Shown here one piece after another: positions 1 through 64,000 of a DNA stretch of 64,000 bases. The notes below the pieces were generated by a model. That model was given only the letters and a program-made list of their open reading frames with translations, made no database searches and had not been told where the DNA came from. The stretch is from Pocillopora damicornis. Taxonomy: Eukaryota. Where the stretch lies: positions 124,001-188,000 of the forward strand of contig NW_020845054.1 in NCBI RefSeq assembly GCF_003704095.1. The letters run 5' to 3'. The translations under genes were made by a program, and so were the position numbers. Numbering within the stretch: position 1 is the stretch's first letter; each line of letters begins with the position of its first letter.

Positions 1-180
1 CCAGTTATTAGTCTCTTTTTCCCTTTGATTATAAATTTCTTGAGCTCTGACTGAATATTTATTGACATGCAAACAGAACGAAGCTAATTTAACCATACGT
101 CATTCAGCTAGCTCATGATGAAGACTAACTAACTAGATGTGTAATAAGCGGTAACACTAACATGTCTTTTTTCTTTTCAG

Positions 181-1585
181 GTGACAGATCACGTCAAAGA
201 CGCCGAAGAACAGCGTTTACCGATAAACAGTTGGATCGGCTGGAAGAATCGTTTGCGAATGAAAGATTCCCAGGCATCAAGATACGCGAGAATCTTGCAG
301 GAGAACTTAAAATCGGGGAGGACAGAATTCAGGTAGGATATTCAAATTCCTGTCACAATCTTCACCCCACGACACTGAACAACAAGGGAGCAACCTGAAA
401 GAAAACTGTAAACCACGGTATACTTTAAAATTCGTGAGAGCCCTGCTGGTCCGTTAGACCATTTTTATGGAATAGATTTAGTGAATTCTGGCATTTTCCT
501 CTCAAAAAGTTCGTGGATGGTCAAAATCAAATTATACATGATCCAGAAGTTGACAAGTTTCCATTCAGTCTTCCGGTAAATTGAGCAACTTATACCGCAT
601 TCACACCAACACTACAACACGATTTAAGCTGTTTTGTTGAACACTACTTTTCTTTAAACATTTTTTTAAAGGAATTGCCTTCACTGATGTTTGTTAACTA
701 CAAGTGAAGTTTTGTTTTTACTTTTCTGTTGCTTATTTTCATTCACTTTACCTGGCTTGGCTCATCGTGTTTTGCTGGTGTCAAAAGGGCATTAACCTTC
801 CTGTAGTCTTCCGGTTAATCATGATTAATTTGAGTCATAATTCTTTAGCTGTACATGGAATAGTCGTGATAACACAAGTAGACTACGCGTTCTTTTTCTT
901 TTTCTGCGATGTTCTGGTCGCGCAAGTAAAAATGAAATAAGTGAGACAAAAATTTATGTTAGTGTGCTGCGTAAAAATTTTAGATTCCGCACGCGAGCTA
1001 ACTTCAAAATGGAGGGGTTGCACGTGGCCTATAATGGGAAAACTATTTGTAGAGTAATTGTGAGATCTTTCTCAACAAAACCTCTTTTATCTTCAGGTCT
1101 GGTTTCAGAACCGTCGAGCTAGATGGCGTAAACATGAAATAAAAAACAAACCCGCTCCAGTTGCCACTGCTTCAGAGATGCACTTAGACAACCGAGATTT
1201 CAGTGCGCGTACAATGTTTCAAGCACCATCTGCCATTATACCACACAGTCCGCTGACCCAAACGTCTTTCACGCCGTGGAGCCCATTTTATCATCCGTTT
1301 ACAACAAATGCTTCCTGGTTCCCACCCGGCGGGCTTCTCGGCCTGGAGTATTCAAACATGTCCTGTGCTGCTTCTCAAGATTCTAGCAAGACATTTGTTC
1401 CAAATCCACGCGGATATGTTCCAACACATCTCTCGTCCAGACCCATTCCTTCACCTGACAGCAGCGTCACCTCTAAGCCCAAGCTCCATTCCTCCTCTGA
1501 CTCGGACAGTGATGGAGGCTGTCACTCTGTCGATGATTACCAAGCCGCTGCTACTTTAGCATCGTTTTTTCAGCGAGAAAATTAA
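181..1585 (+). CDS. PRD-class Q50 homeodomain protein (Dux/Hesx-like), 3' part; exons 181-332 and 1097-1585; 5' exon(s) upstream or outside the window
   Basis: Spliced translation RQRRRRTAFTDKQLDRLEESFANERFPGIKIRENLAGELKIGEDRIQ|VWFQNRRARWRK. The GT-AG intron (333-1096) lies between homeodomain residues 46/47, the classic PRD-class position. Q at position 50. P/S-rich tail ends at TAA 1585. Confidence 0.9.
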
Positions 1586-2173
1586 AACAATGAATTAAAT
1601 AAATAATTCAAGATACTGCATCCAGTTACATCAATATTTTTTAAGGCTTTTAGTTTAGCATTGTCAGTGCACACGCAATTCGATTTGCCTTTTTAGACGG
1701 AGTGGAAAACTCCTTTTTGTGTCTGTCGAATTTCATTTAAGAGTTTCGTTGTTGAAGGAGATTTTAATGAAAGAGCAATGGAATCGTTACTGTACTTTCT
1801 CATATGCAACAAAATAAAGTTTGCTAGAATGAATAGTTTTGTTTGTTGAGTCCCATAGCAGTTAGCATCTGGATATTGTGATAGTAAATTAATTGTCTTG
1901 GGTTCGGAATTAGTACTAATTTTCACCTTGCGGACTCCCCCTTTGTACGTCTACCAAGTTTTCCCGATACCACCTTCGTGAGGGGGGGCTTTCTGAAGTA
2001 AAACAGGTTCGCCCGCCTTGACCTACTTCCGCAACGGGGCGAAACTTCCTTAAATCGAACGGTGAGGACACTGGAAACTAGTTAGGGGTGACTCGTCACA
2101 ATCCCTCTCTTGGCGAGGATGAAAAACCCAGAAGTCTCGGCGAAATTCCACTCGTCATCTATCACGCAGAAAA

Positions 2174-4173
2174 ATGGCGTCCGTGAAGGAAAAAACGGCT
2201 AAGCGATCGCCATCTAAAACTGATACTACGGGAGAAAATACGAGTACTCCGACTGTGATAAACACATTTGCCAACGATGGTAGCTTTCTAGAACTTTTTA
2301 AGAAACGAATGGAAGCAGAGTCTCAAAAACTGCAGTCGAAATCTGAAAGTACGGTTGGGCAAAGTACAAGTTGTGAAAAGAAAGATGAAAAGACAGTGGA
2401 CAAAGAATCGTGCACAAAGAGAGATAACGATGGAAAAGCTCCTGGGCCTTCGCTTCCATTAACACAGCAGGTCTGGTTTAGTGAGGAAAGAATGATAGAG
2501 TTGTAACTTTTATGGGGAAACATTCCTATGTGGAATGTTTCGTTTTGCGCGGCTGAACGAGAAAGATATATAATCTTAAATATCTCAAGAACCCTAAGGG
2601 CGACTAGCATCTAATTTCTCCCAACAATATCACCCCTGAATCACACATTAAGATCATGAGAATAAAGGAAGTGACCCCCAACGAAAGAAGCTTTTGATCG
2701 GTAAACAAATTCTCCTCGTCAGCACCTTCAGAAATGTGTAAAGAACAGTATGGATAATATACATACTGATGTTAGGGTGTTAAGGGTTATTCTTATCTTG
2801 TCTTATTTCAAAGTTGAAATTGTTTCAATTTTTTGTAAGATGACAAGGGGTTGCACACCAACATTCTACATTGCAATGCACTTCCATTGCTTTTGTCAAC
2901 AGATGAAAATAATTTTTAACTTTGATTGAGGAAGACTTGGCATTTTCAAACTTTGGTTACATATTCTTGCTTGTTGTTTGATCAAAACCATGCAGCTTGG
3001 ATAGCATGTTTGTTTGTTTGGTTAAGTTAATGATATTTTTTATTGACCAAAAAATTGGGATTCAATTCACTAGTTGCAAGGTGGTTTTAATCATGTACAG
3101 AAGGAAAACATTTCAAGCGACATTTACCAGCTGTTTGGGCTTGATGTTGTCTTATGGTATTAGTATTAATCTAACAAATCTAGGGTAAGAGGCAATTTAC
3201 TGTTGGAAAGATGGGTGGTGCTTCACGGCAGATCCATGCAAAGAAAATGAAGAAGGACAAAGAAGCAGCTGAAGCAGTGAAAAAGGCTCAGGAAGAGGTG
3301 ACAGAACACTACTTGTTAACTTATGTTAGTTAGGGTCTTTGCTTTTAATCTCACTCAAAATGAAATCTGTTTCCAAGATCAACTTAACTCTTTAACTCTC
3401 ATGAGTGACCAAGACAGAATTTCTCCTTACAATATCAATACAATATCTAACAGACAAGTGATGAGAATAAAGGAAAATATTAATTAGGGGATTATTAGTT
3501 GATCCAATACCAAATTCTCCAAACTAACTTCACAAGAACTATATGGCAGACAGTAAGGAGAATTACTATTAAGATCTTGGGAGTAAAGGGGTTAAGTAGC
3601 TTCTTTTGATTACCAAGGTTACTTTAGCAAGAATGGGGTAGAGCCAGTTTACAGCAGGTCACCCCCTCCTTGAACTCTTTATTATTTATAAATGTATTGT
3701 ATTTGTATCTAGTACTTAATAAGGTCCCTGGGAAGACAGAGGACTACAGGAGTAAATTGTTTTACTGAAGTGTATGACACTGACTTGTTCACAGCTAGAA
3801 CCCAGACCTTGTATTTAAGAATCTAGAATCCAGTGGACCCTACTTGTGTTTCAGAACAATTCATCATCAGCCATCCAGTTACTGTAAACCATTCCTTCAT
3901 CATCATTCTGCCACTGTTACCATTTGTTCCCCTTAAATTTTTTATTCAACTTCCCCTTGGCTATAGCAATGTTGCTTAAAAAGCAAAGCAAGAACCATCC
4001 CTGCATAAATGAACATGGTTTATTGCCAACTTTTCAATCCTTGTTTGTTTGTTTTTCTTTAACAGGAAGAAAGCAAATCTTCAGCATGGAAAGCTTACAT
4101 GGAGGAAGTTAAAAAATATAAAGAGATGAGTTGTTCAGATGATAGTGACAGAGTAACACCTCTTGTGAAATGA
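2174..4173 (+). CDS. TRIR: Telomerase RNA component interacting RNase (C19orf43 homolog); exons 2174-2470, 3184-3297, 4066-4173
   Basis: Motifs NTFANDGSFLELFKKRME, GKR and SAWKAYMEEVKKYKEMSCSDDSDRVTPLVK* match the TRIR N- and C-terminal signatures. Phase-0 GT-AG junctions are consistent. Confidence 0.9.
3388..3591. mobile_element. TTAA-MITE subfamily C in TRIR intron 2
   Basis: TTAA flanks at 3384-3387 and 3592-3595. Near-identical body to 21515-21718. Confidence 0.8.
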
Positions 4174-5530
4174 CCCATGTCTAAAGATTCTCTGCATTGT
4201 AAAATTTAGGATAACATAATTAAATCTTTTCAAAATTATCAAACTATCAAATTCAAAAAGTCACTTTATTTCATCCTTTTGTAACCTAAAAATGAACTCT
4301 TCTAAGCAGTTTGTCATGTCTTGATCCCAAACCCTCAGGGAGAGAAACAAAGAGCCAGCTATTGAAATTATCCCATCTTAGGTTTTAGGCTGTGGGTAGA
4401 CGATTTAAACTATGGTGTACAAAGTGTTAAAATGTAGTATTTTGGTTAGGTTATGAATAGGTTTCAGCTAGTGTACTTGTGGTATGAAATGTGGATACAA
4501 CACAGCTTGGGTATTGAGGCAGGGGAACTGAATATGCAGTGTAGGATGGATCTATGATTTGCTCTTTTTCGCCAATTTTTTCTTGTTTCTCATGCATCAT
4601 TTAATCTGAATGGGAGCCAGGTTATTAATTACACTCTGATGTAAGTTTAGTTTGACTTTCCACAGAGTGGATACATACAGTGTATGGGCCTTTTATTTTG
4701 TCAAAGTTACAGGAAATGAACTCTACATACTTCTTAAGGGCAATTATCTTTTTATCCCCTAGCATAAGTCTTCAAAATTGTGTTTTACTTCTGATAAGTT
4801 TAGACCCTAAACTTTTGCAAATGTTCAAGAATTAGGTACTTAATCTATTGAAATCTTTCTCAAGTTAAATTTCTTTTGTAATTGCTTCCAGAAGGAAAAT
4901 ATTGGAAGGCTAGATTGCCAGGTTGCAGCTTACATCACTCATGCTTTCACAATCTGGAGCTCAGTTTTGATGCTTAATTATTGCATTACATTCATTGCTC
5001 CCATAGAGATCACTTTCATTTTTTGGGGGATTGTATATGGTCTGTCATGTTATGTGATTGCTTGCTTAATCACATTACATGATTGATTGTTATTGCCTGG
5101 TCAAACTATTAACCACATTTTTGTTTACTGTAAGAAGAAACACTTTGATATTTAGATGTATTTGCATATTAAACACAGTAGCAGTAGTAGTTCTGTAAGG
5201 TATTTCAATATTTAAAATTCAGGGTCTTGTAAAATGTACACAGTGTCTGAGCTTTTCCAATGTTTGGAAATAAACTGCTTAGCATTTCTGTTTATTTGTG
5301 ACCTGTTCTTAGCTTTAGCAGTACACAGGTACTTGCAAAAGCACTATTAGCCGTGCGTAACAAGTTGGCAATTACGTATGTGTTTTACTTGCATGGCAGA
5401 GAGACCTTAATGGTTTGCTCTGCCTTTGGTAATGATGTGCCTGTTGTGTTGGTGAGGGTGAAGGGGCTGTGTGAGAAAGGGTGATTATCTTGAGATGTGA
5501 GTGGAGAGGATTACTAACAAGATAGTAAAA

Positions 5531-8500
5531 TTAATCCTTCTTAGTTTTACCATCACCCTTTTTACAACACATGCGGCATAAAAATCTACATATTAATCGT
5601 ATCACAATGAGAGTAACAGTTGCTACTGCTAACAGGAAGGCAATAACATCAAGTAAATAATACTGATACCAGGGGACCTTAAACACTTGGGCTTTGAGGT
5701 GCTTAGCTCCGCCATGTCTGAGTGTGTATTCTATCCAGTTGCAAGCTTCTTGAAGAGGTGTTTGTGAACGATCCCTCAACAAACCAGAAATGTGCTTTGC
5801 TTTTTCTTTAAATCTGTGGAAAGGGTAGATTTTTTTTTAAGCTGAGAAATTTTTTAAGTTATATGCTATGTGATGTTTTTCCATATAATGAAAAAGAACA
5901 ACCAACTGGTCATTATGCAATAAGTCAAGTCCAGTGCTGATGATGCAGCAACTGCCATCAAATCATGGACTATCCCAAAATGGCTAGGTGTGAAACATTG
6001 CCAAGAAATTACTATTAACATAATCTATAGGTATTGATCAAAATAAAACATTTGATTTTACAAAATGTACCACATTACACACCGTGATTCATTGATAACT
6101 TTCTCAATTGTTTCAAACAGCTTCACATCATTGTTGCTCTTATGATCCACAACTAAACCAATGCCTAAATGCTCTGCTTTCCTAACATTACTATCCTGGT
6201 CTCCACCCAGTGGAAATGCCACTAATGGAACTCCATGATATGCAGACTCGTAAAGACTGTTGTGTCCCACATGGGAGACAAAAGCTTTGATGTCCTTGTG
6301 AGCCAGAAGATCATTCTGGGGTAACCAGTCCATAGCTTTGACATTTGAGCTGAGATCAGATGGGATGTAACCTACCAAAGAGAAAAAGGATTCATATCAG
6401 AGAGTCAAGTTCAAGACATTGCATGCTTGGTCAGCAATGCTGAGCTTTCCAATTGCAAACTGGTTGCACTCATTTTCCTTACTTACAATTTACTTGTTGA
6501 TAACATAAATTTTGTCTGCTGCTGATTGCTTGAATTTTCTCATTTACTCCAATTTGCTTTCTTGTTTTATCTGTTGCCATTTGCTTGCTGCATTTTCTTG
6601 GAATCGAGGTTTATTCATTGAAGTTACTTGCAGTTAACATGTCTGTAATTTGTTTGGAGTAAGCATCAACATGTTGCTGTTTGATACACAGAGAAATGGA
6701 ATGACAATTGCATTGAACAGATCAATTGATGAAATAAATGACTTTTTAAGAAGTAACTCAGATTGTAAGAGCAGATAGAAAATACATTTTCAATAACTCT
6801 AAAATTAATACCTTTAATTCTCCAAACAACTCTTTGTTTCAGTTTTCCAAACGCTGCAGCTAACATGTCTACTTTCTCCCTTTGAAGGCTTGATGCCACC
6901 ATTGAACCAAAGGAACAAATGATAAAACCATTATCTCCTGAATTGCTTATAAATTCTTCTAAATCAGAGGGGAGAGGTTGAGCATCTTTCACATTCAGTG
7001 GCCCAATCATGATTTGGCCTGTCAAAGATATGTTTTGGAAAAATCTTTTTAGCTTTTAAATGCTTTATTTGACTAATTCTGGTTCTTAGATTTGGAACAG
7101 GAACTGAGACAAGATTGTGTCTTTACTGTTTAGGAACCTTGAAAAATCTTTGGAATCTTCAATTCCCTAATCCTTGGGTGCCAAATGTAATCAGGAAAAA
7201 ATTCTAAGCTAAATCCAGGTGCAATTAACTCTTGGGATAAGAATCTTATGCTCTTTCAACTCCTAAAGTCTGTGACAATACTACCTCACTAGTAAATGAG
7301 AAAATTCTGAAATTAAACATATGCATTTAATAGTTTTACCAGTAACTGATGTAGAGTTGTAATAGCTTGTGGTTGTAAATATGTGATGAGAAAGAAGAAG
7401 TACTGTAAAAGTACTGTGAGCCACCCTAACATTTCCTACCTGGTAACAGAGGTTGGGGATATTCCAGCGCAAAATCTGCTAGTATCAACAGCAGTTCTAC
7501 ATTGGCAATGGCTTCTTCAAAGCTCCTTTCAACTACTATGTTGTACTTGAGTTTAAGAGCATTCATTGGCTTGTTAATTGCCATGCTGATAAATAGTTTC
7601 TGACCAAAGTAATATGCCAAATTTGTCACACGTTCCATGAAAGTCATTTTATTGGTAAATCTGGTTAACAGAACAGGAACATAAGAAAGTGGCATGGGTA
7701 TCATGTGAAAAGAAGCAGCTGGGCCATTTGGAGACAAAGGCAACAACTCAACAAGGGGGATGTTGTGGCGTTCGCCAAGTAATGCAGCACAGAAAGAGGT
7801 AGTATCATAAATGAGGAGGTCACAATCCTGTAGCTCTTTCAGAACTTCAGCAGAAGTTAAGGCACTTTCACACATAACTTGGAAGACATCTTTCATTTTG
7901 AACATCAGCTCTAGCATTTTCCCCTCCAGTTCAAGTGGTAACATAGTTTTCTCCATGAAGCCTGGTTTATATGGCACTTGGTAAATCTTGTGTGGCACTT
8001 TCTCACTTGGTTTGAATTTTTTAAAAGATGATGCAACAAACAGGACAACCTTTCAAAATCAAGTACATAGTCAAATAAATCACCTTTCTCATTAAATGTG
8101 TATTGATCTTGAAAGGAGAAATTTATCACTTTGGTCAGTCAAAAAGGGTTATATTGTTTGCAGGTGCCCAAAATTAGAGAGAAAAATTTCTAATAACATT
8201 GAAATGAGACTATTAGCAATAATAATAATAATAATAACAAATAGAAAGAATTATTATTAGTGCCATCATTATTAGTATTATTGTTTAATTGTAATAATCA
8301 TAACTATTATCATCATAAATTGGTATATCCGTACAATAAATCTATAACAGAAAAAAAAATTGGAGATTATCATCAAATCAGTGACACAAACTTATGTGAG
8401 CGTGCAGCGAGACTCGTGTTACGTAATTAAGCGGTTCACCTCGTGTCCCCTTGAGGCCAGTTCCTCTAAAACGTTCCTCGTGTTAATGTACTGTGATCCT

Positions 8501-8607
8501 CCTATAGCATGAAACCCTGCAATCCGTGCTGAAAAAGCCGAGTTCACAAATAGAAAAGCTAAAAGTAGCATAGGTAGGGACAGCGTTATTGTCGAAAGCG
8601 TCGCCAT
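5531..8607 (-). CDS. UDP-glucuronosyl/glycosyltransferase (UGT family); exons 8607-8440, 8049-7440, 7018-6812, 6371-6083, 5813-5531
   Basis: Signal peptide, ELASRGHEV, SFGS, UGT signature WLPQNDLLAH...HVGHNSLYESAYHGVPLVAFPLGGDQ, PWYQYYLLDV, C-terminal TM helix and dilysine ER-retrieval tail KTKKD. Confidence 0.95.
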
Positions 8608-8669
8608 GTTGCGGTTTTCTCGCGTCGTCAGAGTTCACCTGGTTACTAAAGACCGCCCTGAGGAGAAAG

Positions 8670-9245
8670 GTCACACGTTGTCGCCCCTTCCAAGTTGTCA
8701 CCTTTGAGTTGTCGCCTTCAAGCTGTCGATAATGAAGGAAGGACTTCTCCAAGTAGAATGTGTTAGATGAGGTGCGTGCTGAACCGGTGTTTAATGAAGT
8801 ATCTTTTTAAAAAGCTTTACTATGAACAAAAGCATTTGAAATGACGTCACCGTGGAATATTGGTTTCAAAGACATCGCTTCCGTTATTATGCTTAAACGT
8901 TGTCGACGTTGTCACTTCCACGTTGTCGCTTGACACGTTGTCAATTTTGATATGTTGTTTCTTTCATGTTGTTTTCCCCGCCTTTGTTCTCTGAAAAACT
9001 GCATACTCAATGGTTTTTTTAGGTAGCAGCTTGACATCTCAGAAGCAGCAACCGCGTGACCATTTCAGATTCCTGAACCCTCTATCGTTGGACAAGCAGA
9101 GGGGTGAGGCGTCACTCTGTGGAAATGGTAAACTATAGCGCCCACTAATTGGCTAGATCGAAAGTGATTATCAAGTACCATTCACCTCCGAGAAGCCCAA
9201 GAGACAAAACCGCGCAGCAAAAGTTATAGCTGAGTCATAGTACTT
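8670..9245 (-). promoter_or_regulatory. UGT upstream region with ARE-like (ATGACTCAGC, 9229-9238), CRE palindrome (TGACGTCA, 8842-8849), XRE-core GCGTG sites and a GTTGTC motif cluster
   Basis: Motifs read directly, 60-640 bp upstream of the UGT ATG in a CpG-rich segment. Function is inferred. Confidence 0.45.
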
Positions 9246-9510
9246 TGTCAGAACTGAAATGATTATTGGTTCATGAATGATATATATATTTTAAAAAAGA
9301 AGAAGAATGAATGAATAGTAATTAATGTTAAGTGTTGAACAAAATTTGTGCACTAGTAAAACAAGACGAGATAACAAGAGCAAAATTAAAAGGATCATTA
9401 CACATTCCCCACCGCCAGTTAAGAAAAGACGACTTTGAAACGGGAACGGTGATTTGGAGGCGAGATGCAGTTACTTTTGGAGCAATTTAACGTCAGCCGT
9501 CGCTTCAGCA

Positions 9511-9954
9511 TAATTGGAGAGATTGTTAGCACCGCGTTTACGTGAAACGGCAAACGTCAGCTGACCCATTCACGCAAGATACCGTGAACCTTACTGCTGT
9601 AGATTCGCGTAGGCTTACGTTACTTCGTTATGGACTGGAAGCCATCTCACGAGTGAACGCGAGCTCTTGCAGCTGTCTACTGAAGAGAAGTGCGGCAATT
9701 TAAGGATTTTTAACATGAAACTTCATTTGCCCTTTTATAACTTACAGGTAGTAGTGTTTGTGCACTTTTTCCGGCCATTTAACTTCTACTCTATGAGAGG
9801 AAAAGTGAACAAAATCTTACGTAAACGGCAAACGCGAAACAGTTTACTTTCACGTTGAAGCGGCCAACGTGAAAAAATGGCGGGAAAATCGTGATCACGC
9901 GTTTACTTTTGTCGTTCACGTTTCACATAAACGCGGTGTTAAATCTCTCTATTA
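9511..9954. mobile_element. MITE-like element with ~35-bp terminal inverted repeats
   Basis: Left end taattggagagattgttagcaccgcgtttacgtgaaacg vs reverse complement of right end taatagagagatttaacaccgcgtttatgtgaaacg. No recognisable coding capacity. Confidence 0.7.
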
Positions 9955-10353
9955 TCTTAGTTTCTTTGGAGATTTCAGATCTAAATAAAGAAAAGAACTC
10001 TCAAATATTTATGGCCGTCTGCGTCTCATAACGCCCCTTGCTCAAGTCTCTTTTGATGGAAGCAGGCATTTTCAGGTGTCTGTTCTCGTCTCAAGCAAAT
10101 GAAGAACAATACTTTCACCCACAATAGCGTTTTTTGCGCTCAATTGTCCACACAACTGCGTTAAGGAATTTTATGGAAAGAGTTAAGTTACAAGCACAAA
10201 AATCTCATTGTTGTTTTCCAAAAACATCCATTTTTTCCTTTCCAAAAACAAGAAAACAGAGGAAACACAGCTGTTATCAATCTTCGAATTTATTCACATA
10301 ACTCGTACATCTTATACTCTGTTAATATGGGAAAAGGTTGACAAATATGGGCT

Positions 10354-13300
10354 TCATTTGCTAGTGAAACTGATAGGTCTTCCTGATGGGAAATGAGGAG
10401 GGAGAGGAACCTTGAGAACAGCAGTTTTATTTACAATACTGGTACCGTCATCCATTTTTTTCTTTCCTGGCCCCACTTTCGATGATGATATAATACAGCC
10501 AACTGCTTTCAGATGATTTGTTAATCTGTAAAAACAATAACCTTTTTAAGTATACTGCCTTCGTAGAGATCCAGCTTGCTTGCATATTACTATTAAAGGT
10601 TGGTTTTCTCACAAAGTACAAAAACTCATGTTAGTGACAATAGCATGTATTTTGTTTTCAATACCTTGGGATGGGCATCTTGAGGTCTTTCATGATAACT
10701 GCAAAGTCTAATGAAAATTCATCTATTATCAAAGCCAGCACTAATATATACGACACTAACTTGTCCTTCAGTCGTTTTGGAACCGCCCTGCAGGGGAAAG
10801 AAACAAATTTCTGTTCAGGAATCAACGATCATCAATTACTTAGTCGGATCAATGTCCGCATCGAAGAAACTGCACACCTACCCCTACCCCTACCCCTCCC
10901 CTAATGCGACATTATCCCTTACTTGTTATCAGTTAATTGTTGTTGGGTTAGGGAGGGGTAGGTGCAAAATTGTTCTGACATTGACCCCCTTAGTCTTACA
11001 AGCCACAAAGCCCTAGCTGTTGCTTATACCCACAGCTTGCCCAATAAGTAAACTAAAACATGAACCTGTGAGTATGTCAATGACTCCATACTGGTATATG
11101 CAAGCAAACACCAGATCTGATAAGTTGCTCACCAGTGGATGGGATACTTACATGCTGAGCAACTTTTCTGCTTAAAAACAATTGGGGCTAGTTGTTGAAG
11201 AATGATTCTACCCACCTCTTTGTGGTGTTGAGGGACTCAATAAGAGTTATAATTCTTGACATCAAACATGGCAAATGACTTTAACTCAGTTTTAATCACT
11301 GTTGAAAAGAGAGGACATGTTCTCAGCATAGCATACCTAGATCTTCCCTTTTCCAAAGAAAATGAGGACAACAGTTTCTTCTTAATCCCAGCTGGTACCA
11401 TAGGTAAAGGATCTGAAATAAGGAAATCATTTGGTATTGAATCCTAACATGAGTATGCATATTCTTCATACTGTTCTCTACACATTTCCTATGGTACTGA
11501 CAAATAGAATTTGTGTACCAATCAAGAACTTCTTTAGATGGTGATCATTTCCTTTATTCTCACGACCTTAATGTTTGATCCACAGGAGATAATGTAGGGA
11601 GAAATAAGATGCTGGTCAATTGTGGGGGTCAAAGATTTAGACTAATTTAATACATTTAAGTAAACTAATTAAATAACATAAGATATTGCTTCTTGACAGA
11701 ATGCAAGGTTAACAAAAATCTGCTAACATTTCCTATCTATTTACCTTTCTTCCTGAGGTCCTGATAGTTGAGACTATACAGTGTCATCATGTATGATAAA
11801 TACAGAAGGCAGCATGATTGATGAAGTCGCTTGGTAGACTTGACTGACATCACAGCGATATGCTGAAGTACATATTCTGGGAACCTGTTGAGAAATTTGT
11901 TGAAGGCATACCATTATTAAGCTTTCTTGAAGGTCAATAAATTCAACCCAAAAGTTATTGATTCCATGTTCCTGTCTTGTTGAGGGAGGTTTGTAAAAGC
12001 AGAGTCGCTGTTTATGAATTTGAATAGCATTAAAACACCTTGTCTTGTTGAATGTAAATAATACGTTACTTGTAATTATTAAAGGACAGAGATTCAGTTC
12101 ATAAAGGAGACACATCACAGCATTGCTAAAAGCTGTAACCATTTTGGCTACCATGATGGATAGAATAAAAATTCTAGTGACTTCACTTCTACTGCAAGTT
12201 GCCCATCTGGTGAACTTTACTGGCAGTAATGCCACATGCTGCATTGTTTTCGTTACTTATTGACAATGGTCTGAAGTTAATTAAATGCAAGACAAATAAA
12301 ATTTTATCAATAATCTATCATTTCCTTTAAAAAAATTCATTCCCTTGTTAGTTGTCCAAGATGAGATTTGAAGTGAACCTCCAAAAGTGATTTCCAGCTA
12401 GCCTTCTTTTTTTCCATCATTACTCTCATGACTATTTTTTTCCTAATGGATGAACTGTTATTTCTTGCCACCATTTCATGATCATAAGTTGCCAAATGGC
12501 ACTTTCAAGACCTTCCCTGTACCTCTTTTCATTTCTCCATTCGGAAATTTTCTCTTTGTCTGCATTCTTGATTTCCTGTGAAATTCTTTGTAGTGCTTCA
12601 TACTCCCCAGGAGAAATAACTTAAATGAGTTAAGGAAAATGTTTTTACCAACATGTACTAATTATTTTTTAACTTTTTAGCCGTACTCATCTGTGGTGAA
12701 AGATACTTTGAAATTGTGGGTTCTACAGAATTTAAATCTGAGCCATTCAAGGAATCCATGTCCCAATTTTTTAAGTTGTTCAGTGTAGAAAATTTTGAAA
12801 TCCTTTCAAACATATGGTCAAGCGAAAAAAAGTTAACTAAAAGTGGTAAATAAAAATGAAATTTGTAAAAGTACAAAAAAACAAGGAAGGTTGAGGCTCA
12901 ACTAACTCCCAAAAGTGATTAACATGTATTTTCTCCCCATAATATCCATACATTATCCAGCAAACAGATCATGAGAATACTCAAACTTATCAGGTTAAAG
13001 TTTTTATCTTGATCTAACACCAAATTCTCATATCTGATTTGCAAAGAAATGTGTAGCAGCTAGAGGAGGGAATTTACAGTCAGATCTTGTGAGTTAAAGG
13101 GTTGACTCAAACTGTAGACAAAGAAATTTGGGCCTTAAAGAAGGGGATGAAAACAGAAAATGCAAATGCAACGATTTTTGTACAAAATTCAAAAGGTATT
13201 TTTTAAAAATTCAATTTTACTGGAGGGTAAAAACACATCCAAAAGGATACTATCATTTAATTTATATACATCAGCTGCTGTTGTAGCCTTCAAATTATAT

Positions 13301-16300
13301 GGAGGAATGGTGGATTGCTGCTCTACACCATCTGCAATCAACACAACATCAAAATACAAAAATATGTTTACAAACTCCTATTTCATTCAGGAAGTTTCCT
13401 TTCTTGTCCCAAAGTTTCATCATCCAATAAGATGATAACCAGAACCACTGCACTATTTTTGTTTCATGTTAGTCCACAAAAAACATTGACAAAATGCACA
13501 TTGACCATTTGTAATATTGCCAAGTGATGATAACAGAGGATCACATAATCCCCTACCAACTACAGTGCTGAAATCTTTTTAATCAACTGGTAAGCAATTA
13601 GACTAAAACTAAATATTAAATAAACAGCACAATTATTTCATACGTAACTTTCTTTCTCATGTTTTATAGAAATTAGAAGCAGAGAGCAGCTTAACAAGCT
13701 CTCTTGTCTGCTTCAAGAACTCGCTGATAACTGACCATGGCCCAGTTGTTCGAAGGCCAATTAGCCTTAACCCAGGGTTAAATTTTAATTCAGGTTCCTT
13801 TATTTCTTTGTTCAAAAGTATTTTAGGGAAAATTTTCACTATTCTTTTTAGAACATCCAGTGATACAATTGCAAGCAAAAAGATTTGAACTGTATTTTCT
13901 CTTAAAGCTTTCAGACCTGCAATCAAATGTTACACTAACCCTGGGTTACCTTTACCCAGCTTTGAACAACCTGGGCCATATGTATAAAGCAATGTCTGCC
14001 AAGTTTCTTGCCTTTGGCTGTAAGTCTAAGAGTGTTTTCAACTCTATTAAGTCTCCTGATGTCCCAAAAAAAAAAAAGGGATATGTCATATAATTCACAA
14101 ACCTGTTGCTTCTAAGGTTTCCTTAGCTAATGACTCTAAAACGTCAGAAACTTTTAAATTCAGATCAGTGTCGTCCACTTTGTTTCGCTGTCGAGAAGCC
14201 ATTGCCCTTTTCTTTCTTTTACTTCCAAAAGCTTCTGTTAGGAGGTCATTCTAAATGTGAACCAAACAAGTCAGTTAACTTTTGATCCTGATTTAATTAA
14301 TCATTATCTGATAAATAGATTTTATTTAACTTATCATGAGCATAAGATGAACCCCAGGCCTTTAAAACTATTGTTAAGAATGAGCTGACAAATGATTACT
14401 TTAACAAACCTTTTGGAGAAAAGTAAGATCAATTTTATTGTCCTCTTCATCCTCTCCTTGGTTTGTCTCAGTACTTCCGGCATCTGAAAAAGTTTTTACC
14501 ACTGTCACACCCTCCATAATGGATAATCTGCATCAATTTAAAATCATCCATCAGAAATTCAATGTAATTTCTCAAAATGCAAAAGAAATTTTTGTTCCAT
14601 AATTCATTTCATTGTGAATTTCTTTCTGAGGGTTCTGATATTGCCAAAAATTGGGTGTTGATAAAAAAAAATTCAAAAGAAATAACTACCAGTATTTACA
14701 TCCATAATTTTAGTTGGTAAAATGAATTGAACACAGGAAAGTAAGCATCTATCATTTTGCTTGACACTAATGCTTGCTTACCAGTAGCTGAAATATGTAT
14801 ATTATTACAACAATGTGGTGTTAATCATTTATTGTCTGATATAGTATTTTCCATTGTGGAATGGAATATTTTACCTGTATACTGCTGACACATAATAACA
14901 CGTCATTAGCAATGTTTTTCATCACATTCAATAAAACAATATTGTATTACAATTCTTTTGAAGTCACCCTTGAAAAAAAAACTAGATCGTGCTCTTTGCA
15001 TTATATATTCATATACACAGACCTTAAGTGGACTTAAACATTTGCTAATTAAGAACCATCAAAATCTTAACCTTTAGAGTAAAAATGTCAAGTTGCAATG
15101 TAGATTTAAGAGTTGTGATCTATTTTATCTTCCATTACATAAAACAAATGATCATTCAGTAAATAGTGATATTTGTTATTACCCAGGACTTTTGGTTGAA
15201 GTGTGACCATTTCAGTGTCATACATCTTCATTACTTCTGTTCTTTCATTGTAAACACCAAGAACATACCTATAGTACATTTTAAAATCAATTAGACATGT
15301 ATGTTCAGCAATTTCCATCAGCTCAAAAGACAATGACTTTGAGGCATTATGAATGATCATTTTGAAAGGTTTGTACAATTTTTTACTTCTTTTTACAGAA
15401 TACTCTTTTAGAACCTCTGTCAATGTGATAATTCTTCACTTGATAAATGGTTACAGTTGCAAGATGCAACAATTAAACCTTGCAAAGAACTTAAGACTAA
15501 TTCCAATATTGCCTGAAGACCACAAGTGATCAGTTGACTGTTAATATGGATTCTGATCACATAAAAGACTATAAATAGAAAAGCATAAGTCACTGACACA
15601 AAAAAAAACATCTTCAATAGCATCCTCCACAAGTCAGTCATGATACAGCTGTAATGATCTGGAAAATAATTTTCACTCACTTGCAAAGACCGCTTGATCT
15701 TGAAAATTGCCCAAAGTTGCAACCAGTGTATTCCATGCCATCTGTTTCTGCAATCTTGGAGCCAACCACAAATCAACACAAGAGAATTAACTATTTACAT
15801 GTACTCTCTGTCTGTGATGTTGTTTTCTTACAGACACTGACTGAAACCCATAATACCATATTTCTACTGCAAGGACAACTTCCAATCGCTTTTGGATACC
15901 TTTTCAGGTCTCACATGCTGCATCAACCCTTTACACTCCAATATCAGTATACACATTCTCTATACTGTTCTCTATACATTCCCACAGTGTTGACAAGGAG
16001 AATTTGTTTGACAATCAAGAGCTTCTTTCATTGGTGATCATTTCCTTCATGAGTGTGACACTGATATTTATGTGACCTTAATGTCAGGGGTGATATTTTG
16101 AGGACAAATTAAATGTTGGTCATACCTGGGGGTCAAAGGGTTAAGGTCAATTTGATTCCCTTTCAAGAAACGCGACCAACAGTGTAAGAACACAAGGGGC
16201 TCTGGGATGGAGGCCAAGAAATTAGGGTACTATCCTTTTTAAGGAAAATTTTAACCAGAGCTGAGAATGCCTTTTACATAAATACAAAATATTTTCTCAT

Positions 16301-16795
16301 ATTTTGATGGCATACCACAGTTTTCCTCTGTCTTTTTCTTTTATCTCCTCTATCCGCCCAATGATAACAACCAAATCGTATCCTTTTACTTGCACTGTTT
16401 TGCTTTAAGTTTCCATTCGTGAAATTGACTAAAGGAAGAAACATTGAAATGAGTTTTGTATGTTTTCAACATGGCTGTAGTTTCAAGGGCATAGGGAGGA
16501 CATAGGGACTCGCTGTACCACCAAAATCATAAAGAACCGTACAAATCCTTGAAATATCAACACAATAAAGTTTCAGCTTGAAAAGTTTGCGACAAGTTTG
16601 TTAAGGCGCTTGAAGACACAAGACACAACCATGATTGCGATAAAAAAACGGCTGGCTAATATCGTTTATACTATTTTAGGAATTCAGCACCTAAATAATG
16701 CTAAAGTAAAGCAATCTTTGAAAAGACGTACCAACAAGGGGCTGCACATTCGAAGAAGCATCGATCGCTTCGTATTCCAACGTAGCAGCCGCCAT
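10354..16795 (-). CDS. POLR1E: RNA polymerase I subunit RPA49/PAF53; exons 16795-16732, 16428-16316, 15754-15681, 15268-15183, 14483-14410, 14250-14103, 13331-13251, 12619-12523, 11884-11745, 11412-11337, 10787-10665, 10525-10354
   Basis: Hand-spliced translation gives VNFTNG, IAETDGMEYTGCNFG, YVLGVYN...MYDTEMVTLQP, DLLTEAFGSKRKKRA, IPPYNLKATTAADVYKLNDIISP, KDKLVSYILVLALIIDEF and AVLKVPLP, all characteristic of the A49-like family. Exon phases are consistent. Mostly missed by the ORF track. Confidence 0.88.
10847..10988. mobile_element. Short palindromic MITE (ggatcaat...cacctacccctcccctaa / ttagggaggggtaggtg...attgaccc) in a POLR1E intron
   Basis: Degenerate long inverted arms with a short spacer. 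Confidence 0.6.
12620..13250 (-). other. U12-type (minor spliceosome) GT-AG intron in POLR1E
   Basis: 5' splice site GTATCCTTTT (13250-13241). Branch point TTCCTTAAC (12637-12629) lies just upstream of the AG, with no long polypyrimidine tract. Confidence 0.85.
13739..13977. mobile_element. MITE with GGCCC(A)GTTGTTC TIRs
   Basis: ggcccagttgttcgaagg...aacccagggtta at the left and taaccctgggtt...ctttgaacaacctgggcc at the right are inverted repeats. Confidence 0.7.
15927..16140. mobile_element. TTAA-MITE subfamily B in POLR1E intron 2
   Basis: ccctttacactcc...ggggtcaaaggg|ttaa. Body shared with the 2590, 11441, 19239, 24830 and 53052 copies. Confidence 0.8.
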
Positions 16796-17056
16796 CTTTG
16801 ATTCTAACGCACGTGGGGCTTCATGTAAGAAAAGTTGTTGTCTGAGTCCTCTCTGTTTCGTCAGCCAATCAGATTCTACCTTTTATGCTATTGTTCGCGG
16901 CAAATTTCCAAGCCGCACAAGTTGTGTTTATCTGTGGTCCCTATGTTTGCCATCCGGGTGAATCAACAACGCACAGGTTTTTCCGTTGAGGCTTCCGGAT
17001 AAATTATTGATTATCTGGATACAGACACCTTAGTTTCGTACATTGGTTTTTCGTAA
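16796..17056. promoter_or_regulatory. Bidirectional promoter between POLR1E and the CRAL-TRIO gene
   Basis: Divergent ATGs only ~260 bp apart, CpG-rich, CCAAT box (agccaatcag near 16863). Confidence 0.6.
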
Positions 17057-20000
17057 ATGCTGAAATCGGACTCGAAAAATGGCAAGGTTGAGCGAAATAT
17101 GTCTATAGAGATCGCCGGTACGTCATTCGAAGAAAACTTCGAAGAATTGAAAAATCGCCTTCAGGTAAATTTAGCAATTAAGATCCCGCCAAATGTATTT
17201 TCCATTTATTTCAGTTTTAGAATCAGACATTAATTTCTGTCGCGTTTTCCTACTACGTGATAGAACACAGTCTGACTTGAGCAAAACCCGTGAGTTTCAG
17301 TATCTTAGCCGGTTATTAATTTCACGAAATGAATTACCTTGTCAAATTTTTTTGGGATTTTTTCGAAAGCCTAGAAACGAAATCGAGATTTCAAATGAAG
17401 TGTTATTTAGTTTAATATATTTTGCAACTTATTTTTTTTTAATTTCAGCCACTCTTTGATGCAGAACCACTTAAGGTATGTATTTTTTTTCGATCAGCTT
17501 AATGTTTGGTGCGAAATTCTGTGGCGCCTCTTCTTTTGAGGAGGCTACGTATACTTTCCTTCTGTAATTAAAGTAATTTGCATCTGTCAAACTAAGAAAG
17601 GTTTGTATTTAGCGATGAAAATCCAATTTCTCTGTATTTTGAAAATTAGAGAATGGTTTTTACAGGTAAATAAAAAATTGTTTAGAATATGTACTAAAGC
17701 AAACATACGCAAGTTGTGGATACGTCTTAAGTAATTTGTTGTGTTGTTTGGTGTTACTTTAAAAACGTCTTTCCTTCTTTCATTTTTTAAAGTCAAAATT
17801 GCAGAGAAAATATTGTTAATTATTTTCCTAACATAAAATGGAAAAAATAATGAAACAGCAACAAAGTTTTTTCTGATTCTGACTGCGTGTAGAAACTGTT
17901 GGAAAAGTCATAATAATTATTATTACTCAACTATACTTGCATTCTGAGATTGACACAAAATTTTCCTTTTTGCTGGAGTGCTTTCTAGAAGTACATCATT
18001 TCTAAAAATAGGTTGGAATTTATATATGGCATAATTTATGCTTCTAGTTAACATGAAGATGACTATTAAGCAATTAATAAATAAATGAATAATAGATAAA
18101 TTAATTTAGTGGCCTGCATCCCCTGTCAGGACAGCCCTCTTACCCTTGGTTGTTATTTGAAGCTGGTGCTTGGCAAATTGGAATTTGATTTTCTATGAAC
18201 TGATCCAAATGTCCATTTTAAGGTTAAAGGAAGGTTCTCAAATATGTTGCAAAATTCTAGAAATCACTTCTCAAAATTTTTAAATGTTCAAATTTTTCAG
18301 GTCTTTGGGGGACTGTTTCTGAAGTGCTCTAGAAGGGTGGTAATTTAATTAATTCCCCTTCTCAGTTCAGATCATGTTTCTATTATGTTTTCTAGTGAAA
18401 ACCTTGTCATTCAATGAACACCTTTTTATGTGATTTCTATTTCAGGCTCAGACAGATTCTTGCCTGAGACGTTTTCTGCGGGGATTTGACGATGTAGATG
18501 AAGCATACACTGCCTTGATTAAGTACATAAACTGGAGAGAAGAATATGGAGTCAACTGTTTGAGCAGAGGGGATGATGATATTGAAGAACAAATTGCTTT
18601 GGATAAGGCTGAAGTGTTAGAATTTCCAGATCACAGAGGAAGGTGAGCTCCAATACTTTTATTTGTCAGGAGTTGTATATTTATTTAAGGTTAGTTTTAC
18701 TGCTTCTTTTTTGTGCTAGTTATGTTTATTTCCTGAAACAGACATCATCCCCTCAAACAACCTTCCACCATTTCCCCTCTTCCTTGTCCCTGGCATCCAC
18801 CCCTCCCCCTTTATTGTATGATAAAGGGGGAGGGGTGGATGCCAGGGACAAGGGGTGGATGCCAAAGAACCCCCTCAACCCTCCCCCTCTATAGACTCAC
18901 CAAGAGTCAGTTATAACCCACTTTAACATTAGATCAGTTTTTTTACCTTTCTGCAAATAGCTATGCTGTGATCAACGTTAAGTTTTAGAGTAAGGTGTTT
19001 ATTTTACATAACCATTGTTTGATCATTGAATTCAGCCAACATATTTTGATATCTGTAGGCCTATCATTCTTGTGACAGTAAGGAATCATGATGCAAGAAC
19101 CAGAGATTTAAATGTCATCACCAAGTTCATTATTTACATTTTGGTATGTGATCCTAGTTATCAGGCAACTGGCCACAACTTGCTCATGACAATGGTTGTG
19201 GTTGTTCACCATAAGCAGAGTAATCAATAAAATTTTAACTCTTTACACCTCAACATCAGTATGTATATTCTCCATACATTTCCCTAGATGTTGACAAAGA
19301 GAATTTGTTTAACAACCAAGAGCCTCTTTAATTGGTGATCATTCTCCTTATTCTCATGACCTTGATGTTTGATTCAGGGTTGATATTGTAAAGAGAAGTT
19401 AGATGTTAGTCACTCTTTGGGGTCCAGGGGTTGAGATATGTGACTGAACAAGTAAAAAGCATTCAATACAGATCACCTGACTGAATTGTTTCCTTATGTC
19501 TAAAGGAGGAGGCAACAAGAAGATGTGACGAAGATGTGATTGACAACCTTTGCATCACCTTTGATTTAAAGGTAAGTTGATCATGTTATCATTTAAAACC
19601 AGCAGTAGACAGAATTAATTGGTTACTTACATGTAGGTTACTAATAAGCCAGCTACTTTTTAAATTAAACTGAATTATTAGTTTTATTTAATATCACTGA
19701 CTCTGTTTGACTTTAAAATTCAGGAAGTAGGATCAGACATGTTTTGATGCTACTCTGGTTTACAGATTTAATGAATGTAACCGAAGAAGCTACAATTCAT
19801 AGACCCAACATTTCAACACTCCTAGACCCAGGACAGGAGTGTTGAAATTGTAACTTCTTTGGTTACATTCATTAAATCTGTAAAGCATGAGTAGCATCAA
19901 ACCATGTCTGCTTTACCATAGTCATTAGCCCTTATCACATTTTAAGTAAAGTGAATGCTGCTTTGTTTGATCCATAGGGTTTCACATTTAGCAACATGGA

Positions 20001-20370
20001 TTACGGATTTGTAAAGCAGCTCATTTGGCTTCTGTCCAGACGATATCCTGAAAGACTTGGAAAGTGCTTGATTGTAAATTCACCATTTATTTTCACTGGA
20101 TGTTGGGCACTTATCAGACTGTGGTTAGTTTCATTAAAATTTAGAACCAACTGTAACACTTGAGGAGGGGATTGCCCCGGAAGATCCAAGATTGAAAAAA
20201 ACCTGGACAGGTGTCTGTTTTGAATATAATTATTCATTACTGATATTTGCTTCTATATTCACTTCATTAGGTTACATGAGGTGACATCAAACAAGATTGT
20301 TTTTATCAAGAATGAAGAACAACTTGCAGAATTCATACCTCTTCATGCTTTACCAAAATCACTTTTTTGA
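17057..20370 (+). CDS. CRAL-TRIO (Sec14-like) lipid-binding protein, ~242 aa; exons 17057-17164, 17449-17475, 18446-18642, 19059-19143, 19506-19571, 19978-20123, 20271-20370
   Basis: Spliced translation has TDSCLRRFLR...WREEY, DHRGRPIILV, FDLKGFTFSNMD, RYPERLGKCLIVNSPFIFTGCWALIR and VTSNKIVF...LPKSLF*, which are Sec14/CRAL-TRIO motifs. Includes a 27-nt microexon. Not in the ORF track. Confidence 0.88.
18782..18853. repeat. Perfect 33-bp inverted repeat with 6-nt loop in CRAL-TRIO intron 3
   Basis: ccttgtccctggcatccacccctccccctttat / tgtatg / ataaagggggaggggtggatgccagggacaagg. Confidence 0.9.
19734..19910. repeat. Foldback element (~65-80 bp arms) in CRAL-TRIO intron 5
   Basis: cagacatgttttgatgctactc...tttacagatttaatgaatgtaacc... 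is mirrored by ...ggttacattcattaaatctgtaaag...gagtagcatcaaaccatgtctg, with inner stem tttcaacactcct/aggagtgttgaaa. Confidence 0.85.
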
Positions 20371-21031
20371 AATAGTTTGTTTTAATTTTTAGTTAGTTTT
20401 TTTTTCACTCACTCTTTTGAGGTAACAGCCTGCCTGAGTACCTTCAAGACCTGATTGCTAGCCAACAAATTGTTTTTGTGTTTGTTATAAATGTCTTAAG
20501 ACACTGAAAGTACAGCTTTTTTATTTATGTTTAAGATAAATGTTGATATTTAAAGAAGTATTAATCTCACATATAGTTAATTTTTAGCTAATGTGAAACT
20601 TAGTAAGAATGGCATGTAACTTATTTCAGGAATTATTCCAAAAAGTGCAACAATTTTGATAGATTAGTAAACAACATTCTGTAGTAACACTTCACTAACA
20701 AGTTTAGGTATTCTGATCTACAATATTATACTATTTGATAATTGATATGGAAATTCATGTGTAGTATGCCAAAATTAATTAAAAAAAGTTGCTTAATAAG
20801 TTACAATCCAAAAACAACTACAACGATCATTCTTACAAATATAAATTGCAGTTGTTTTAACTTTTTTAGTTTATGTTAGCTGAAATATTTTAATTGTCTC
20901 GTTTGCCATGTGAAAGTTGTAATCAAAATCATGAGCTTCTTTCTTCTGCGAAGAACAAAATGTTGTCAAATTAGGCAAAATTCTAGTACATATTTGACAG
21001 CTCATATTTATAAATGTAAGAGGTGATTTAG

Positions 21032-21089
21032 CACTTCTTTCAAAGTTAATTTAGAATTTTCACTTCTTTCAAAGTTGATTTAGAACTTT
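21032..21089. repeat. 29-bp tandem duplication
   Basis: cacttctttcaaagttaatttagaatttt followed by cacttctttcaaagttgatttagaacttt. Confidence 0.7.
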
Positions 21090-21442
21090 TATTTCTCTCA
21101 AAAATGGAAATAATAATGGGGAATTGTCGCAATTAATGGTAATAAAACTTATTGTCTTTAAGTTAAACTTTGTGTAGTTTTCTTCAATCAAGGAAAAAAA
21201 TTAGTTTGGTTTTGAAAACTTTTCTTACATCTGGTGTAGGTTACATGAGTTCAGGTTACAGAGATGTCAATAGAGAAAGTCCTGGACAAAAAATGCCCAG
21301 GGATTCTGAAAGTTTATTATCTTTTTTGGTTACAGTAACTGAAATGTCTCAAAGGTAACCAAGGGAATTTAAGATTAATGATATCAAAGAGATAAACAGT
21401 TCCACATTGCATGAAACTCAGCTGATGTCAGGAGGCCATTCA

Positions 21443-21835
21443 AACCCTTTTAACCCCAAAGAGTGACTCACATCTACTTTCTCCTTACAATATCATCCCT
21501 GATTGAAACCTCAATCCTTTAACTCCCACAAGTGACCAAGACCGAATTTCTCCTCATGATATCAATACAATATCAAGCAGACAAGTGATGAGGATAAAGA
21601 AAAATATAAATTAAGGGAATATAAGTTGATCCAATACCAAATTCTCCAAACAAACATCACAAGAACTGTATGGCAGACAGTGAGGAGAATTACTAATGAG
21701 ATATGGGGAGTTAAAGGGTTAAGGTCTAGTGAAAGAAGGAAATGATCACCAACTAAAGAAGGCCCTTGATTGTTACACAAATTCTCATTCTCAACACCTT
21801 AGGAAATGTAAAGAGAACTGTATGGAGAGTATGGT
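21443..21835. mobile_element. Nested TTAA-MITEs: subfamily C copy (21515-21718) inserted in the internal TTAA of a subfamily B copy
   Basis: The host resumes at ttaaggtc...gaaatgatcacc exactly as in uninterrupted copies. The insert is flanked by tcaa/ttaa. Confidence 0.75.
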
Positions 21836-23572
21836 GTATTTAGGACACACTTTAGTAGCCTGGCCATTGTGGCACAGTGGGTGTTGTGATGTTAAAGTAA
21901 ATGTATTGTCACTGCTCTTTACCCCACAACATTACAGACTAGTTTTTGCAGAGACTGTTTGACTGTACTTCAAAGAAACCATAGAATCACTATCCTACCA
22001 GGTTTACTCTAATATGAAACTGCAGCACAGGAATGCAGTGATGTGATTTCATTTTATTGCTACTATTTCATAACTGGGTACATTACATCATGTTAATACC
22101 TTTAGAAGGATTCAACATAGTAGCATATTGAAGAATGTCACAAAATAAAAGTTTCATCTGGTGCTGGAATGCTATTATTTACTACTTTTATTTTCTATTT
22201 TAGCCCTTTACCACCCATTACGATAAACATAAGGGCATCTGGAATAAAGCCCTGAGTAACCCTTGATGAAACATGAACTTCTCCCTGTGTTTCACAAGCG
22301 AATGTAGGACAGGTTGAAAGGAGAATCTAGAGGTGTGTGAGAGGTCACTTAGGGCTTTTTTCAAGCATGCCTTAGATTGTGACAATTTGAATGCCAAATT
22401 AAATTAGAAATGTGTTATTTTGTTACCCACTCAAGCGTCTGGGAAAACATTCATAGCCATATCCGGTCTTCTGTCAATTTAATGCACCATTTAGCAGAGG
22501 ATGCAGAACTAAACCTCAGTCTTTCATTCCTCCTCAAAATAGGATGCCACTACAATGAATTTTAAACATAAATTTGTTTTTCCTTGTTTGAATCATATAC
22601 TTAGCATTGTTAAAGGAGTACACTTTCATTGTTATGTTGTAAACTGATTATTTTCCTTGTTAGTGTTGTTTAGAATGATTATGTTTCTGTGATGTGATTA
22701 TTAGAATTAGCTCATAAAAATATCTGCACTTTGAAGTTTACTATATTAAGCAAGCAAGTAAGCTTGCATTTATGCTGCAGCACTACTGGTAAAGTGGCTA
22801 GAGACCAGCAAGGTGGCAAAGCAGGCTGGAGTGGGATCACAGCTTCACCAATTGGGCCACAGCATTTCAGAAAAAGCCTGCATCAGGACTACACTAAATT
22901 GCAAATAATAACAACAGAAATAAAAATAATTACCACTAATTACCTTATAACCTGATAACATACTTAAAGAGGTTTATTTACAAGGCAGTTAGTTAATATG
23001 TTAATGAGAATAACATAAGCATTTACTTATAAGTTAGTAATTATGTGTTAAATTATATTCCTTAGTACAGCAAATTTATTTACAAACTGCAGAGTGAGTA
23101 TTTCTCTTCTCAATTTTTTCTCCAGGATCACAGACCCTGGAACAAACAAATAATTGCAGAGGAATCTCTGACAATTTTAATTAACATAATTAAATGTTTT
23201 TATAATATATTGACTCCAACATATTTGTTGTACAAATTCATGAGATGTGCTCTGCCACAATTAAGCTGGAGGCAAACCAACTGAAAAATTCAAATCAACC
23301 ATTTAAGTCATTATATGGTATCAAAATAAATTTTTTTTTTATATAAATAATAAAATGAACTTTGTTTTTCCAAAAAATTAGAGTCTCTATAAACCACTAA
23401 TTAAAAACAATCCCCAACTTTACACAAACTAATACCTTGCAAGAAATAAATTAACCACACCCCAAACACACCTAATTTGAACCAAGAAAGACTATTAGTA
23501 ATAGTTGCAATATACTCAGTCACTTGATAAAATAAACTTTTTTGAGTAGGAAAAAAATTTCTCTGTGTAACA

Positions 23573-26500
23573 TTAATCACTGGTTCCATAGAGTGTTAAC
23601 ACCCATTTTGACACTGTGCCTGCATATCCTTTGGCTGAATCAGAGCCTTCATCCTCCTGTTGCAATAAACTATCTAGATCACCCTCGTCTTCAGCGACTG
23701 GGAACACTTGATCACGCATGTAATCTTTTCCAAACCGGCCATGATGTATCTCATCATGATAGCTGTCGTAGTCATCCATGATCTCATCCCGGCGTGCTTT
23801 CAACAGGTCATGTTGTATAAGAACCTTCTCCCTTTCCTCAACATCTGGTTTTGATGGTGCACTTGAAGACTTCTTGTCATGGTGGAATCTTAGGATCCAT
23901 GTTCCTTTAGGGGACTCATCCCAGAAGTGCACAGTCATGAAAGCCCAGTCATTCAGTCCAAATGTGTCCTTGTCATTGCGGCGAACAGAAAGTAACTGAC
24001 TTGTCATTTTTCCTGGGGAGGTGAGATCAATGCTGATATCACCACGGAATGCCTTGGATAATCTGAAGCTGACAGTGACCTGTACGTGCTCTAGTTTCTG
24101 GATGTCACATGCATCTGTGTTGAGGCTCAACTCCAGAGTACCTCGAATTGGAATATACGGATCCTTTATAGGGCCAATTACTGAACAATTCTGCTGTTCC
24201 CCAACTGGCATCCAATTCACTGCTTCACTCACCATTTTGGCAGCATTAAGACGACCAAATCCAAACTTGTGATTCACCAACAAACCTGCTGCATTCTCAA
24301 CCCATCCTTCATCTTTTGGACTGGTCTTCAATGCCGTTTTCACAACAATGTGTTGAAGATCACGCCAGGTCAGATTTTGGTTTGCTTCCAGAACCAAAGC
24401 AAAGATACCTGAAGCCAGTGGAGCAGCTGATGAAGTGCCACGGAACCTTGTGGTGCACTTGTGCTTAAGATCAGTGGTGACTAAGTCAGCTTCACTGGAG
24501 CCACCCCGGTGAGTGTCTCCTGTGTAGGTTACTGCCATTGTAGATGAACACTGTTCATCATAGTAAGTGGAGAGGCCATATCGACTGACGGCTCCAATAG
24601 ATATCGTATAGATACTAGATGTGTAGCCATCTGCATTACAATCATCATCGGCAAGACCTCCATTACCAGTAGCCCAAACAAATATACTTCCTTTCCCTGG
24701 AGAGAAATAATAAACATTTTCAGGTATTCTTATTGTAGTGATGGGGTATTTGAGGATTTCTTCATAGTAAAAACAGGGAAGTGTTTGCACTATCAGACAC
24801 TTGCTTTATAGTGGCAGCCGACTACAAAAACCATTTACACCCTAACATCAGTATGCATATTCTCCATACTGTTCTCTATACATTTCCTAAGGCATGGACA
24901 AGGACAATTTGTTCAACAATCAAGAGCCCCTTTAGTTGGTGATCATTTCCTTTATTCTCATGACCCTAACTTCTGACTCAGTAGTGATATTGCGAAGAGA
25001 AATTAGATGCTTATCAACCTTAGGGCTTAGAGGGTTAAAACCTGAAGACAGTCTCACTTACAACCTTCTCACTCTGGACAGTCCTCAATTTCCAATTGAT
25101 TAGTCACTCTTAATTTATATTATCTTCTGCTGGTTGAAACAGTAAGGAAAGTATCAAAATAAAAAAGGAGGCTTGAAGAAAAAACAAAATGTAGTTTTCC
25201 CATAAGCATTAAATAGATAGACACAGCTGTGTGGAAAGGGAAGTTTTCCATTTTGTGTTTCAAGCTGACATGCTGTCAGATCAGTAAACTTAATTATCAC
25301 TACTTATTTGTGATGGCTTCATTTAAGCTCAGCGGTCAAAAGTTAAGAAAAGCGTTGGCTGAATTTCATTCACTCTAAGACAATGAGCGCTTTATTTAGA
25401 GCTGTGTTGTTTTACCCATTACAAAACAGTAACTAAGAACTAAGGCATTTCTGCCAGCAATGAGCCCTGTGATTTTCAATTCTTTTTCTATCAGTGTATT
25501 TATGTTAACAGTACAAGGGCCTGCAGCTGTTGTGTAAGGAAAATAATTCTTAGAAAACATCTATGGTAAAAACATTTTGCTGTGGTTTTAAAAGCATCAG
25601 CTAACCTTTAAAGTAGAAAACTCTTTAACGAAAAAAAAAGGTTAAAGAACTTCCGACTTCGAATATTGAGCCTCGATACAGGTTCGATAATACAGCAATA
25701 ATGATTCTTAATGATAACCCCTTAATTTTCACTCTCATTTTCAGCGAAGAGCATTGGCAATATCAAAACAATGTCGTTCTTAATTTAATTTGTAATGACA
25801 AACGAAGGTTTCCTTCCTTATTTCCTTTTGTGTACAATAGAAAAGCTGTGAACGATTTTAATGCGAGTGGGAGATCTACGAAATAACATACGTCAAGAGA
25901 ACTTTTAGACACCCACGCATACTTAGTGAACCTCCGGAATATAAAATACGGAATATTAGTAGAAAGAAAAATATAAATCCTTAAATTTTAAGTTAAAAAG
26001 AGAGCCATATGAAAATTATTTCAGAAAATACAGCACAAAATATTCAATCGAAAAAAACCACTCCGATATAATAAATCTAGTTTCTGTGATAATCAAAACA
26101 AAACCTGGCTCACAGGTTTAAATAATTAATGACGATCATGCATTCAACTTTCTGAATACTAAATCTGACACAAGCGATCTAAAGTTGATTTATTTTACAT
26201 GAAAAACATTAACTTGATTTGCCTCGTAAAATCTTTTAAGTAAAATATTTCTCCCGATGGACGTTGACAAGAACTAATGAATCATCTTTATGTAGGAAAA
26301 TTAAGTTTACATGGCTGTTGCCAAATTAGTTTAGCTTACCTCCGCGACCGTACTTAGCTCCATCTTCGAACGCTTGCCTTCCCAACGGTCCTGGCCTGCC
26401 AAAAGTTTTTCCGTCGTCTTTCGGCCCCCAACAATTACTGTAAATATCGATGTAATCACGTCGAAAGCCTAAAGCGCTTGCTTCCAATAAATCTGTTGCC

Positions 26501-27324
26501 GTACCGTCGAGCATTCGAATTCCGCCAAGATTTACGTTAAAAGCTACTCCGACTCCGCATTCGTTGTTATCTTCTTGAGCGCCTACTTCCCCAGCGCATT
26601 TCGTACCGTGCGCGTTATACGGATCGCTGTCGTTCGGAAATGGATCGTCATCATCGTCATTTAGGTCTTTACTTGCGTGTGGATCATAGTTTCTTTTCAA
26701 ATCGGGATGTGTGTGATCTAAACCATCGTCAAGAATGCTGACAACAACCCCTTTACCTGTTATACCGCGACGCCAAACATCGAGTACCCCTATATCAGCT
26801 CCGACTAAATGTTCATCATTTTGACCCCAGTTCACCAAATACCATTGCCTTTCCCATCCAGGATCATTAAATATTCTCTTGTATCGCTGTTCTCGGTATT
26901 TCCTTTCTAATTCTCGTTCTCTTAGGTAACTCTCTGGCAAGAAGTCGCGCTTGTTTCGTTCTAGAACGCGCTGTTGTTCGGCCCATACGATCCTTGGATG
27001 ATCGTTGAGTTGACGAGTTCTCTCTGTCGCTCGTCGCTTCAAACGAGCGCTTGTTCCTTCGTGCATGAACTTGAAAATACGGGGCAAGCTACCAATTCTA
27101 CCATTGTGTTTCAAATTAAAATTTCTCGCTATTTCGTCAGCAAGGTTGGAGTCGTCTTCGTCTAATTCTACCGCCCAGATATTTGTGAACAGAGGCCTAT
27201 CGTCTTCTCGGAGGTCACCGAGATGCTCATAATCTTGAAATTCTTCGATTTCATGCTGAAAGACAGGTAGAATCAAAACTGCTACAAATAGTAGCGACGT
27301 GAAAAGAAGTTTTCTAAGAATCAT
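23573..27324 (-). CDS. Soluble subtilisin/kexin-like proprotein convertase, paralog A; exons 27324-26340 and 24696-23573; P domain with large insertion
   Basis: Signal peptide, prodomain ending RNKR, catalytic Asp (ILDDG), His (HGTKCAGEV), oxyanion Asn (GNGG), Ser (GTSSAAP), P domain (LEHVQV, RGDI, FMTVHFWDESPKG, LYGT). No Cys-rich or TM region. Confidence 0.93.
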
Positions 27325-30300
27325 TGGAAAGGATTCCGCCACGGAGAAAGTTCTCCGTTCCTAACAATCGTAGTAACCACAGTTGAAATTTCGGTTAAAT
27401 ATACTCACTGCGCCCGAAAGGTATCATACAGACTGGCTGTCAATTTTCTCAACACCCTTACGCAAAGCCGAAACAGGAAATAATCCCGGGTAGGACAGCC
27501 GTGGCCTTTTTCCTTTGCAACATATATACAATAATTCGTCAACGTCTAAAAGCTTTTCTCGCAATTGAGCTTAATGTTTGCATTTTTGCTGAGAAAAGTC
27601 GTTGAAATTTCTAAATTTGTCGCACTTATGGGTAATTTGTGCGATATTAAAATTGATGTATTTCAACATCCCCTCCCCTCTTAAATTGTTGGAAGCTACG
27701 CTACATTTCATTGGTTGGCAGGGCGAGAAAAATATTAAGAGCGCGGAAGATTAATCGACAGAATGCAAATAAAGAGACACAGGATTGCTAATCAGCGAGA
27801 AAGTTTTATTTCAAGGCAGACGGGAAGACAGCACTTGAATAAATAAATCTGCAATCGTGTATTTAAAGTTTGAGAAAAAAACAAATAGTGCATTGGTCGG
27901 CGAGAGTTTTTACTCTCGTTACAAAAGTTAGATAAGTTGATCCAGAAAAGCGCCAAGCACTGTCAATTTTATTCAAGAGGAGAAAAAATATATCCTGTTA
28001 CATTCTCCTTCAAATTTGAAAATATATTTCTTTGGTCCCAGCTGTTAAGAAAATTGCGAAATCATCATCAAAGCGAATATGCTGACATAGAAGCAATCTT
28101 CTTCGTGAATTTAAATTTGTTAATTTTCTCTTACCTGAGTTTAAGAAGGGAAAAGGTGTAATTTTACTATTCGAGTAAGAATACTGACAAAATTTTCCAA
28201 TTTCAGTAAAAAAGAAATCTAAAAAGCACAATTTGTGAAGTGTTAGTGGCAGCTGTGTGTTGTTTGTGTTTGTCACTCACAGTCAATGCCCGAGGAAAGC
28301 GAAAATGATAAGAGCTGATCTTTGCGCGACGCGAGTGAAGATGGCGATAAATAGAAACGGAAAACAAAAACTTCGAGAAAAGGTGCTCCTTTTCAACCGA
28401 ACTGATAAAAAAAGTCGCGTATTCAATAATTAGGAAGGAACTTTCATGTTTATACGAGACATGAATTGAAGCTATCGTGAGTAGGAAGTCAGGTTAATTT
28501 AAAAAACATCAATGGTCTTCTTTTTCATGTAAAACAGAGGAGGTACGAAACAAAGCGGTAATGTCATCCCACACTATATTAATTTTCAAATTGATTTCGA
28601 AAATCGTCGCACGTTAGTGGAAAAAGGGCGAATTGAGGACTGCGTTCAAACTGTTAAAAACCAGTTTCAGATTAATGAAGGAACTTTAGTCTCTTTACGA
28701 GTGTAAATCAAGTTTTTTTACGATGCTAGATGATGCGTGTAAGCCGAAATAATGGAGTCAGCTGGTGCCCGCTTCAACGGCATGATTTATGATAATACAT
28801 TTTTCTTGATGCTAGAGTTGTCGCCGAATCTGATAAAAGTCTCAAACTGAACAGGAGTAAGCCACGTAGTTAAAAAGATGAAAACAAACCTGAGCCTACA
28901 GCAAAGTAAAGCAGTTTCCAAAGTTGGGTGACTCGTCTCTTCCGAGAAGCTAAATCTACCAATATTTTGCCACGGTGAACCGACTTACTTTTCTCCTCAT
29001 TCAGCCACAGAATGTTTAGTGATAAGAAAACCAAATTGTCACTATTTTAAGCTTTTTTCAAGAGGGGTTTATAATGGAATATATAGCTGACAACAACAGA
29101 AACTAATTGAAAAAATATATCTTACGAGAAGAAAAATGATATTGTTATATCTTTGGACTATCCTGCCTCACCAACATCCCCTCTCCATTTAGATCAAACT
29201 TGTAATATATAAAGCTAGCCTTGAATTAAGGCATATTTTTGTTCTAAACCGTTTCTTGACTTTCAAGTACACGAGTGGAGTTCCTCGAGGCTTCAACGGA
29301 TAAATCCAGAAAATTGAAATGGAAGACTGAGATCACTGAGCTTTAGAAAACCATTGACGTGTAAGGAAATGCTCTGTTATCTACAAGCCCCACGTCGCTG
29401 TCGTGTCGTGTACATTTCCGAAAATTAGGTAAAAAAAAAATTTAGATAAATTTTGAGTGAGAAACTCGAAATAATCGAAAAATTTTAACATGGAGTAGAA
29501 TTGGCAAATAGAGGCATTCGAAACGTAAAGGCCACTGAATTCTACGTACATCCTGTGATTTTGCGACATGTCTGCCTTGTCACGTTTGCCACTGTGGTCA
29601 TGTGTGCATCCGTGGTATTTTTGCTGAGATGGAGAAGGTCGAAAAGCAACAGTATTTACCGTGGACAATTTAGTTTCCTTTCTCAGCGCACACAAATCAT
29701 TGTGACACATTTAGCCAGGAAATCAATCACTTCAAACTATCTATCAATCAACCACAGCTGAGCACTGAAGCAAAACAAAACCGTGAATCTTTCTCTTCGG
29801 GTAGGCCTCTTTTTCTGGTAGACGAAGTTCAGAGAAATTTGGCTTCAATAGCCGAAGTACTAACTCTACTAATTGACGAACTAACGGTTTCTTCCCTGAA
29901 TTAACTTCAAAATGATTGCTATTCGGCTTCTTGAAGGGCAAAATAGATCAATATGCGCGCTATATTCGAAGTTTAAACGATTCTCTTTATACTGAGAATT
30001 AAAAAGCGTTTCATAAAATTTTAAAGAGACCCCTTAACCCTCCATCTGGATCTGTCAGTGTATGAATGATATTCAGATCACAGAACCCAAATAAAGCCCG
30101 TACGTCCAGGTGACCGGCAGAAGGTTCAGCTTCATGAAAAGAGTTTTCCTCGAGCAAGGCTTGAAGAAATTATAAGCTTCGAAGAAAAGATTTTGTCCAA
30201 AAACAAATACGGGAAAGGTCATTAAACTTTCTGGAAATTTTACGTATTCCACAATGCAAAATTTGGGACTTGACGCGAATGAAATCTCGTTGACATATCT

Positions 30301-30895
30301 TGATTTAAATAAATTTCAAAAGTCTCGAGAACGATGCCGTTGAAGACAAAAAACGTACGAGCAACACAATTAAAAAATCATTACTTTCAATCAATCAAGG
30401 ACTCAGAGAATGCTTTAAAAAATCAGAAGTTTTAAACTATTATTAATACGATGTTTTATTTTACCTAATTGATAATACCCATTTTAACTTACAGAAAATT
30501 ATAAATATATATAATACAAAGTTGCCGTTTACCACGTGTAGCTTCAAAGAAGAAAATATAATTTTTGGTTCGTCCTACGATTGTTTATTTGACAGTATAG
30601 CATTCGAGGTTTCTTTGATATTGAAAATATGAAAGACGCAAATTGAAATTCATGGAAGCAGGCTTAATGAAAAAATAATAAAATCCGGGTCCCTTGGATC
30701 ACCAGTTTTAGTTCAGATTATCAGTCGAATACTAAGTCACTGAAGACTCTAACTTAAAAGATTTTATCTTAAAAACTTTGCGCGGTAGAGCTATAAATAT
30801 TTACTCCTTTAATTGCGAAAAGGTTCCTTCGAAAAACAAAATTGAATTTCAATTGACTTTCGTCAACGTATAACAATTCACACAAATAAATAAGA

Positions 30896-31006
30896 ATTCC
30901 CCTCCTCCCCATTCCCCTCCTCCCCATTCCCCTCCTCCCCATTCCCCTCCTCCCCATTCCCCTCCTCCCCATTCCCCTCCTCCCCATTCTCCTCCTCCCC
31001 ATTCCC
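30896..31006. repeat. 15-bp minisatellite (ATTCCCCTCCTCCCC) x7; G-quadruplex potential on the minus strand
   Basis: Seven near-perfect units. Explains the spurious GRRGM-repeat ORF 30769-31035. Confidence 0.95.
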
Positions 31007-31795
31007 TGTAGTAGCCGGTACATCAATCTCTTCACCCCCCTTACTACCCAGCCCCTTACCCTTCGTGAAAAGCTCGTTTTTCGATTATGAAAATTATTCG
31101 TTCCAAATTGAAAGTCTAATACCTGGAGAAGGCTAAATTTTTCTTTGCATTCATAAATAAAAGTAATCCTTCTTAAGTTTCGCTGTGAAAAAAATAACTC
31201 AAATGGAAAACAGGACGCCTCCTACATCCGGCTAAGCGATACGCGAATGTTTTTTTTTTCCCAAGGATAATTTAGCCTTACTGTAATGATTGTAAATCTC
31301 AAACATATCCAATAATTTGACAATTATTTAAATACGACGCAGAGAAAATATCGTTTTACGTAAAACCTTAGAATATTATTATCGATGAAGCTCTCACTTC
31401 AATCCATGAACTATTGAAAAACATTATAGGTCGTTGATTTTAACATCCCAAGAAGACGAGAAGATAAATTACAAAGGATCCTTACACCAAATGGAACTCT
31501 CCTCGAGATTATCGTTCCGTTTTAAGTCCTTTACCGCCTGAAAGTGATTAACATACAACTTATCCATACACTATCGATAGCTAATTCAGTAAAAGGTGAT
31601 GGGAACAGCTAAAAACTTATCGACTAGAAGGTATTATCTTGATATACTAACAAATCTGCACGAAATGTATAAGACTCCCGGCCCAGGCCTCTCTCTAAGG
31701 AACGCGAAGAAGAGAGCCTGGACAGGAGTTTGAAGAGTTACAGCTACAGTAGATAAATGTTAATCATATCTTTAGAGATGAAGGGGCAACCCCTC

Positions 31796-31986
31796 TAGTC
31801 TGCACAACAAGCATCAATTTTCCCTCTTTTTGTGCGTTTTTCGGACGTACTGAAGCGAGCGGAAGGCCGGGCGAGTCACTTGTGAGCGCGACTCGCTTTT
31901 GCGTTTTCCACGCGCTTCCTTGAGTTCTTTTAACTCGACTGAAAAACGACAAAAAGTTTAACTCGTTCTGCAGGTTCTGCAGGCTC
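31796..31986. mobile_element. Degenerate MITE (tagtctgcacaaca...gttctgcaggct ends)
   Basis: Imperfect terminal inverted repeats with a CpG-rich interior. Confidence 0.4.
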
Positions 31987-32046
31987 TGAATCCCCTACGA
32001 CGATCCCCTCCTAGAAGATTTTTACTTTGACCCGCTATCATTAGAT

Positions 32047-35000
32047 TCAGGCGGTACCATACATAACAAGAGACCAATTTCTAACGCACCCAGCTATATG
32101 CCCTTGAAGTGACTTTGAATGTGAACACATTGACGACTCGTCAGAAGCTACATTAATGGGTTGTCTTGGTCCTTTTACTGACTTCATATAATCTTCCTTA
32201 AACCGTCCATGAGTAAGCTCGCGCTGGAAACTGGGTTGGTCTTCGCTCCGCTGAGGAAACTTTTCGTGACGTTTTTCATACGATCGCTTTGACAGCTTCA
32301 TGTAATCTTCCTTAAAGCGACCATGGGAAAGATCATTTGCGATGCTCGGTTCGTCTCTGGATTCTCCTTCGTCAAAAAATCTGTCGTGGCGTCTTGGAGA
32401 GTAGTCGTCTTCAGACTGAAAAAAAAACAAAAGATAACAATTTGTAACGTAATTCTTTGTATATATGTATTTGAAACTAAATGTCAAAGGTTATTCAAAG
32501 TTAGAGTTAATTTTTTGGAATTGTCTTTTTACCGAAATATATAAGCAACTTGTTCGTCGTACGTAATAATCTGAAAATTTATGAGGCGCTAACAAGCTCG
32601 TAATCCCACGTAAGAAAACTTCAAACTTTGGCTTAAAATCTACACCTTTTATTGGTTCCAAAGTGTGGAATTCCTTACCAGATGAATCACGCTCAACGAT
32701 AATTCTTAAGGTATTTAAGAATGCTGTAAGAGAGCTACATTTGTAATGCACGGTCTTCTGAGATTTCTCCCTCTGTTATAATTTTAAGAGTTAGAATTGT
32801 TCATTTAATAAAAGTAGTTAGAAAATTAGTTATTAACTGATTATTTTCGATATCCTGAATTGTTGTTTTTTTGGTTATTTTCTTATACTTTTCACGGTAT
32901 ATTAGCATGTGCTGCTTGGGGCCTTAATCAGCCTCATCAACCTGAGTCGAAATAAAGTTACTTACTTACTAAGTTTTCCTCCTCTTAGCAAAATCGCGCC
33001 GCCCTTTCAACCAATCAGATGTAGATCTAAAACCAATATTGTGGCTTAGTCACACATGTTTTCATCCAAAAATATACCATTTTATTACCTTCTCATCTCG
33101 GATTTTCACGGTCCACTCGCCTCGAGGGTTCTCGTCCCAGAATTCCACAGTCATGAAAGGCCAGTATGCTAATCGTGTTCCGTCGTCTCCTGGCCTCTTG
33201 GCCAGCAGTCGCGAAGTGGTGCCGCTGGGCGAGATGAGATCGATCACCAGGTCCCCCCGGCGACGGTGGTCTATTGATACGTTGAACTGAACGTGTTCTA
33301 GTTTTCCGATGTCTTCGTTGTCATTGATGAGCTATTTGTGATCAGAGATGATGAGGTTAGGGCATGGAAATGAGAAGCGACTTGGAATTGATCGATCAAT
33401 TCAGTAAACAACATTTTTACCTTCAGTTCCACCTCTCCCTTGGATGGTAAAGTTGCTGTGTCAGGTGTCAACAGTCCGCGGAGTGTGTATTTCAGCTGAG
33501 TACCGACATGTTCCCATTCCTTTCCTGCATTAATTAAATCTTCCGCATTTAATACACCAAACCCATAGGAACGACTGTATTTATGCCCAGCACCATTCTG
33601 CAAGACAACAAAAGACAGGAAGTGAGCAGGTTCTGAGGTTTAACTGCTGAGACTATTAAATAACAAGAACGGATCTATTCATCTGCGCTGGAAGGAAACG
33701 GGAAAACTGTTACAATTCAGTGTTGTTCGAGTCTTCCTTACTGAGACACTGCCTTAGGATAACTGAAAGATGATTTACCGTGCTCCATGAAGGGCTGTCA
33801 GGCTCATTTTTCCGCGCAGTTTGAACAACCAAGTGTTGCATATCTCGCCAAGTGAGCTCAGGATTTGCCTCCAAAACCAGCGCAAAGATTCCAGCTGCTA
33901 AGGGAGCCGCACAGGATGTCCCAGAAAACGATGTCACACACTTGTGAAACAGAGAAGTAGTTACAAGATGGCTGTAGGACTCTCGCTTACTGCACTGCAA
34001 ACCAACATCCCCGGTGAAGACCACGCCCATGGTTGAGGGGCAGCTCTCGTCGTAAAACGTTTTGCATCCACTGGCGCTCACAGAGGCGATAGACAGAGTG
34101 TAGATACTTGACGTATAACCGTCGCAGCTACAATCATCGTAACTGGCTCCACCATTGCCAGTGGCCCAGATATACAAAACTCCCTTCCCTTGAAAAAAAA
34201 AAGAACATATTTCTATAAGTGTTTTTTTTTTCTTTTCTGCTATGAGATTATAAACTGTTCATAATCTCTTGGTTTTTGCATATTCAAAGACAACGTGGCT
34301 AAGAGATCAATGAACAGGTCCCCGGATGGAAAGGTCCCGATCGGAGATCTAGTCCGGCTCATCATCTCTTTTCCTTGGACAAGACACTTTATTTACACAT
34401 TGCCTCAGTTTCCACCGTATCTAGTCGACCTGATCGCCTGTTCGCCTGTATCATCCAATTACAGCTTAGCATAACAGTTCCTGAGGTGACGCATATCTAG
34501 CAGAACTTATCGCCTGAAGAGTGAAGAAGACTCACAGTATGTAGTGCATTCGAAACGTCTCGATCCTCTTCGGAAGGGATTGCATAATAATAATAACTTT
34601 TTTAATCTCCTCAAAGAGGCTTTTCAGCTTAATTTACAATGTCAAATATCTAAAACTTAGTTTTCCAAAAATACCCCTAAAAATGCTGTTTTAAACTCAT
34701 CTGGGAGACTATTCCACAGCTTTTGGCCTCTGAAAGGAAATGCGCGCTGACCTGCAGCCGTCCTACAGAGTGGTAAATGTAGGCGGTCCCTATTCCTAGT
34801 GTTGCAGTTGTGCATTTCCTATCTGGTTTTAAACTTCTGACAAAGATATGGAGGTGCAAGTCCATTTAAGCAAGTTGCTTCATAATTGGCAGCCACTGTA
34901 ACTGCTTAAGAATAGGTGTAACATGATCAAATTTCCTCGTTCCAGAAACTATCCGGGCTGCAAAGTTTATCGTGAGACATCATAGCAAGTTATTTGCCAA

Positions 35001-38000
35001 GATGACTAACCGCAACCATTTTGCTTTATAATATATATAATAACCTTCACTTGACGCGAAAATAGGCACGGGTATTTGTCCGTGGACATCATCTGTTCCG
35101 AAATGAGAACAGGTTTCCGAGGGGGAAGCATCGAGGAAAACCGTCAGCTACGAAAGTGCTACGAAGGTGCAACCGTGAACCAACGAGAAGTTTTTTACCC
35201 ATCAGGGTGTTCGTAGTATCCGGCTTAGTTATTTTATGAAAACTAATATCTGTTGGTTCTTCCACCATGCTACTGGTAATTTCAAACATCACTTTTGTGG
35301 TAATTTTCATGCATAGAACAAATTGATACAAATTTAAGGCAATAGCATTTAAAGTTTTGTTTGTCTTCAATTTACAGTCAAGCAGGATATAAAAAAATTG
35401 TCTTTTTTGGTTGATTTTGTCCTTAAAATGAACTCAAACGTCAAGCCTATCCCGCGTCAAACTAGTTCGGAAGCTCAAGCAAAGAGAAAAATGTTCTGTA
35501 CTTAACAACATTTAATTCCATGCCATGCCTGTCCAAGTTTGCGCACGCAGTTCGCAACACAATTGCCAGAACGTTTGCGGGTTCTGAAATCCGACGGGAA
35601 GACCAAAGAAATGGTCGAATCTATTTTGTACTGAGAAGAGCGTTTTTTTCTTAGAAATCGACTTTTTGTGATCGGTAAAAACATAGAAATTATATTTGGC
35701 ATGATAAACTGACGACGTTCATTTTACACTGTGGGATAAATGCATTTGAGACTAAAACATCCACCAGCTGAAATTAAATCTGAGTGAGAAAAAAAAGGAA
35801 AGATCAAAGGTTGAATAGGAGCATTTTCTAGGTTTCAGTTAATATTTTCCGTTCCATAGTAGCCTGGGTAATTTTCTCTTTTATTCTGCTACCTTGAACA
35901 GCAATTTGTGCGTCGAGTACAATTACGGCTGGCGAAATTCAAGTTATTTGGAAAAAGGTGTCAATTTTAGCGTTGTTCTGGGCATAAAAAATCTTTGGAA
36001 AGAATGCTTAGTCATTAAGTGAAAAAAAAACCTGGAAAATTCATATTTTCGTCACGGCGAGGAAACTTTCTGCCCAGCAGAAAACTAAATTTTCCTTTAG
36101 TTCCAAAACCACTTTCTTTTAGTACATTTTGCAAAAAGGTTTGAAAATAATAAAAGATGCTTTCGTTGCAAGACGGTTGATTGAGAAATCGCTTGAGGCA
36201 TCAACAAACTGGAGCCTTAAAAATTTTTGTGGTGATAGCATTTTGCATCGCTGGTTGGCCGTCTTTGATTATTTTGTCTCCTGGCAAAAACAGAGAAACA
36301 GTCTTCGTCAGTCCGTGAATGAAAAAAACAACAAGGACTTCATGTGCACGAACCTCATTTGCAAATACCTTAATTAAACTCCAAAAGTACGATAAGAAAT
36401 AATACAGCTCTCGTCCTTTCGTAGAAAAATACAAAGCGTGGTTGTTTTTGGTGCCGAAAAAAAACGTCAGAGAAAAATACAGAAAGTCGATCACAGAAAG
36501 GAAATTTAAGCAACAGCATTCGTGTCTTTTAGATTTTTGAAATTGAAACTCCAATTACACCAGCTGTTCTTTGTCGGTTTTGAACTAATAAAAAACTTGT
36601 AATAAAATATGTTTTTTGTTCATTGTGGTGTAAGATACTGAGGTCATCTTTGTTCGTTTGTCTTACGATAGAGTCACTTTTGATGTTGATCGCGACGTTT
36701 CGACTGCAGTACTGCTAGTCTTCATCTGGCGTTGTCTCTCTATCGTGAGACAAACGAACAAAGTTCATCTCCAATAAAAAACTTGTTCAAATAAAGCAGT
36801 TCCTTATCCGTCATTTTATAAGGGCTTTGTCTGAAATATTACGCATTAATCTTCTTAAAATCTTTGCCAAATTAAAATAAGGTGACTCCCTTGTTTACAT
36901 GAATTTTTATTCAGCAGTTTCTCTAATTCGTTTGTTATTAGCTGCCAACTCGTTACGGCTCTCGAAATATTAAGCCTTTCAGTTTCCTTGGAATTTTTGC
37001 GTGAACAAAGCGCAAGATAAAAACAGTTTATACGGAAATTTAGATTAGCAAGTAAAATGCATTGTTTCTTAATGTCGCTATTGTCGTGACAACTCAAGGT
37101 CACCGTTTTATACAATACTTACCCATGCACATATTAGTATTTGTCATCAAAGCTCCTGCAATAATTATTCAACCGGTCTCACTTAAATTCAACTCGTGAG
37201 CAAACCCGCGTATCTAATTAAACGCCATCTGTTTCCTGGCTTTAAAAAAACACAGCAAAGAATTATAACACTCGCAGGAAAGATAAACGAACAGTTTCAT
37301 AACTGTTGATCTTTACATCGACTTGAAAATTGAGTAAATGTATACTGACCATCTCTTCCTTCTCGAATGCACTTCTCCATAGCACCGCTTCCAAGTTTCT
37401 CGGGTTTGCCAAATGTTTTTCCGTCATCTTTAGGCCCCCAAGATGCACTAAAAATGTCGATGTAATCGCAGTTGTATCCCAAAGCTTCTGCCTCAATTTG
37501 GTCCGTAATGGTTCCGTCTAGCATTCGTATACCACCAATTTTTGCGTTGAATGCAACTCCTACACCACAAATATTATTATCCGCTTCGGCGGCGACTTCC
37601 CCGGCGCACTTTGTTCCGTGATCGTTGGAAAGATTGCTATCATCTGGCGTTGGATCATGATCGACTCCAACACTAGTTTTATTGTTTACGTCTAAGCTCG
37701 CAGCCTCGTCGTAATTTTTACTCAAGTCGGGGTGAGTATGATCCAACCCGTCGTCAACAATACTCACCACAATTCCTTTACCTGTGTACCCCATTCTCCA
37801 AGCAGACAAAACACCTAGGTTTCCTCTGGTGTCAGCAGCGTCTAACGGACCCATATACCATTGATTTTTCCACTGCGGGTCGTTGAAATATCTGCGATTT
37901 CTCTCGGCGCGTTGCACAAGCATTACCGCTTCATCCCAGGTGTTGAAACCGCGTTTGTGTCTAAATAGTAGAGTTTGTTGTTCAGTCCACTTCACGCGCG

Positions 38001-38271
38001 GGTGATTTAATAGCGGTTGTGTATGATGCTCACTACTTCGTCTCTGGCGGCTCTCCGATCTTTCGTGTACAAACGAGAAATATCCAGGTAAGTTCGCTAT
38101 CGGTCCTGCGTTCTTAAATCCAAGACTTTCCGCTATGCTATGCGCTAATTCTTCATCGTGTGAGTCTAGTTCAACTGCCCAAGTATTTGTGTATATTTCG
38201 CCATCTCTATCACTCTCACAATATCCTGTGCTCAGACTCACTAAAAACACAAACAGTACCACATGCACCAT
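32047..38271 (-). CDS. Soluble subtilisin/kexin-like proprotein convertase, paralog B; exons 38271-37350, 34188-33779, 33597-33421, 33331-33089, 32415-32047; P domain with large insertion
   Basis: Signal peptide, prodomain ending [67 protein letters not shown]. All junctions are GT-AG and in phase. Confidence 0.92.
32500..32971 (+). mobile_element. 3' end of a CR1/L2-clade LINE in convertase B intron 4
   Basis: Decayed ORF2 C-terminus [32 protein letters not shown]...FKNAV, then a 3' UTR ending aataaag-ttacttacttact (tandem tail). Confidence 0.75.
34285..34420 (+). mobile_element. Degenerate tRNA-head/CORE-type SINE fragment
   Basis: gtggctaag head and CORE-like cttggacaagacactttatttacacattgcctc. 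Similar to 46570-46790. Confidence 0.4.
34509..34564 (+). ncRNA. Degenerate minimal type I hammerhead ribozyme-like motif
   Basis: CTGAAGA (34514-34520)...GAAAC-GTC (34552-34559), with atcg/cgat as potential stem I. Stem II is poorly paired. Confidence 0.3.
34585..34968 (-). mobile_element. 3' end of an L2/Crack-type LINE in convertase B intron 1
   Basis: Minus-strand translation [27 protein letters not shown]...LNGLAPPYL...[11 protein letters not shown]...[17 protein letters not shown], then a ctgaaaagcc...ggag 3' end and a (TAT)n tail. Confidence 0.8.
36587..36786 (-). mobile_element. Small element between 14-bp direct repeats, with 26-bp inverted arms enclosing a hammerhead-like core (Penelope/retrozyme-like)
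   Basis: aataaaaaacttgt at 36587-36600 and 36773-36786. Arms at 36648-36673 and 36738-36763. Minus strand reads cgc-CAGATGA-A-GAC...GTC-GAAAC-GTC-gcg. Confidence 0.6.
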
Positions 38272-41200
38272 GGTACAGTCGTGTTTCTTCCACTCCGAAA
38301 CGATTGTCAACCTTCTTCGAAGGGCTGAAGGCTTTTGATCCGATAGTTGACTTATCGCGAAAGGCAGTGGAGTGTTAATAACTATTCAAAATGTTTAAAT
38401 GATTCAATGCTCATTTGCAAGGCTAAATCAACCGCCGTCCAATCAAGTATGATGCACGTAAAAAGGGTAACATGAACTTGTGGACCATGAAGGGTGACGT
38501 ACGACGAAACAGGAACTTAAAAAGTAAATGTTTTCTTTCTCACGTTCCATGCCTCGAGTGCTGTTTTAAGCCTTACTAGACACAAATTCCTCACTGAGAT
38601 ACCCATGGGAACGAAACAGTGGTAATTTATTCCGTGGACACTTTCGTAACCCCTAAGAAAAAACAAATAAATAAATTCTGCTATCTAGAGGTTTGTTTAG
38701 GAACCTGCCCACGTACGACTTCATAATGGGGAAGGGGGTATATGTTTTATCATAGATATTGAATATCCATTTTCACTGTTACCTTAATTATTCCACCCCC
38801 AATCTTGTTGAATCTAAATCTCTCTGGCCATGTGTAATAGCGCAGAAATATCTGTTACTGAATTGGCAGCTTTCCTTTCCAGTTAACGCTAGGAAACTAT
38901 CAAATGTTTTCGCACCTTCCTGCGCGCACTATCAATAAAAATTTTTGCTTCCCTCGACTCATCTTTTCCATTCTTAACATCGTCAAGTTAAACAGGTGTT
39001 CTACTGGTCATTAACACGAGAATTGCTTTGATGAACTTTTATGCTCTCATCCTAAGTTATATGCGCATCTGAATCAAACCACGCTTAGAGTTTCATAAGA
39101 TTCTGCATTCTAGTGAAAAAGATAGTTCTTTGGTTTCAATGGTTGGGTTCTCGGTGACTAAAATTTGTCGTAGGAGTGTAAATGGTGCAAAAGTTAACGA
39201 GAGCTAACTAGACAAAAATCATGTGATACTATTTTTTTTTTTAAAAACGAACAAATATTATTCTGCGTTAAATTTTTAGATAAATAACATAAGCAGTGTT
39301 CAGTGTCAAACGAAGTTAAATCACAGAATTACGACCCCATTTTATCGCGTCTGTCACGACTTTAGAAGTATAAAAAGGTTTTTATATACAAAATTCATGA
39401 CTCTACTAAGTGAACTTAAAAAAGCCATTCCCTTTCCTGCCCGAAACTGTTTGGTAAATAATGTCATACATGTGTGTCTTTAACAGTCTCTTAAAAGAGG
39501 ATCTTTTAAAAATTTGGGAAGCATTGCTTCTGAGGCGAATTTATGTGATACGTGTTAGAAAACTGAAGACAGAGGCTAAGATAACTCATGCGATGGTGCC
39601 TCCGGGTTGACTAATCACTTTATACTCGCGTTTGGGCAGATATTTTCAAACACTAAAACCTGAACCATTAAAACAGTAGAGTGAACACAGAAAGTGTTGA
39701 GTAAAGAACATTTAATAACCGGTAAAGTCAAACTTTTTTCTTTGTTAAAAACGTTACCAGTTGTTCTCGCAACAGAAGCTTACTTGCCGCGGGAAAACAA
39801 TAGATTACGACCTAATTGGTTGGCTTAGAGAGCTGCGTGTTTGGCGAATGACGCGGCCGCCTACGGAAAATGCTTGATCAAACAAACGTCTTTGTGGAGG
39901 GGAAGTTTTTCAGTTTCAGTAAAAATTAGTTTGAGATAAGAAATGGCGGGAAAAGCCCCCACGCCATGCTGCCAGCTGATCGCTCTCGCGCAAATTAATT
40001 CAACTTCACAGCTTCCGTCATCCTCTATAGAGCAAAGAGTCTTTTTTTGGAAATTTAAATTTTCAAAACTAAAACAAGAACAAGGAACAAGAACAAGGAA
40101 AATGTCATACAAGATGCGACACTGAGAACTAAACACCTCGGCAAGCCTCGTGGGTTCGTATCTATATTTAACTTGAGCGTGTTTAAAAAAATTTGCCTTG
40201 AAGTCTAGTTTTAATTCGTCTTTAATTTCCTTTTTTAAAAAGTGATCTCAATTTGAACGCAAGAAGGTCTAAAGCGGAGATGAAAATCCGACACAAATTT
40301 CCAATTTGCTGATGTTTTTTCCTTTTTGACCAGTTCAAGGTTCGTAGCTAAGCAAATAATTATAATAATAATAAAAAATAAAATTATCATTTAAAAAAAA
40401 ATAATTAAAATCGCATTTATTTGGTGCGTTGGGTTATTCTACTAAATTTTTAGCAAATAGGAGAAAAATTGAAATAACAATCCTTAATTTTAGCGGCAAT
40501 TTGATGCGTTTCGCTGAAGACTTCAAAGGCTAACGCATTTCTCATATAAGTTGTTAAGACCATATGTTGTTTTTTGTATTTCCTCTCTCGATTTATGACA
40601 AACTATCGATCCCAAAGGAGAAAAGAGAATCAAAATGTTTTGAAAATAGGGACACGTGTTTGTGTTTATCAGGTCGTCGGGTGAATGTTGCAGGAATAGG
40701 AATAAGATAAATGCTGTCCCATGATATATATACATGCAAAACCCAATATCTTACCACAAACGTGTAGTACTCTTTATCAAAGCAGTATAAAAAATAATCA
40801 AAATCAAATGAAAGTTTCAAGGTGACATTTGGAAGCCACAGTTACTTCTTGATTATTATACATCATATTTACACGATCTAAATCGCTCGTCATTTAACGT
40901 AGCATGTCCCCCAACCTCCCTTGAATAAAAATTTCTCCGAAGCGACTGAGAAAGATGTTGAACCATTGAATTCCGTCGATTAAAGGAACTCTGAGTTTCT
41001 TTTTCACCAGAATTTAGAAAATCACACTTTTGGTTATTGTAAATCGAGTGAGCTCAAGACGTTGAAAATGTTTGAACAAAATTAATATCAACAACAACGA
41101 CGGAGAAAGCAACTACAAGATTTGAAGCATGCCTTGTCAATGGTCTCTCCAGACAAACCTTATCACCCAGGCTTATAGTTTCCCGAATAGACACCGTTTC

Positions 41201-41490
41201 CCGTTCACAAAGATGAAACTTGGGATGTTGCACCCTGTTAGGGTTGAAATCTCTGCTCGCTGAAATTTTCCATATGAACAGAATAAAAAGACTCCGTTCC
41301 GCTCTTAGAATTCCTGTGAAAATATCCTTAATTTCACAGACAAATTTTGTGAAACAGTCCAGGATGAGGGTCAGTTTGCATTTTGAGCAAGACAGACAGC
41401 CCCTTTACAACACTGTGAAAGTAACCACCAAAAAGAACGTTGAAAAGTGGTTCAACCAACCACAATAAGACATGTCACAATCCCGCTTAA

Positions 41491-44400
41491 CTAGAAGACG
41501 AAACGATTGAAAGGGGTTGTAAATCCTGGCCCGCCTCCACAGCTCCCTGGGGGACCCTTGCTAGGGTCATCATCGTCGTCGTCAGGGGGCTGATGGAAGT
41601 TTGACCAAGCTTTTCGCTTAGCAGTGTTCATGGCTTGACGCTCTCGCTCCTGTAAAAAAGAAAAAAAAGATACAAAATCCTTATGACGAGTTTGTCCATC
41701 GCTGACTCGAAAATTTGTTTGCACTGTTTCTGGGCATTGTTTGGAAGACACGGTGGCTTAAGACTGGTTTTCATTAGCCACGAAGTTGAAGAAGTTAGAT
41801 AACGCAAGAGCATATCCGGCCTCGAGAAAATCGAAACCGGAGTTGTAAACAGAACAATATAAGTTTGAAGGTATTGGAGTCGGAAGAATCAGTACGGTTC
41901 TATTTCATTCCAATTCCGCTTAAGACCCAGTCGCATATGATCCAGTGAAGACGAGATTGTCGAAGTCGCAAGTAAAAGCAAAAGATCCAACCAATCACGA
42001 TGCGAGTTGTCAGGCCAACCGATGGCTTTTGACTCCTTCAATTTCGTCCGCAGAGTCACAAGCAGTATCGGTACTCTGCTTCTAAATCAGCTGGTTTGAT
42101 TTGCACCGGATCGTATCGCTCTACGCTTCTGACAACGACTCCGAGGCTGACGTTAATAAAACCAGCCTTAATTCACGAACCAGGGCAAGAGCCAACGCGC
42201 ATGTACGTGAATTGCCCCTCGCGTGTCTCGATCTTGCCTTCGACTCCAACGTTAGTAAAAAAACTAGCCTCAATACACCGCGCACTGTACTCCGGACCGA
42301 GAGGCGCGATTCACAAACGAGGGCAGGGGCAGATGCGTGCACGTGTGAATAGCCCCGCCTGCTTGCCTTCAAATCGTTAAAAATTGCGCCTGATCTGCAC
42401 GCAAATAAAGTTTGAAGTCAAACAAGTTAGATTGACTCACCTGCAAGTATAAGAGGTTATCGCGATTGACCATGTCCGCCAGCTCCTGCCTGATCTCACC
42501 GCCAACCAAATTATCTTGCACAGAATCACCACTGTTTTCTACGGGAATGACTGCAGCACGAAAAGAGCTGACTCGTTTATAGATCAACACATACGGAGTA
42601 TCCTTAGGGAAACGCTTCGATACATCAGCAAACGAACTGAACGCCGAGTAAGACACGCGACTGTCATTAAACAGATACCACGTGTCTTGATCATCGGTTC
42701 TAGAACTTGAACTCTTGTCGCTTTCTCCTCCGATCAAATGCACGCTAGATCGTGCATAGCAGTAATAATGTCCACTCTCCGATGACGTCCCGGAGTGAAC
42801 GATAACCGAACACAGCGCGTAAACAATATCTGCTGTGAATGTTTCCTCGCTTAAAGACAACGAATTATCGCTGCTAGAGCTGTCAACGACATTGTCATGC
42901 TCTTGCTTTGTCCTTTTAGACTTGAAACAAGAGTGGCTGACGATTTCATCGTTCTTACTGTCATTAACATCTGGGACGCTGTTTCTCGCCTCTCTTTCTA
43001 TCTTATCATCACCTCCTTTGAGGTGAATTCGCGGTAATCTTAAAACTGTAGGATAAGACACACTTTGTAGTATCTTCGACCTTTGTTGGGTCTTCACATT
43101 GTAAGCGAACCTCTTCAGAGTCAACACGAGGAATTCTGAGGCCTTGGAAATGCTAACGGTACGTTCAGCATCCTGTAAACTGTGACAATGCTCGCAATGA
43201 TATTGATTAGATCCTTCAAGAATTTCAGGTTCAAAAAAGTACTTCAACATCTCTGTTAGTGATATGTGTGGAGCATCAGCTCGAACGCCAGGCTCGCGAA
43301 ATTTCGACGAAACACTCGAACCAGCTGAAAAAGGCATTGAGCTCTCTGCTGAGGTCGAACTGTGTGATGAACTTGGAGCCACAGCGTCGCTATCTTCAAC
43401 TGACTTTTGCGCTAAGCCGGTGGCAGACACATTGTGAGTAATATCACCACCTTTCAGACTTCTATCGGAGCTCACAGTTGAATTCACAGGTTTTTCGTCA
43501 TGTTCGATCGGTTGTTTATCATCTGACGTCAGTCCATCGAGCTGCTCGGAGAACATCCTTCTCTCTAACTCACCAGCCTGTGGAAAAGCCAGTGGTAGGT
43601 CTGTGAACACTTCCTCTCTGCAAGAAGTGTTATTACACCTCCTACAGCACAGGCACACCGTCAGCTTTCCAGTAAAGGTCTCTTCTACGAGCGAGGTCCT
43701 TGGCGACCCTTCGTCGTTGCTGTTGTTTTGTGATTTTTCCTCCTCGCTAAGTCTGTCAAGAAGAAACTTGAGAAATTCTGAGCAGTCTTGCTGGGTCCCC
43801 TGTGCAAACCACGGAGGTCTCGCTACATGAAGGAACTTCGACGGGGCAAAGGCAGATCTCTGTAAAAATAAAAATAAAACAAAACAAAACAAGAACAAGG
43901 ATTGCGTCAAATTAATATTCTGTCCAAATTCATTAAAATAATCGGGACCGCCATGGAGCCAATCCAGAACTCTTCAACCAGAGTCTAGCACGTTATTATC
44001 TTGGCTCGATTTGAGTTGGTTTTGAGTTTCTTGACTCGATTTGGTTGATTTTCCAGTTCTCCTTTGGGCCTTAAATCCTCGCGAGAAAGAAAGAAACAAT
44101 AAAACAACAACAACAAACATAAAACTAATGACTTTAAATATATGAAAAATCACTATGCAGTTCACATATATAGCATATATGCGAACTGCGGATAAAGAAA
44201 TGCTACTTAAGCAGTAGCGAACATAAAGAAAAAAAACCTGAAAAATTGCTTCTCTATTAGTGTTCATTACTGCGAAGATCGTTTCCATGTTCAAACCCTT
44301 ACAAAGGATAATCCTCCAACTAAATTCTAGTATTTTACTACAAGCACATGTTGCGGGAGATTTTACCTGTGTTAGAGAGAGGAAGGCAAACACTTGTTGC

Positions 44401-47400
44401 AGGTGATGCAAGACAGGTTGATTATGATCGCTGTGATGGCCGAATATCATGAAACGGAACCTGCAAATACAGATCCGTTTTACCTTATCTCTTTGATCAA
44501 TTACTTCTGAGCATCAGACTTTCAAGGGTGATATGCTTAGGAATTAAATTTAAAAAAATAATCACAACTCCCTAATTTTGAAACTAAGTACAGTCATTCG
44601 AAACCTTTGAATTAAATGAATTTTGTTCCTTCTTTTTTACTTATAGGGCGGTACGCTTCACGTTTTGGCAAAATAAATCCTTAAATTCAATTTACGTTTT
44701 TCAGCTCCTCTCCAAGCCTCTACAGAATCTTTCTCACAAAATTAAGAGCATTTGGCATACATTGTATCTCAGCAATGAATTTCAACTTTGTTGAGCCTCT
44801 TCCCAAAATTGTTCTGACAATTGTCATTATTGGCATAGCAACACCTGAGGTTCAAGCCCTCTGCCCTCCTACTCACTGGATTTTTTCTCAGTTGTCCCGA
44901 GTGCAGTTTCTTGGCTAAGCTTTGTATACAGCCAGCTGGTCTGTATCCCGCCAGTTGGGGTTTTTAAACACTAAATTTATTTACAATGTTTTAATGTACT
45001 TGTAATGTCCTTGTTAAGACCTGTTGGGGGATTGGTCAGTTAACTGTACATACATACAAACGTACAAGTGATCATGACATTGACAACTTACTCGTCAAGC
45101 ATGTAGAGTGCCTGTAACACACTGTTCATGTAACAAGTGTTGCCTAGGTTAGCTAAGCCAGTTTTTCCCGTTTCTGATTTTGGTGCAAAGCCAGGAAGTG
45201 GAATATTGACAGCTTGTGCAGACCAAGCACTTTGAGCTAGCCACTTCTTGATCATCACCTCTGAAGGTTTAGGTAAATCCTGGTAAAAAGAAGGTCATGC
45301 ATAGATAGTATACATAAAAAAAAGGATGAGAATGCAAGAGCGATAAATTCAGAAAGAAGTAACAATCAAAAGTACAAAAGGGTACAGCTTATTGGAACAT
45401 TATTAGTTACTCTGACCACAAATTACACTGATTTCCATACAAGTAGCTGCAAAGTTTAATCTGGTTTCTGTGAAATGGAGCACTTGGTTTCTTGCTACTC
45501 AGATAGGATACTAATCTGTTGTTGGTTATTCCTCCCCCCATGAATTTTATCAGTTCATTGTTGGTTACACCTCCCCCACTCTACATTTTAGCAAGTATTC
45601 CAAACAGCTACTTCTGGAGAAGGCAGGGTGCTGTGACCCTTGTAAGGGCTCCAAACTGTACATCTCCACATGGAATCCAGCAAACTAAAACTAATCAATC
45701 AATAGACTTTATCTTAAGAGGGGAGCATGTGAACTGATGAACTTGTGGCCCTCTCTAAGATAGAACTTAAAATATAAAAATGAACAATGATCTACATTAG
45801 AAATGTTACATACTGCAAAATGAAATAAAAAATAACTATAGGTTATACATCTCTCTATATATACATACAATATTATTTAGTGTTTTTCTAAAAAGGAAAT
45901 CAGTAAATTGTTTTAATAAATAAAGAAACTAAGATGGCGTGCTGAAGTTGTTATTTTCTTTCTGTCTTTCTAAAAGAGTGTTTATCAATTCCTTTTATAA
46001 ACTTGTAGTGTCCTTAGCTAATATTAGTACATCTCCCACCAGCTTGTTAGATTTCCAAAACAATACCTGTAGACAGTCAACAACTGGTCCATACAGTTCA
46101 GGAAACCCTGTATGTTGGTACATTAGACAGTGCATAAGTTCAGCAAGTGTTTGTAAATTAGTTTGTGAGGAACCACTGTTTTCCTTCTTTAGAGTCTGCA
46201 CAAGGCTGGGTACTAAAACAACAATCTGAAAAAAAAAACCACAAAACAAAACAAAAAACAAGCAATTGTTTGACTTTTTCAGATTAACTTTGTAGAGAAT
46301 AGACACTTCGTTCTTGGATTCTTTGTTATAAAATGAAAAAAAGCCACATATTCCAGCAGACGGGTCCAGACAATGACAAGTTATTCCCCTAAGCTAGAAA
46401 CACTATGATATGTTAAGAGAAACGTTGATCATTTGGTATACATCCTGACACTAAAACACTCAGTAGAATAGTCACTTGTTCAACTTGAAAAAAGGGAATG
46501 CAGACAGGCACATAAGTGTACATATAAGGCTAACTCAATTATCTCCAAAAGCTTCTTTATATGAGGATTACTGGTCTTTTTTTGGACACTGGTCCACCAC
46601 AGGCTACTATGGCATTTAGTCACAGTTTCCCTGACAGTTTCCGTACTGGCCTGGGTAGAGAGAATCAATGTGAGAGCTAAGTGTCTTTCCCAGCGACAAA
46701 ATGCTGACTCTGGCCACAACTCAAACCCAGACCTCTCAATTAGTAACCCAGCAATGTAATCATTAAGCAAATTTGTCTCCCATGGAATTACTTAATAAGA
46801 GAATAATCTAACTGAAGAGCATAAAATCTAGTGACTAAACTAATGTCATATGAGGAAATTTGACTCAAAGCTTTGTCTTTGCTTTTTCCTGTTATACCAA
46901 CCCAGAAACAGAAATCTTTACCTCATGAAATGCTTGAGGAGAGTGTTGAAAGCTCAGCAACATATGAGAGAGGACAACCATAGTACTTCCACGGACAATG
47001 GGGAACAACAAACGACTGAAAACCTGCAGAAAAACAAAATAAAAGAATATCACTATTAACAAGAGTCATGTTACAGAGTCCCAAAAAACGAGTCCATGGA
47101 AAGCTGGTCAGCTCTCAAAATAAATAAACGTGGTGAATTATGCAAGCAGATTTTGGTGCCCAACAGAACCCACTTTTTGTTGACTATGTGTGTCATAAAA
47201 TGCTCAAAATTTTCAGTTGATATACTTAGATTAGCCAAAGCAACTTTTGGGATAAAGAGTGAGGCAGAGGAAGAAAAAACAAAACTGCAATGTTACTGAA
47301 AACAAATATGAAACTGAGATTGAAACAGAATTGAGCTCAACTAAAAACCATGGATGAAATAGAATGACAACTCATAGACTACTGTCTTTGACATTAAATT

Positions 47401-48635
47401 AGAACCCTGTTAATATGACCACCACTGTCCCTCTGTCCTTTACCTCCCAAGATCTGATTATTAATTCTCCCTTCTAGTTGCTACACATTTTCTTGTAAAT
47501 TAGATATTATACAGTATTATAGGGAAAATTTACATGTTAATCACTTCTGGGAGCTTAAGGGTTAAGGCTTAACAGGGTTGAACGGTGAGGAAACCCAAAG
47601 TGATTGTATTGATAAAATTCTGGGTATAAAGCTGGCTTCCACCCCTCTCACAAATTATAGGTTTAAAAAAAAGCAGTGAAATCTTGCTCAGGACAGGCAT
47701 CTTACCTGGGACACTTCCTTAAGTGTAACAGAAATGAGAATGGAATGTTTCCCATTGCTTGCCAAAGCCTTTAAAAACCCAATAATCCATTGATCAACCT
47801 TTTTTGCTCCAGGCCATGACAACCATTTGATCATTCGCGTAAGGGAATGAGCTAGGCTCTCATCACTAAGTAAAGGGTTTGAAGCTGCAAGGTTAGTTGC
47901 AGAGTCTATTGTATCAGTGGAAAAATACTGCACAACAGAAGCAAGTGCTACTGATGGACTGTCTCCTACTTTGGAAATAATCTTAAAAATCTCCGTTAAA
48001 ACTGGAAAGAGCAGGGCTTGATTCTTTGTCCACATCTTGTTTAAGAGAGCCCCAATGACTGCACCATTTTGAATGCATGCTGTCATTTCTTCTTTTGAAG
48101 TTTTAGGCAGCTCAGTTTTGCTTAAAGCTCTAAGCAGTGACAAGTTAAACTGGATTAGATTTTCGCCAACCGGCCAACAGTGGTTATACTCGATGAGCAA
48201 ACGTCCCACAGCCGCACAAAAGTCCGTGTTTAAATTCTTTTCCGCCCAGATATGAGCCCTGTGGCGAATTACTGTGTACATTGAAAATATCTGTGGTGCG
48301 TGTTGAACGAGATCAAGGGAGGTGCGTAGATAATCCACAAAACTCACTGATAAATTTTCGCGTTCAGCAAGAAAAGATAGGAGAAAGCTTTCTGTGAAAA
48401 ACTTTTGAAATACATCCTTTTGGCGTTTAGCCCACGTGGTGAGCAATAGTCGACCAGTTTCTTTCAAAAATTGCGAGTTTTCATCTGTCATCCATTCAGT
48501 TCCAATTTCAAAGATAGATCTGTTTTGATCCTCTGGGACATTTCCATTGAGTTTTGAGACCAGCTGTTGAATAAGAGACTTCTTGACGCTTTCAGTGTGA
48601 TCTGAACTTACGATTCCTCTCAGTATTTGGTCCAT
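41491..48635 (-). CDS. USP38: Ubiquitin carboxyl-terminal hydrolase USP38/USP35 ortholog; exons 48635-47706, 47023-46922, 46225-46067, 45279-45092, 44460-44367, 43859-42441, 41649-41491
   Basis: N-terminus MDQILRGIVSSDH, HEAT-like region (WLSWP, FQHSPQAFH), Cys box GLANLGNTCYMNSVLQAL, QQDCSEFL, His box HSGTSSESGHYY, FNDSRVS, C-terminal DDDD...PPGSCGGG...NRFVF. Confidence 0.92.
41758..42171. mobile_element. Non-autonomous DNA transposon (Harbinger-like ends) in the last USP intron
   Basis: ttaagactggttttcattag at the left and ttaataaaaccagccttaa at the right are inverted. A second degenerate right end lies near 42241-42275. Confidence 0.55.
44830..45066 (+). mobile_element. tRNA-derived SINE with L2-like 3' tail
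   Basis: B-box-like gaggttcaagccc, body cagccagctggtctgtatcccgccagttgggg, tail ggggattggtcagttaa followed by (taca)n. Confidence 0.45.
46570..46790 (-). mobile_element. tRNA-head CORE-type SINE
   Basis: Minus strand gagaggtctgggtttgagt (B-box-like), then ctgggaaagacacttagctctcacattgattctctctacccagg (CORE-like). Confidence 0.5.
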
Positions 48636-50238
48636 GATGGCGCAAAAAACAAGTTTAAAAATAGCATTTGTTGATGAACCTTCGTCGTTTTAATTTTAGT
48701 TCTAACTACATACCCGGATGTAACGCGGTCAAGAGGTCTGGGAGTGCAACACAAAGTCACCAGCTTGTCCCCCAGTGTACCCTAGTCGGGATTGGGGACA
48801 TTGGGGCGATTGACATTAATTAATTGTTTTTTGTTTCTGTATGCATATGCTTTCTTCTAGAGAACATCAGCTGATTTTGGTTATCTGCTCTCATTGCCTT
48901 TAAAAGACCTTTAAAATCATTACGGTCATCAGTGTTTTTAACGAAATACCCACTGTGTCTTTCTCAACAGACGGCGCTTACACAGTTTTATCGTTTTTTC
49001 CCGTCGGGATGTAGCTAATGTCTCGAATTAAAGATCTTCCGACATCTCGCAAATAGGTCAATATCAGCGAAGCCTAATTAATCTTAAGTTACCTCTCCCA
49101 AAAGTATCGTATTTCTCAGAAAAAAAGATAAGCATGCAATTCCGAAAAATAACTCTGATTTATTGCGAAAATTTTGCACCAATCTTAAAATAAACTCTTT
49201 ATTTGTAAAAATATATCCATTGAACTTCATATGTACAGAGAATCTAAAGATAAACTGAACTTGTTTAAGAACAATATCTTCCTCTTCATATGGTCATTTA
49301 AAATTGCAAATATCGGATTAGAACTATTCTGATTGAATGCTTTTCCCCATTTTCTGTGATATCCACTTCATTTCCGACTATCAAATGTGGCGCCAGAAAA
49401 TCGGGCTCAATGAAGTCTTTGCTGATAAAATAAGTACTCAGATCAAAGCATCTGAAGAGCTCTTTAAAATCACCCTCATAATTATCTTTTATGTACACTT
49501 CTCGAAGCTTCAACGATTCGATGTTCTTAGACGCGGGAAAATTCATCAGGGATTTGTTTTCCTTTCAAGAAAACAAAACAGATTTAGGACACCCTCGTGT
49601 TTTGAATAAAAGCCCAGGTTTCAGAGTGAATAGTTTAGGACAATATTTACAAATCAACACCCTTAAACCTATTTGTGTACATCGCTTGCAAGAGCTTTGT
49701 GGTCTTTTGTATAAGCAAGGTCGCAACTAATTAACCAATCGCATTTCTAGTTTTAAAATTAACTTTTCAATCATGACGCTTCCACGGTGTCCGATTCCTA
49801 TTATCCCATGATTGTTAACAAACCCCCAAGAAGAACAAGAGCATGTAAAACTTGTCTTATGGCACCCCTCGTGGTATTCTCGAGCTAAAAATATTTGCCA
49901 CGACAGCGTTAATTAGCTAGCAAAGAAGCAAGTTTGTTCATTTTGAACTGACTTAGCGAAGGCAAACAGCGATTATCCGTGGAGAACATGCCTGGGGCCA
50001 ATATCTGGCGCACTGGGGCAGAACAGTAAATGACAACTTATCAAGAACACGTCAAATTTTCATACAATATAAATCGATATCAGTTCCCAGGGGACCCGGT
50101 TCGAGCAAAAAAAAACCGTGGAACTAAATGGAATTTTGGACGTTGACAATGTCTTCTGGCTTTACTCTACTTTTGAAACATGTTTAACATTCTTTGACAA
50201 GTAGTGTTGTTTTGAGGGACGAGAACGAGAAGCGAATC

Positions 50239-53200
50239 ATGGCGCGGAATGGCCGCGATTGTAGAACGTTCTACTGTCGAGAATGGGTGTTTGAAAAAAT
50301 TCAAACTTGTGTTGAACGAAGGAAGCAACAAGAAGATACTAAAACGAAAGGGGCTTTTATTTTAGGAGGACCTGGCTCGGGAAAAACGACAATTTTACGC
50401 GAACTTGTGTCTCCGACAACTAAAGAAGGTGTTCAAACGGAGTTGGTAAAGAAAGTTGTTGCTTCTCATTTCTGCCAAGCCCAAAATGCAATTTCTGTTT
50501 CTGTAGCAGACTTCATCTTAAATCTCGCCAGGCAACTCGCTAAAGCAGAGGAGCTGAAGGCATACGCTGCCAAATTCAACGACCCCCAGATTCAAAATCA
50601 CCTCAAAAGTGAACAGTGTATTCGAAATCCAGATCGTTCTTTTAAAGAAGGTATACTACTGCCTCTTAATTCGCTTCCACCGCCTCAGGAAATCTTCTTG
50701 GTCGTGGTGGACGCCATCGATGAATCTTACCTACATTCTTTCGATTCCGGTGTTGCATCTGGCAGCCGAACTGTTGCTGAGTTAATGGCCACACACCACG
50801 ATCTACTCCCCCCTTGGCTCTTTCTGGTGGTCAGTGCAAGAAAGCAATCGAAAACAGTCACTAGGATGTTTACAGGATTTCGAAAGTTCACTTTAGACGA
50901 TCTTCGGAAAGCACATGTGGTTAAGGACATTCAACAGTACATTTTGAATCGCTTAGACGACGAGCCCAGTTTAAGGAAACATTTAACCAGGGAAACGGCA
51001 GAAGCATTTAACCAGCTTCACATCAAAAGCAATGGTTGTCTTCTTTATTTGGAAAAATTGTTGGATGGAGTGGTCGATGAATTTTTCACCTTGGATGAGA
51101 CCCAGGACATTCCAGGCACACTGTCTGGTCTGTACCTGTGGCTGTGTAATAGGTTATTCACAGAGGAACAAGTCGACAAGATCAGGTCGGTCTTGAATGT
51201 TATTTTAGCTGCTCAAAGGCCTTTAACTGACTCTGAAATGTTCCATGCAGTGTGGACAAAAGACACAGATCTAACTGTGGAAGACTTTTTGGAAACACTT
51301 GACTTGATGTCACATCACATTCTCATGGATGACAATGGTGTTAAAAGCATATCCCATCTGTCCTTTGCTGAGTGGCTCTTGGATGCAAAGCACTGCACGC
51401 CAAAGTTTCTTTGCAACCCAGGAGATGGGCATGCCATGCTAGCATTGCATTACACTCAACTCTCTCAGAAACAACAGCTGACTCATCCACACCAACTTGC
51501 ATTCCACTTGAGCCGTGCATCTTTTAGGGAGTTTTTCACACAAGACCACCTCGCTCTCTGGCTTCTGTGGAGTGGAACCCAAATCTCAGACATCCAACTC
51601 AACACAGATGCCCTGAATCAAGAGGTTGCCCGGCTGTTACTAAATGCTGGTGCCAAGGTAAATGAACTTGAAGAACAAGCTGCTTTGCTTCCCTTTGCAC
51701 CAGAGACAGAAGATTCTGTTAAAGCTCTGTTGGAGAAAGGAACATCTGTTGATCGTGTTGACAGTTCTGGTAGAACATTGCTATGCAATGCTGCATTCAA
51801 TGGCAGCGTTGATGTAGTACGGCTTCTTATTAAACATGGAGCAAATGTCAACTTTTCAGACACTTCTGGACAGTCTCCGCTAATGTTAGCATCAAGACAA
51901 GGGCATAATGAAATTGTGTACCTTCTTGTGAACTGTGGTGCATCAGTTAATCACTGTGCAGATGATGGATGCACTGCTTTGAGGGCTGCAGCCTCGGGTG
52001 GGCACACTGATGTTGTTTCTGTTCTTCTGGATCACTCTGCAGAAGTAGACTTGGCTGACGATGATAAACGCACTGCATTACGCGGTGCATCATGGGGTGG
52101 TCACAGCGATGTTGTATTACAACTACTTCAGCATGGGGCAAACCCTAATCTTACTGACAAAGAAGGAAGGACAGCATTAATTGCCGCAGCTTACATGGGT
52201 CACAAGAAAGTTGTAGAAATACTGCTGGATCATAAAGGAGAGATAAATCATGCCGACAATGATGGAAGAACTGCTTTAGCTGTAACGGTTCTTTGTGTTT
52301 CGTCTAGTGAGAATCATGAGGCTGTTGTTGACCTTCTTTTAAGGCGTGGTGCACGAGTTGATCATCCTGATTTTGATGGCTTAACGCCACTATGTGTTGC
52401 TGCTCTTGAGGGATACTTCAATGTTGCCAAGTTATTAGTCAAAGCTGGAGCAGACATAGGACACTGGGACAGAAATGGACGGACACCTCTGTTTGCAGCA
52501 GCTGCTAATGGTCATTGCAACATTGTAGATTTGTTTTTGGCAACTTCAGAAGGTTGGTTCTCTTTTCATTTACAGTAGAATCTTGTAACAGGTAGTATCT
52601 GTAGATATTTACCCTTATCTCTGTTACTATGGGTCTTTGAAAACCTTAATATTCTTGGAATCTGAGTTTGGATTATGGAAAGTCATGGAAATAAATGAAA
52701 ATTATATATTTTTGTGAAGAACAAAGAATAAATGCCTTTGTTAATTGATTTTTTCCTCTTGTTTTGGAACACATCGCTTGATTATAGGTAATGGAAATCA
52801 TCTAAAAGGTCCTGGGAAATTCAGATAAAATAAAAAACGCTTAATGTTTTATATGGCCATTGGATCTATGATTATGATTTAGATTACTTAAGCTGTTAAG
52901 GAAAAAGAAACATTTATCAATTTGATTGTTATTTCAGATAGGAAACCTGACCCTTCAACCTGGAGGTCACCAACATTTTCAATGTTCCGTCCAGATCATA
53001 GTGGTTGGGATCCATTGATGGTAGCTGCCAATCAAGGTAGTGTTTCCTTTATTAACCCTCTGACCCTTAGGGGTGATTAGCATTTAAATTCTCCTAACAA
53101 TATCATCCCTAAATTACACATTAAGGTTATGAGAAATAAGAAAATGACCACCAACCATATAAGCTCTTGATTGTTAAACAAATTCTTCTTGTCAGCACCT

Positions 53201-55951
53201 TAGGAAATATTTAGCAGGGCTAAAAATTGGTGGTTGCACTTTCGCCAGTGGGGAGTTAAAACTGACCAGGGCCACCAAAAGTTAAGGTTTGAATGCTCAG
53301 TGTGTGACTGTGCTACAGAATTTCAAAAAGTTGTAATGTAAATTATGCAAAGTACAAAGTTAAAAATAAAACTCAATATGTAGTTTAATTGGACTACCTT
53401 TCTCTTCATTTCTTTGCCTGGACACTAAAATCATCCATTTTGGTGAATTTTTAGTCCAAAGTGGAAATTCTGAGCCGTTTTAACGGTGATTTCACAAGTG
53501 ATCCACATTCACAACATATAGATGCCATTTTGATTTTGTGATTGCCATGTGACTCTGGACTTTTGTGTTCTTTCCTTTTAGTCAACACTTTGTTAAAAGC
53601 CATGGGTGTTTATTCAAGTTTTTCATTTTAAACTAGAGGGAATCGAGGGCAACTTCATTTTGGGATGAGCCACTAAGAAATCAAGGAAACTGGCCCAATT
53701 GGCCACCAAGTACTGGAGTTAATTTTTAGCCCTGATATAGAGCGTAGCATGGAGAGTTTGCATACTGATGTTAGGGTGTAAAGGGTGAACCAGTCTAAGG
53801 GAACTTTGTAATGTCTGCCAGATTATTATTATTTTTTCTGATGGCCTCATATTTTTTCTTTTTTGGAGATTTTTTACAATACAGCACTTTACATTGCACT
53901 AATGCAGTTTAGTGATACTTAATTAAAAAATGATATTGCTGCCATTTAATATAAAACCTGTTTGCAATGCATGGGTGAATGGTATAGTTATCACATGAAT
54001 TTGTTCACCTTGATGCACACTTTTCTAACAGGACACAAAGATGTTGTTTGTTCTCTCCTTGCTGCAAACCTGGATGTCAATGCACTTGATCCTGATGGTA
54101 GGTCTGCACTGATGTTAGCTGCACAGGAAGGCCAAGTTGATGTTGTGTCAGCACTTATTGAGTATGGTGCACCCATTGAACAAGCATCTTCTGATGGTCG
54201 CACAGCATTGCATTTTGCTGCTATGGAGGGGCATGAGGAATGTGTACAGCATCTTGTTAATCTTGGTGGAGATGTCAATCATCAGGACAGTCTTGGACGC
54301 ACACCTCTGTTTGCTGTTTCCATCGAGAAAAACAAACAGATGGTTGAATTATTGTTGGATCTCGGAGCTTTTGTAGACAGCAAGGACATGGAAGGACGGA
54401 CACCACTTCAAGCAGTAGCATGGAAGGGAGCTTATGAGCTTGTGGAGCTCTTTATTAACAGAGGTGCAGCAATTAATCATGCAGATTGTGAAGGACGCAC
54501 AGCTTTGATGTCAGCATCATGGAAGGGCCATGTTTCTATTGTGCAGTTATTAATTCAAAAGGGAGCAAAAGTTGACAAAACATCCCAGGAAGGAGCCACA
54601 GCCCTTTGTATTGCATCGCAAGAAGGTCATGATGAAGTAGTGCAAATGTTATTAGAGCATAATGCAAACATGAATCATGCCGACAAGCTGGGAAGGAGTC
54701 CAATGCAAGTTGCTCATGAAGCTGGTAAGCACCAGATTAGATAGCAGTTTGGAAAGTTGAATGAATCAAGAAACTCAAATTGATGTCACTTTCCCATAGA
54801 TGTGAGTCCTTTTTCTTAAAATCTAAGAACTGACATTTTGATGAAAATAACATGTCAGGAAAAACTCAGGGCAGCGTTTACACCTTAATCCTCTAACTCT
54901 CAGAAGTGATCAACATGTAGCTTCTCCCTTTGATACCCATGCATTACCCGGCAAACACAAAGTTATTGGGTACTAGTTGTTATCTTGATCTAATTCCAAA
55001 TTCTCATAACTAATTTACAAGGAAATGATTAGCTGCTAGAAGGGAGAATTAACAATCAGATCTGGGGGTTTTAAGGATAAATCTCACTTTGGGAAATTTT
55101 AATTTGAAGAAAAATTGACTTTGAAGACAAAGTGCTAGTTATTAACATAATTATTTTCCCCATTTTACAATCTTGGAAGGTTGTATATGAATATAGAAGT
55201 TTTCTTTTCTTTAATTGAAAAGTTTTGGTTCTCTGTTTTTCCAGGCCATACAAGAGTTACCAAAGTACTGGAGGCATTCAGCGTGATGAGATTGAATGAT
55301 GGTAATTTTACCAGCACATTAAAGAGAAAGCTTTCGTCAGCACAATCAGAAAGTAGCAGTACAGTCTCAAACAGCAGCCTTGCAGAAAAGCCGCAAAGAT
55401 CAGACAGTGTTTCATCCTCAAATAGTTCTGAATCCCCTCCTGCCTCAAGAAAGGAACTTCTGACTCCAGGTTCAACTCATACACTTGGACCAAATGGAGA
55501 AATTCTCGAAGAAAGACGTTACTCTGCTAGTTTCCGTGACGTGCACACTGTTCAGTCAATCAAGGAGCCTTGGAATAGGGCCTGCCCTCCATACACATCA
55601 GAATTGGATGTAGTAAACCCTCCCCCTTACACAGAGAAACCTGTAAGAACATCTCTGGTTGAAGATGATGTGGTTACTGTTGCAACTATGCCCCCTCCAT
55701 CGGGCAAACAAAAGCAGTTTAACTTGCTTCACAAAATGAAGCAAAAAGGAAAAAGTGCATTCACTTCCAGTGGTCATGGAAAACATGGAAAAGTGATCGG
55801 CAAGCATAAAAGTCATGGGGAAAGACGTGGATTTTTCTCTGGTATAAAACAGCTTGGTGGAAGTGCGTCTGGTGCTGGTTCATCAAAATCCAGGGAAGGA
55901 AAACTAGAAAATTCAAAAGGTTCAAATGAGTCGATGGAAACAAAAATCTAA
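50239..55951 (+). CDS. ANKRD50: Ankyrin repeat domain-containing protein 50 ortholog; exons 50239-52552, 52938-53036, 54032-54724, 55245-55951
   Basis: FYCREWVFEKI, P-loop GGPGSGKT, Walker B VVVDAIDE, LDDLRKAHVVKDIQQYILNRL, IKSNGCLLYLEKLLDGV, long ankyrin array, S-rich tail ending in the class I PDZ-binding motif ETKI. Confidence 0.93.
53215..53734. mobile_element. hAT-like non-autonomous element inserted in a TTAA-MITE (host about 53052-53787)
   Basis: 14-bp TIRs cagggctaaaaatt / aatttttagccctg. Imperfect 8-bp TSD atatttag / atatagag. Confidence 0.75.
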
Positions 55952-58174
55952 CTTCTATGACTGTGGGCTTTGTGCTTAGCTTTAGCTTTTTAGTAGCTAT
56001 ATCTCTAAACAGAAAAAAAATCAGGTTTAGTGTGCTTTTGACACAACAGAGCACACTTCTGCACCAACCTTTTTACACTGGATTTTATTAACCCTTGGTA
56101 TTTAAAAAAAAAAACATTTTCATGCTTAATATTTAATTCTAAGTTTTTTTTATACAAAAATCAGTGAACATATTCCATTAGCAGATCCAGGCCTTCAGAT
56201 AAGGGGAGATGCTTGTCTGAAATTTTTCAGACAAAGTATGTTACATTTTGGGTCTTCATCTAAGATCTGTGGGTCTCCACAAGTAGCTCTGTCAATGGAT
56301 TCAAATATCAGGGCACTTTTAATCCAAAATAATCCCTTGAATGTAGTACTGGATTTTATCAGGGCTCTAAAGTACATGTTTACCTTTGAGTTTTATAGTT
56401 GATTTGTAATTTTTTGAGGGAAGTTCACATTAACCCTTTCAATTCCTAAGATCTGATTGTTAATTCTTCCCTCTAACTGATATACATTTCCTTGTAAATT
56501 AGTGACAGGAATTTGTTGTCAGATCAAGATATCATCTTTGTTGAGTATTCTTTGAGTATTCTGATCACTTGTTTCCTGGATATTGTATGAATATTATAGG
56601 GAGAAGGTACATGTTAATCACTTATGGGTGGTACGAAATAGGTAGATAAGAGCTTGAATGCAGTTACTCCTAAGGGAATTTTGGGTGTTGCATTCACAGA
56701 AGTAGTCCAGAATGTTGAGACTTCTGCTTTCACTTCATGAGACTATTACCCCAAAATTTATTTTCTACCAAAAAGTGCTTGGAACTCAAGCCAGTTTTAA
56801 GTCATCAGAGAGAAATACTGATTCCTCACTTAGGTTGTACAACAATGAAATATTTACTTGTCAGAGGTATTGACTATTTTTAACTGTTGCCATTGTAACC
56901 ATGAAAAAGAATAATTATCACAAAAGCAACAGTTATGTTTTTTTACCATATAAATATTCTTTACATAGATACAGAAAGGCTTATTTAAAATGTGCAGTAT
57001 GCAACATGTGAATGAAAGGGTAAGAAACATTTACTTAATGTAAAGTAATAAATTTTTTTGCATGTCAAGTTTACATGATGATATTGTAATTTCCTCCTAG
57101 AATGGTGTTTTGAAATTCAAGTGCTGACATATTGTAGAAAAATATGATGTTTGTATAACATTTTTAAGTTAGTATAATGCAATATACTTTAACGGTTATG
57201 GAACTGCAACTAAGAAGATAGTTGAGGTTTTAAAGCTTGTTGAAATTTCATCAGGGGCTGAATGTTATCTAAAACAGTGAAATAATTTGTTAAGTCGATT
57301 AGAGTGATGAATTAGCTTTCATATGATAACATTATTACATTACATATAATGAATAATCATTAAAAGACTGCCTTGAATATGATAACGCCAAGAACATTTT
57401 TACAGGTCCTGTAGCTTAACTCTCCCTATTTGCCAAATAGGTTTTGATTAAAGAGCAGCTTTTTGAATGTTGAATAATATGGCTATGTTTAAGATTTTGC
57501 CCAAATATCTACCATTAGATTTATCACGTTGTCCTTACCTCACAGCATAAAGATCTGCAAACATTATTTCCCCAAAGTATACCAGATTAAATTTTTTGTC
57601 TTAGTCAGTTCCTGATGGAAAAATTAGGGATAAGATATTCCATCGGACTCCTTTCTGAGACAAAATATTTCAATTGTTGTAACATGAACAAGGGATAAAG
57701 CAGCACATAGAGGCAAAGACTGAATGCATGCTTCCTCAATCCCAACCAGCCTCCTGTACTCATTGCAATAATGGGTCACATCCTCAGATAAGTTTCCAGG
57801 TAGTTACCTTGAGTCTTTAGGTTTAGTGGCAGAGTGCTATGCATCCAAACCCAAGCTCATATGCTTGGCTCTAACCTCATTCTCAGACTGTCTGATGATT
57901 TTTCACTTAACTTTCAATTTAGACAGCACTTCTCTCAGAAGAAATGTTTTTGGGTGTAAACATATCACACAGAATATTAAATATTTCGATTTTATCAAAC
58001 TGTTGGTACCACCGCGATGAAGACCGGGTACCCCCAAGTTCAAATTCTGTCCAAAGTCTATGATCGAGAAGACACTCAGGAAAATCCCTCCCCTTCTCGA
58101 ACCCCTTGACGTAACTGAGAGAGAGTGCTTGACGGTGTCAGCGGTAAATTCGTGGGAATTTCAAAACATCCAAG

Positions 58175-60367
58175 ATGGCGACCTCATCGGCTACATTTCC
58201 ATCTCTTCTTCCCCGAGTTGCGGACAATCTTTGGTTCACGCTGGAAAAGAAATCAGATGATGACGCTGTATTAGCTAAAGAAGAGGAAGAATACGCTGCT
58301 TCAGTGAGTTGCCGAAGATTTTTGCTCAGCTTGCACCAAAACAAAACGAATTGTTTCGAATTTTTTTTCCCTACATCAACGGAATTATAAATTAACGTAA
58401 AATTAATTAAAACGACTTTCATTTGGCAAGTTTTCCTTTATCTGCAAAAATTTAAGTAGAAAGGGAAATTTTGAATAAATTAATGGTATGATCAAAGTTC
58501 TAGCAATTAAGATCTGTAAATACAAAGTGCTAAGGGAAACTTACAGCTAAATTTTGATGTAACTATAAACTTACTCAGAAGCATATCATGATATTCGGCT
58601 TTCTGTAATTGGTAGTTTCATGTACACTGTAGCTTGCACTTTCTAGAAAGTTTGGACTATTGCTTTTATAAAATAATTCTAGGTTTGCCGAACGTTGCAA
58701 TAAATAATATATTTTTACCAATCAGTATGCTTGCAGTATCTCAGTCATATTATAACAGATGATGTTTCCTTGGCAGCTAAAAAGGATTGCAGATAAGGGC
58801 TTTGATATTCCTCCAATTGGTACCACTAAAACCAAAGACAGACAGGAGGTAAGGTTGTTGTTTATTCATTATGTATGTACCACTTACCTCTAAAACTGGA
58901 ATCCTGTCTGATGAGATCCCAAAATATGTCTGATTTGTTAGGAAACAAGATATCTGGGATGAATTTACAGTGTTAAGTCAGGGACAAGGTCTAAGATTCC
59001 AACAGTTCGTAATGTCTTGGGCTCTAGATGACAGGAGACTGTCCAATGTTCTGAAAATTTCTCTAATGTGGGACATGGTACACATGTATTCCACAAAGTT
59101 ATGGGTTTGGTGGCATTAACCCTTTAACTCCCAAGATCAGATTGTTAATTCTCCCCTCTAGCTTCTACACATTTCCTTGTAAATTAGTTGTGAGAACTTG
59201 GTGCTAGATCAAGATGGCAGCTTCTGCCTGATAAGTTTGAATATTCTCATTACCTCTTTGCTGAATAATGTATGGATATTTTAGGGAGAAGTTTTATATT
59301 AATCACTTCTGGGAGTTAAAGGGTTAAGTAAAAAGCCCCACCATATTTCAGATGCTAACCCTTTCACTGCCAGTAGTGACTAATAAGTTATTTCTCCTTA
59401 CATTGTCTTTAGATTGTGTGGCAGAAAGGTTAGGTGAAGAGAGAGTAATACCAATTAGGAGATATTGTTTGATTTAACCCTTTAACTCCCAAAAGTGATT
59501 AACAGCAAGGTGTTTTTCAGCAAACATGTTATAAGAATGTTCAAACTTATCAGGTGGAATTTGTTGTATTAATCTTACACCAAATTCTCATAACTAATTT
59601 ACAAGGAAATGTGTTGCAGCTGGAGGGGAGAATTGACAATTAGATCTTGGGAGTTTAAGGATGGGCAGTGAGGAGAATAACTGTTTGGTTCTCAGGAGTG
59701 ATAGGGCCAAAGAGCTAAATATTTTTCAACCTAAAGCTCACTTGTCTTGAACAGAAAGATACTGATATTGGTTGAAATAATTTTTTTCCCATGATGAAAT
59801 GGAATTGGTACTTTAAAAGTCTACTCTGCATTCACTTATTTTGAATCTTTGGTTACTCTTGATATCATTTTAAAGAGACTTGATGAAGATGATGATGAGA
59901 TTGAGGATGATGATGATTCAGCAGAAGAAATTGAGGATGAGACTGATGAATATGAAAGTCCAGATGCTGAGTCTGTTGAGGGAGAGGTATAAAAAGAGGG
60001 TGCTTTGGTTATCATTGAGTATTTCAACTAGTTGTTTCATCGGCACTTGGATATTGTCAGACTATACAAGTCAGACAGGAAATAACTTGACGGTAAACGA
60101 GAGGGGTAATCAGATTGTAGTTTTATGTTTTGCTTAATCTCCAGAGTGGCTGCTAGGACATGAGAAACAACCAAAAATTCCCAGTATATTGAAGGTTGTT
60201 AGTAATTAGAAGTCAATAATCTTGTTTTTCTCAACTGTTCACTGATTTGGAATTATCTGACATAGGAATACCTGACCCTTTGTCTGTATATGGATGTTTG
60301 TATCATTACCATGACTTTCTTTGTAATTTTTTACCCACAGGTTGAGATGGAATCAAGTGTAATTTAA
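58175..60367 (+). CDS. ANAPC15: Anaphase-promoting complex subunit 15; exons 58175-58303, 58777-58848, 59876-59986, 60341-60367
   Basis: FPSLLPRVADNLWF...EEEEYAASLKRIADKGFDIPPIG followed by an acidic D/E tract and YESPD. Matches APC15 architecture, with phase-0 junctions. Confidence 0.85.
59120..59323. mobile_element. Intact TTAA-targeting (piggyBac-like) MITE, subfamily A; representative of ~17 copies
   Basis: TTAA|ccctttaactccca...tgggagttaaaggg|TTAA. Other copies at about 2590-2788, 3388-3591, 11441-11637, 12897-13103, 15927-16140, 19239-19430, 21443-21835 (2), 24830-25034, 31525-31675, 47437-47565, 53052-53787, 54886-55075, 56430-56630 and 59358-59706 (2). Confidence 0.85.
59358..59706. 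mobile_element. Nested TTAA-MITEs (subfamily A copy 59478-59660 within an older copy)
   Basis: The older copy starts aaccctttcactgcc, is interrupted at ttaa|ccctttaactccc, and resumes gggcagtgaggagaataac...ggagtgataggg. Confidence 0.6.
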
Positions 60368-61204
60368 GTGTTCCTTTCATGTGCAATTGTAGTCAAGATG
60401 TTTCCCATTATGTTGTATGCCCTAGAAAACTTTCATTAAAATTAGTTTTGGAAAGAGAATGGCTCTTAATCATGTTGTGCAACAGAAAGCTCTTTTGTAT
60501 GCAGTGAAACATGTGGGTGCTAGACAGTTTTAGCTGGTTGTAATTGATTGTTGCAGCAAGTCAATCTCTGCAACAGGTCTCTTTAGTTATCAATATTATC
60601 TTCTCTTGTGGAATACTGTTTCCATGTAATAGTGAATGTAAGTTGTAGGGACAGAACTTAGGCAAAAAATTGTGCTCACACCCATTTAATTGTACATATG
60701 GAAGTTGTAATTAAAAAAAGGGCTTATACTCCCAGCATCATTGAAAGTTAACTATCCCTAGACCAGGGCTCAATCAAAGTTAACCTCAACTACTAAATTC
60801 TACCTTAATGCTCCCTCCCAATGCAGGCTGAATTTCATACCCAATCTAAAAGTTGACAATACAGAATTCTAAATCACTTTTAATTGCTAAAATAATACAT
60901 ACAATGTGTTGTGTACTAATTATTGTCGATTTAAGGTATTTACAATAAGGTGCAAGAATAATTAGATTCGCAAATTAATGACAGTAGGTTGCATATGGGG
61001 TTTATAATGGTGAACAAAACATTTTGTATAAGGTAAATAAAATACACTTGCGTTGTACAGCCATTTACGACTATTAAATAATAAAAATGCTAAAATAAAG
61101 TTCAGTTCATTCGTAAAGTAACTAGATGGTTTTGGCGCCAAAGAAGCCTCGAAGTAACGGATAATTTTAGAGTCACGCTGAACAGGACTTTCGTTCGAGC
61201 TGGT

Positions 61205-61220
61205 GGCTCCTAAAGGAGCC
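61205..61220 (-). terminator. Histone mRNA 3' stem-loop
   Basis: acaac-GGCTCC-TTTA-GGAGCC-acca, 23 nt after the stop. Purine-rich gaacgaaag downstream (HDE-like). Confidence 0.9.
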
Positions 61221-61243
61221 GTTGTAGTTAAAGTCGAGGAGAT

Positions 61244-61648
61244 TTAATACTCCTGGCTCTGTGAGGAGGTCTTTCCAGCTTTCTTATCGGTCTTCTTAGG
61301 AAGGAGCACGGCTTGGATGTTCGGCAGAACGCCACCTTGGGCGATGGTGACTCCGGCCAGGAGTTTATTTAGTTCTTCGTCGTTACGTACTGCGAGTTGG
61401 AGATGACGAGGGATTATTCTCGATTTCTTGTTATCTCGTGCAGCGTTGCCCGCCAATTCTAAGATTTCGGCGGACAAGTATTCGAGAACGGCAGCAAGGT
61501 ACACTGGTGCTCCGGCGCCAACTCGCTCAGCGTAGTTGCCCTTTCTTAAAAGACGGTGAATTCTTCCGACGGGAAATTGAAGTCCAGCTCGGGATGAGCG
61601 GCTTTTTGATTTGGTTCCCTTAGCTTTACCTTTACCGCGTCCAGACAT
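61244..61648 (-). CDS. H2AX: Histone H2A.X (intronless)
   Basis: MSGRGK...[35 protein letters not shown]...LLPKK with C-terminal SQEY. The true ATG is at 61648. Confidence 0.97.
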
Positions 61649-61724
61649 GATAAACAGTTCCAAACGTCGCACAACCAAGCAAAAGTGAAATAGTGTTCGA
61701 ATATGTCTGCATAAAATGGAAGTT

Positions 61725-61800
61725 TCAGTTCTTATACCAGCCAACGGATCGAAATCCACCAATCGAATTTCTTCTTTTATGTCCCAATCGGCCAATGGAA
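61725..61800 (-). promoter_or_regulatory. H2A.X promoter: TATA-like box and three CCAAT boxes
   Basis: TATAAG on the minus strand near 61731-61736. ccaat near 61759, 61784 and 61792. Confidence 0.6.
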
Positions 61801-64000
61801 ACATAGATATGCTTTCTCAGAGGTCGGTGTAAATATATGCTATGATGAAGGAATCTTAATTACGTAATTTTATTAATTAATTATCTTAATTATTATGGTA
61901 ATAAAAGATTCTAAAGTTCAACTTTAAGGGAAGGATAATTTTTTTTAGTGGGAGAGAAGAATACAGGATTTTCAACAGAATATATCTGGTTGGTGTCATG
62001 GCTCGAGTTATGATCATTTTGATGAGATAGACTATTTTCGAATTCAATTTTGGCGCCAAGTGTGGTCCGCTTTCAACGGAGAGCTCCTATTAAATTAACC
62101 GCCCCAATGCATGTTAAGTAGTAACAGATTTGCCAAAAATTTCACTTTAAGGATAGTAGATTAGTCAATGTAAGTAATTTCAGTAGTGTATGAATCAATC
62201 GATATATTTTTTCCCGCAACTTTACTTTAACGTTGCGCTAAAAGATGCTTTATTTACACTATTTTCTTTCTACGCGCCAAAGACCCCTGTTCCAGTTGAA
62301 TGAGTCGTTGATTATCACTGTGTGAAAATGCCATAAATAGAACATCCTCTCCCGTGACCCATCCTTCTAGATCTTCTAAATTTAAATTTTATTTTTGTTT
62401 TTCATTGGTTGCTATCGACTTGAAATGTCCTACGTAGCTCTTTCGGGAAGGTGGGTGCCTGTACCTTTATGTATTAACATTCTTCCACGGGATGATAGAA
62501 AGATGACTTGCTTTAACCTCTTGAAATGACTACCAATATCTGCTTAGAGTAACAAGTATGACTTCGGTGGGTTTAAAAACCGGAATTTCACCCTATTGTG
62601 ACTTGGTTGGGTTTATGACGATGCTTGACAAAAAAAGCCCTGACTTTCGCGGCTTCCTATATTAACTCAAGGAGAGATAGAGCAGAATTCAAGGATTGTC
62701 AATGATTTTATTGAGGGTTTCTTACCTTTGATACAGCAACAAGATAAAAATTTTGGGCTGAAAAGTATGCGTGAGTATTTACTGGAAAATGGATGGGAAC
62801 CGTTTAAATTCGCACTCCATTGACATAAAATCCTCTTTACCGATCCATAAAGCGAATAAAATCCCCCCCCTCACGGAGTGACCCATGAGCTCTCAAGTGG
62901 TTCAGGAAAAAAGTTTATCGGTGTGATATGTCATGTAAAGATCAATTAAAGTGCAAAAACTGTCCTTTCGAGGCACTTACATGAAAAATATTCAATTCAT
63001 AGTTTCCGTTCGTGCCATTGGAAACACTTGCCACTCCTTTCATTTTCCATTCGCAAGGATATATATAAAAATACATATATATATATATATCATGGTCACT
63101 TTGAAGAGAAGATATTACAGTCGAATCAAGCGGATTTTAACATCAAGGCACACTGTGTTAATCTTCTTTACTCGCCAGGTAATTTTTTGATTGGTGATTT
63201 CAATATGTGATCAGTGTTATTTATCCTAAATAGGAAATTTGAAATCCCCTAATGGCGGAAATTGGGGGAAAAACCTAATGGTTAAGGAAAACTCAATGTA
63301 GCTCACAGCTCATGAAAGGATTCTAGAATGATAAATTTATGATCAGTTGAATGCAGCCACTGTATTTATTCAAGAAAAACAACGTCAATATCTTTGTACT
63401 CGTCTGATCATAATTATTGAAATGCATCTTTGTTCATGACAAAATTGTCACATCAAAAAAATTGATCTAAGAAACTGGCTCCTCCACCGAATAAGCATAA
63501 CGGCAGTAACACAGAACTAAAAGTGAGATGAGTAAAGCTATTCAGACACGAGACGGTCTTGAAATTTGACTTAAAATTGAAAATTGGGGAAAGCATCGAT
63601 TAGTTCCTCGCTTACGCGACGTATATATGGGAATGCAACGCGAGGGGCAGTTTAAATATGAGCTCAGAGTTTTCAGGGCGAATTTTACCCTTTGTCCTTG
63701 TGCGAAATTTCAGCCTGGTTGTGCATCACATAAAGTGCAATCTTCAAGTTTTATTTCTTTGGCGGGTTTTTTTCTAGCCCGTTATCGAGAATCTCTGTTT
63801 TGAAATGACCAGGTTTGTCCGTCTTCGCATACTCTTCACAGGAAAAGTGGCAAGCGGAGTTCTAAGAAACTGTACAGGTCTTCAAGGAAAGTGCCCCCGA
63901 ACGGGAGAACGGTCCTGGCTCCGTCATGTCTCCTCACATGTTAAATACAAAGAAAGTGAAAAGTTTAGGGAATTTTCTCGCATTGGAAGACCAAATTTTT

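What the first reader, a model, noticed from the sequence alone, without database searches (positions are those of the whole stretch)
23621..23884. Proprotein convertase carrying a neuropeptide-like cassette (HGRF-G-K, RFamide-type) inside its P domain
Seen: between the strand GTWILRF and the last strand GTVSKWVLTLYGT, paralog A has ~88 residues. The loop contains ARR-DEIMDDYDSYHDEIHHGRF-G-K-DYMR, i.e. a dibasic site, an acidic spacer, GRF, an amidation Gly and a basic residue. Known: furin-type convertases have only ~9 residues here, and cnidarian RFamide precursors have this layout (acidic spacer-QGRF-G-R/K). Inference: the enzyme may carry its own cleavable peptide (an enzyme-precursor fusion), or an internal pseudo-substrate or sorting loop. 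I know of no such description for convertases.
Basis: partly seen in the sequence, partly recalled or inferred. Interest (0 to 1): 0.85.

Follow-up and report, generated by a model that had tools for sequence, protein, structure and literature searches.

The report
Conserved insert in coral convertase P-domain
A coral hormone-processing protease really carries an expressed, strongly conserved 88-residue extra loop in its P domain, but the "RFamide neuropeptide" look is incidental to this species: the conserved element is a longer fixed motif of unknown function, shared by many cnidarian convertases.

Summary
Window 23621-23884 (minus strand) encodes 88 residues between the last two P-domain strands of a two-exon kexin-like convertase; furin has about 8 there. 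PolyA RNA contigs from four studies splice out the one intron and keep the loop.

Across 15 orthologous sequences the 16-residue block HDEIHHGRFGxDYMRD is 96% identical. Its only variable site is the "basic" residue after Gly: K in 5, E in 7, G in 3. The tandem paralog B and its 19 relatives always read HGRFK[E/D/N]DYM, with no Gly. More distant relatives read HGRT. DYM[K/R] after the supposed cleavage point is conserved. A canonical Antho-RFamide precursor, with about 17 QGRFGR copies, lies on another contig of this genome.

What is there is an old cnidarian P-domain insert:
- a predicted helix ending in a conserved KA[R/K]R site;
- the fixed motif in a low-confidence, probably disordered stretch;
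- an acidic tail.

For helix through motif, dN/dS is at most 0.07 wherever dS could be estimated, like the catalytic part. Inserts of 114-280 residues sit at the same site in the published Hydra PC3-like endoprotease, an Acropora homolog and a jellyfish clade.

The function is inferred only: most likely a tethered docking or regulatory motif. A released non-amidated peptide is not excluded.

The parts
26340..27324 (-). Gene A, coding exon 1: signal peptide, S8 pro-domain ending in RNKR, and the first half of the catalytic domain (Asp in DDGLD, His in HGTKCAG)
   Evidence: ORF and Pfam hits; motif positions; RNA contigs join 26339/26340 to 24695/24696; first in-frame ATG at 27324
24697..26339 (-). 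The only intron of gene A (GT..AG, 1643 nt). It holds a highly repeated element at about 24771-25092
   Evidence: Joint seen in all four RNA runs; splice-site context
23573..24696 (-). Gene A, coding exon 2: second half of the catalytic domain (oxyanion Asn in GNGG, Ser in GTSSAAP), the P domain with the insert, and the stop codon at 23573-23575
   Evidence: continuous RNA contigs
23621..23884 (-). The 88-residue insert between the last two P-domain strands (24 Asp/Glu, 12 Lys/Arg, 6 His, 4 Tyr; net charge -12 counting only D/E and K/R)
   Evidence: conserved in orthologs
23768..23842 (-). Predicted alpha-helix of the insert (ORF residues V317-Y341), pLDDT block means 66-86; not amphipathic (hydrophobic moment 0.04)
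   Evidence: AlphaFold2 with a 90-sequence alignment; hydrophobic moment; 78% mean pairwise identity
23789..23800 (-). K-A-R-R, a canonical convertase-type cleavage motif followed by Asp-Glu
   Evidence: KARR or KAKR in all 15 A-clade sequences; cleavage itself not shown
23711..23758 (-).
   Evidence: 96% mean pairwise identity over 13 orthologs; 0-2 non-synonymous against 3-7 synonymous differences per comparison; pLDDT below 50 in the isolated P-domain model
23726..23728 (-). Lys codon (AAA) after the Gly: the only variable position of the motif (K, E or G in orthologs)
23582..23620 (-). Last P-domain strand, GTVSKWVLTLYGT. The protein ends two residues later, so there is no C-terminal tail
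32047..32415 (-). Paralog B, last exon: its own insert plus the last strand. [10 protein letters not shown] occurs twice (32296-32325 and 32182-32211), with no Gly after Phe
   Evidence: a phase-0 intron (32416-33088) sits exactly at the start of the insert
33089..38310 (-). Paralog B, upstream exons (pro-domain, catalytic domain, P-domain core) in at least four pieces
   Evidence: ORFs and Pfam hits; tblastn of gene A exons; sequence reading

Best explanation
Gene A is an intact, transcribed kexin-like proprotein convertase of a stony coral. Its last P-domain loop carries an old, selectively maintained insert. The insert has four parts:
- a variable linker;
- a predicted helix ending in a conserved KA[R/K]R site;
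- an acidic Tyr-rich stretch leading into a fixed linear motif, core H-G-R-[F/T]-x-x-D-Y-[M/I]-[K/R];
- a variable acidic tail that runs back into the last beta-strand.

In this species the two free positions of the motif happen to read G-K, which mimics an RFamide processing signal. That is incidental.

Shown here: the insert is real, expressed and under purifying selection. The motif, not the G-K, is what is conserved. Inserts at the same site occur in other cnidarian convertase clades.

Inferred: the motif works while still attached to the enzyme, as a short docking or regulatory element on a flexible acidic tether. It could bind the enzyme's own body or a conserved partner. It could also be a site of Tyr sulfation or of pH or metal sensing through its His residues. 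These convertases have no C-terminal tail, so the insert may stand in for the regulatory and targeting tails of bilaterian neuroendocrine convertases. Which of these applies is not known.
For: Transcription:
- RNA contigs of four polyA studies keep the loop and remove only the 1643-nt intron.

Enzyme integrity:
- The pro-domain, S8 and P-domain Pfam hits are present, as are RNKR, the Asp/His/Ser residues and the oxyanion Asn.

Placement and structure:
- Furin aligns on both sides of the insert.
- The AlphaFold2 barrel has pLDDT above 90, the helix about 66-86, and the motif region below 50.

Conservation:
- Mean pairwise identity over 13 orthologs is 96% for the motif, 78% for the helix, 74% for the catalytic part, 66% for the P core, 34% for the linker and 47% for the tail.
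- dN for helix through motif is 0.05-0.11, against 0.03-0.06 for the catalytic part and 0.08-0.22 for the P core. dN/dS is 0.03-0.07 where dS could be estimated; dS is saturated in two of the four comparisons.
- The motif core is invariant in paralog B and its 19 relatives, with 2-4 copies each.
- It recurs as HGRT..DY[M/I]R, up to 4 tandem copies, in more distant relatives.

Age and spread:
- Another genome has the same tandem order, a repeat-bearing gene upstream of a single-motif gene.
- Same-site inserts starting with a similar acidic helix occur in Hydra PC3-like variant A (179 residues), Acropora palmata PC3-like (247) and a clade including the jellyfish Sanderia (114-219). All end within a few residues of the last strand, apart from the Acropora sequence, which runs on for 20.
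- On columns that exclude the insert, all 46 long-loop sequences fall on one side of a branch.

Background from the literature:
- Granule sorting of PC1/3, PC2 and CPE uses short helical domains, and paired-basic sites can themselves act as sorting signals (PMC2064127).
Against: - No function was tested.
- The structure test of loop against enzyme body gave no answer.
- The helix of the A clade is not amphipathic (hydrophobic moment 0.04, below about 98% of shuffles). It therefore does not look like the known granule-sorting helices.
- Two to four tandem copies in paralog-B-type genes, each ending in a basic residue, fit a released multi-copy product at least as well as an intramolecular element.
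- The branch uniting all long-loop clades has weak support (SH-aLRT 58).
- The full-length enzyme could not be folded here, so where the motif lies relative to the active site is unknown.
Confidence: 0.6

Rival explanations
1. Enzyme-precursor fusion in altered form. The loop is cut at its conserved basic sites (KA[R/K]R before the acidic stretch, DYM[K/R] after the motif). This releases a conserved, acidic, non-amidated and possibly Tyr-sulfated peptide of about 25 residues, while the nicked P domain stays folded.
For: - KA[R/K]R is present in 15 of 15 A-clade sequences.
- The motif nearly always ends in K or R.
- With that residue as P1, the Arg of HGRF sits at P8. This fits the usual rule for monobasic sites (my knowledge, not tested).
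- There are 2-4 tandem units in B-type genes and in P0010, a layout typical of peptide precursors.
- RKRR-type or KR-type sites recur in most loops of the jellyfish clade.
- The motif region is modelled as disordered and so would be accessible.
Against: - No cleavage data exist.
- B-clade first copies lack an upstream basic site, and some end in T, N or E.
- KARR lies inside the predicted helix.
- Established cnidarian neuropeptides are short, lack acidic residues and are amidated (PMC7523074).
- Cutting a loop inside a folded domain is an unusual way to make a peptide.
Confidence: 0.12
2. One reading: the loop is an RFamide-type neuropeptide cassette (dibasic site, acidic spacer...HHGRF, amidation Gly, basic residue) that yields an amidated ...GRFamide peptide.
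For: - In this species, and in four other database sequences, the string reads GRF-G-K with an upstream KARR/KAKR site.
- The loop is transcribed.
Against: - The basic residue is E or G in 10 of 15 A-clade sequences.
- Gly is absent from all B-clade copies.
- Phe is Thr in other lineages.
- There is no Gln for a pyroglutamate cap, and a lone Lys is not among the processing signals the paper lists for cnidarian precursors (KR, RR or R after Gly; PMC7523074).
- DYM[K/R] downstream is conserved, which a processing signal does not need.
- The genome has a standard precursor with about 17 QGRFGR units elsewhere.
Confidence: 0.03
3. A tolerated, functionless expansion of a surface loop (neutral low-complexity acidic insert).
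For: - The linker and tail evolve fast (34% and 47% identity; dN/dS 0.24-0.73).
- Insert length varies widely between clades, from 88 to about 280 residues.
Against: - Helix and motif are as constrained as the catalytic domain.
- The motif survives duplication into paralogs and tandem repeats, and across distant lineages.
Confidence: 0.04

Closest known systems
Hydra PC3-like endoprotease variants A/B (Chan et al. 1992, PNAS 89:6678; cited in PMC10305222) and the Acropora palmata protein of the same NCBI name
   Same: These are cnidarian soluble kexin-like convertases with a long insert at the same P-domain position. The insert starts with an acidic helix of similar pattern, and the Hydra protein ends 2 residues after the last strand (Acropora 20). 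They group with the window's gene on insert-free columns.
   Different: Their inserts are 179-280 residues and lack the HGR[F/T]xxDYM motif. They form a separate clade from genes A and B. I could not read the 1992 paper, so I do not know how it described this region.
Furin (PDB 1P8J, 4OMC, 6YD3 and others) and Kex2
   Same: Same domain order and catalytic residues. The P domain aligns on both sides of the insert.
   Different: Furin has about 8 residues where gene A has 88. Furin also has a Cys-rich region, a membrane anchor and a cytoplasmic tail after the P domain (my knowledge); gene A ends at the P domain.
Antho-RFamide (pQGRFamide) preprohormone of Hexacorallia (PMC7523074)
   Same: Both contain G-R-F, and this species' copy has a following Gly and acidic flanks.
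   Different: The true precursor has many tandem QGRFGR units with short spacers, about 17 in this genome on another contig. The convertase loop has one unit and no Gln. Its Gly and basic residue are not conserved, and it has a conserved downstream DYM[K/R].
C-terminal regulatory and sorting tails of PC1/3 and PC2, and the convertase site within a helix that sorts VGF (reviewed in PMC2064127)
   Same: A helix plus a paired-basic site attached to a neuroendocrine-type convertase. The insert-bearing cnidarian enzymes have essentially no tail of their own.
   Different: The element is inside the P domain, not after it. The A-clade helix is not amphipathic. There is no sequence similarity, and sorting was not tested.

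Membership tests
Kexin-like proprotein convertase (peptidase S8, subfamily B) | N-terminal S8 pro-domain ending in an R-x-K/R-R autocleavage site | tested here: met
   PF16470 E=3e-19 on exon 1; RNKR followed by Asp
Kexin-like proprotein convertase (peptidase S8, subfamily B) | Subtilase catalytic domain with Asp, His, Ser and an oxyanion Asn | tested here: met
   PF00082 on both exons; [16 protein letters not shown] and GTSSAAP found
Kexin-like proprotein convertase (peptidase S8, subfamily B) | P domain directly after the catalytic domain | tested here: met
   PF01483 E=9e-17, profile positions 2-70 of 86, interrupted by the insert; furin aligns on both sides; confident barrel in the model
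Cnidarian RFamide neuropeptide precursor | Immature unit with an N-terminal protecting Gln, then GRF, then Gly, then R, KR or RR | tested here: not met
   The loop reads HHGRFGK: no Gln and a lone Lys. Rule taken from PMC7523074
Cnidarian RFamide neuropeptide precursor | Amidation Gly and following basic residue conserved in orthologs | tested here: not met
   K in 5, E in 7 and G in 3 A-clade sequences; no Gly in the B clade; Thr in place of Phe elsewhere
Cnidarian RFamide neuropeptide precursor | Multiple tandem copies separated by short spacers, as in the genome's own precursor | tested here: not met
   One copy in gene A. Compare about 17 QGRFGR units on another contig
PC2 (neuroendocrine convertase 2), the label of the Desmophyllum ortholog | Asp instead of Asn at the oxyanion hole (my knowledge of PC2) | tested here: not met
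   GNGG in exon 2. The label 'Neuroendocrine convertase 2' on P0001 is the source's own name
PC2 / PCSK1 / PCSKX orthology groups of metazoan convertases (bioRxiv 10.1101/802215) | Placement in a tree with named reference sequences of each group | not tested
   No named PC1/3, PC2, PC7 or PCSKX references were available. The tree only shows the gene apart from PCSK5/6-like sequences and next to the Hydra PC3-like clade
Granule-sorting helix of neuroendocrine convertases | Charged helix with a segregated hydrophobic face | tested here: not met
   Hydrophobic moment 0.04, below about 98% of shuffles, for gene A. The Hydra and Sanderia helices score higher, at 0.36 and 0.33
Cnidarian long-loop convertases (informal group defined here) | Insert of more than 60 residues before the last P-domain strand, starting with an acidic helix, and essentially no C-terminal tail | tested here: met
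   All 46 long-loop sequences lie on one side of a branch, SH-aLRT 58

The most novel reading that the evidence does not exclude
The convertase is also a peptide precursor, though not for an RFamide. Its P-domain loop would be cut at the conserved basic sites to release a conserved, acidic, non-amidated and possibly tyrosine-sulfated peptide ending in ...HGR[F/T]xxDYM. There would be one copy in A-type genes and two to four in B-type genes, while the nicked enzyme stays active.
Probability: 0.1. Interest if true: 0.85.

Novelty: new variant of a known kind. Interest (0 to 1): 0.45.

Why it matters
[quoted passage not shown] How cnidarian convertases are regulated and targeted is barely studied.

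This work defines a built-in module that bilaterian convertases lack. It sits in a loop that is short in furin and Kex2, and it contains a motif as conserved as the active-site region. I found no description of it in the papers I could search. That gives a concrete, testable handle (loop deletion, motif mutants, peptide pull-downs) on convertase regulation or sorting in early-branching animals. It also suggests that tail-like functions may have moved inside the P domain.

The result also removes a tempting false lead: a GRF-G-K string in one species is not evidence of an RFamide.

Tried and rejected
- Loop as a retained intron: rejected. Four RNA studies keep it and there is no joint inside it.
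- RFamide cassette: rejected on ortholog and paralog comparison.
- Docking of the loop onto the enzyme body: one complex-prediction job with four chains by reference (mature part of exon 1; exon 2 up to the insert; the last 30 residues; a 71-residue loop as the partner). It returned no answer, score 0.00, and my alignments were not used. This is evidence neither for nor against.
- Amphipathic sorting helix: the hydrophobic moment of the A-clade helix is very low, so that analogy is not supported for gene A.
- Other copies of the loop in this genome: only the two paralogs; a third hit at E=1.3 is noise.
- ESM Atlas look-up: generic convertase clusters only.
- Full-length named coral orthologs: none came back within the length limits of the search for homologous proteins.
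- Chan et al. 1992 is not held. Literature searches for a described P-domain insert found nothing.
- First tree labelling: a loose pattern cut the Hydra-clade sequences short and mislabelled them, so the AU test was run on a wrong set and is void. Corrected.
- Left out by rule: the joined exon 1 + exon 2 protein was not searched or folded. The junction frame was only checked in a script. Searches and folds used single exons by reference.
Full report
**1. What is in the window**

The finding's coordinates, 23621-23884, lie on the minus strand inside a 405-codon open frame, 23573-24790. They are 88 in-frame codons between GTWILRF and GTVSKWVLTLYGT.

The gene, here called A, has two coding exons:
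- Exon 1, 26340-27324, carries a signal peptide, an S8 pro-domain ending in RNKR, and the Asp and His of the catalytic triad.
- Exon 2, 23573-24696, carries the oxyanion Asn, the catalytic Ser and the P domain.

The protein stops two residues after the last P-domain strand.

A tandem paralog, B, lies upstream on the same strand at about 32047-38310. It has at least five exons.

**2. Is the loop in the mRNA?**

Yes. Contigs from four independent polyA RNA studies were laid on 23000-27800. Each run's contigs together cover essentially all of exon 2. In X1 a single 2328-nt contig spans 23333-24695 and continues at 26339-27308. All four runs show the same single joint, which skips a 1643-nt GT..AG intron. 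No joint lies inside the loop.

Contigs can hide rare isoforms, so a minor spliced form is not excluded. Three of the four variants checked in scripts (two of them inside the loop) are synonymous. The fourth (23632, in the loop tail) changes Lys to Glu.

**3. Is it an insert in the P domain?**

Yes.
- The Pfam P-domain profile matches positions 2-70 of 86 and then breaks.
- Solved furin chains align to P-domain residues 2-126 and again to 201-223, leaving about 8 furin residues opposite the 88.
- An AlphaFold2 model of the 224-residue P domain, built with a 90-sequence alignment, has mean pLDDT 81. The barrel is above 90 on both sides of the insert. There is a helix over ORF residues 317-341 with pLDDT about 66-86. 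The stretch that holds HGRFGKDYMR is below 50.

**4. Comparison with relatives**

A full-library HMMER search and two word-index searches returned graded orthologs at 48-99% identity, plus more distant relatives. One is from the stony coral Desmophyllum pertusum.

Over 13 orthologs, mean pairwise identity by region is:

| Region | Identity |
|---|---|
| 16-residue block HDEIHHGRFGxDYMRD | 96% |
| Acidic Tyr stretch | 80% |
| Helix | 78% |
| Last strand | 75% |
| Catalytic part | 74% |
| P-domain core | 66% |
| Acidic tail | 47% |
| Linker | 34% |

The only variable site in the block is the residue after Gly. It is K in 5 sequences, E in 7 and G in 3. That is exactly the "basic residue" the RFamide reading needs.

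Codon comparison with three orthologous loci gives dN of 0.05-0.11 for helix through motif. The catalytic part gives 0.03-0.06 and the P core 0.08-0.22. Where dS could be estimated, dN/dS is 0.03-0.07 for helix through motif, 0.04-0.06 for the catalytic part, 0.14-0.20 for the P core and 0.24-0.73 for linker and tail. dS is saturated in some comparisons.

**5. Paralog B and distant relatives**

B's insert sits in its own last exon, behind a phase-0 intron placed exactly at the start of the insert. It holds [10 protein letters not shown] twice. Nineteen relatives of that exon have 2-4 copies, always HGRFK[E/D/N]DYM and never a Gly.

More distant relatives read HGRFKE, HGRFKG, or HGRT followed by GE, SE, RE or VE. 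One has four 25-residue tandem units.

In another genome the repeat-bearing gene sits directly upstream of the single-motif gene, the same order as B and A here. The pair is therefore old.

The common core is H-G-R-[F/T]-x-x-D-Y-[M/I]-[K/R].

**6. The RFamide reading**

The hexacoral neuropeptide survey states that immature cnidarian neuropeptides end in Gly followed by KR, RR or R. It also says they are short and usually lack acidic residues. Immature Antho-RFamide is QGRFGRE (PMC7523074).

This genome has such a precursor on another contig:
- A degenerate pattern found 13 hits in a row and none in the control.
- The translation shows about 17 QGRFGR units with short spacers.

The convertase loop differs on every diagnostic point. 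There is no Gln and only one copy. The Gly is absent from the B clade, and the basic residue after it varies within the A clade. The sequence after the supposed cleavage point is fixed. The RFamide cassette is therefore a species-level coincidence inside a longer conserved motif.

**7. Wider setting**

Long inserts at the same position, beginning with an acidic helix of similar pattern, occur in:

| Protein or clade | Insert length |
|---|---|
| Hydra vulgaris PC3-like endoprotease variant A | 179 residues |
| Acropora palmata protein of the same NCBI name | 247 residues |
| Clade including the jellyfish Sanderia malayensis | 114-219 residues |

These proteins end within a few residues of the last strand; the Acropora sequence runs on for 20. 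Among about 100 other convertase sequences recovered, the loop is mostly under 25 residues.

On a tree from 280 columns that exclude the insert, all 46 long-loop sequences fall on one side of a branch. Support is weak (SH-aLRT 58), so a single origin is compatible but not shown.

The sequences have been public since the 1992 Hydra work. I found no paper that describes the region as a P-domain insert, and I could not read the 1992 paper.

**8. Mechanism**

Shown: the insert is a conserved, expressed module with a helix, a conserved KA[R/K]R site and a fixed motif in a stretch modelled as disordered.

Inferred: the motif is a short linear interaction element. My preferred reading, about 0.6, is that it acts while attached to the enzyme, as a docking or regulatory site. 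Possible forms are:
- binding the enzyme's own body or a conserved partner;
- dependence on Tyr sulfation (the invariant Asp-Tyr and the acidic Tyr stretch fit the usual sulfation context; my knowledge, not tested);
- pH or metal sensing through the His residues.

The idea that it replaces the sorting tails of PC1/3 and PC2 (PMC2064127) is attractive, because these enzymes have no tail. But the A-clade helix is not amphipathic (hydrophobic moment 0.04), so that specific analogy is not supported.

The main rival, about 0.12, is a released non-amidated peptide. It is favoured by the conserved flanking basic residues and by the tandem copies in B-type genes.

The single structure test of loop against enzyme body gave no answer.

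**9. Limits**

- The joined two-exon protein was not searched or folded, by rule. All searches used single exons by reference.
- Most relatives come from unnamed assemblies, so the taxonomic range of the motif beyond stony corals is unknown.
- The assembly size and contig count (234,350,878 bases, 4393 contigs) match my recollection of the published Pocillopora damicornis assembly. This is memory, not a tool result.

**10. Verdict**

The RFamide interpretation is not supported. What remains is a new variant of a known enzyme family: a cnidarian P-domain insert with a strikingly conserved motif of unknown function. Interest is moderate.

Noticed in passing
window 24771-25092 (inside the intron of gene A): A short element with enormous summed depth in all four RNA runs (up to about 67,000) and hundreds of loose ends and odd joints. 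It looks like a highly repeated, widely transcribed interspersed repeat.
   Followed up: no
G000:C3105:177540-178030 (locus L008:1381-1920): The genome's canonical Antho-RFamide precursor: about 17 tandem QGRFGR units with short spacers, mostly acidic. The pattern search gave 13 hits and none for the control.
   Followed up: partly
window 32416-33088: Paralog B has a phase-0 intron exactly at the start of its insert, and another small intron at about 33335-33420 inside the P domain. Gene A has none there. This hints that the insert could have arisen or spread as an exon, or that A lost introns.
   Followed up: partly
locus L007 (20.7 kb of an unnamed ENA assembly): Two tandem convertase genes in the same order as in the window: upstream one with four HGRT..DYMR repeats (P0010), downstream one with helix plus a single motif (P0009). 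The A/B duplication predates the split of these lineages.
   Followed up: partly
window 32050-32160 (paralog B, end of insert) and alignment A7: Two invariant Cys residues (C97 and C110 of the exon) flank the last part of the B-clade insert just before the last strand. They probably form a disulfide, and the A clade lacks them.
   Followed up: no
proteins P0003 and P0020 (database relatives): These two 'proteins' differ from gene A mainly by His to Tyr, Pro to Leu/Phe/Ser and Thr to Ile changes. They look like translations of C-to-T converted (bisulfite-type) reads, not real variants.
   Followed up: no
window 61244-61804, minus strand: A histone H2A open frame ending in SQEY, the H2A.X-type C-terminal motif.
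   Followed up: no
window 6058-7998 (minus), 42369-43910 (minus), 50194-54744 (plus): Neighbouring genes seen only as ORFs: exons like a UDP-glycosyltransferase, an exon like a ubiquitin-specific protease, and a large P-loop plus ankyrin-repeat protein.
   Followed up: no
window 23632: One RNA run (X13) reads C for T, changing Lys to Glu in the variable acidic tail of the insert. The 99%-identical database protein P0163 has the same Glu. The other three variants checked (23753, 23879, 23918) are synonymous.
   Followed up: yes

Follow-up and report, generated by a model that had tools for sequence, protein, structure and literature searches.

An Anthozoa-wide motif repeated in tandem in a predicted-disordered P-domain insertion of PC3-like proprotein convertases

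Background

How proprotein convertases choose their substrates, and by what route they reach secretory granules, is still debated. In bilaterians, these enzymes are acted upon by the C-terminal tail of PC1/3, by 7B2, and by proSAAS. For cnidarians, the name "PC3-like" is said to derive from Hydra cDNAs described by Chan et al. in 1992; convertases of this name are placed in the PCSK1/furin-like group.

In human furin, the nanobody Nb14 blocks large, but not small, substrates; its epitope includes Asn558-Thr564 and lies ~19 Å from the active-site inhibitor, and protein mass at this surface gates bulky substrates with the catalytic pockets untouched (PMC5037460). Neuroendocrine convertases are regulated or sorted by segments (the PC1/3 tail, 7B2, proSAAS, and the PC1/3-PC2-CPE sorting helices; PMC2064127) that are charged, largely disordered, and luminal, and that carry basic cleavage sites. 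Cnidarian RFamide preprohormones carry tandem copies built around a G-R-F core, with spacers that vary and copy numbers that differ between species (PMC6402141). Here, we compare with these systems a pair of neighboring convertase genes (paralogs A and B) from the coral Pocillopora damicornis. Both lie on the minus strand of the window, by which we mean the whole 64,000-nucleotide stretch of contig NW_020845054.1 that was analyzed.

Two convertase genes and their family

Paralog B has five exons. Exon 1 (37350-38271), whose ATG start and GT..AG intron were checked in the sequence, encodes the signal peptide, the S8 pro-domain, and the first half of the catalytic domain with the catalytic Asp and His (Pfam S8_pro-domain and Peptidase_S8; RNA joint to exon 2). 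The second half of the catalytic domain is in exon 2 (33779-34188), as indicated by Pfam (Peptidase_S8), the translation, and RNA joints, with the oxyanion Asn in ATGNGG and the catalytic Ser in SGTSC(AAP). Exon 3 (33421-33597) holds the end of the catalytic domain and the start of the P domain; it was matched to paralog A by tblastn, and its RNA joints (33597 to 33779 and 33331 to 33421) are present in four runs. The P-domain core is in exon 4 (33089-33331), which has RNA joints and which PF01483 matches at 84 bits (C1689:157089-157301), and the 3' end of this exon is the exact insertion point of the loop described below. Exon 5 (32047-32415) contains the entire insertion, the last P-domain strand, and the stop codon. 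It should be noted that the exons of paralog B were searched singly, not as a joined, spliced protein.

Membership of exon 5 in the convertase transcript, on which the sequence-only reading of this locus had staked its case, is settled by RNA contigs of three studies (runs X1, X4, and X8) that join 33089 to 32415 across a GT..AG intron; the exon therefore belongs to the convertase mRNA. All five exons are spliced together in RNA contigs, and the 3' UTR extends below 32047. The motif that we describe is protein-coding and expressed.

Paralog A is more compact. Its exon 1 (26340-27324) was placed by Pfam and by reading of the donor site, and its exon 2 (23573-24696) carries the C-terminal half of the catalytic domain, the P domain, a loop, the last strand, and the stop in one piece. 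Transcript assemblies contain a protein (P0001) that is 99% identical to paralog A.

Both proteins match the S8 pro-domain PF16470 (3e-19 for A and 3e-25 for B), and in both the pro-domain ends in a basic autocleavage site (RNKR↓D in A, RHKR↓G in B). Both match PF00082 and have the catalytic Asp, His, and Ser as well as the oxyanion Asn, and in both a P (Homo B) domain follows directly after the catalytic domain (PF01483 on A, 1e-16). The signature Asp of PC2 (PCSK2) in the oxyanion hole is absent, as both paralogs have Asn in ATGNGG. The closest relative with a solved structure is furin (E 4e-74); the alignment runs up to furin E556, and the last strand aligns to GTLTKFTLVLYGT. In paralog B this strand, with the stop codon, occupies 32047-32094, a placement that orthologue alignment and the match to furin agree on.

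The host proteins are one clade of secreted "PC3-like" proprotein convertases, and NCBI uses the name "PC3-like endoprotease variant A/B" for Actinia, Dendronephthya, and Paramuricea members of the same clusters. Shared with PC3-like convertases are the signal peptide, the S8 pro-domain with R-x-K-R, Asp/His/Ser, the oxyanion Asn, and a P domain with RGD. In contrast to PC3-like, kexin-like convertases, however, the anthozoan proteins add an insertion of 87-107 amino acids with HGR..DYM and stop right after the P domain, without a C-terminal tail.

Two motif copies in the loop of paralog B

The insertion of paralog B (32095-32415) lies in the last P-domain hairpin, between the strand ending in RDEK and the last strand. 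It had been estimated at ~110 amino acids from the letters alone and measures 107. Within it are the two motif copies, copy 1 at 32296-32325 and copy 2 at 32182-32211, both found again by direct reading and by script and both conserved in orthologues. The loop of paralog A (23884-23624, within exon 2) has 87 amino acids and a single copy of the motif, HGRFGKDYMR (23743-23714), preceded by E-I-H, so the sharing of the motif between the paralogs that the sequence-only reading proposed holds.

The two copies in B translate identically. They differ at GGT/GGA, CGC/CGG, and TAC/TAT, that is, at three synonymous and zero replacement sites, as first described. Of the 90 single-base changes possible in the motif codons, no more than 13-14 are synonymous, so that the chance of three random changes all being silent is P ~0.003. 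The divergence of the flanks also stands: the two units are 90% identical in nucleotides within the motif, but identity falls to 53% over the 36 bases upstream of it and to 33% over the 18 bases downstream. The degenerate DNA pattern for H-G-R-[F/Y]-x-x-[D/E]-Y-M has three matches in the 234 Mb genome (one in A, two in B), and the reversed control pattern has none.

Viewed within this single gene, with just 10 codons and three differences, the repeat could be due to chance, recent duplication, or gene conversion, and have no function. This is vanishingly improbable, given that both copies, with their copy-specific codons, are kept across species at dS ~1.1 and that octocorals and stony corals alike conserve the motif. 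Because species share the codons specific to each copy (GGT/CGC versus GGA), there has been no gene conversion. We reject this explanation on orthologue conservation, dN/dS, the silent-change test, and the genome pattern search.

Conservation, age, and multiplication of the motif

Both copies are kept in 21 clusters of exon-5 orthologues (47-98% identity), and in copy 2, none of the 22 exon-5 sequences departs from the residues H, G, R, F, K, D, Y, and M; the motif is retained in related corals rather than diverging freely. The dN/dS comparison suggested by the sequence-only reading (NG86, eight species, dS ~1.1) gives 0.04 in the motif, against 0.30 in the remainder of the loop and 0.11 in the last strand. 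Purifying selection is thus much stronger on the motif than on the sequence around it. In B it forms a conserved island, as short linear motifs do, in a fast-evolving, predicted-disordered, and highly charged loop.

Beyond paralog B, 28 A-type sequences (49-99% identity) retain DE[IV]xHGR...[DE]YMRD. These include sequences from the sea anemone Actinia and from the octocorals Dendronephthya and Paramuricea, and the motif takes the Anthozoa-wide form of roughly [R/H/N]-[D/E]-[I/L/V/F]-x-H-G-R-[F/Y/R/T]-[G/K]-x-[D/E]-Y-M-[R/K]. One copy persists in the lineage of paralog A in stony corals as well as in sea anemones and octocorals, which places the origin of the motif before the A/B gene duplication. 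In a tree of the exon-2 region only, a single branch (SH-aLRT 92) sets all motif-bearing convertases apart, with B nested among them, and another locus (L022) keeps the gene order USP38-like, B-position gene, A-position gene, its B-position gene having one motif copy. Thus, orthologue alignments, dN/dS, the tree, and synteny together bear out the original proposal of a functional short linear motif that is under purifying selection and older than the duplication.

The number of copies has changed repeatedly. Within the B lineage there are two, three (L001/P0128), or four (P0142) copies, and in another lineage the A-like protein P0146 has four tandem units, which shows that the motif multiplied independently several times.

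A profile search of 1.84 billion representative proteins matched only convertase loops. A homologue search with the loop of a full-length A-type protein (P0158) gave six matches and no medusozoans, with most exon-sized ORFs excluded by a length filter, and a search of the ESM Atlas for look-alikes of exon 5 gave no usable match. No paper was found for the motif string, nor was a P-domain insertion in cnidarian convertases found in the literature searched; motif and insertion were thus found without prior description there.

Is the loop a peptide precursor?

The sequence-only reading was reminded by the repeated, KR-flanked units of a multi-copy peptide precursor. KR sites do separate the copies of B in this sequence (SKR↓S and EKR↓H), but orthologues do not bear this out. 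The KR after copy 1 is replaced by AR, GR, TR, or nothing, the EKRH site falls within a lineage-specific 4-residue insertion, and the exon-5 orthologue alignment has no basic residue before copy 1. We therefore reject the KR-flanked precursor, because its sites are not conserved.

An RFamide or other amidated peptide is rejected because the Phe, the Gly, and the residue after the Gly are not conserved in A-type orthologues (F/Y/R/T, G/K, and K/E/G/S, respectively) and because B has no Gly. The copies of B end in DYMK, and Gly plus a basic residue (GKR, GKK, or GR(R), the criterion of PMC6402141) is absent after them. The lack of an amidation Gly in B was correctly noted from the outset, and the suspicion that the function may not be amidated peptide release is strengthened by the variation in A. 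Compared with RFamide preprohormones, with which it shares the features listed above, the motif lacks the Gly-Lys/Arg signal for amidation and cleavage and the N-terminal Gln, its Phe is not invariant, and its units lie within an enzyme domain (PMC6402141).

A different kind of precursor has to be weighed, in which the convertase doubles as the source of non-amidated, possibly sulfated peptides, each released by one cut at the basic residue next to DYM and another at an Arg or His farther upstream. Short invariant units in fast-evolving spacers, with copy numbers of 1, 2, 3, and 4, are the pattern of cnidarian preprohormones (PMC6402141). A basic residue follows DYM in nearly every copy, each unit of P0146 is bounded as R↓DEI...YMR↓DEI, and D-Y-M recalls sulfated CCK-8 (PMC6272617). 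Nevertheless, we regard this as quite unlikely. B lacks Gly plus a basic residue, and neither the A-type Gly nor the basic residue that follows it in paralog A is conserved; the KR sites are not conserved either, and copy 1 has no upstream basic residue. A single Lys or Arg without a basic residue at P4 or P6 makes a weak site for convertases, cutting out the units would break the P-domain barrel ahead of its last strand, and no such peptide was found in the searchable literature. The more specific proposal that the loop is cut by its own or a sister convertase, giving one to four possibly sulfated HGRF..DYM peptides that would serve in signaling or as a diffusible convertase regulator, is a long shot. 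If it were true, this would be an enzyme-embedded family of non-amidated peptides as old as Anthozoa.

A proposed flexible tether beside the substrate cleft

The near constancy of the motif across anthozoans, together with its independent multiplication, points to a docking or regulatory signal, not a hidden neuropeptide. We think it rather probable that the two units of paralog B, tandem copies of the Anthozoa-wide motif in a predicted-disordered P-domain insertion, act as a tethered docking motif.

Structure prediction is consistent with a flexible tether. AlphaFold2 gave a pLDDT of ~53 for exon 5 of paralog B, with only a weak, low-confidence helix, and for a full-length protein of the octocoral group (P0017), a pLDDT >90 in the core and <50 in the motif region; neither model contains a docked pose of the motif. 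An amphipathic sorting helix is unsupported, because the motif has a hydrophobic moment that does not rise above the 95th percentile of shuffled loops.

Predicted disorder also bears on a structural role, in which the motif would pack on the P domain or bind Ca2+ or Zn2+ through His, Asp, and Glu, and so aid folding or stability. The P domain is required for the folding and the calcium and pH behavior of convertases (established knowledge; PMC5037460), A-type motifs contain H-D-E-[I/V]-H-H, and B orthologues have two invariant Cys near the last strand, the second within it. Tandem sets of 2-4 copies with spacers of variable length, however, fit a fixed role poorly, the region is predicted to be disordered, and the His cluster is missing from B, all of which makes a structural role very unlikely.

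By sequence alignment to furin, the insertion falls between E556 and A557. The epitope segment of Nb14, Asn558-Thr564, therefore corresponds to the hairpin that bears the coral insertion, and the same surface would be concerned in both (PMC5037460), with the difference that Nb14 is an external antibody on human furin, whereas the coral mass would be a built-in, predicted-disordered loop. This argument about hairpin and cleft is carried over from human furin by the alignment, not measured on a model of the coral protein. As a docking element, the motif would sit on a flexible tether that leaves the P domain at the hairpin where, in furin, a bound nanobody gates bulky substrates, and from there it would bind a luminal partner, with a substrate, a regulator, the granule matrix, and the enzyme's own cleft as candidates. 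Such binding would tune which substrates the enzyme meets, or how it is sorted, and extra copies would raise avidity.

The last of these candidates corresponds to a built-in auto-regulator, in which the motif or nearby basic sites dock in the enzyme's own cleft as a pseudo-substrate or inhibitor, to be released by a pH change or by cleavage of the loop, as for the 7B2 C-terminal peptide, proSAAS, and the PC1/3 C-terminal tail. At its length, the loop can span the ~20 Å between its hairpin and the cleft. Upstream of the motif, a minimal convertase site, K-A-[R/H]-R with D-E-I behind it, is retained in A-type loops; R-x-K/R-R sites are kept in the loops of other cnidarian convertase subfamilies; A-type motifs are rich in His; and the enzymes lack the C-terminal tail that regulates PC1/3. 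Yet in the invariant G-R-[F/Y], both P2 and P4 lack a basic residue, so that it would bind poorly to a convertase; the conserved basic site and most His are gone from the B lineage; and the AlphaFold2 model of P0017 does not show docking. Overall, we consider auto-regulation unlikely.

With the segments that regulate or sort neuroendocrine convertases, the loop shares its charge, its predicted disorder, and its basic cleavage sites. There is no sequence similarity to the PC1/3 tail, 7B2, proSAAS, or the sorting helices (PMC2064127), and the coral segment is inside the P domain, not after it. In this anthozoan clade, a long, predicted-flexible insertion beside the substrate cleft has taken the place of the usual C-terminal tail; its motif has been kept since the divergence of octocorals and hexacorals, and several lineages have amplified it independently. 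Should the motif recruit substrates, control access to the cleft, or direct sorting of the enzyme, nature would have its own equivalent of the nanobodies engineered to inhibit furin at the P domain, and there would be a handle on neuropeptide processing in corals.

Possible sulfation of the motif tyrosine

The resemblance of the motif to tyrosine-sulfation sites raises the possibility that the conserved [D/E]-Y is sulfated. The acidic residue at -1 is conserved (in B, position -1 is always Asp, and position -2 is often Glu or Asp). Sites of TPST are described as having acidic but few basic residues within +/-5 and, at -1, a residue that is acidic or neutral (PMC6272617), and by these classical rules, the three basic residues within +/-5 of the motif Tyr (at -5, -3, and +2) are unfavorable. 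As in the sulfated D-Y-M of cholecystokinin-8, the Tyr is preceded by an acidic residue and followed by Met; the putative coral site has a more basic context (PMC6272617). Both cholecystokinin-8 and the coral convertase traverse the Golgi lumen, the place of TPST action, and a clear TPST orthologue (an ORF at L026, E 2e-76 to human TPST2) is encoded in the genome.

A convertase gene pair with an expressed loop exon

Two kexin-like proprotein convertase genes lie in tandem on the minus strand of the window. Paralog A (exons 27324-26340 and 24696-23573) encodes 702 aa, and paralog B (exons 38271-37350, 34188-33779, 33597-33421, 33331-33089, and 32415-32047) encodes 706 aa, with GT..AG borders at every paralog B intron. 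Both have a pro-domain, the catalytic Asp, His, and Ser, and the oxyanion Asn (thus neither is PC2-type), as well as a P domain with RGD, and the stop codon falls a few residues past the last P-domain strand. The nearest relative with a solved structure is furin (E 4e-74). There is one intron in paralog A (23573-27324) versus four in paralog B (32047-38271). In the A-type pro-region, the usual R-N-K-R|D site is followed by a linker of ~24 residues, lacking in paralog B, that ends in a second site, R-Y-K-R|I, directly preceding the mature F-N-D-P-x-W motif (window 26900-27000 region; residues 95-151 of the homologue P0158).

The loop of paralog B, an insertion in the last P-domain hairpin, is carried by exon 5 (32415-32047). 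RNA contigs from runs of three studies contain the joints 37349/50 to 34187/88, 33779 to 33597, 33421 to 33331, and 33089 to 32415. Exon 5 is therefore spliced to convertase exons, which removes the concern that it might lie outside the convertase transcript. In a fourth run, the first three joints were seen and one contig was unspliced over the last paralog B intron. The unspliced contig of run X6, which spans 32000-33110 and reads through that intron (32416-33088), indicates a retained intron, pre-mRNA, or carried-over DNA. Exon 5 shows three differences in the RNA runs, all of them replacements in the spacers (R8I, R12I, S57R) and none inside either motif copy.

Because the last intron of paralog B sits exactly at the loop insertion point, and other P-domain ORFs in this genome (loci L010, L011, and L014) stop directly past the strand preceding the insertion, the hot spot for insertions and an old intron position may be one and the same site.

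Selection on the two motif copies of paralog B

The two copies of the HGRF..DYM-type motif (32325-32296 and 32211-32182) differ, as the sequence-only reading had it, at three synonymous and no replacement sites. Given that only ~15% of single-base changes in the motif codons are silent, three silent changes out of three have a P of about 0.003. The flanks have indeed diverged: copy-to-copy nucleotide identity is 90% in the motif versus 53% and 33% in the flanks. The pattern H-G-R-[F/Y]-x-x-[D/E]-Y-M has three matches in the 234 Mb genome, one in paralog A and two in paralog B; its reversed control has none in the same 234 Mb.

For orthologues of paralog B, ORFs the size of exon 5 were drawn from 21 further clusters built at 90% identity; they align across the whole exon at 47-98% identity. 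The H, G, R, F, K, D, Y, and M of copy 2 are invariant in 22/22 B-type sequences, and copy 1 is intact in nearly all of those extending to it. Nei-Gojobori dN/dS over eight species (DNA fetched for seven) is 0.04 for the two motif copies, 0.11 for the last strand, and 0.30 for the rest of the loop, with dS about 1.1 in all regions, which bears out the purifying selection proposed earlier. In almost every one of the eight species, copy 1 uses GGT and CGC and copy 2 uses GGA; the copies are therefore orthologous across species and not homogenised by conversion. The duplication of the motif is older than the split of these corals.

Two Cys are also invariant in 22/22 B-type sequences (exon-5 residues 97 and 110 of the orthologue alignment, window about 32125-32127 and 32086-32088). 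They flank the loop end and last strand, and because A-type proteins lack them, a disulfide specific to the B-type is possible. The exon-5 homologue P0143 shows H to Y, R to C, S to F, and P to L changes throughout, the pattern expected if bisulfite-converted (C to T) reads had been assembled, rather than a real variant.

Age and multiplication of the motif

A single motif copy is present in 28 A-type sequences (49-99% identity), in the form D-E-[I/V]-x-H-G-R-x-x-x-[D/E]-Y-M-R-D, conserved at >= 90% and preceded by an acidic start (D-x-E), a basic stretch (K-A-[R/H]-R), and then D-E-I. Named members of these clusters are from the sea anemone Actinia tenebrosa and the octocorals Dendronephthya and Paramuricea, all annotated as "PC3-like endoprotease variant B." A tree of the exon-2 region places all motif-bearing convertases on one side of a branch (SH-aLRT 92), with paralog B as a long branch among them, the exact place of which is not fixed by this short alignment and quick method. 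Locus L022 has the gene order of the window (USP38-like, convertase, convertase), and its B-position gene (P0147) has only two exons and a single copy, L-H-G-R-F-K-G-D-Y-M-K, then a second D-Y-M. Together with the single A-type copy, this indicates that the motif predates the A/B duplication, as had been proposed, and was doubled later in the B lineage. The comparisons thus confirm and extend the case for both selection on the motif and its antiquity.

The motif has multiplied recurrently. There are three copies in P0128 (locus L001) and four in P0142, the latter by block duplication, with D replacing Y in the second unit of each pair; in P0146, an A-like convertase from a different group, a unit of ~25 residues around H-H-G-R-T-G-E-D-Y-M-R-D-E occurs four times in tandem. 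A B-loop profile run against 1.84 billion representative proteins gave 10 matches, all in convertase P-domain loops.

Long insertions at this hairpin also occur in other cnidarian convertase subfamilies (Paramuricea, Nematostella, myxozoans; P0028-P0054), where the conserved motifs are different ones and an R-x-K/R-R site is often conserved as well. All begin with acidic D-[M/V/I]-E-[E/D], and in one type Q-R-V-Q-V-N-A-G-Y-E-N-P is accompanied by two Cys. The hairpin is short in "PC3-like variant B" proteins from sharks and rays.

Position and possible function of the loop

The suggestion of a KR-flanked, multi-copy peptide precursor is not supported. The KR after copy 1 is AR, GR, TR, or missing in orthologues, and the EKRH site is part of an insertion that is lineage-specific. 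In cnidarian preprohormones, by definition, each copy precedes GKR, GKK, or GR(R) (PMC6402141). Paralog B lacks this Gly, in agreement with the absence of an amidation signal noted before. A non-amidated peptide, cut out at single basic residues and released from the loop, seems improbable. We also rejected an RFamide-cassette reading of the A-type motif, where three positions vary: that of the Phe (F, Y, R, T), that of the Gly (G, K), and the one following the Gly (K, E, G, S).

The motif Tyr, for which sulfation is putative, has an invariant Asp at -1, and the sulfated site of CCK-8 is D-Y-M (PMC6272617). A clear TPST orthologue is present in the genome. The three basic residues near the Tyr are unfavourable.

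AlphaFold2 models the core of the full-length octocoral-group protein P0017 confidently (60-sequence alignment), with a weak helix at the loop start (pLDDT 50-60) and the motif at pLDDT < 50. Modelled by itself, paralog B exon 5 attains a pLDDT of 53, and a helix of low confidence starts at the Phe of each copy. Given these low values, the motif behaves like a linear motif carried on a disordered tether.

The alignment puts the insertion point after furin E556 and before A557. In the crystal structure of furin with Nb14, Asn558-Thr564 form part of the epitope, and at its closest the nanobody is about 19 Å from the active-site inhibitor; Nb14 blocks bulky protein substrates and not small peptides, and the authors describe the bound surface as the most variable among convertases (PMC5037460). 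By homology, then, a loop of 90-110 residues at this hairpin would be well placed to gate, recruit to, or occupy the cleft. Auto-regulation of the enzyme by the loop is a rival reading, albeit an unlikely one. With moderate confidence, we consider the best mechanistic reading to be that the motif would serve as a multivalent docking motif, tethered beside the substrate cleft. We found no description of the loop insertion or motif in the searchable literature.

Other features of the window

The convertase pair is preceded directly upstream, on the same strand, by a gene for a USP38-like deubiquitinase with Usp38-like_N and UCH domains (42369-48635, minus strand), an order also found at L022 of a distant anthozoan. 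Within intron 1 of paralog B, RNA contigs reach a very high summed depth over the short segment 36600-36783 in each of the four runs; the segment also has many loose contig ends and one joint on the opposite strand, and it resembles a broadly expressed repeat or mobile element. On the plus strand, 50194-52578 is one ORF of 794 aa that combines a NACHT/TANC1-like AAA ATPase with a winged helix and many ankyrin repeats, and an ORF fragment at 7426-7998 (minus strand) matches UDP-glycosyltransferase (UDPGT, 8e-21).
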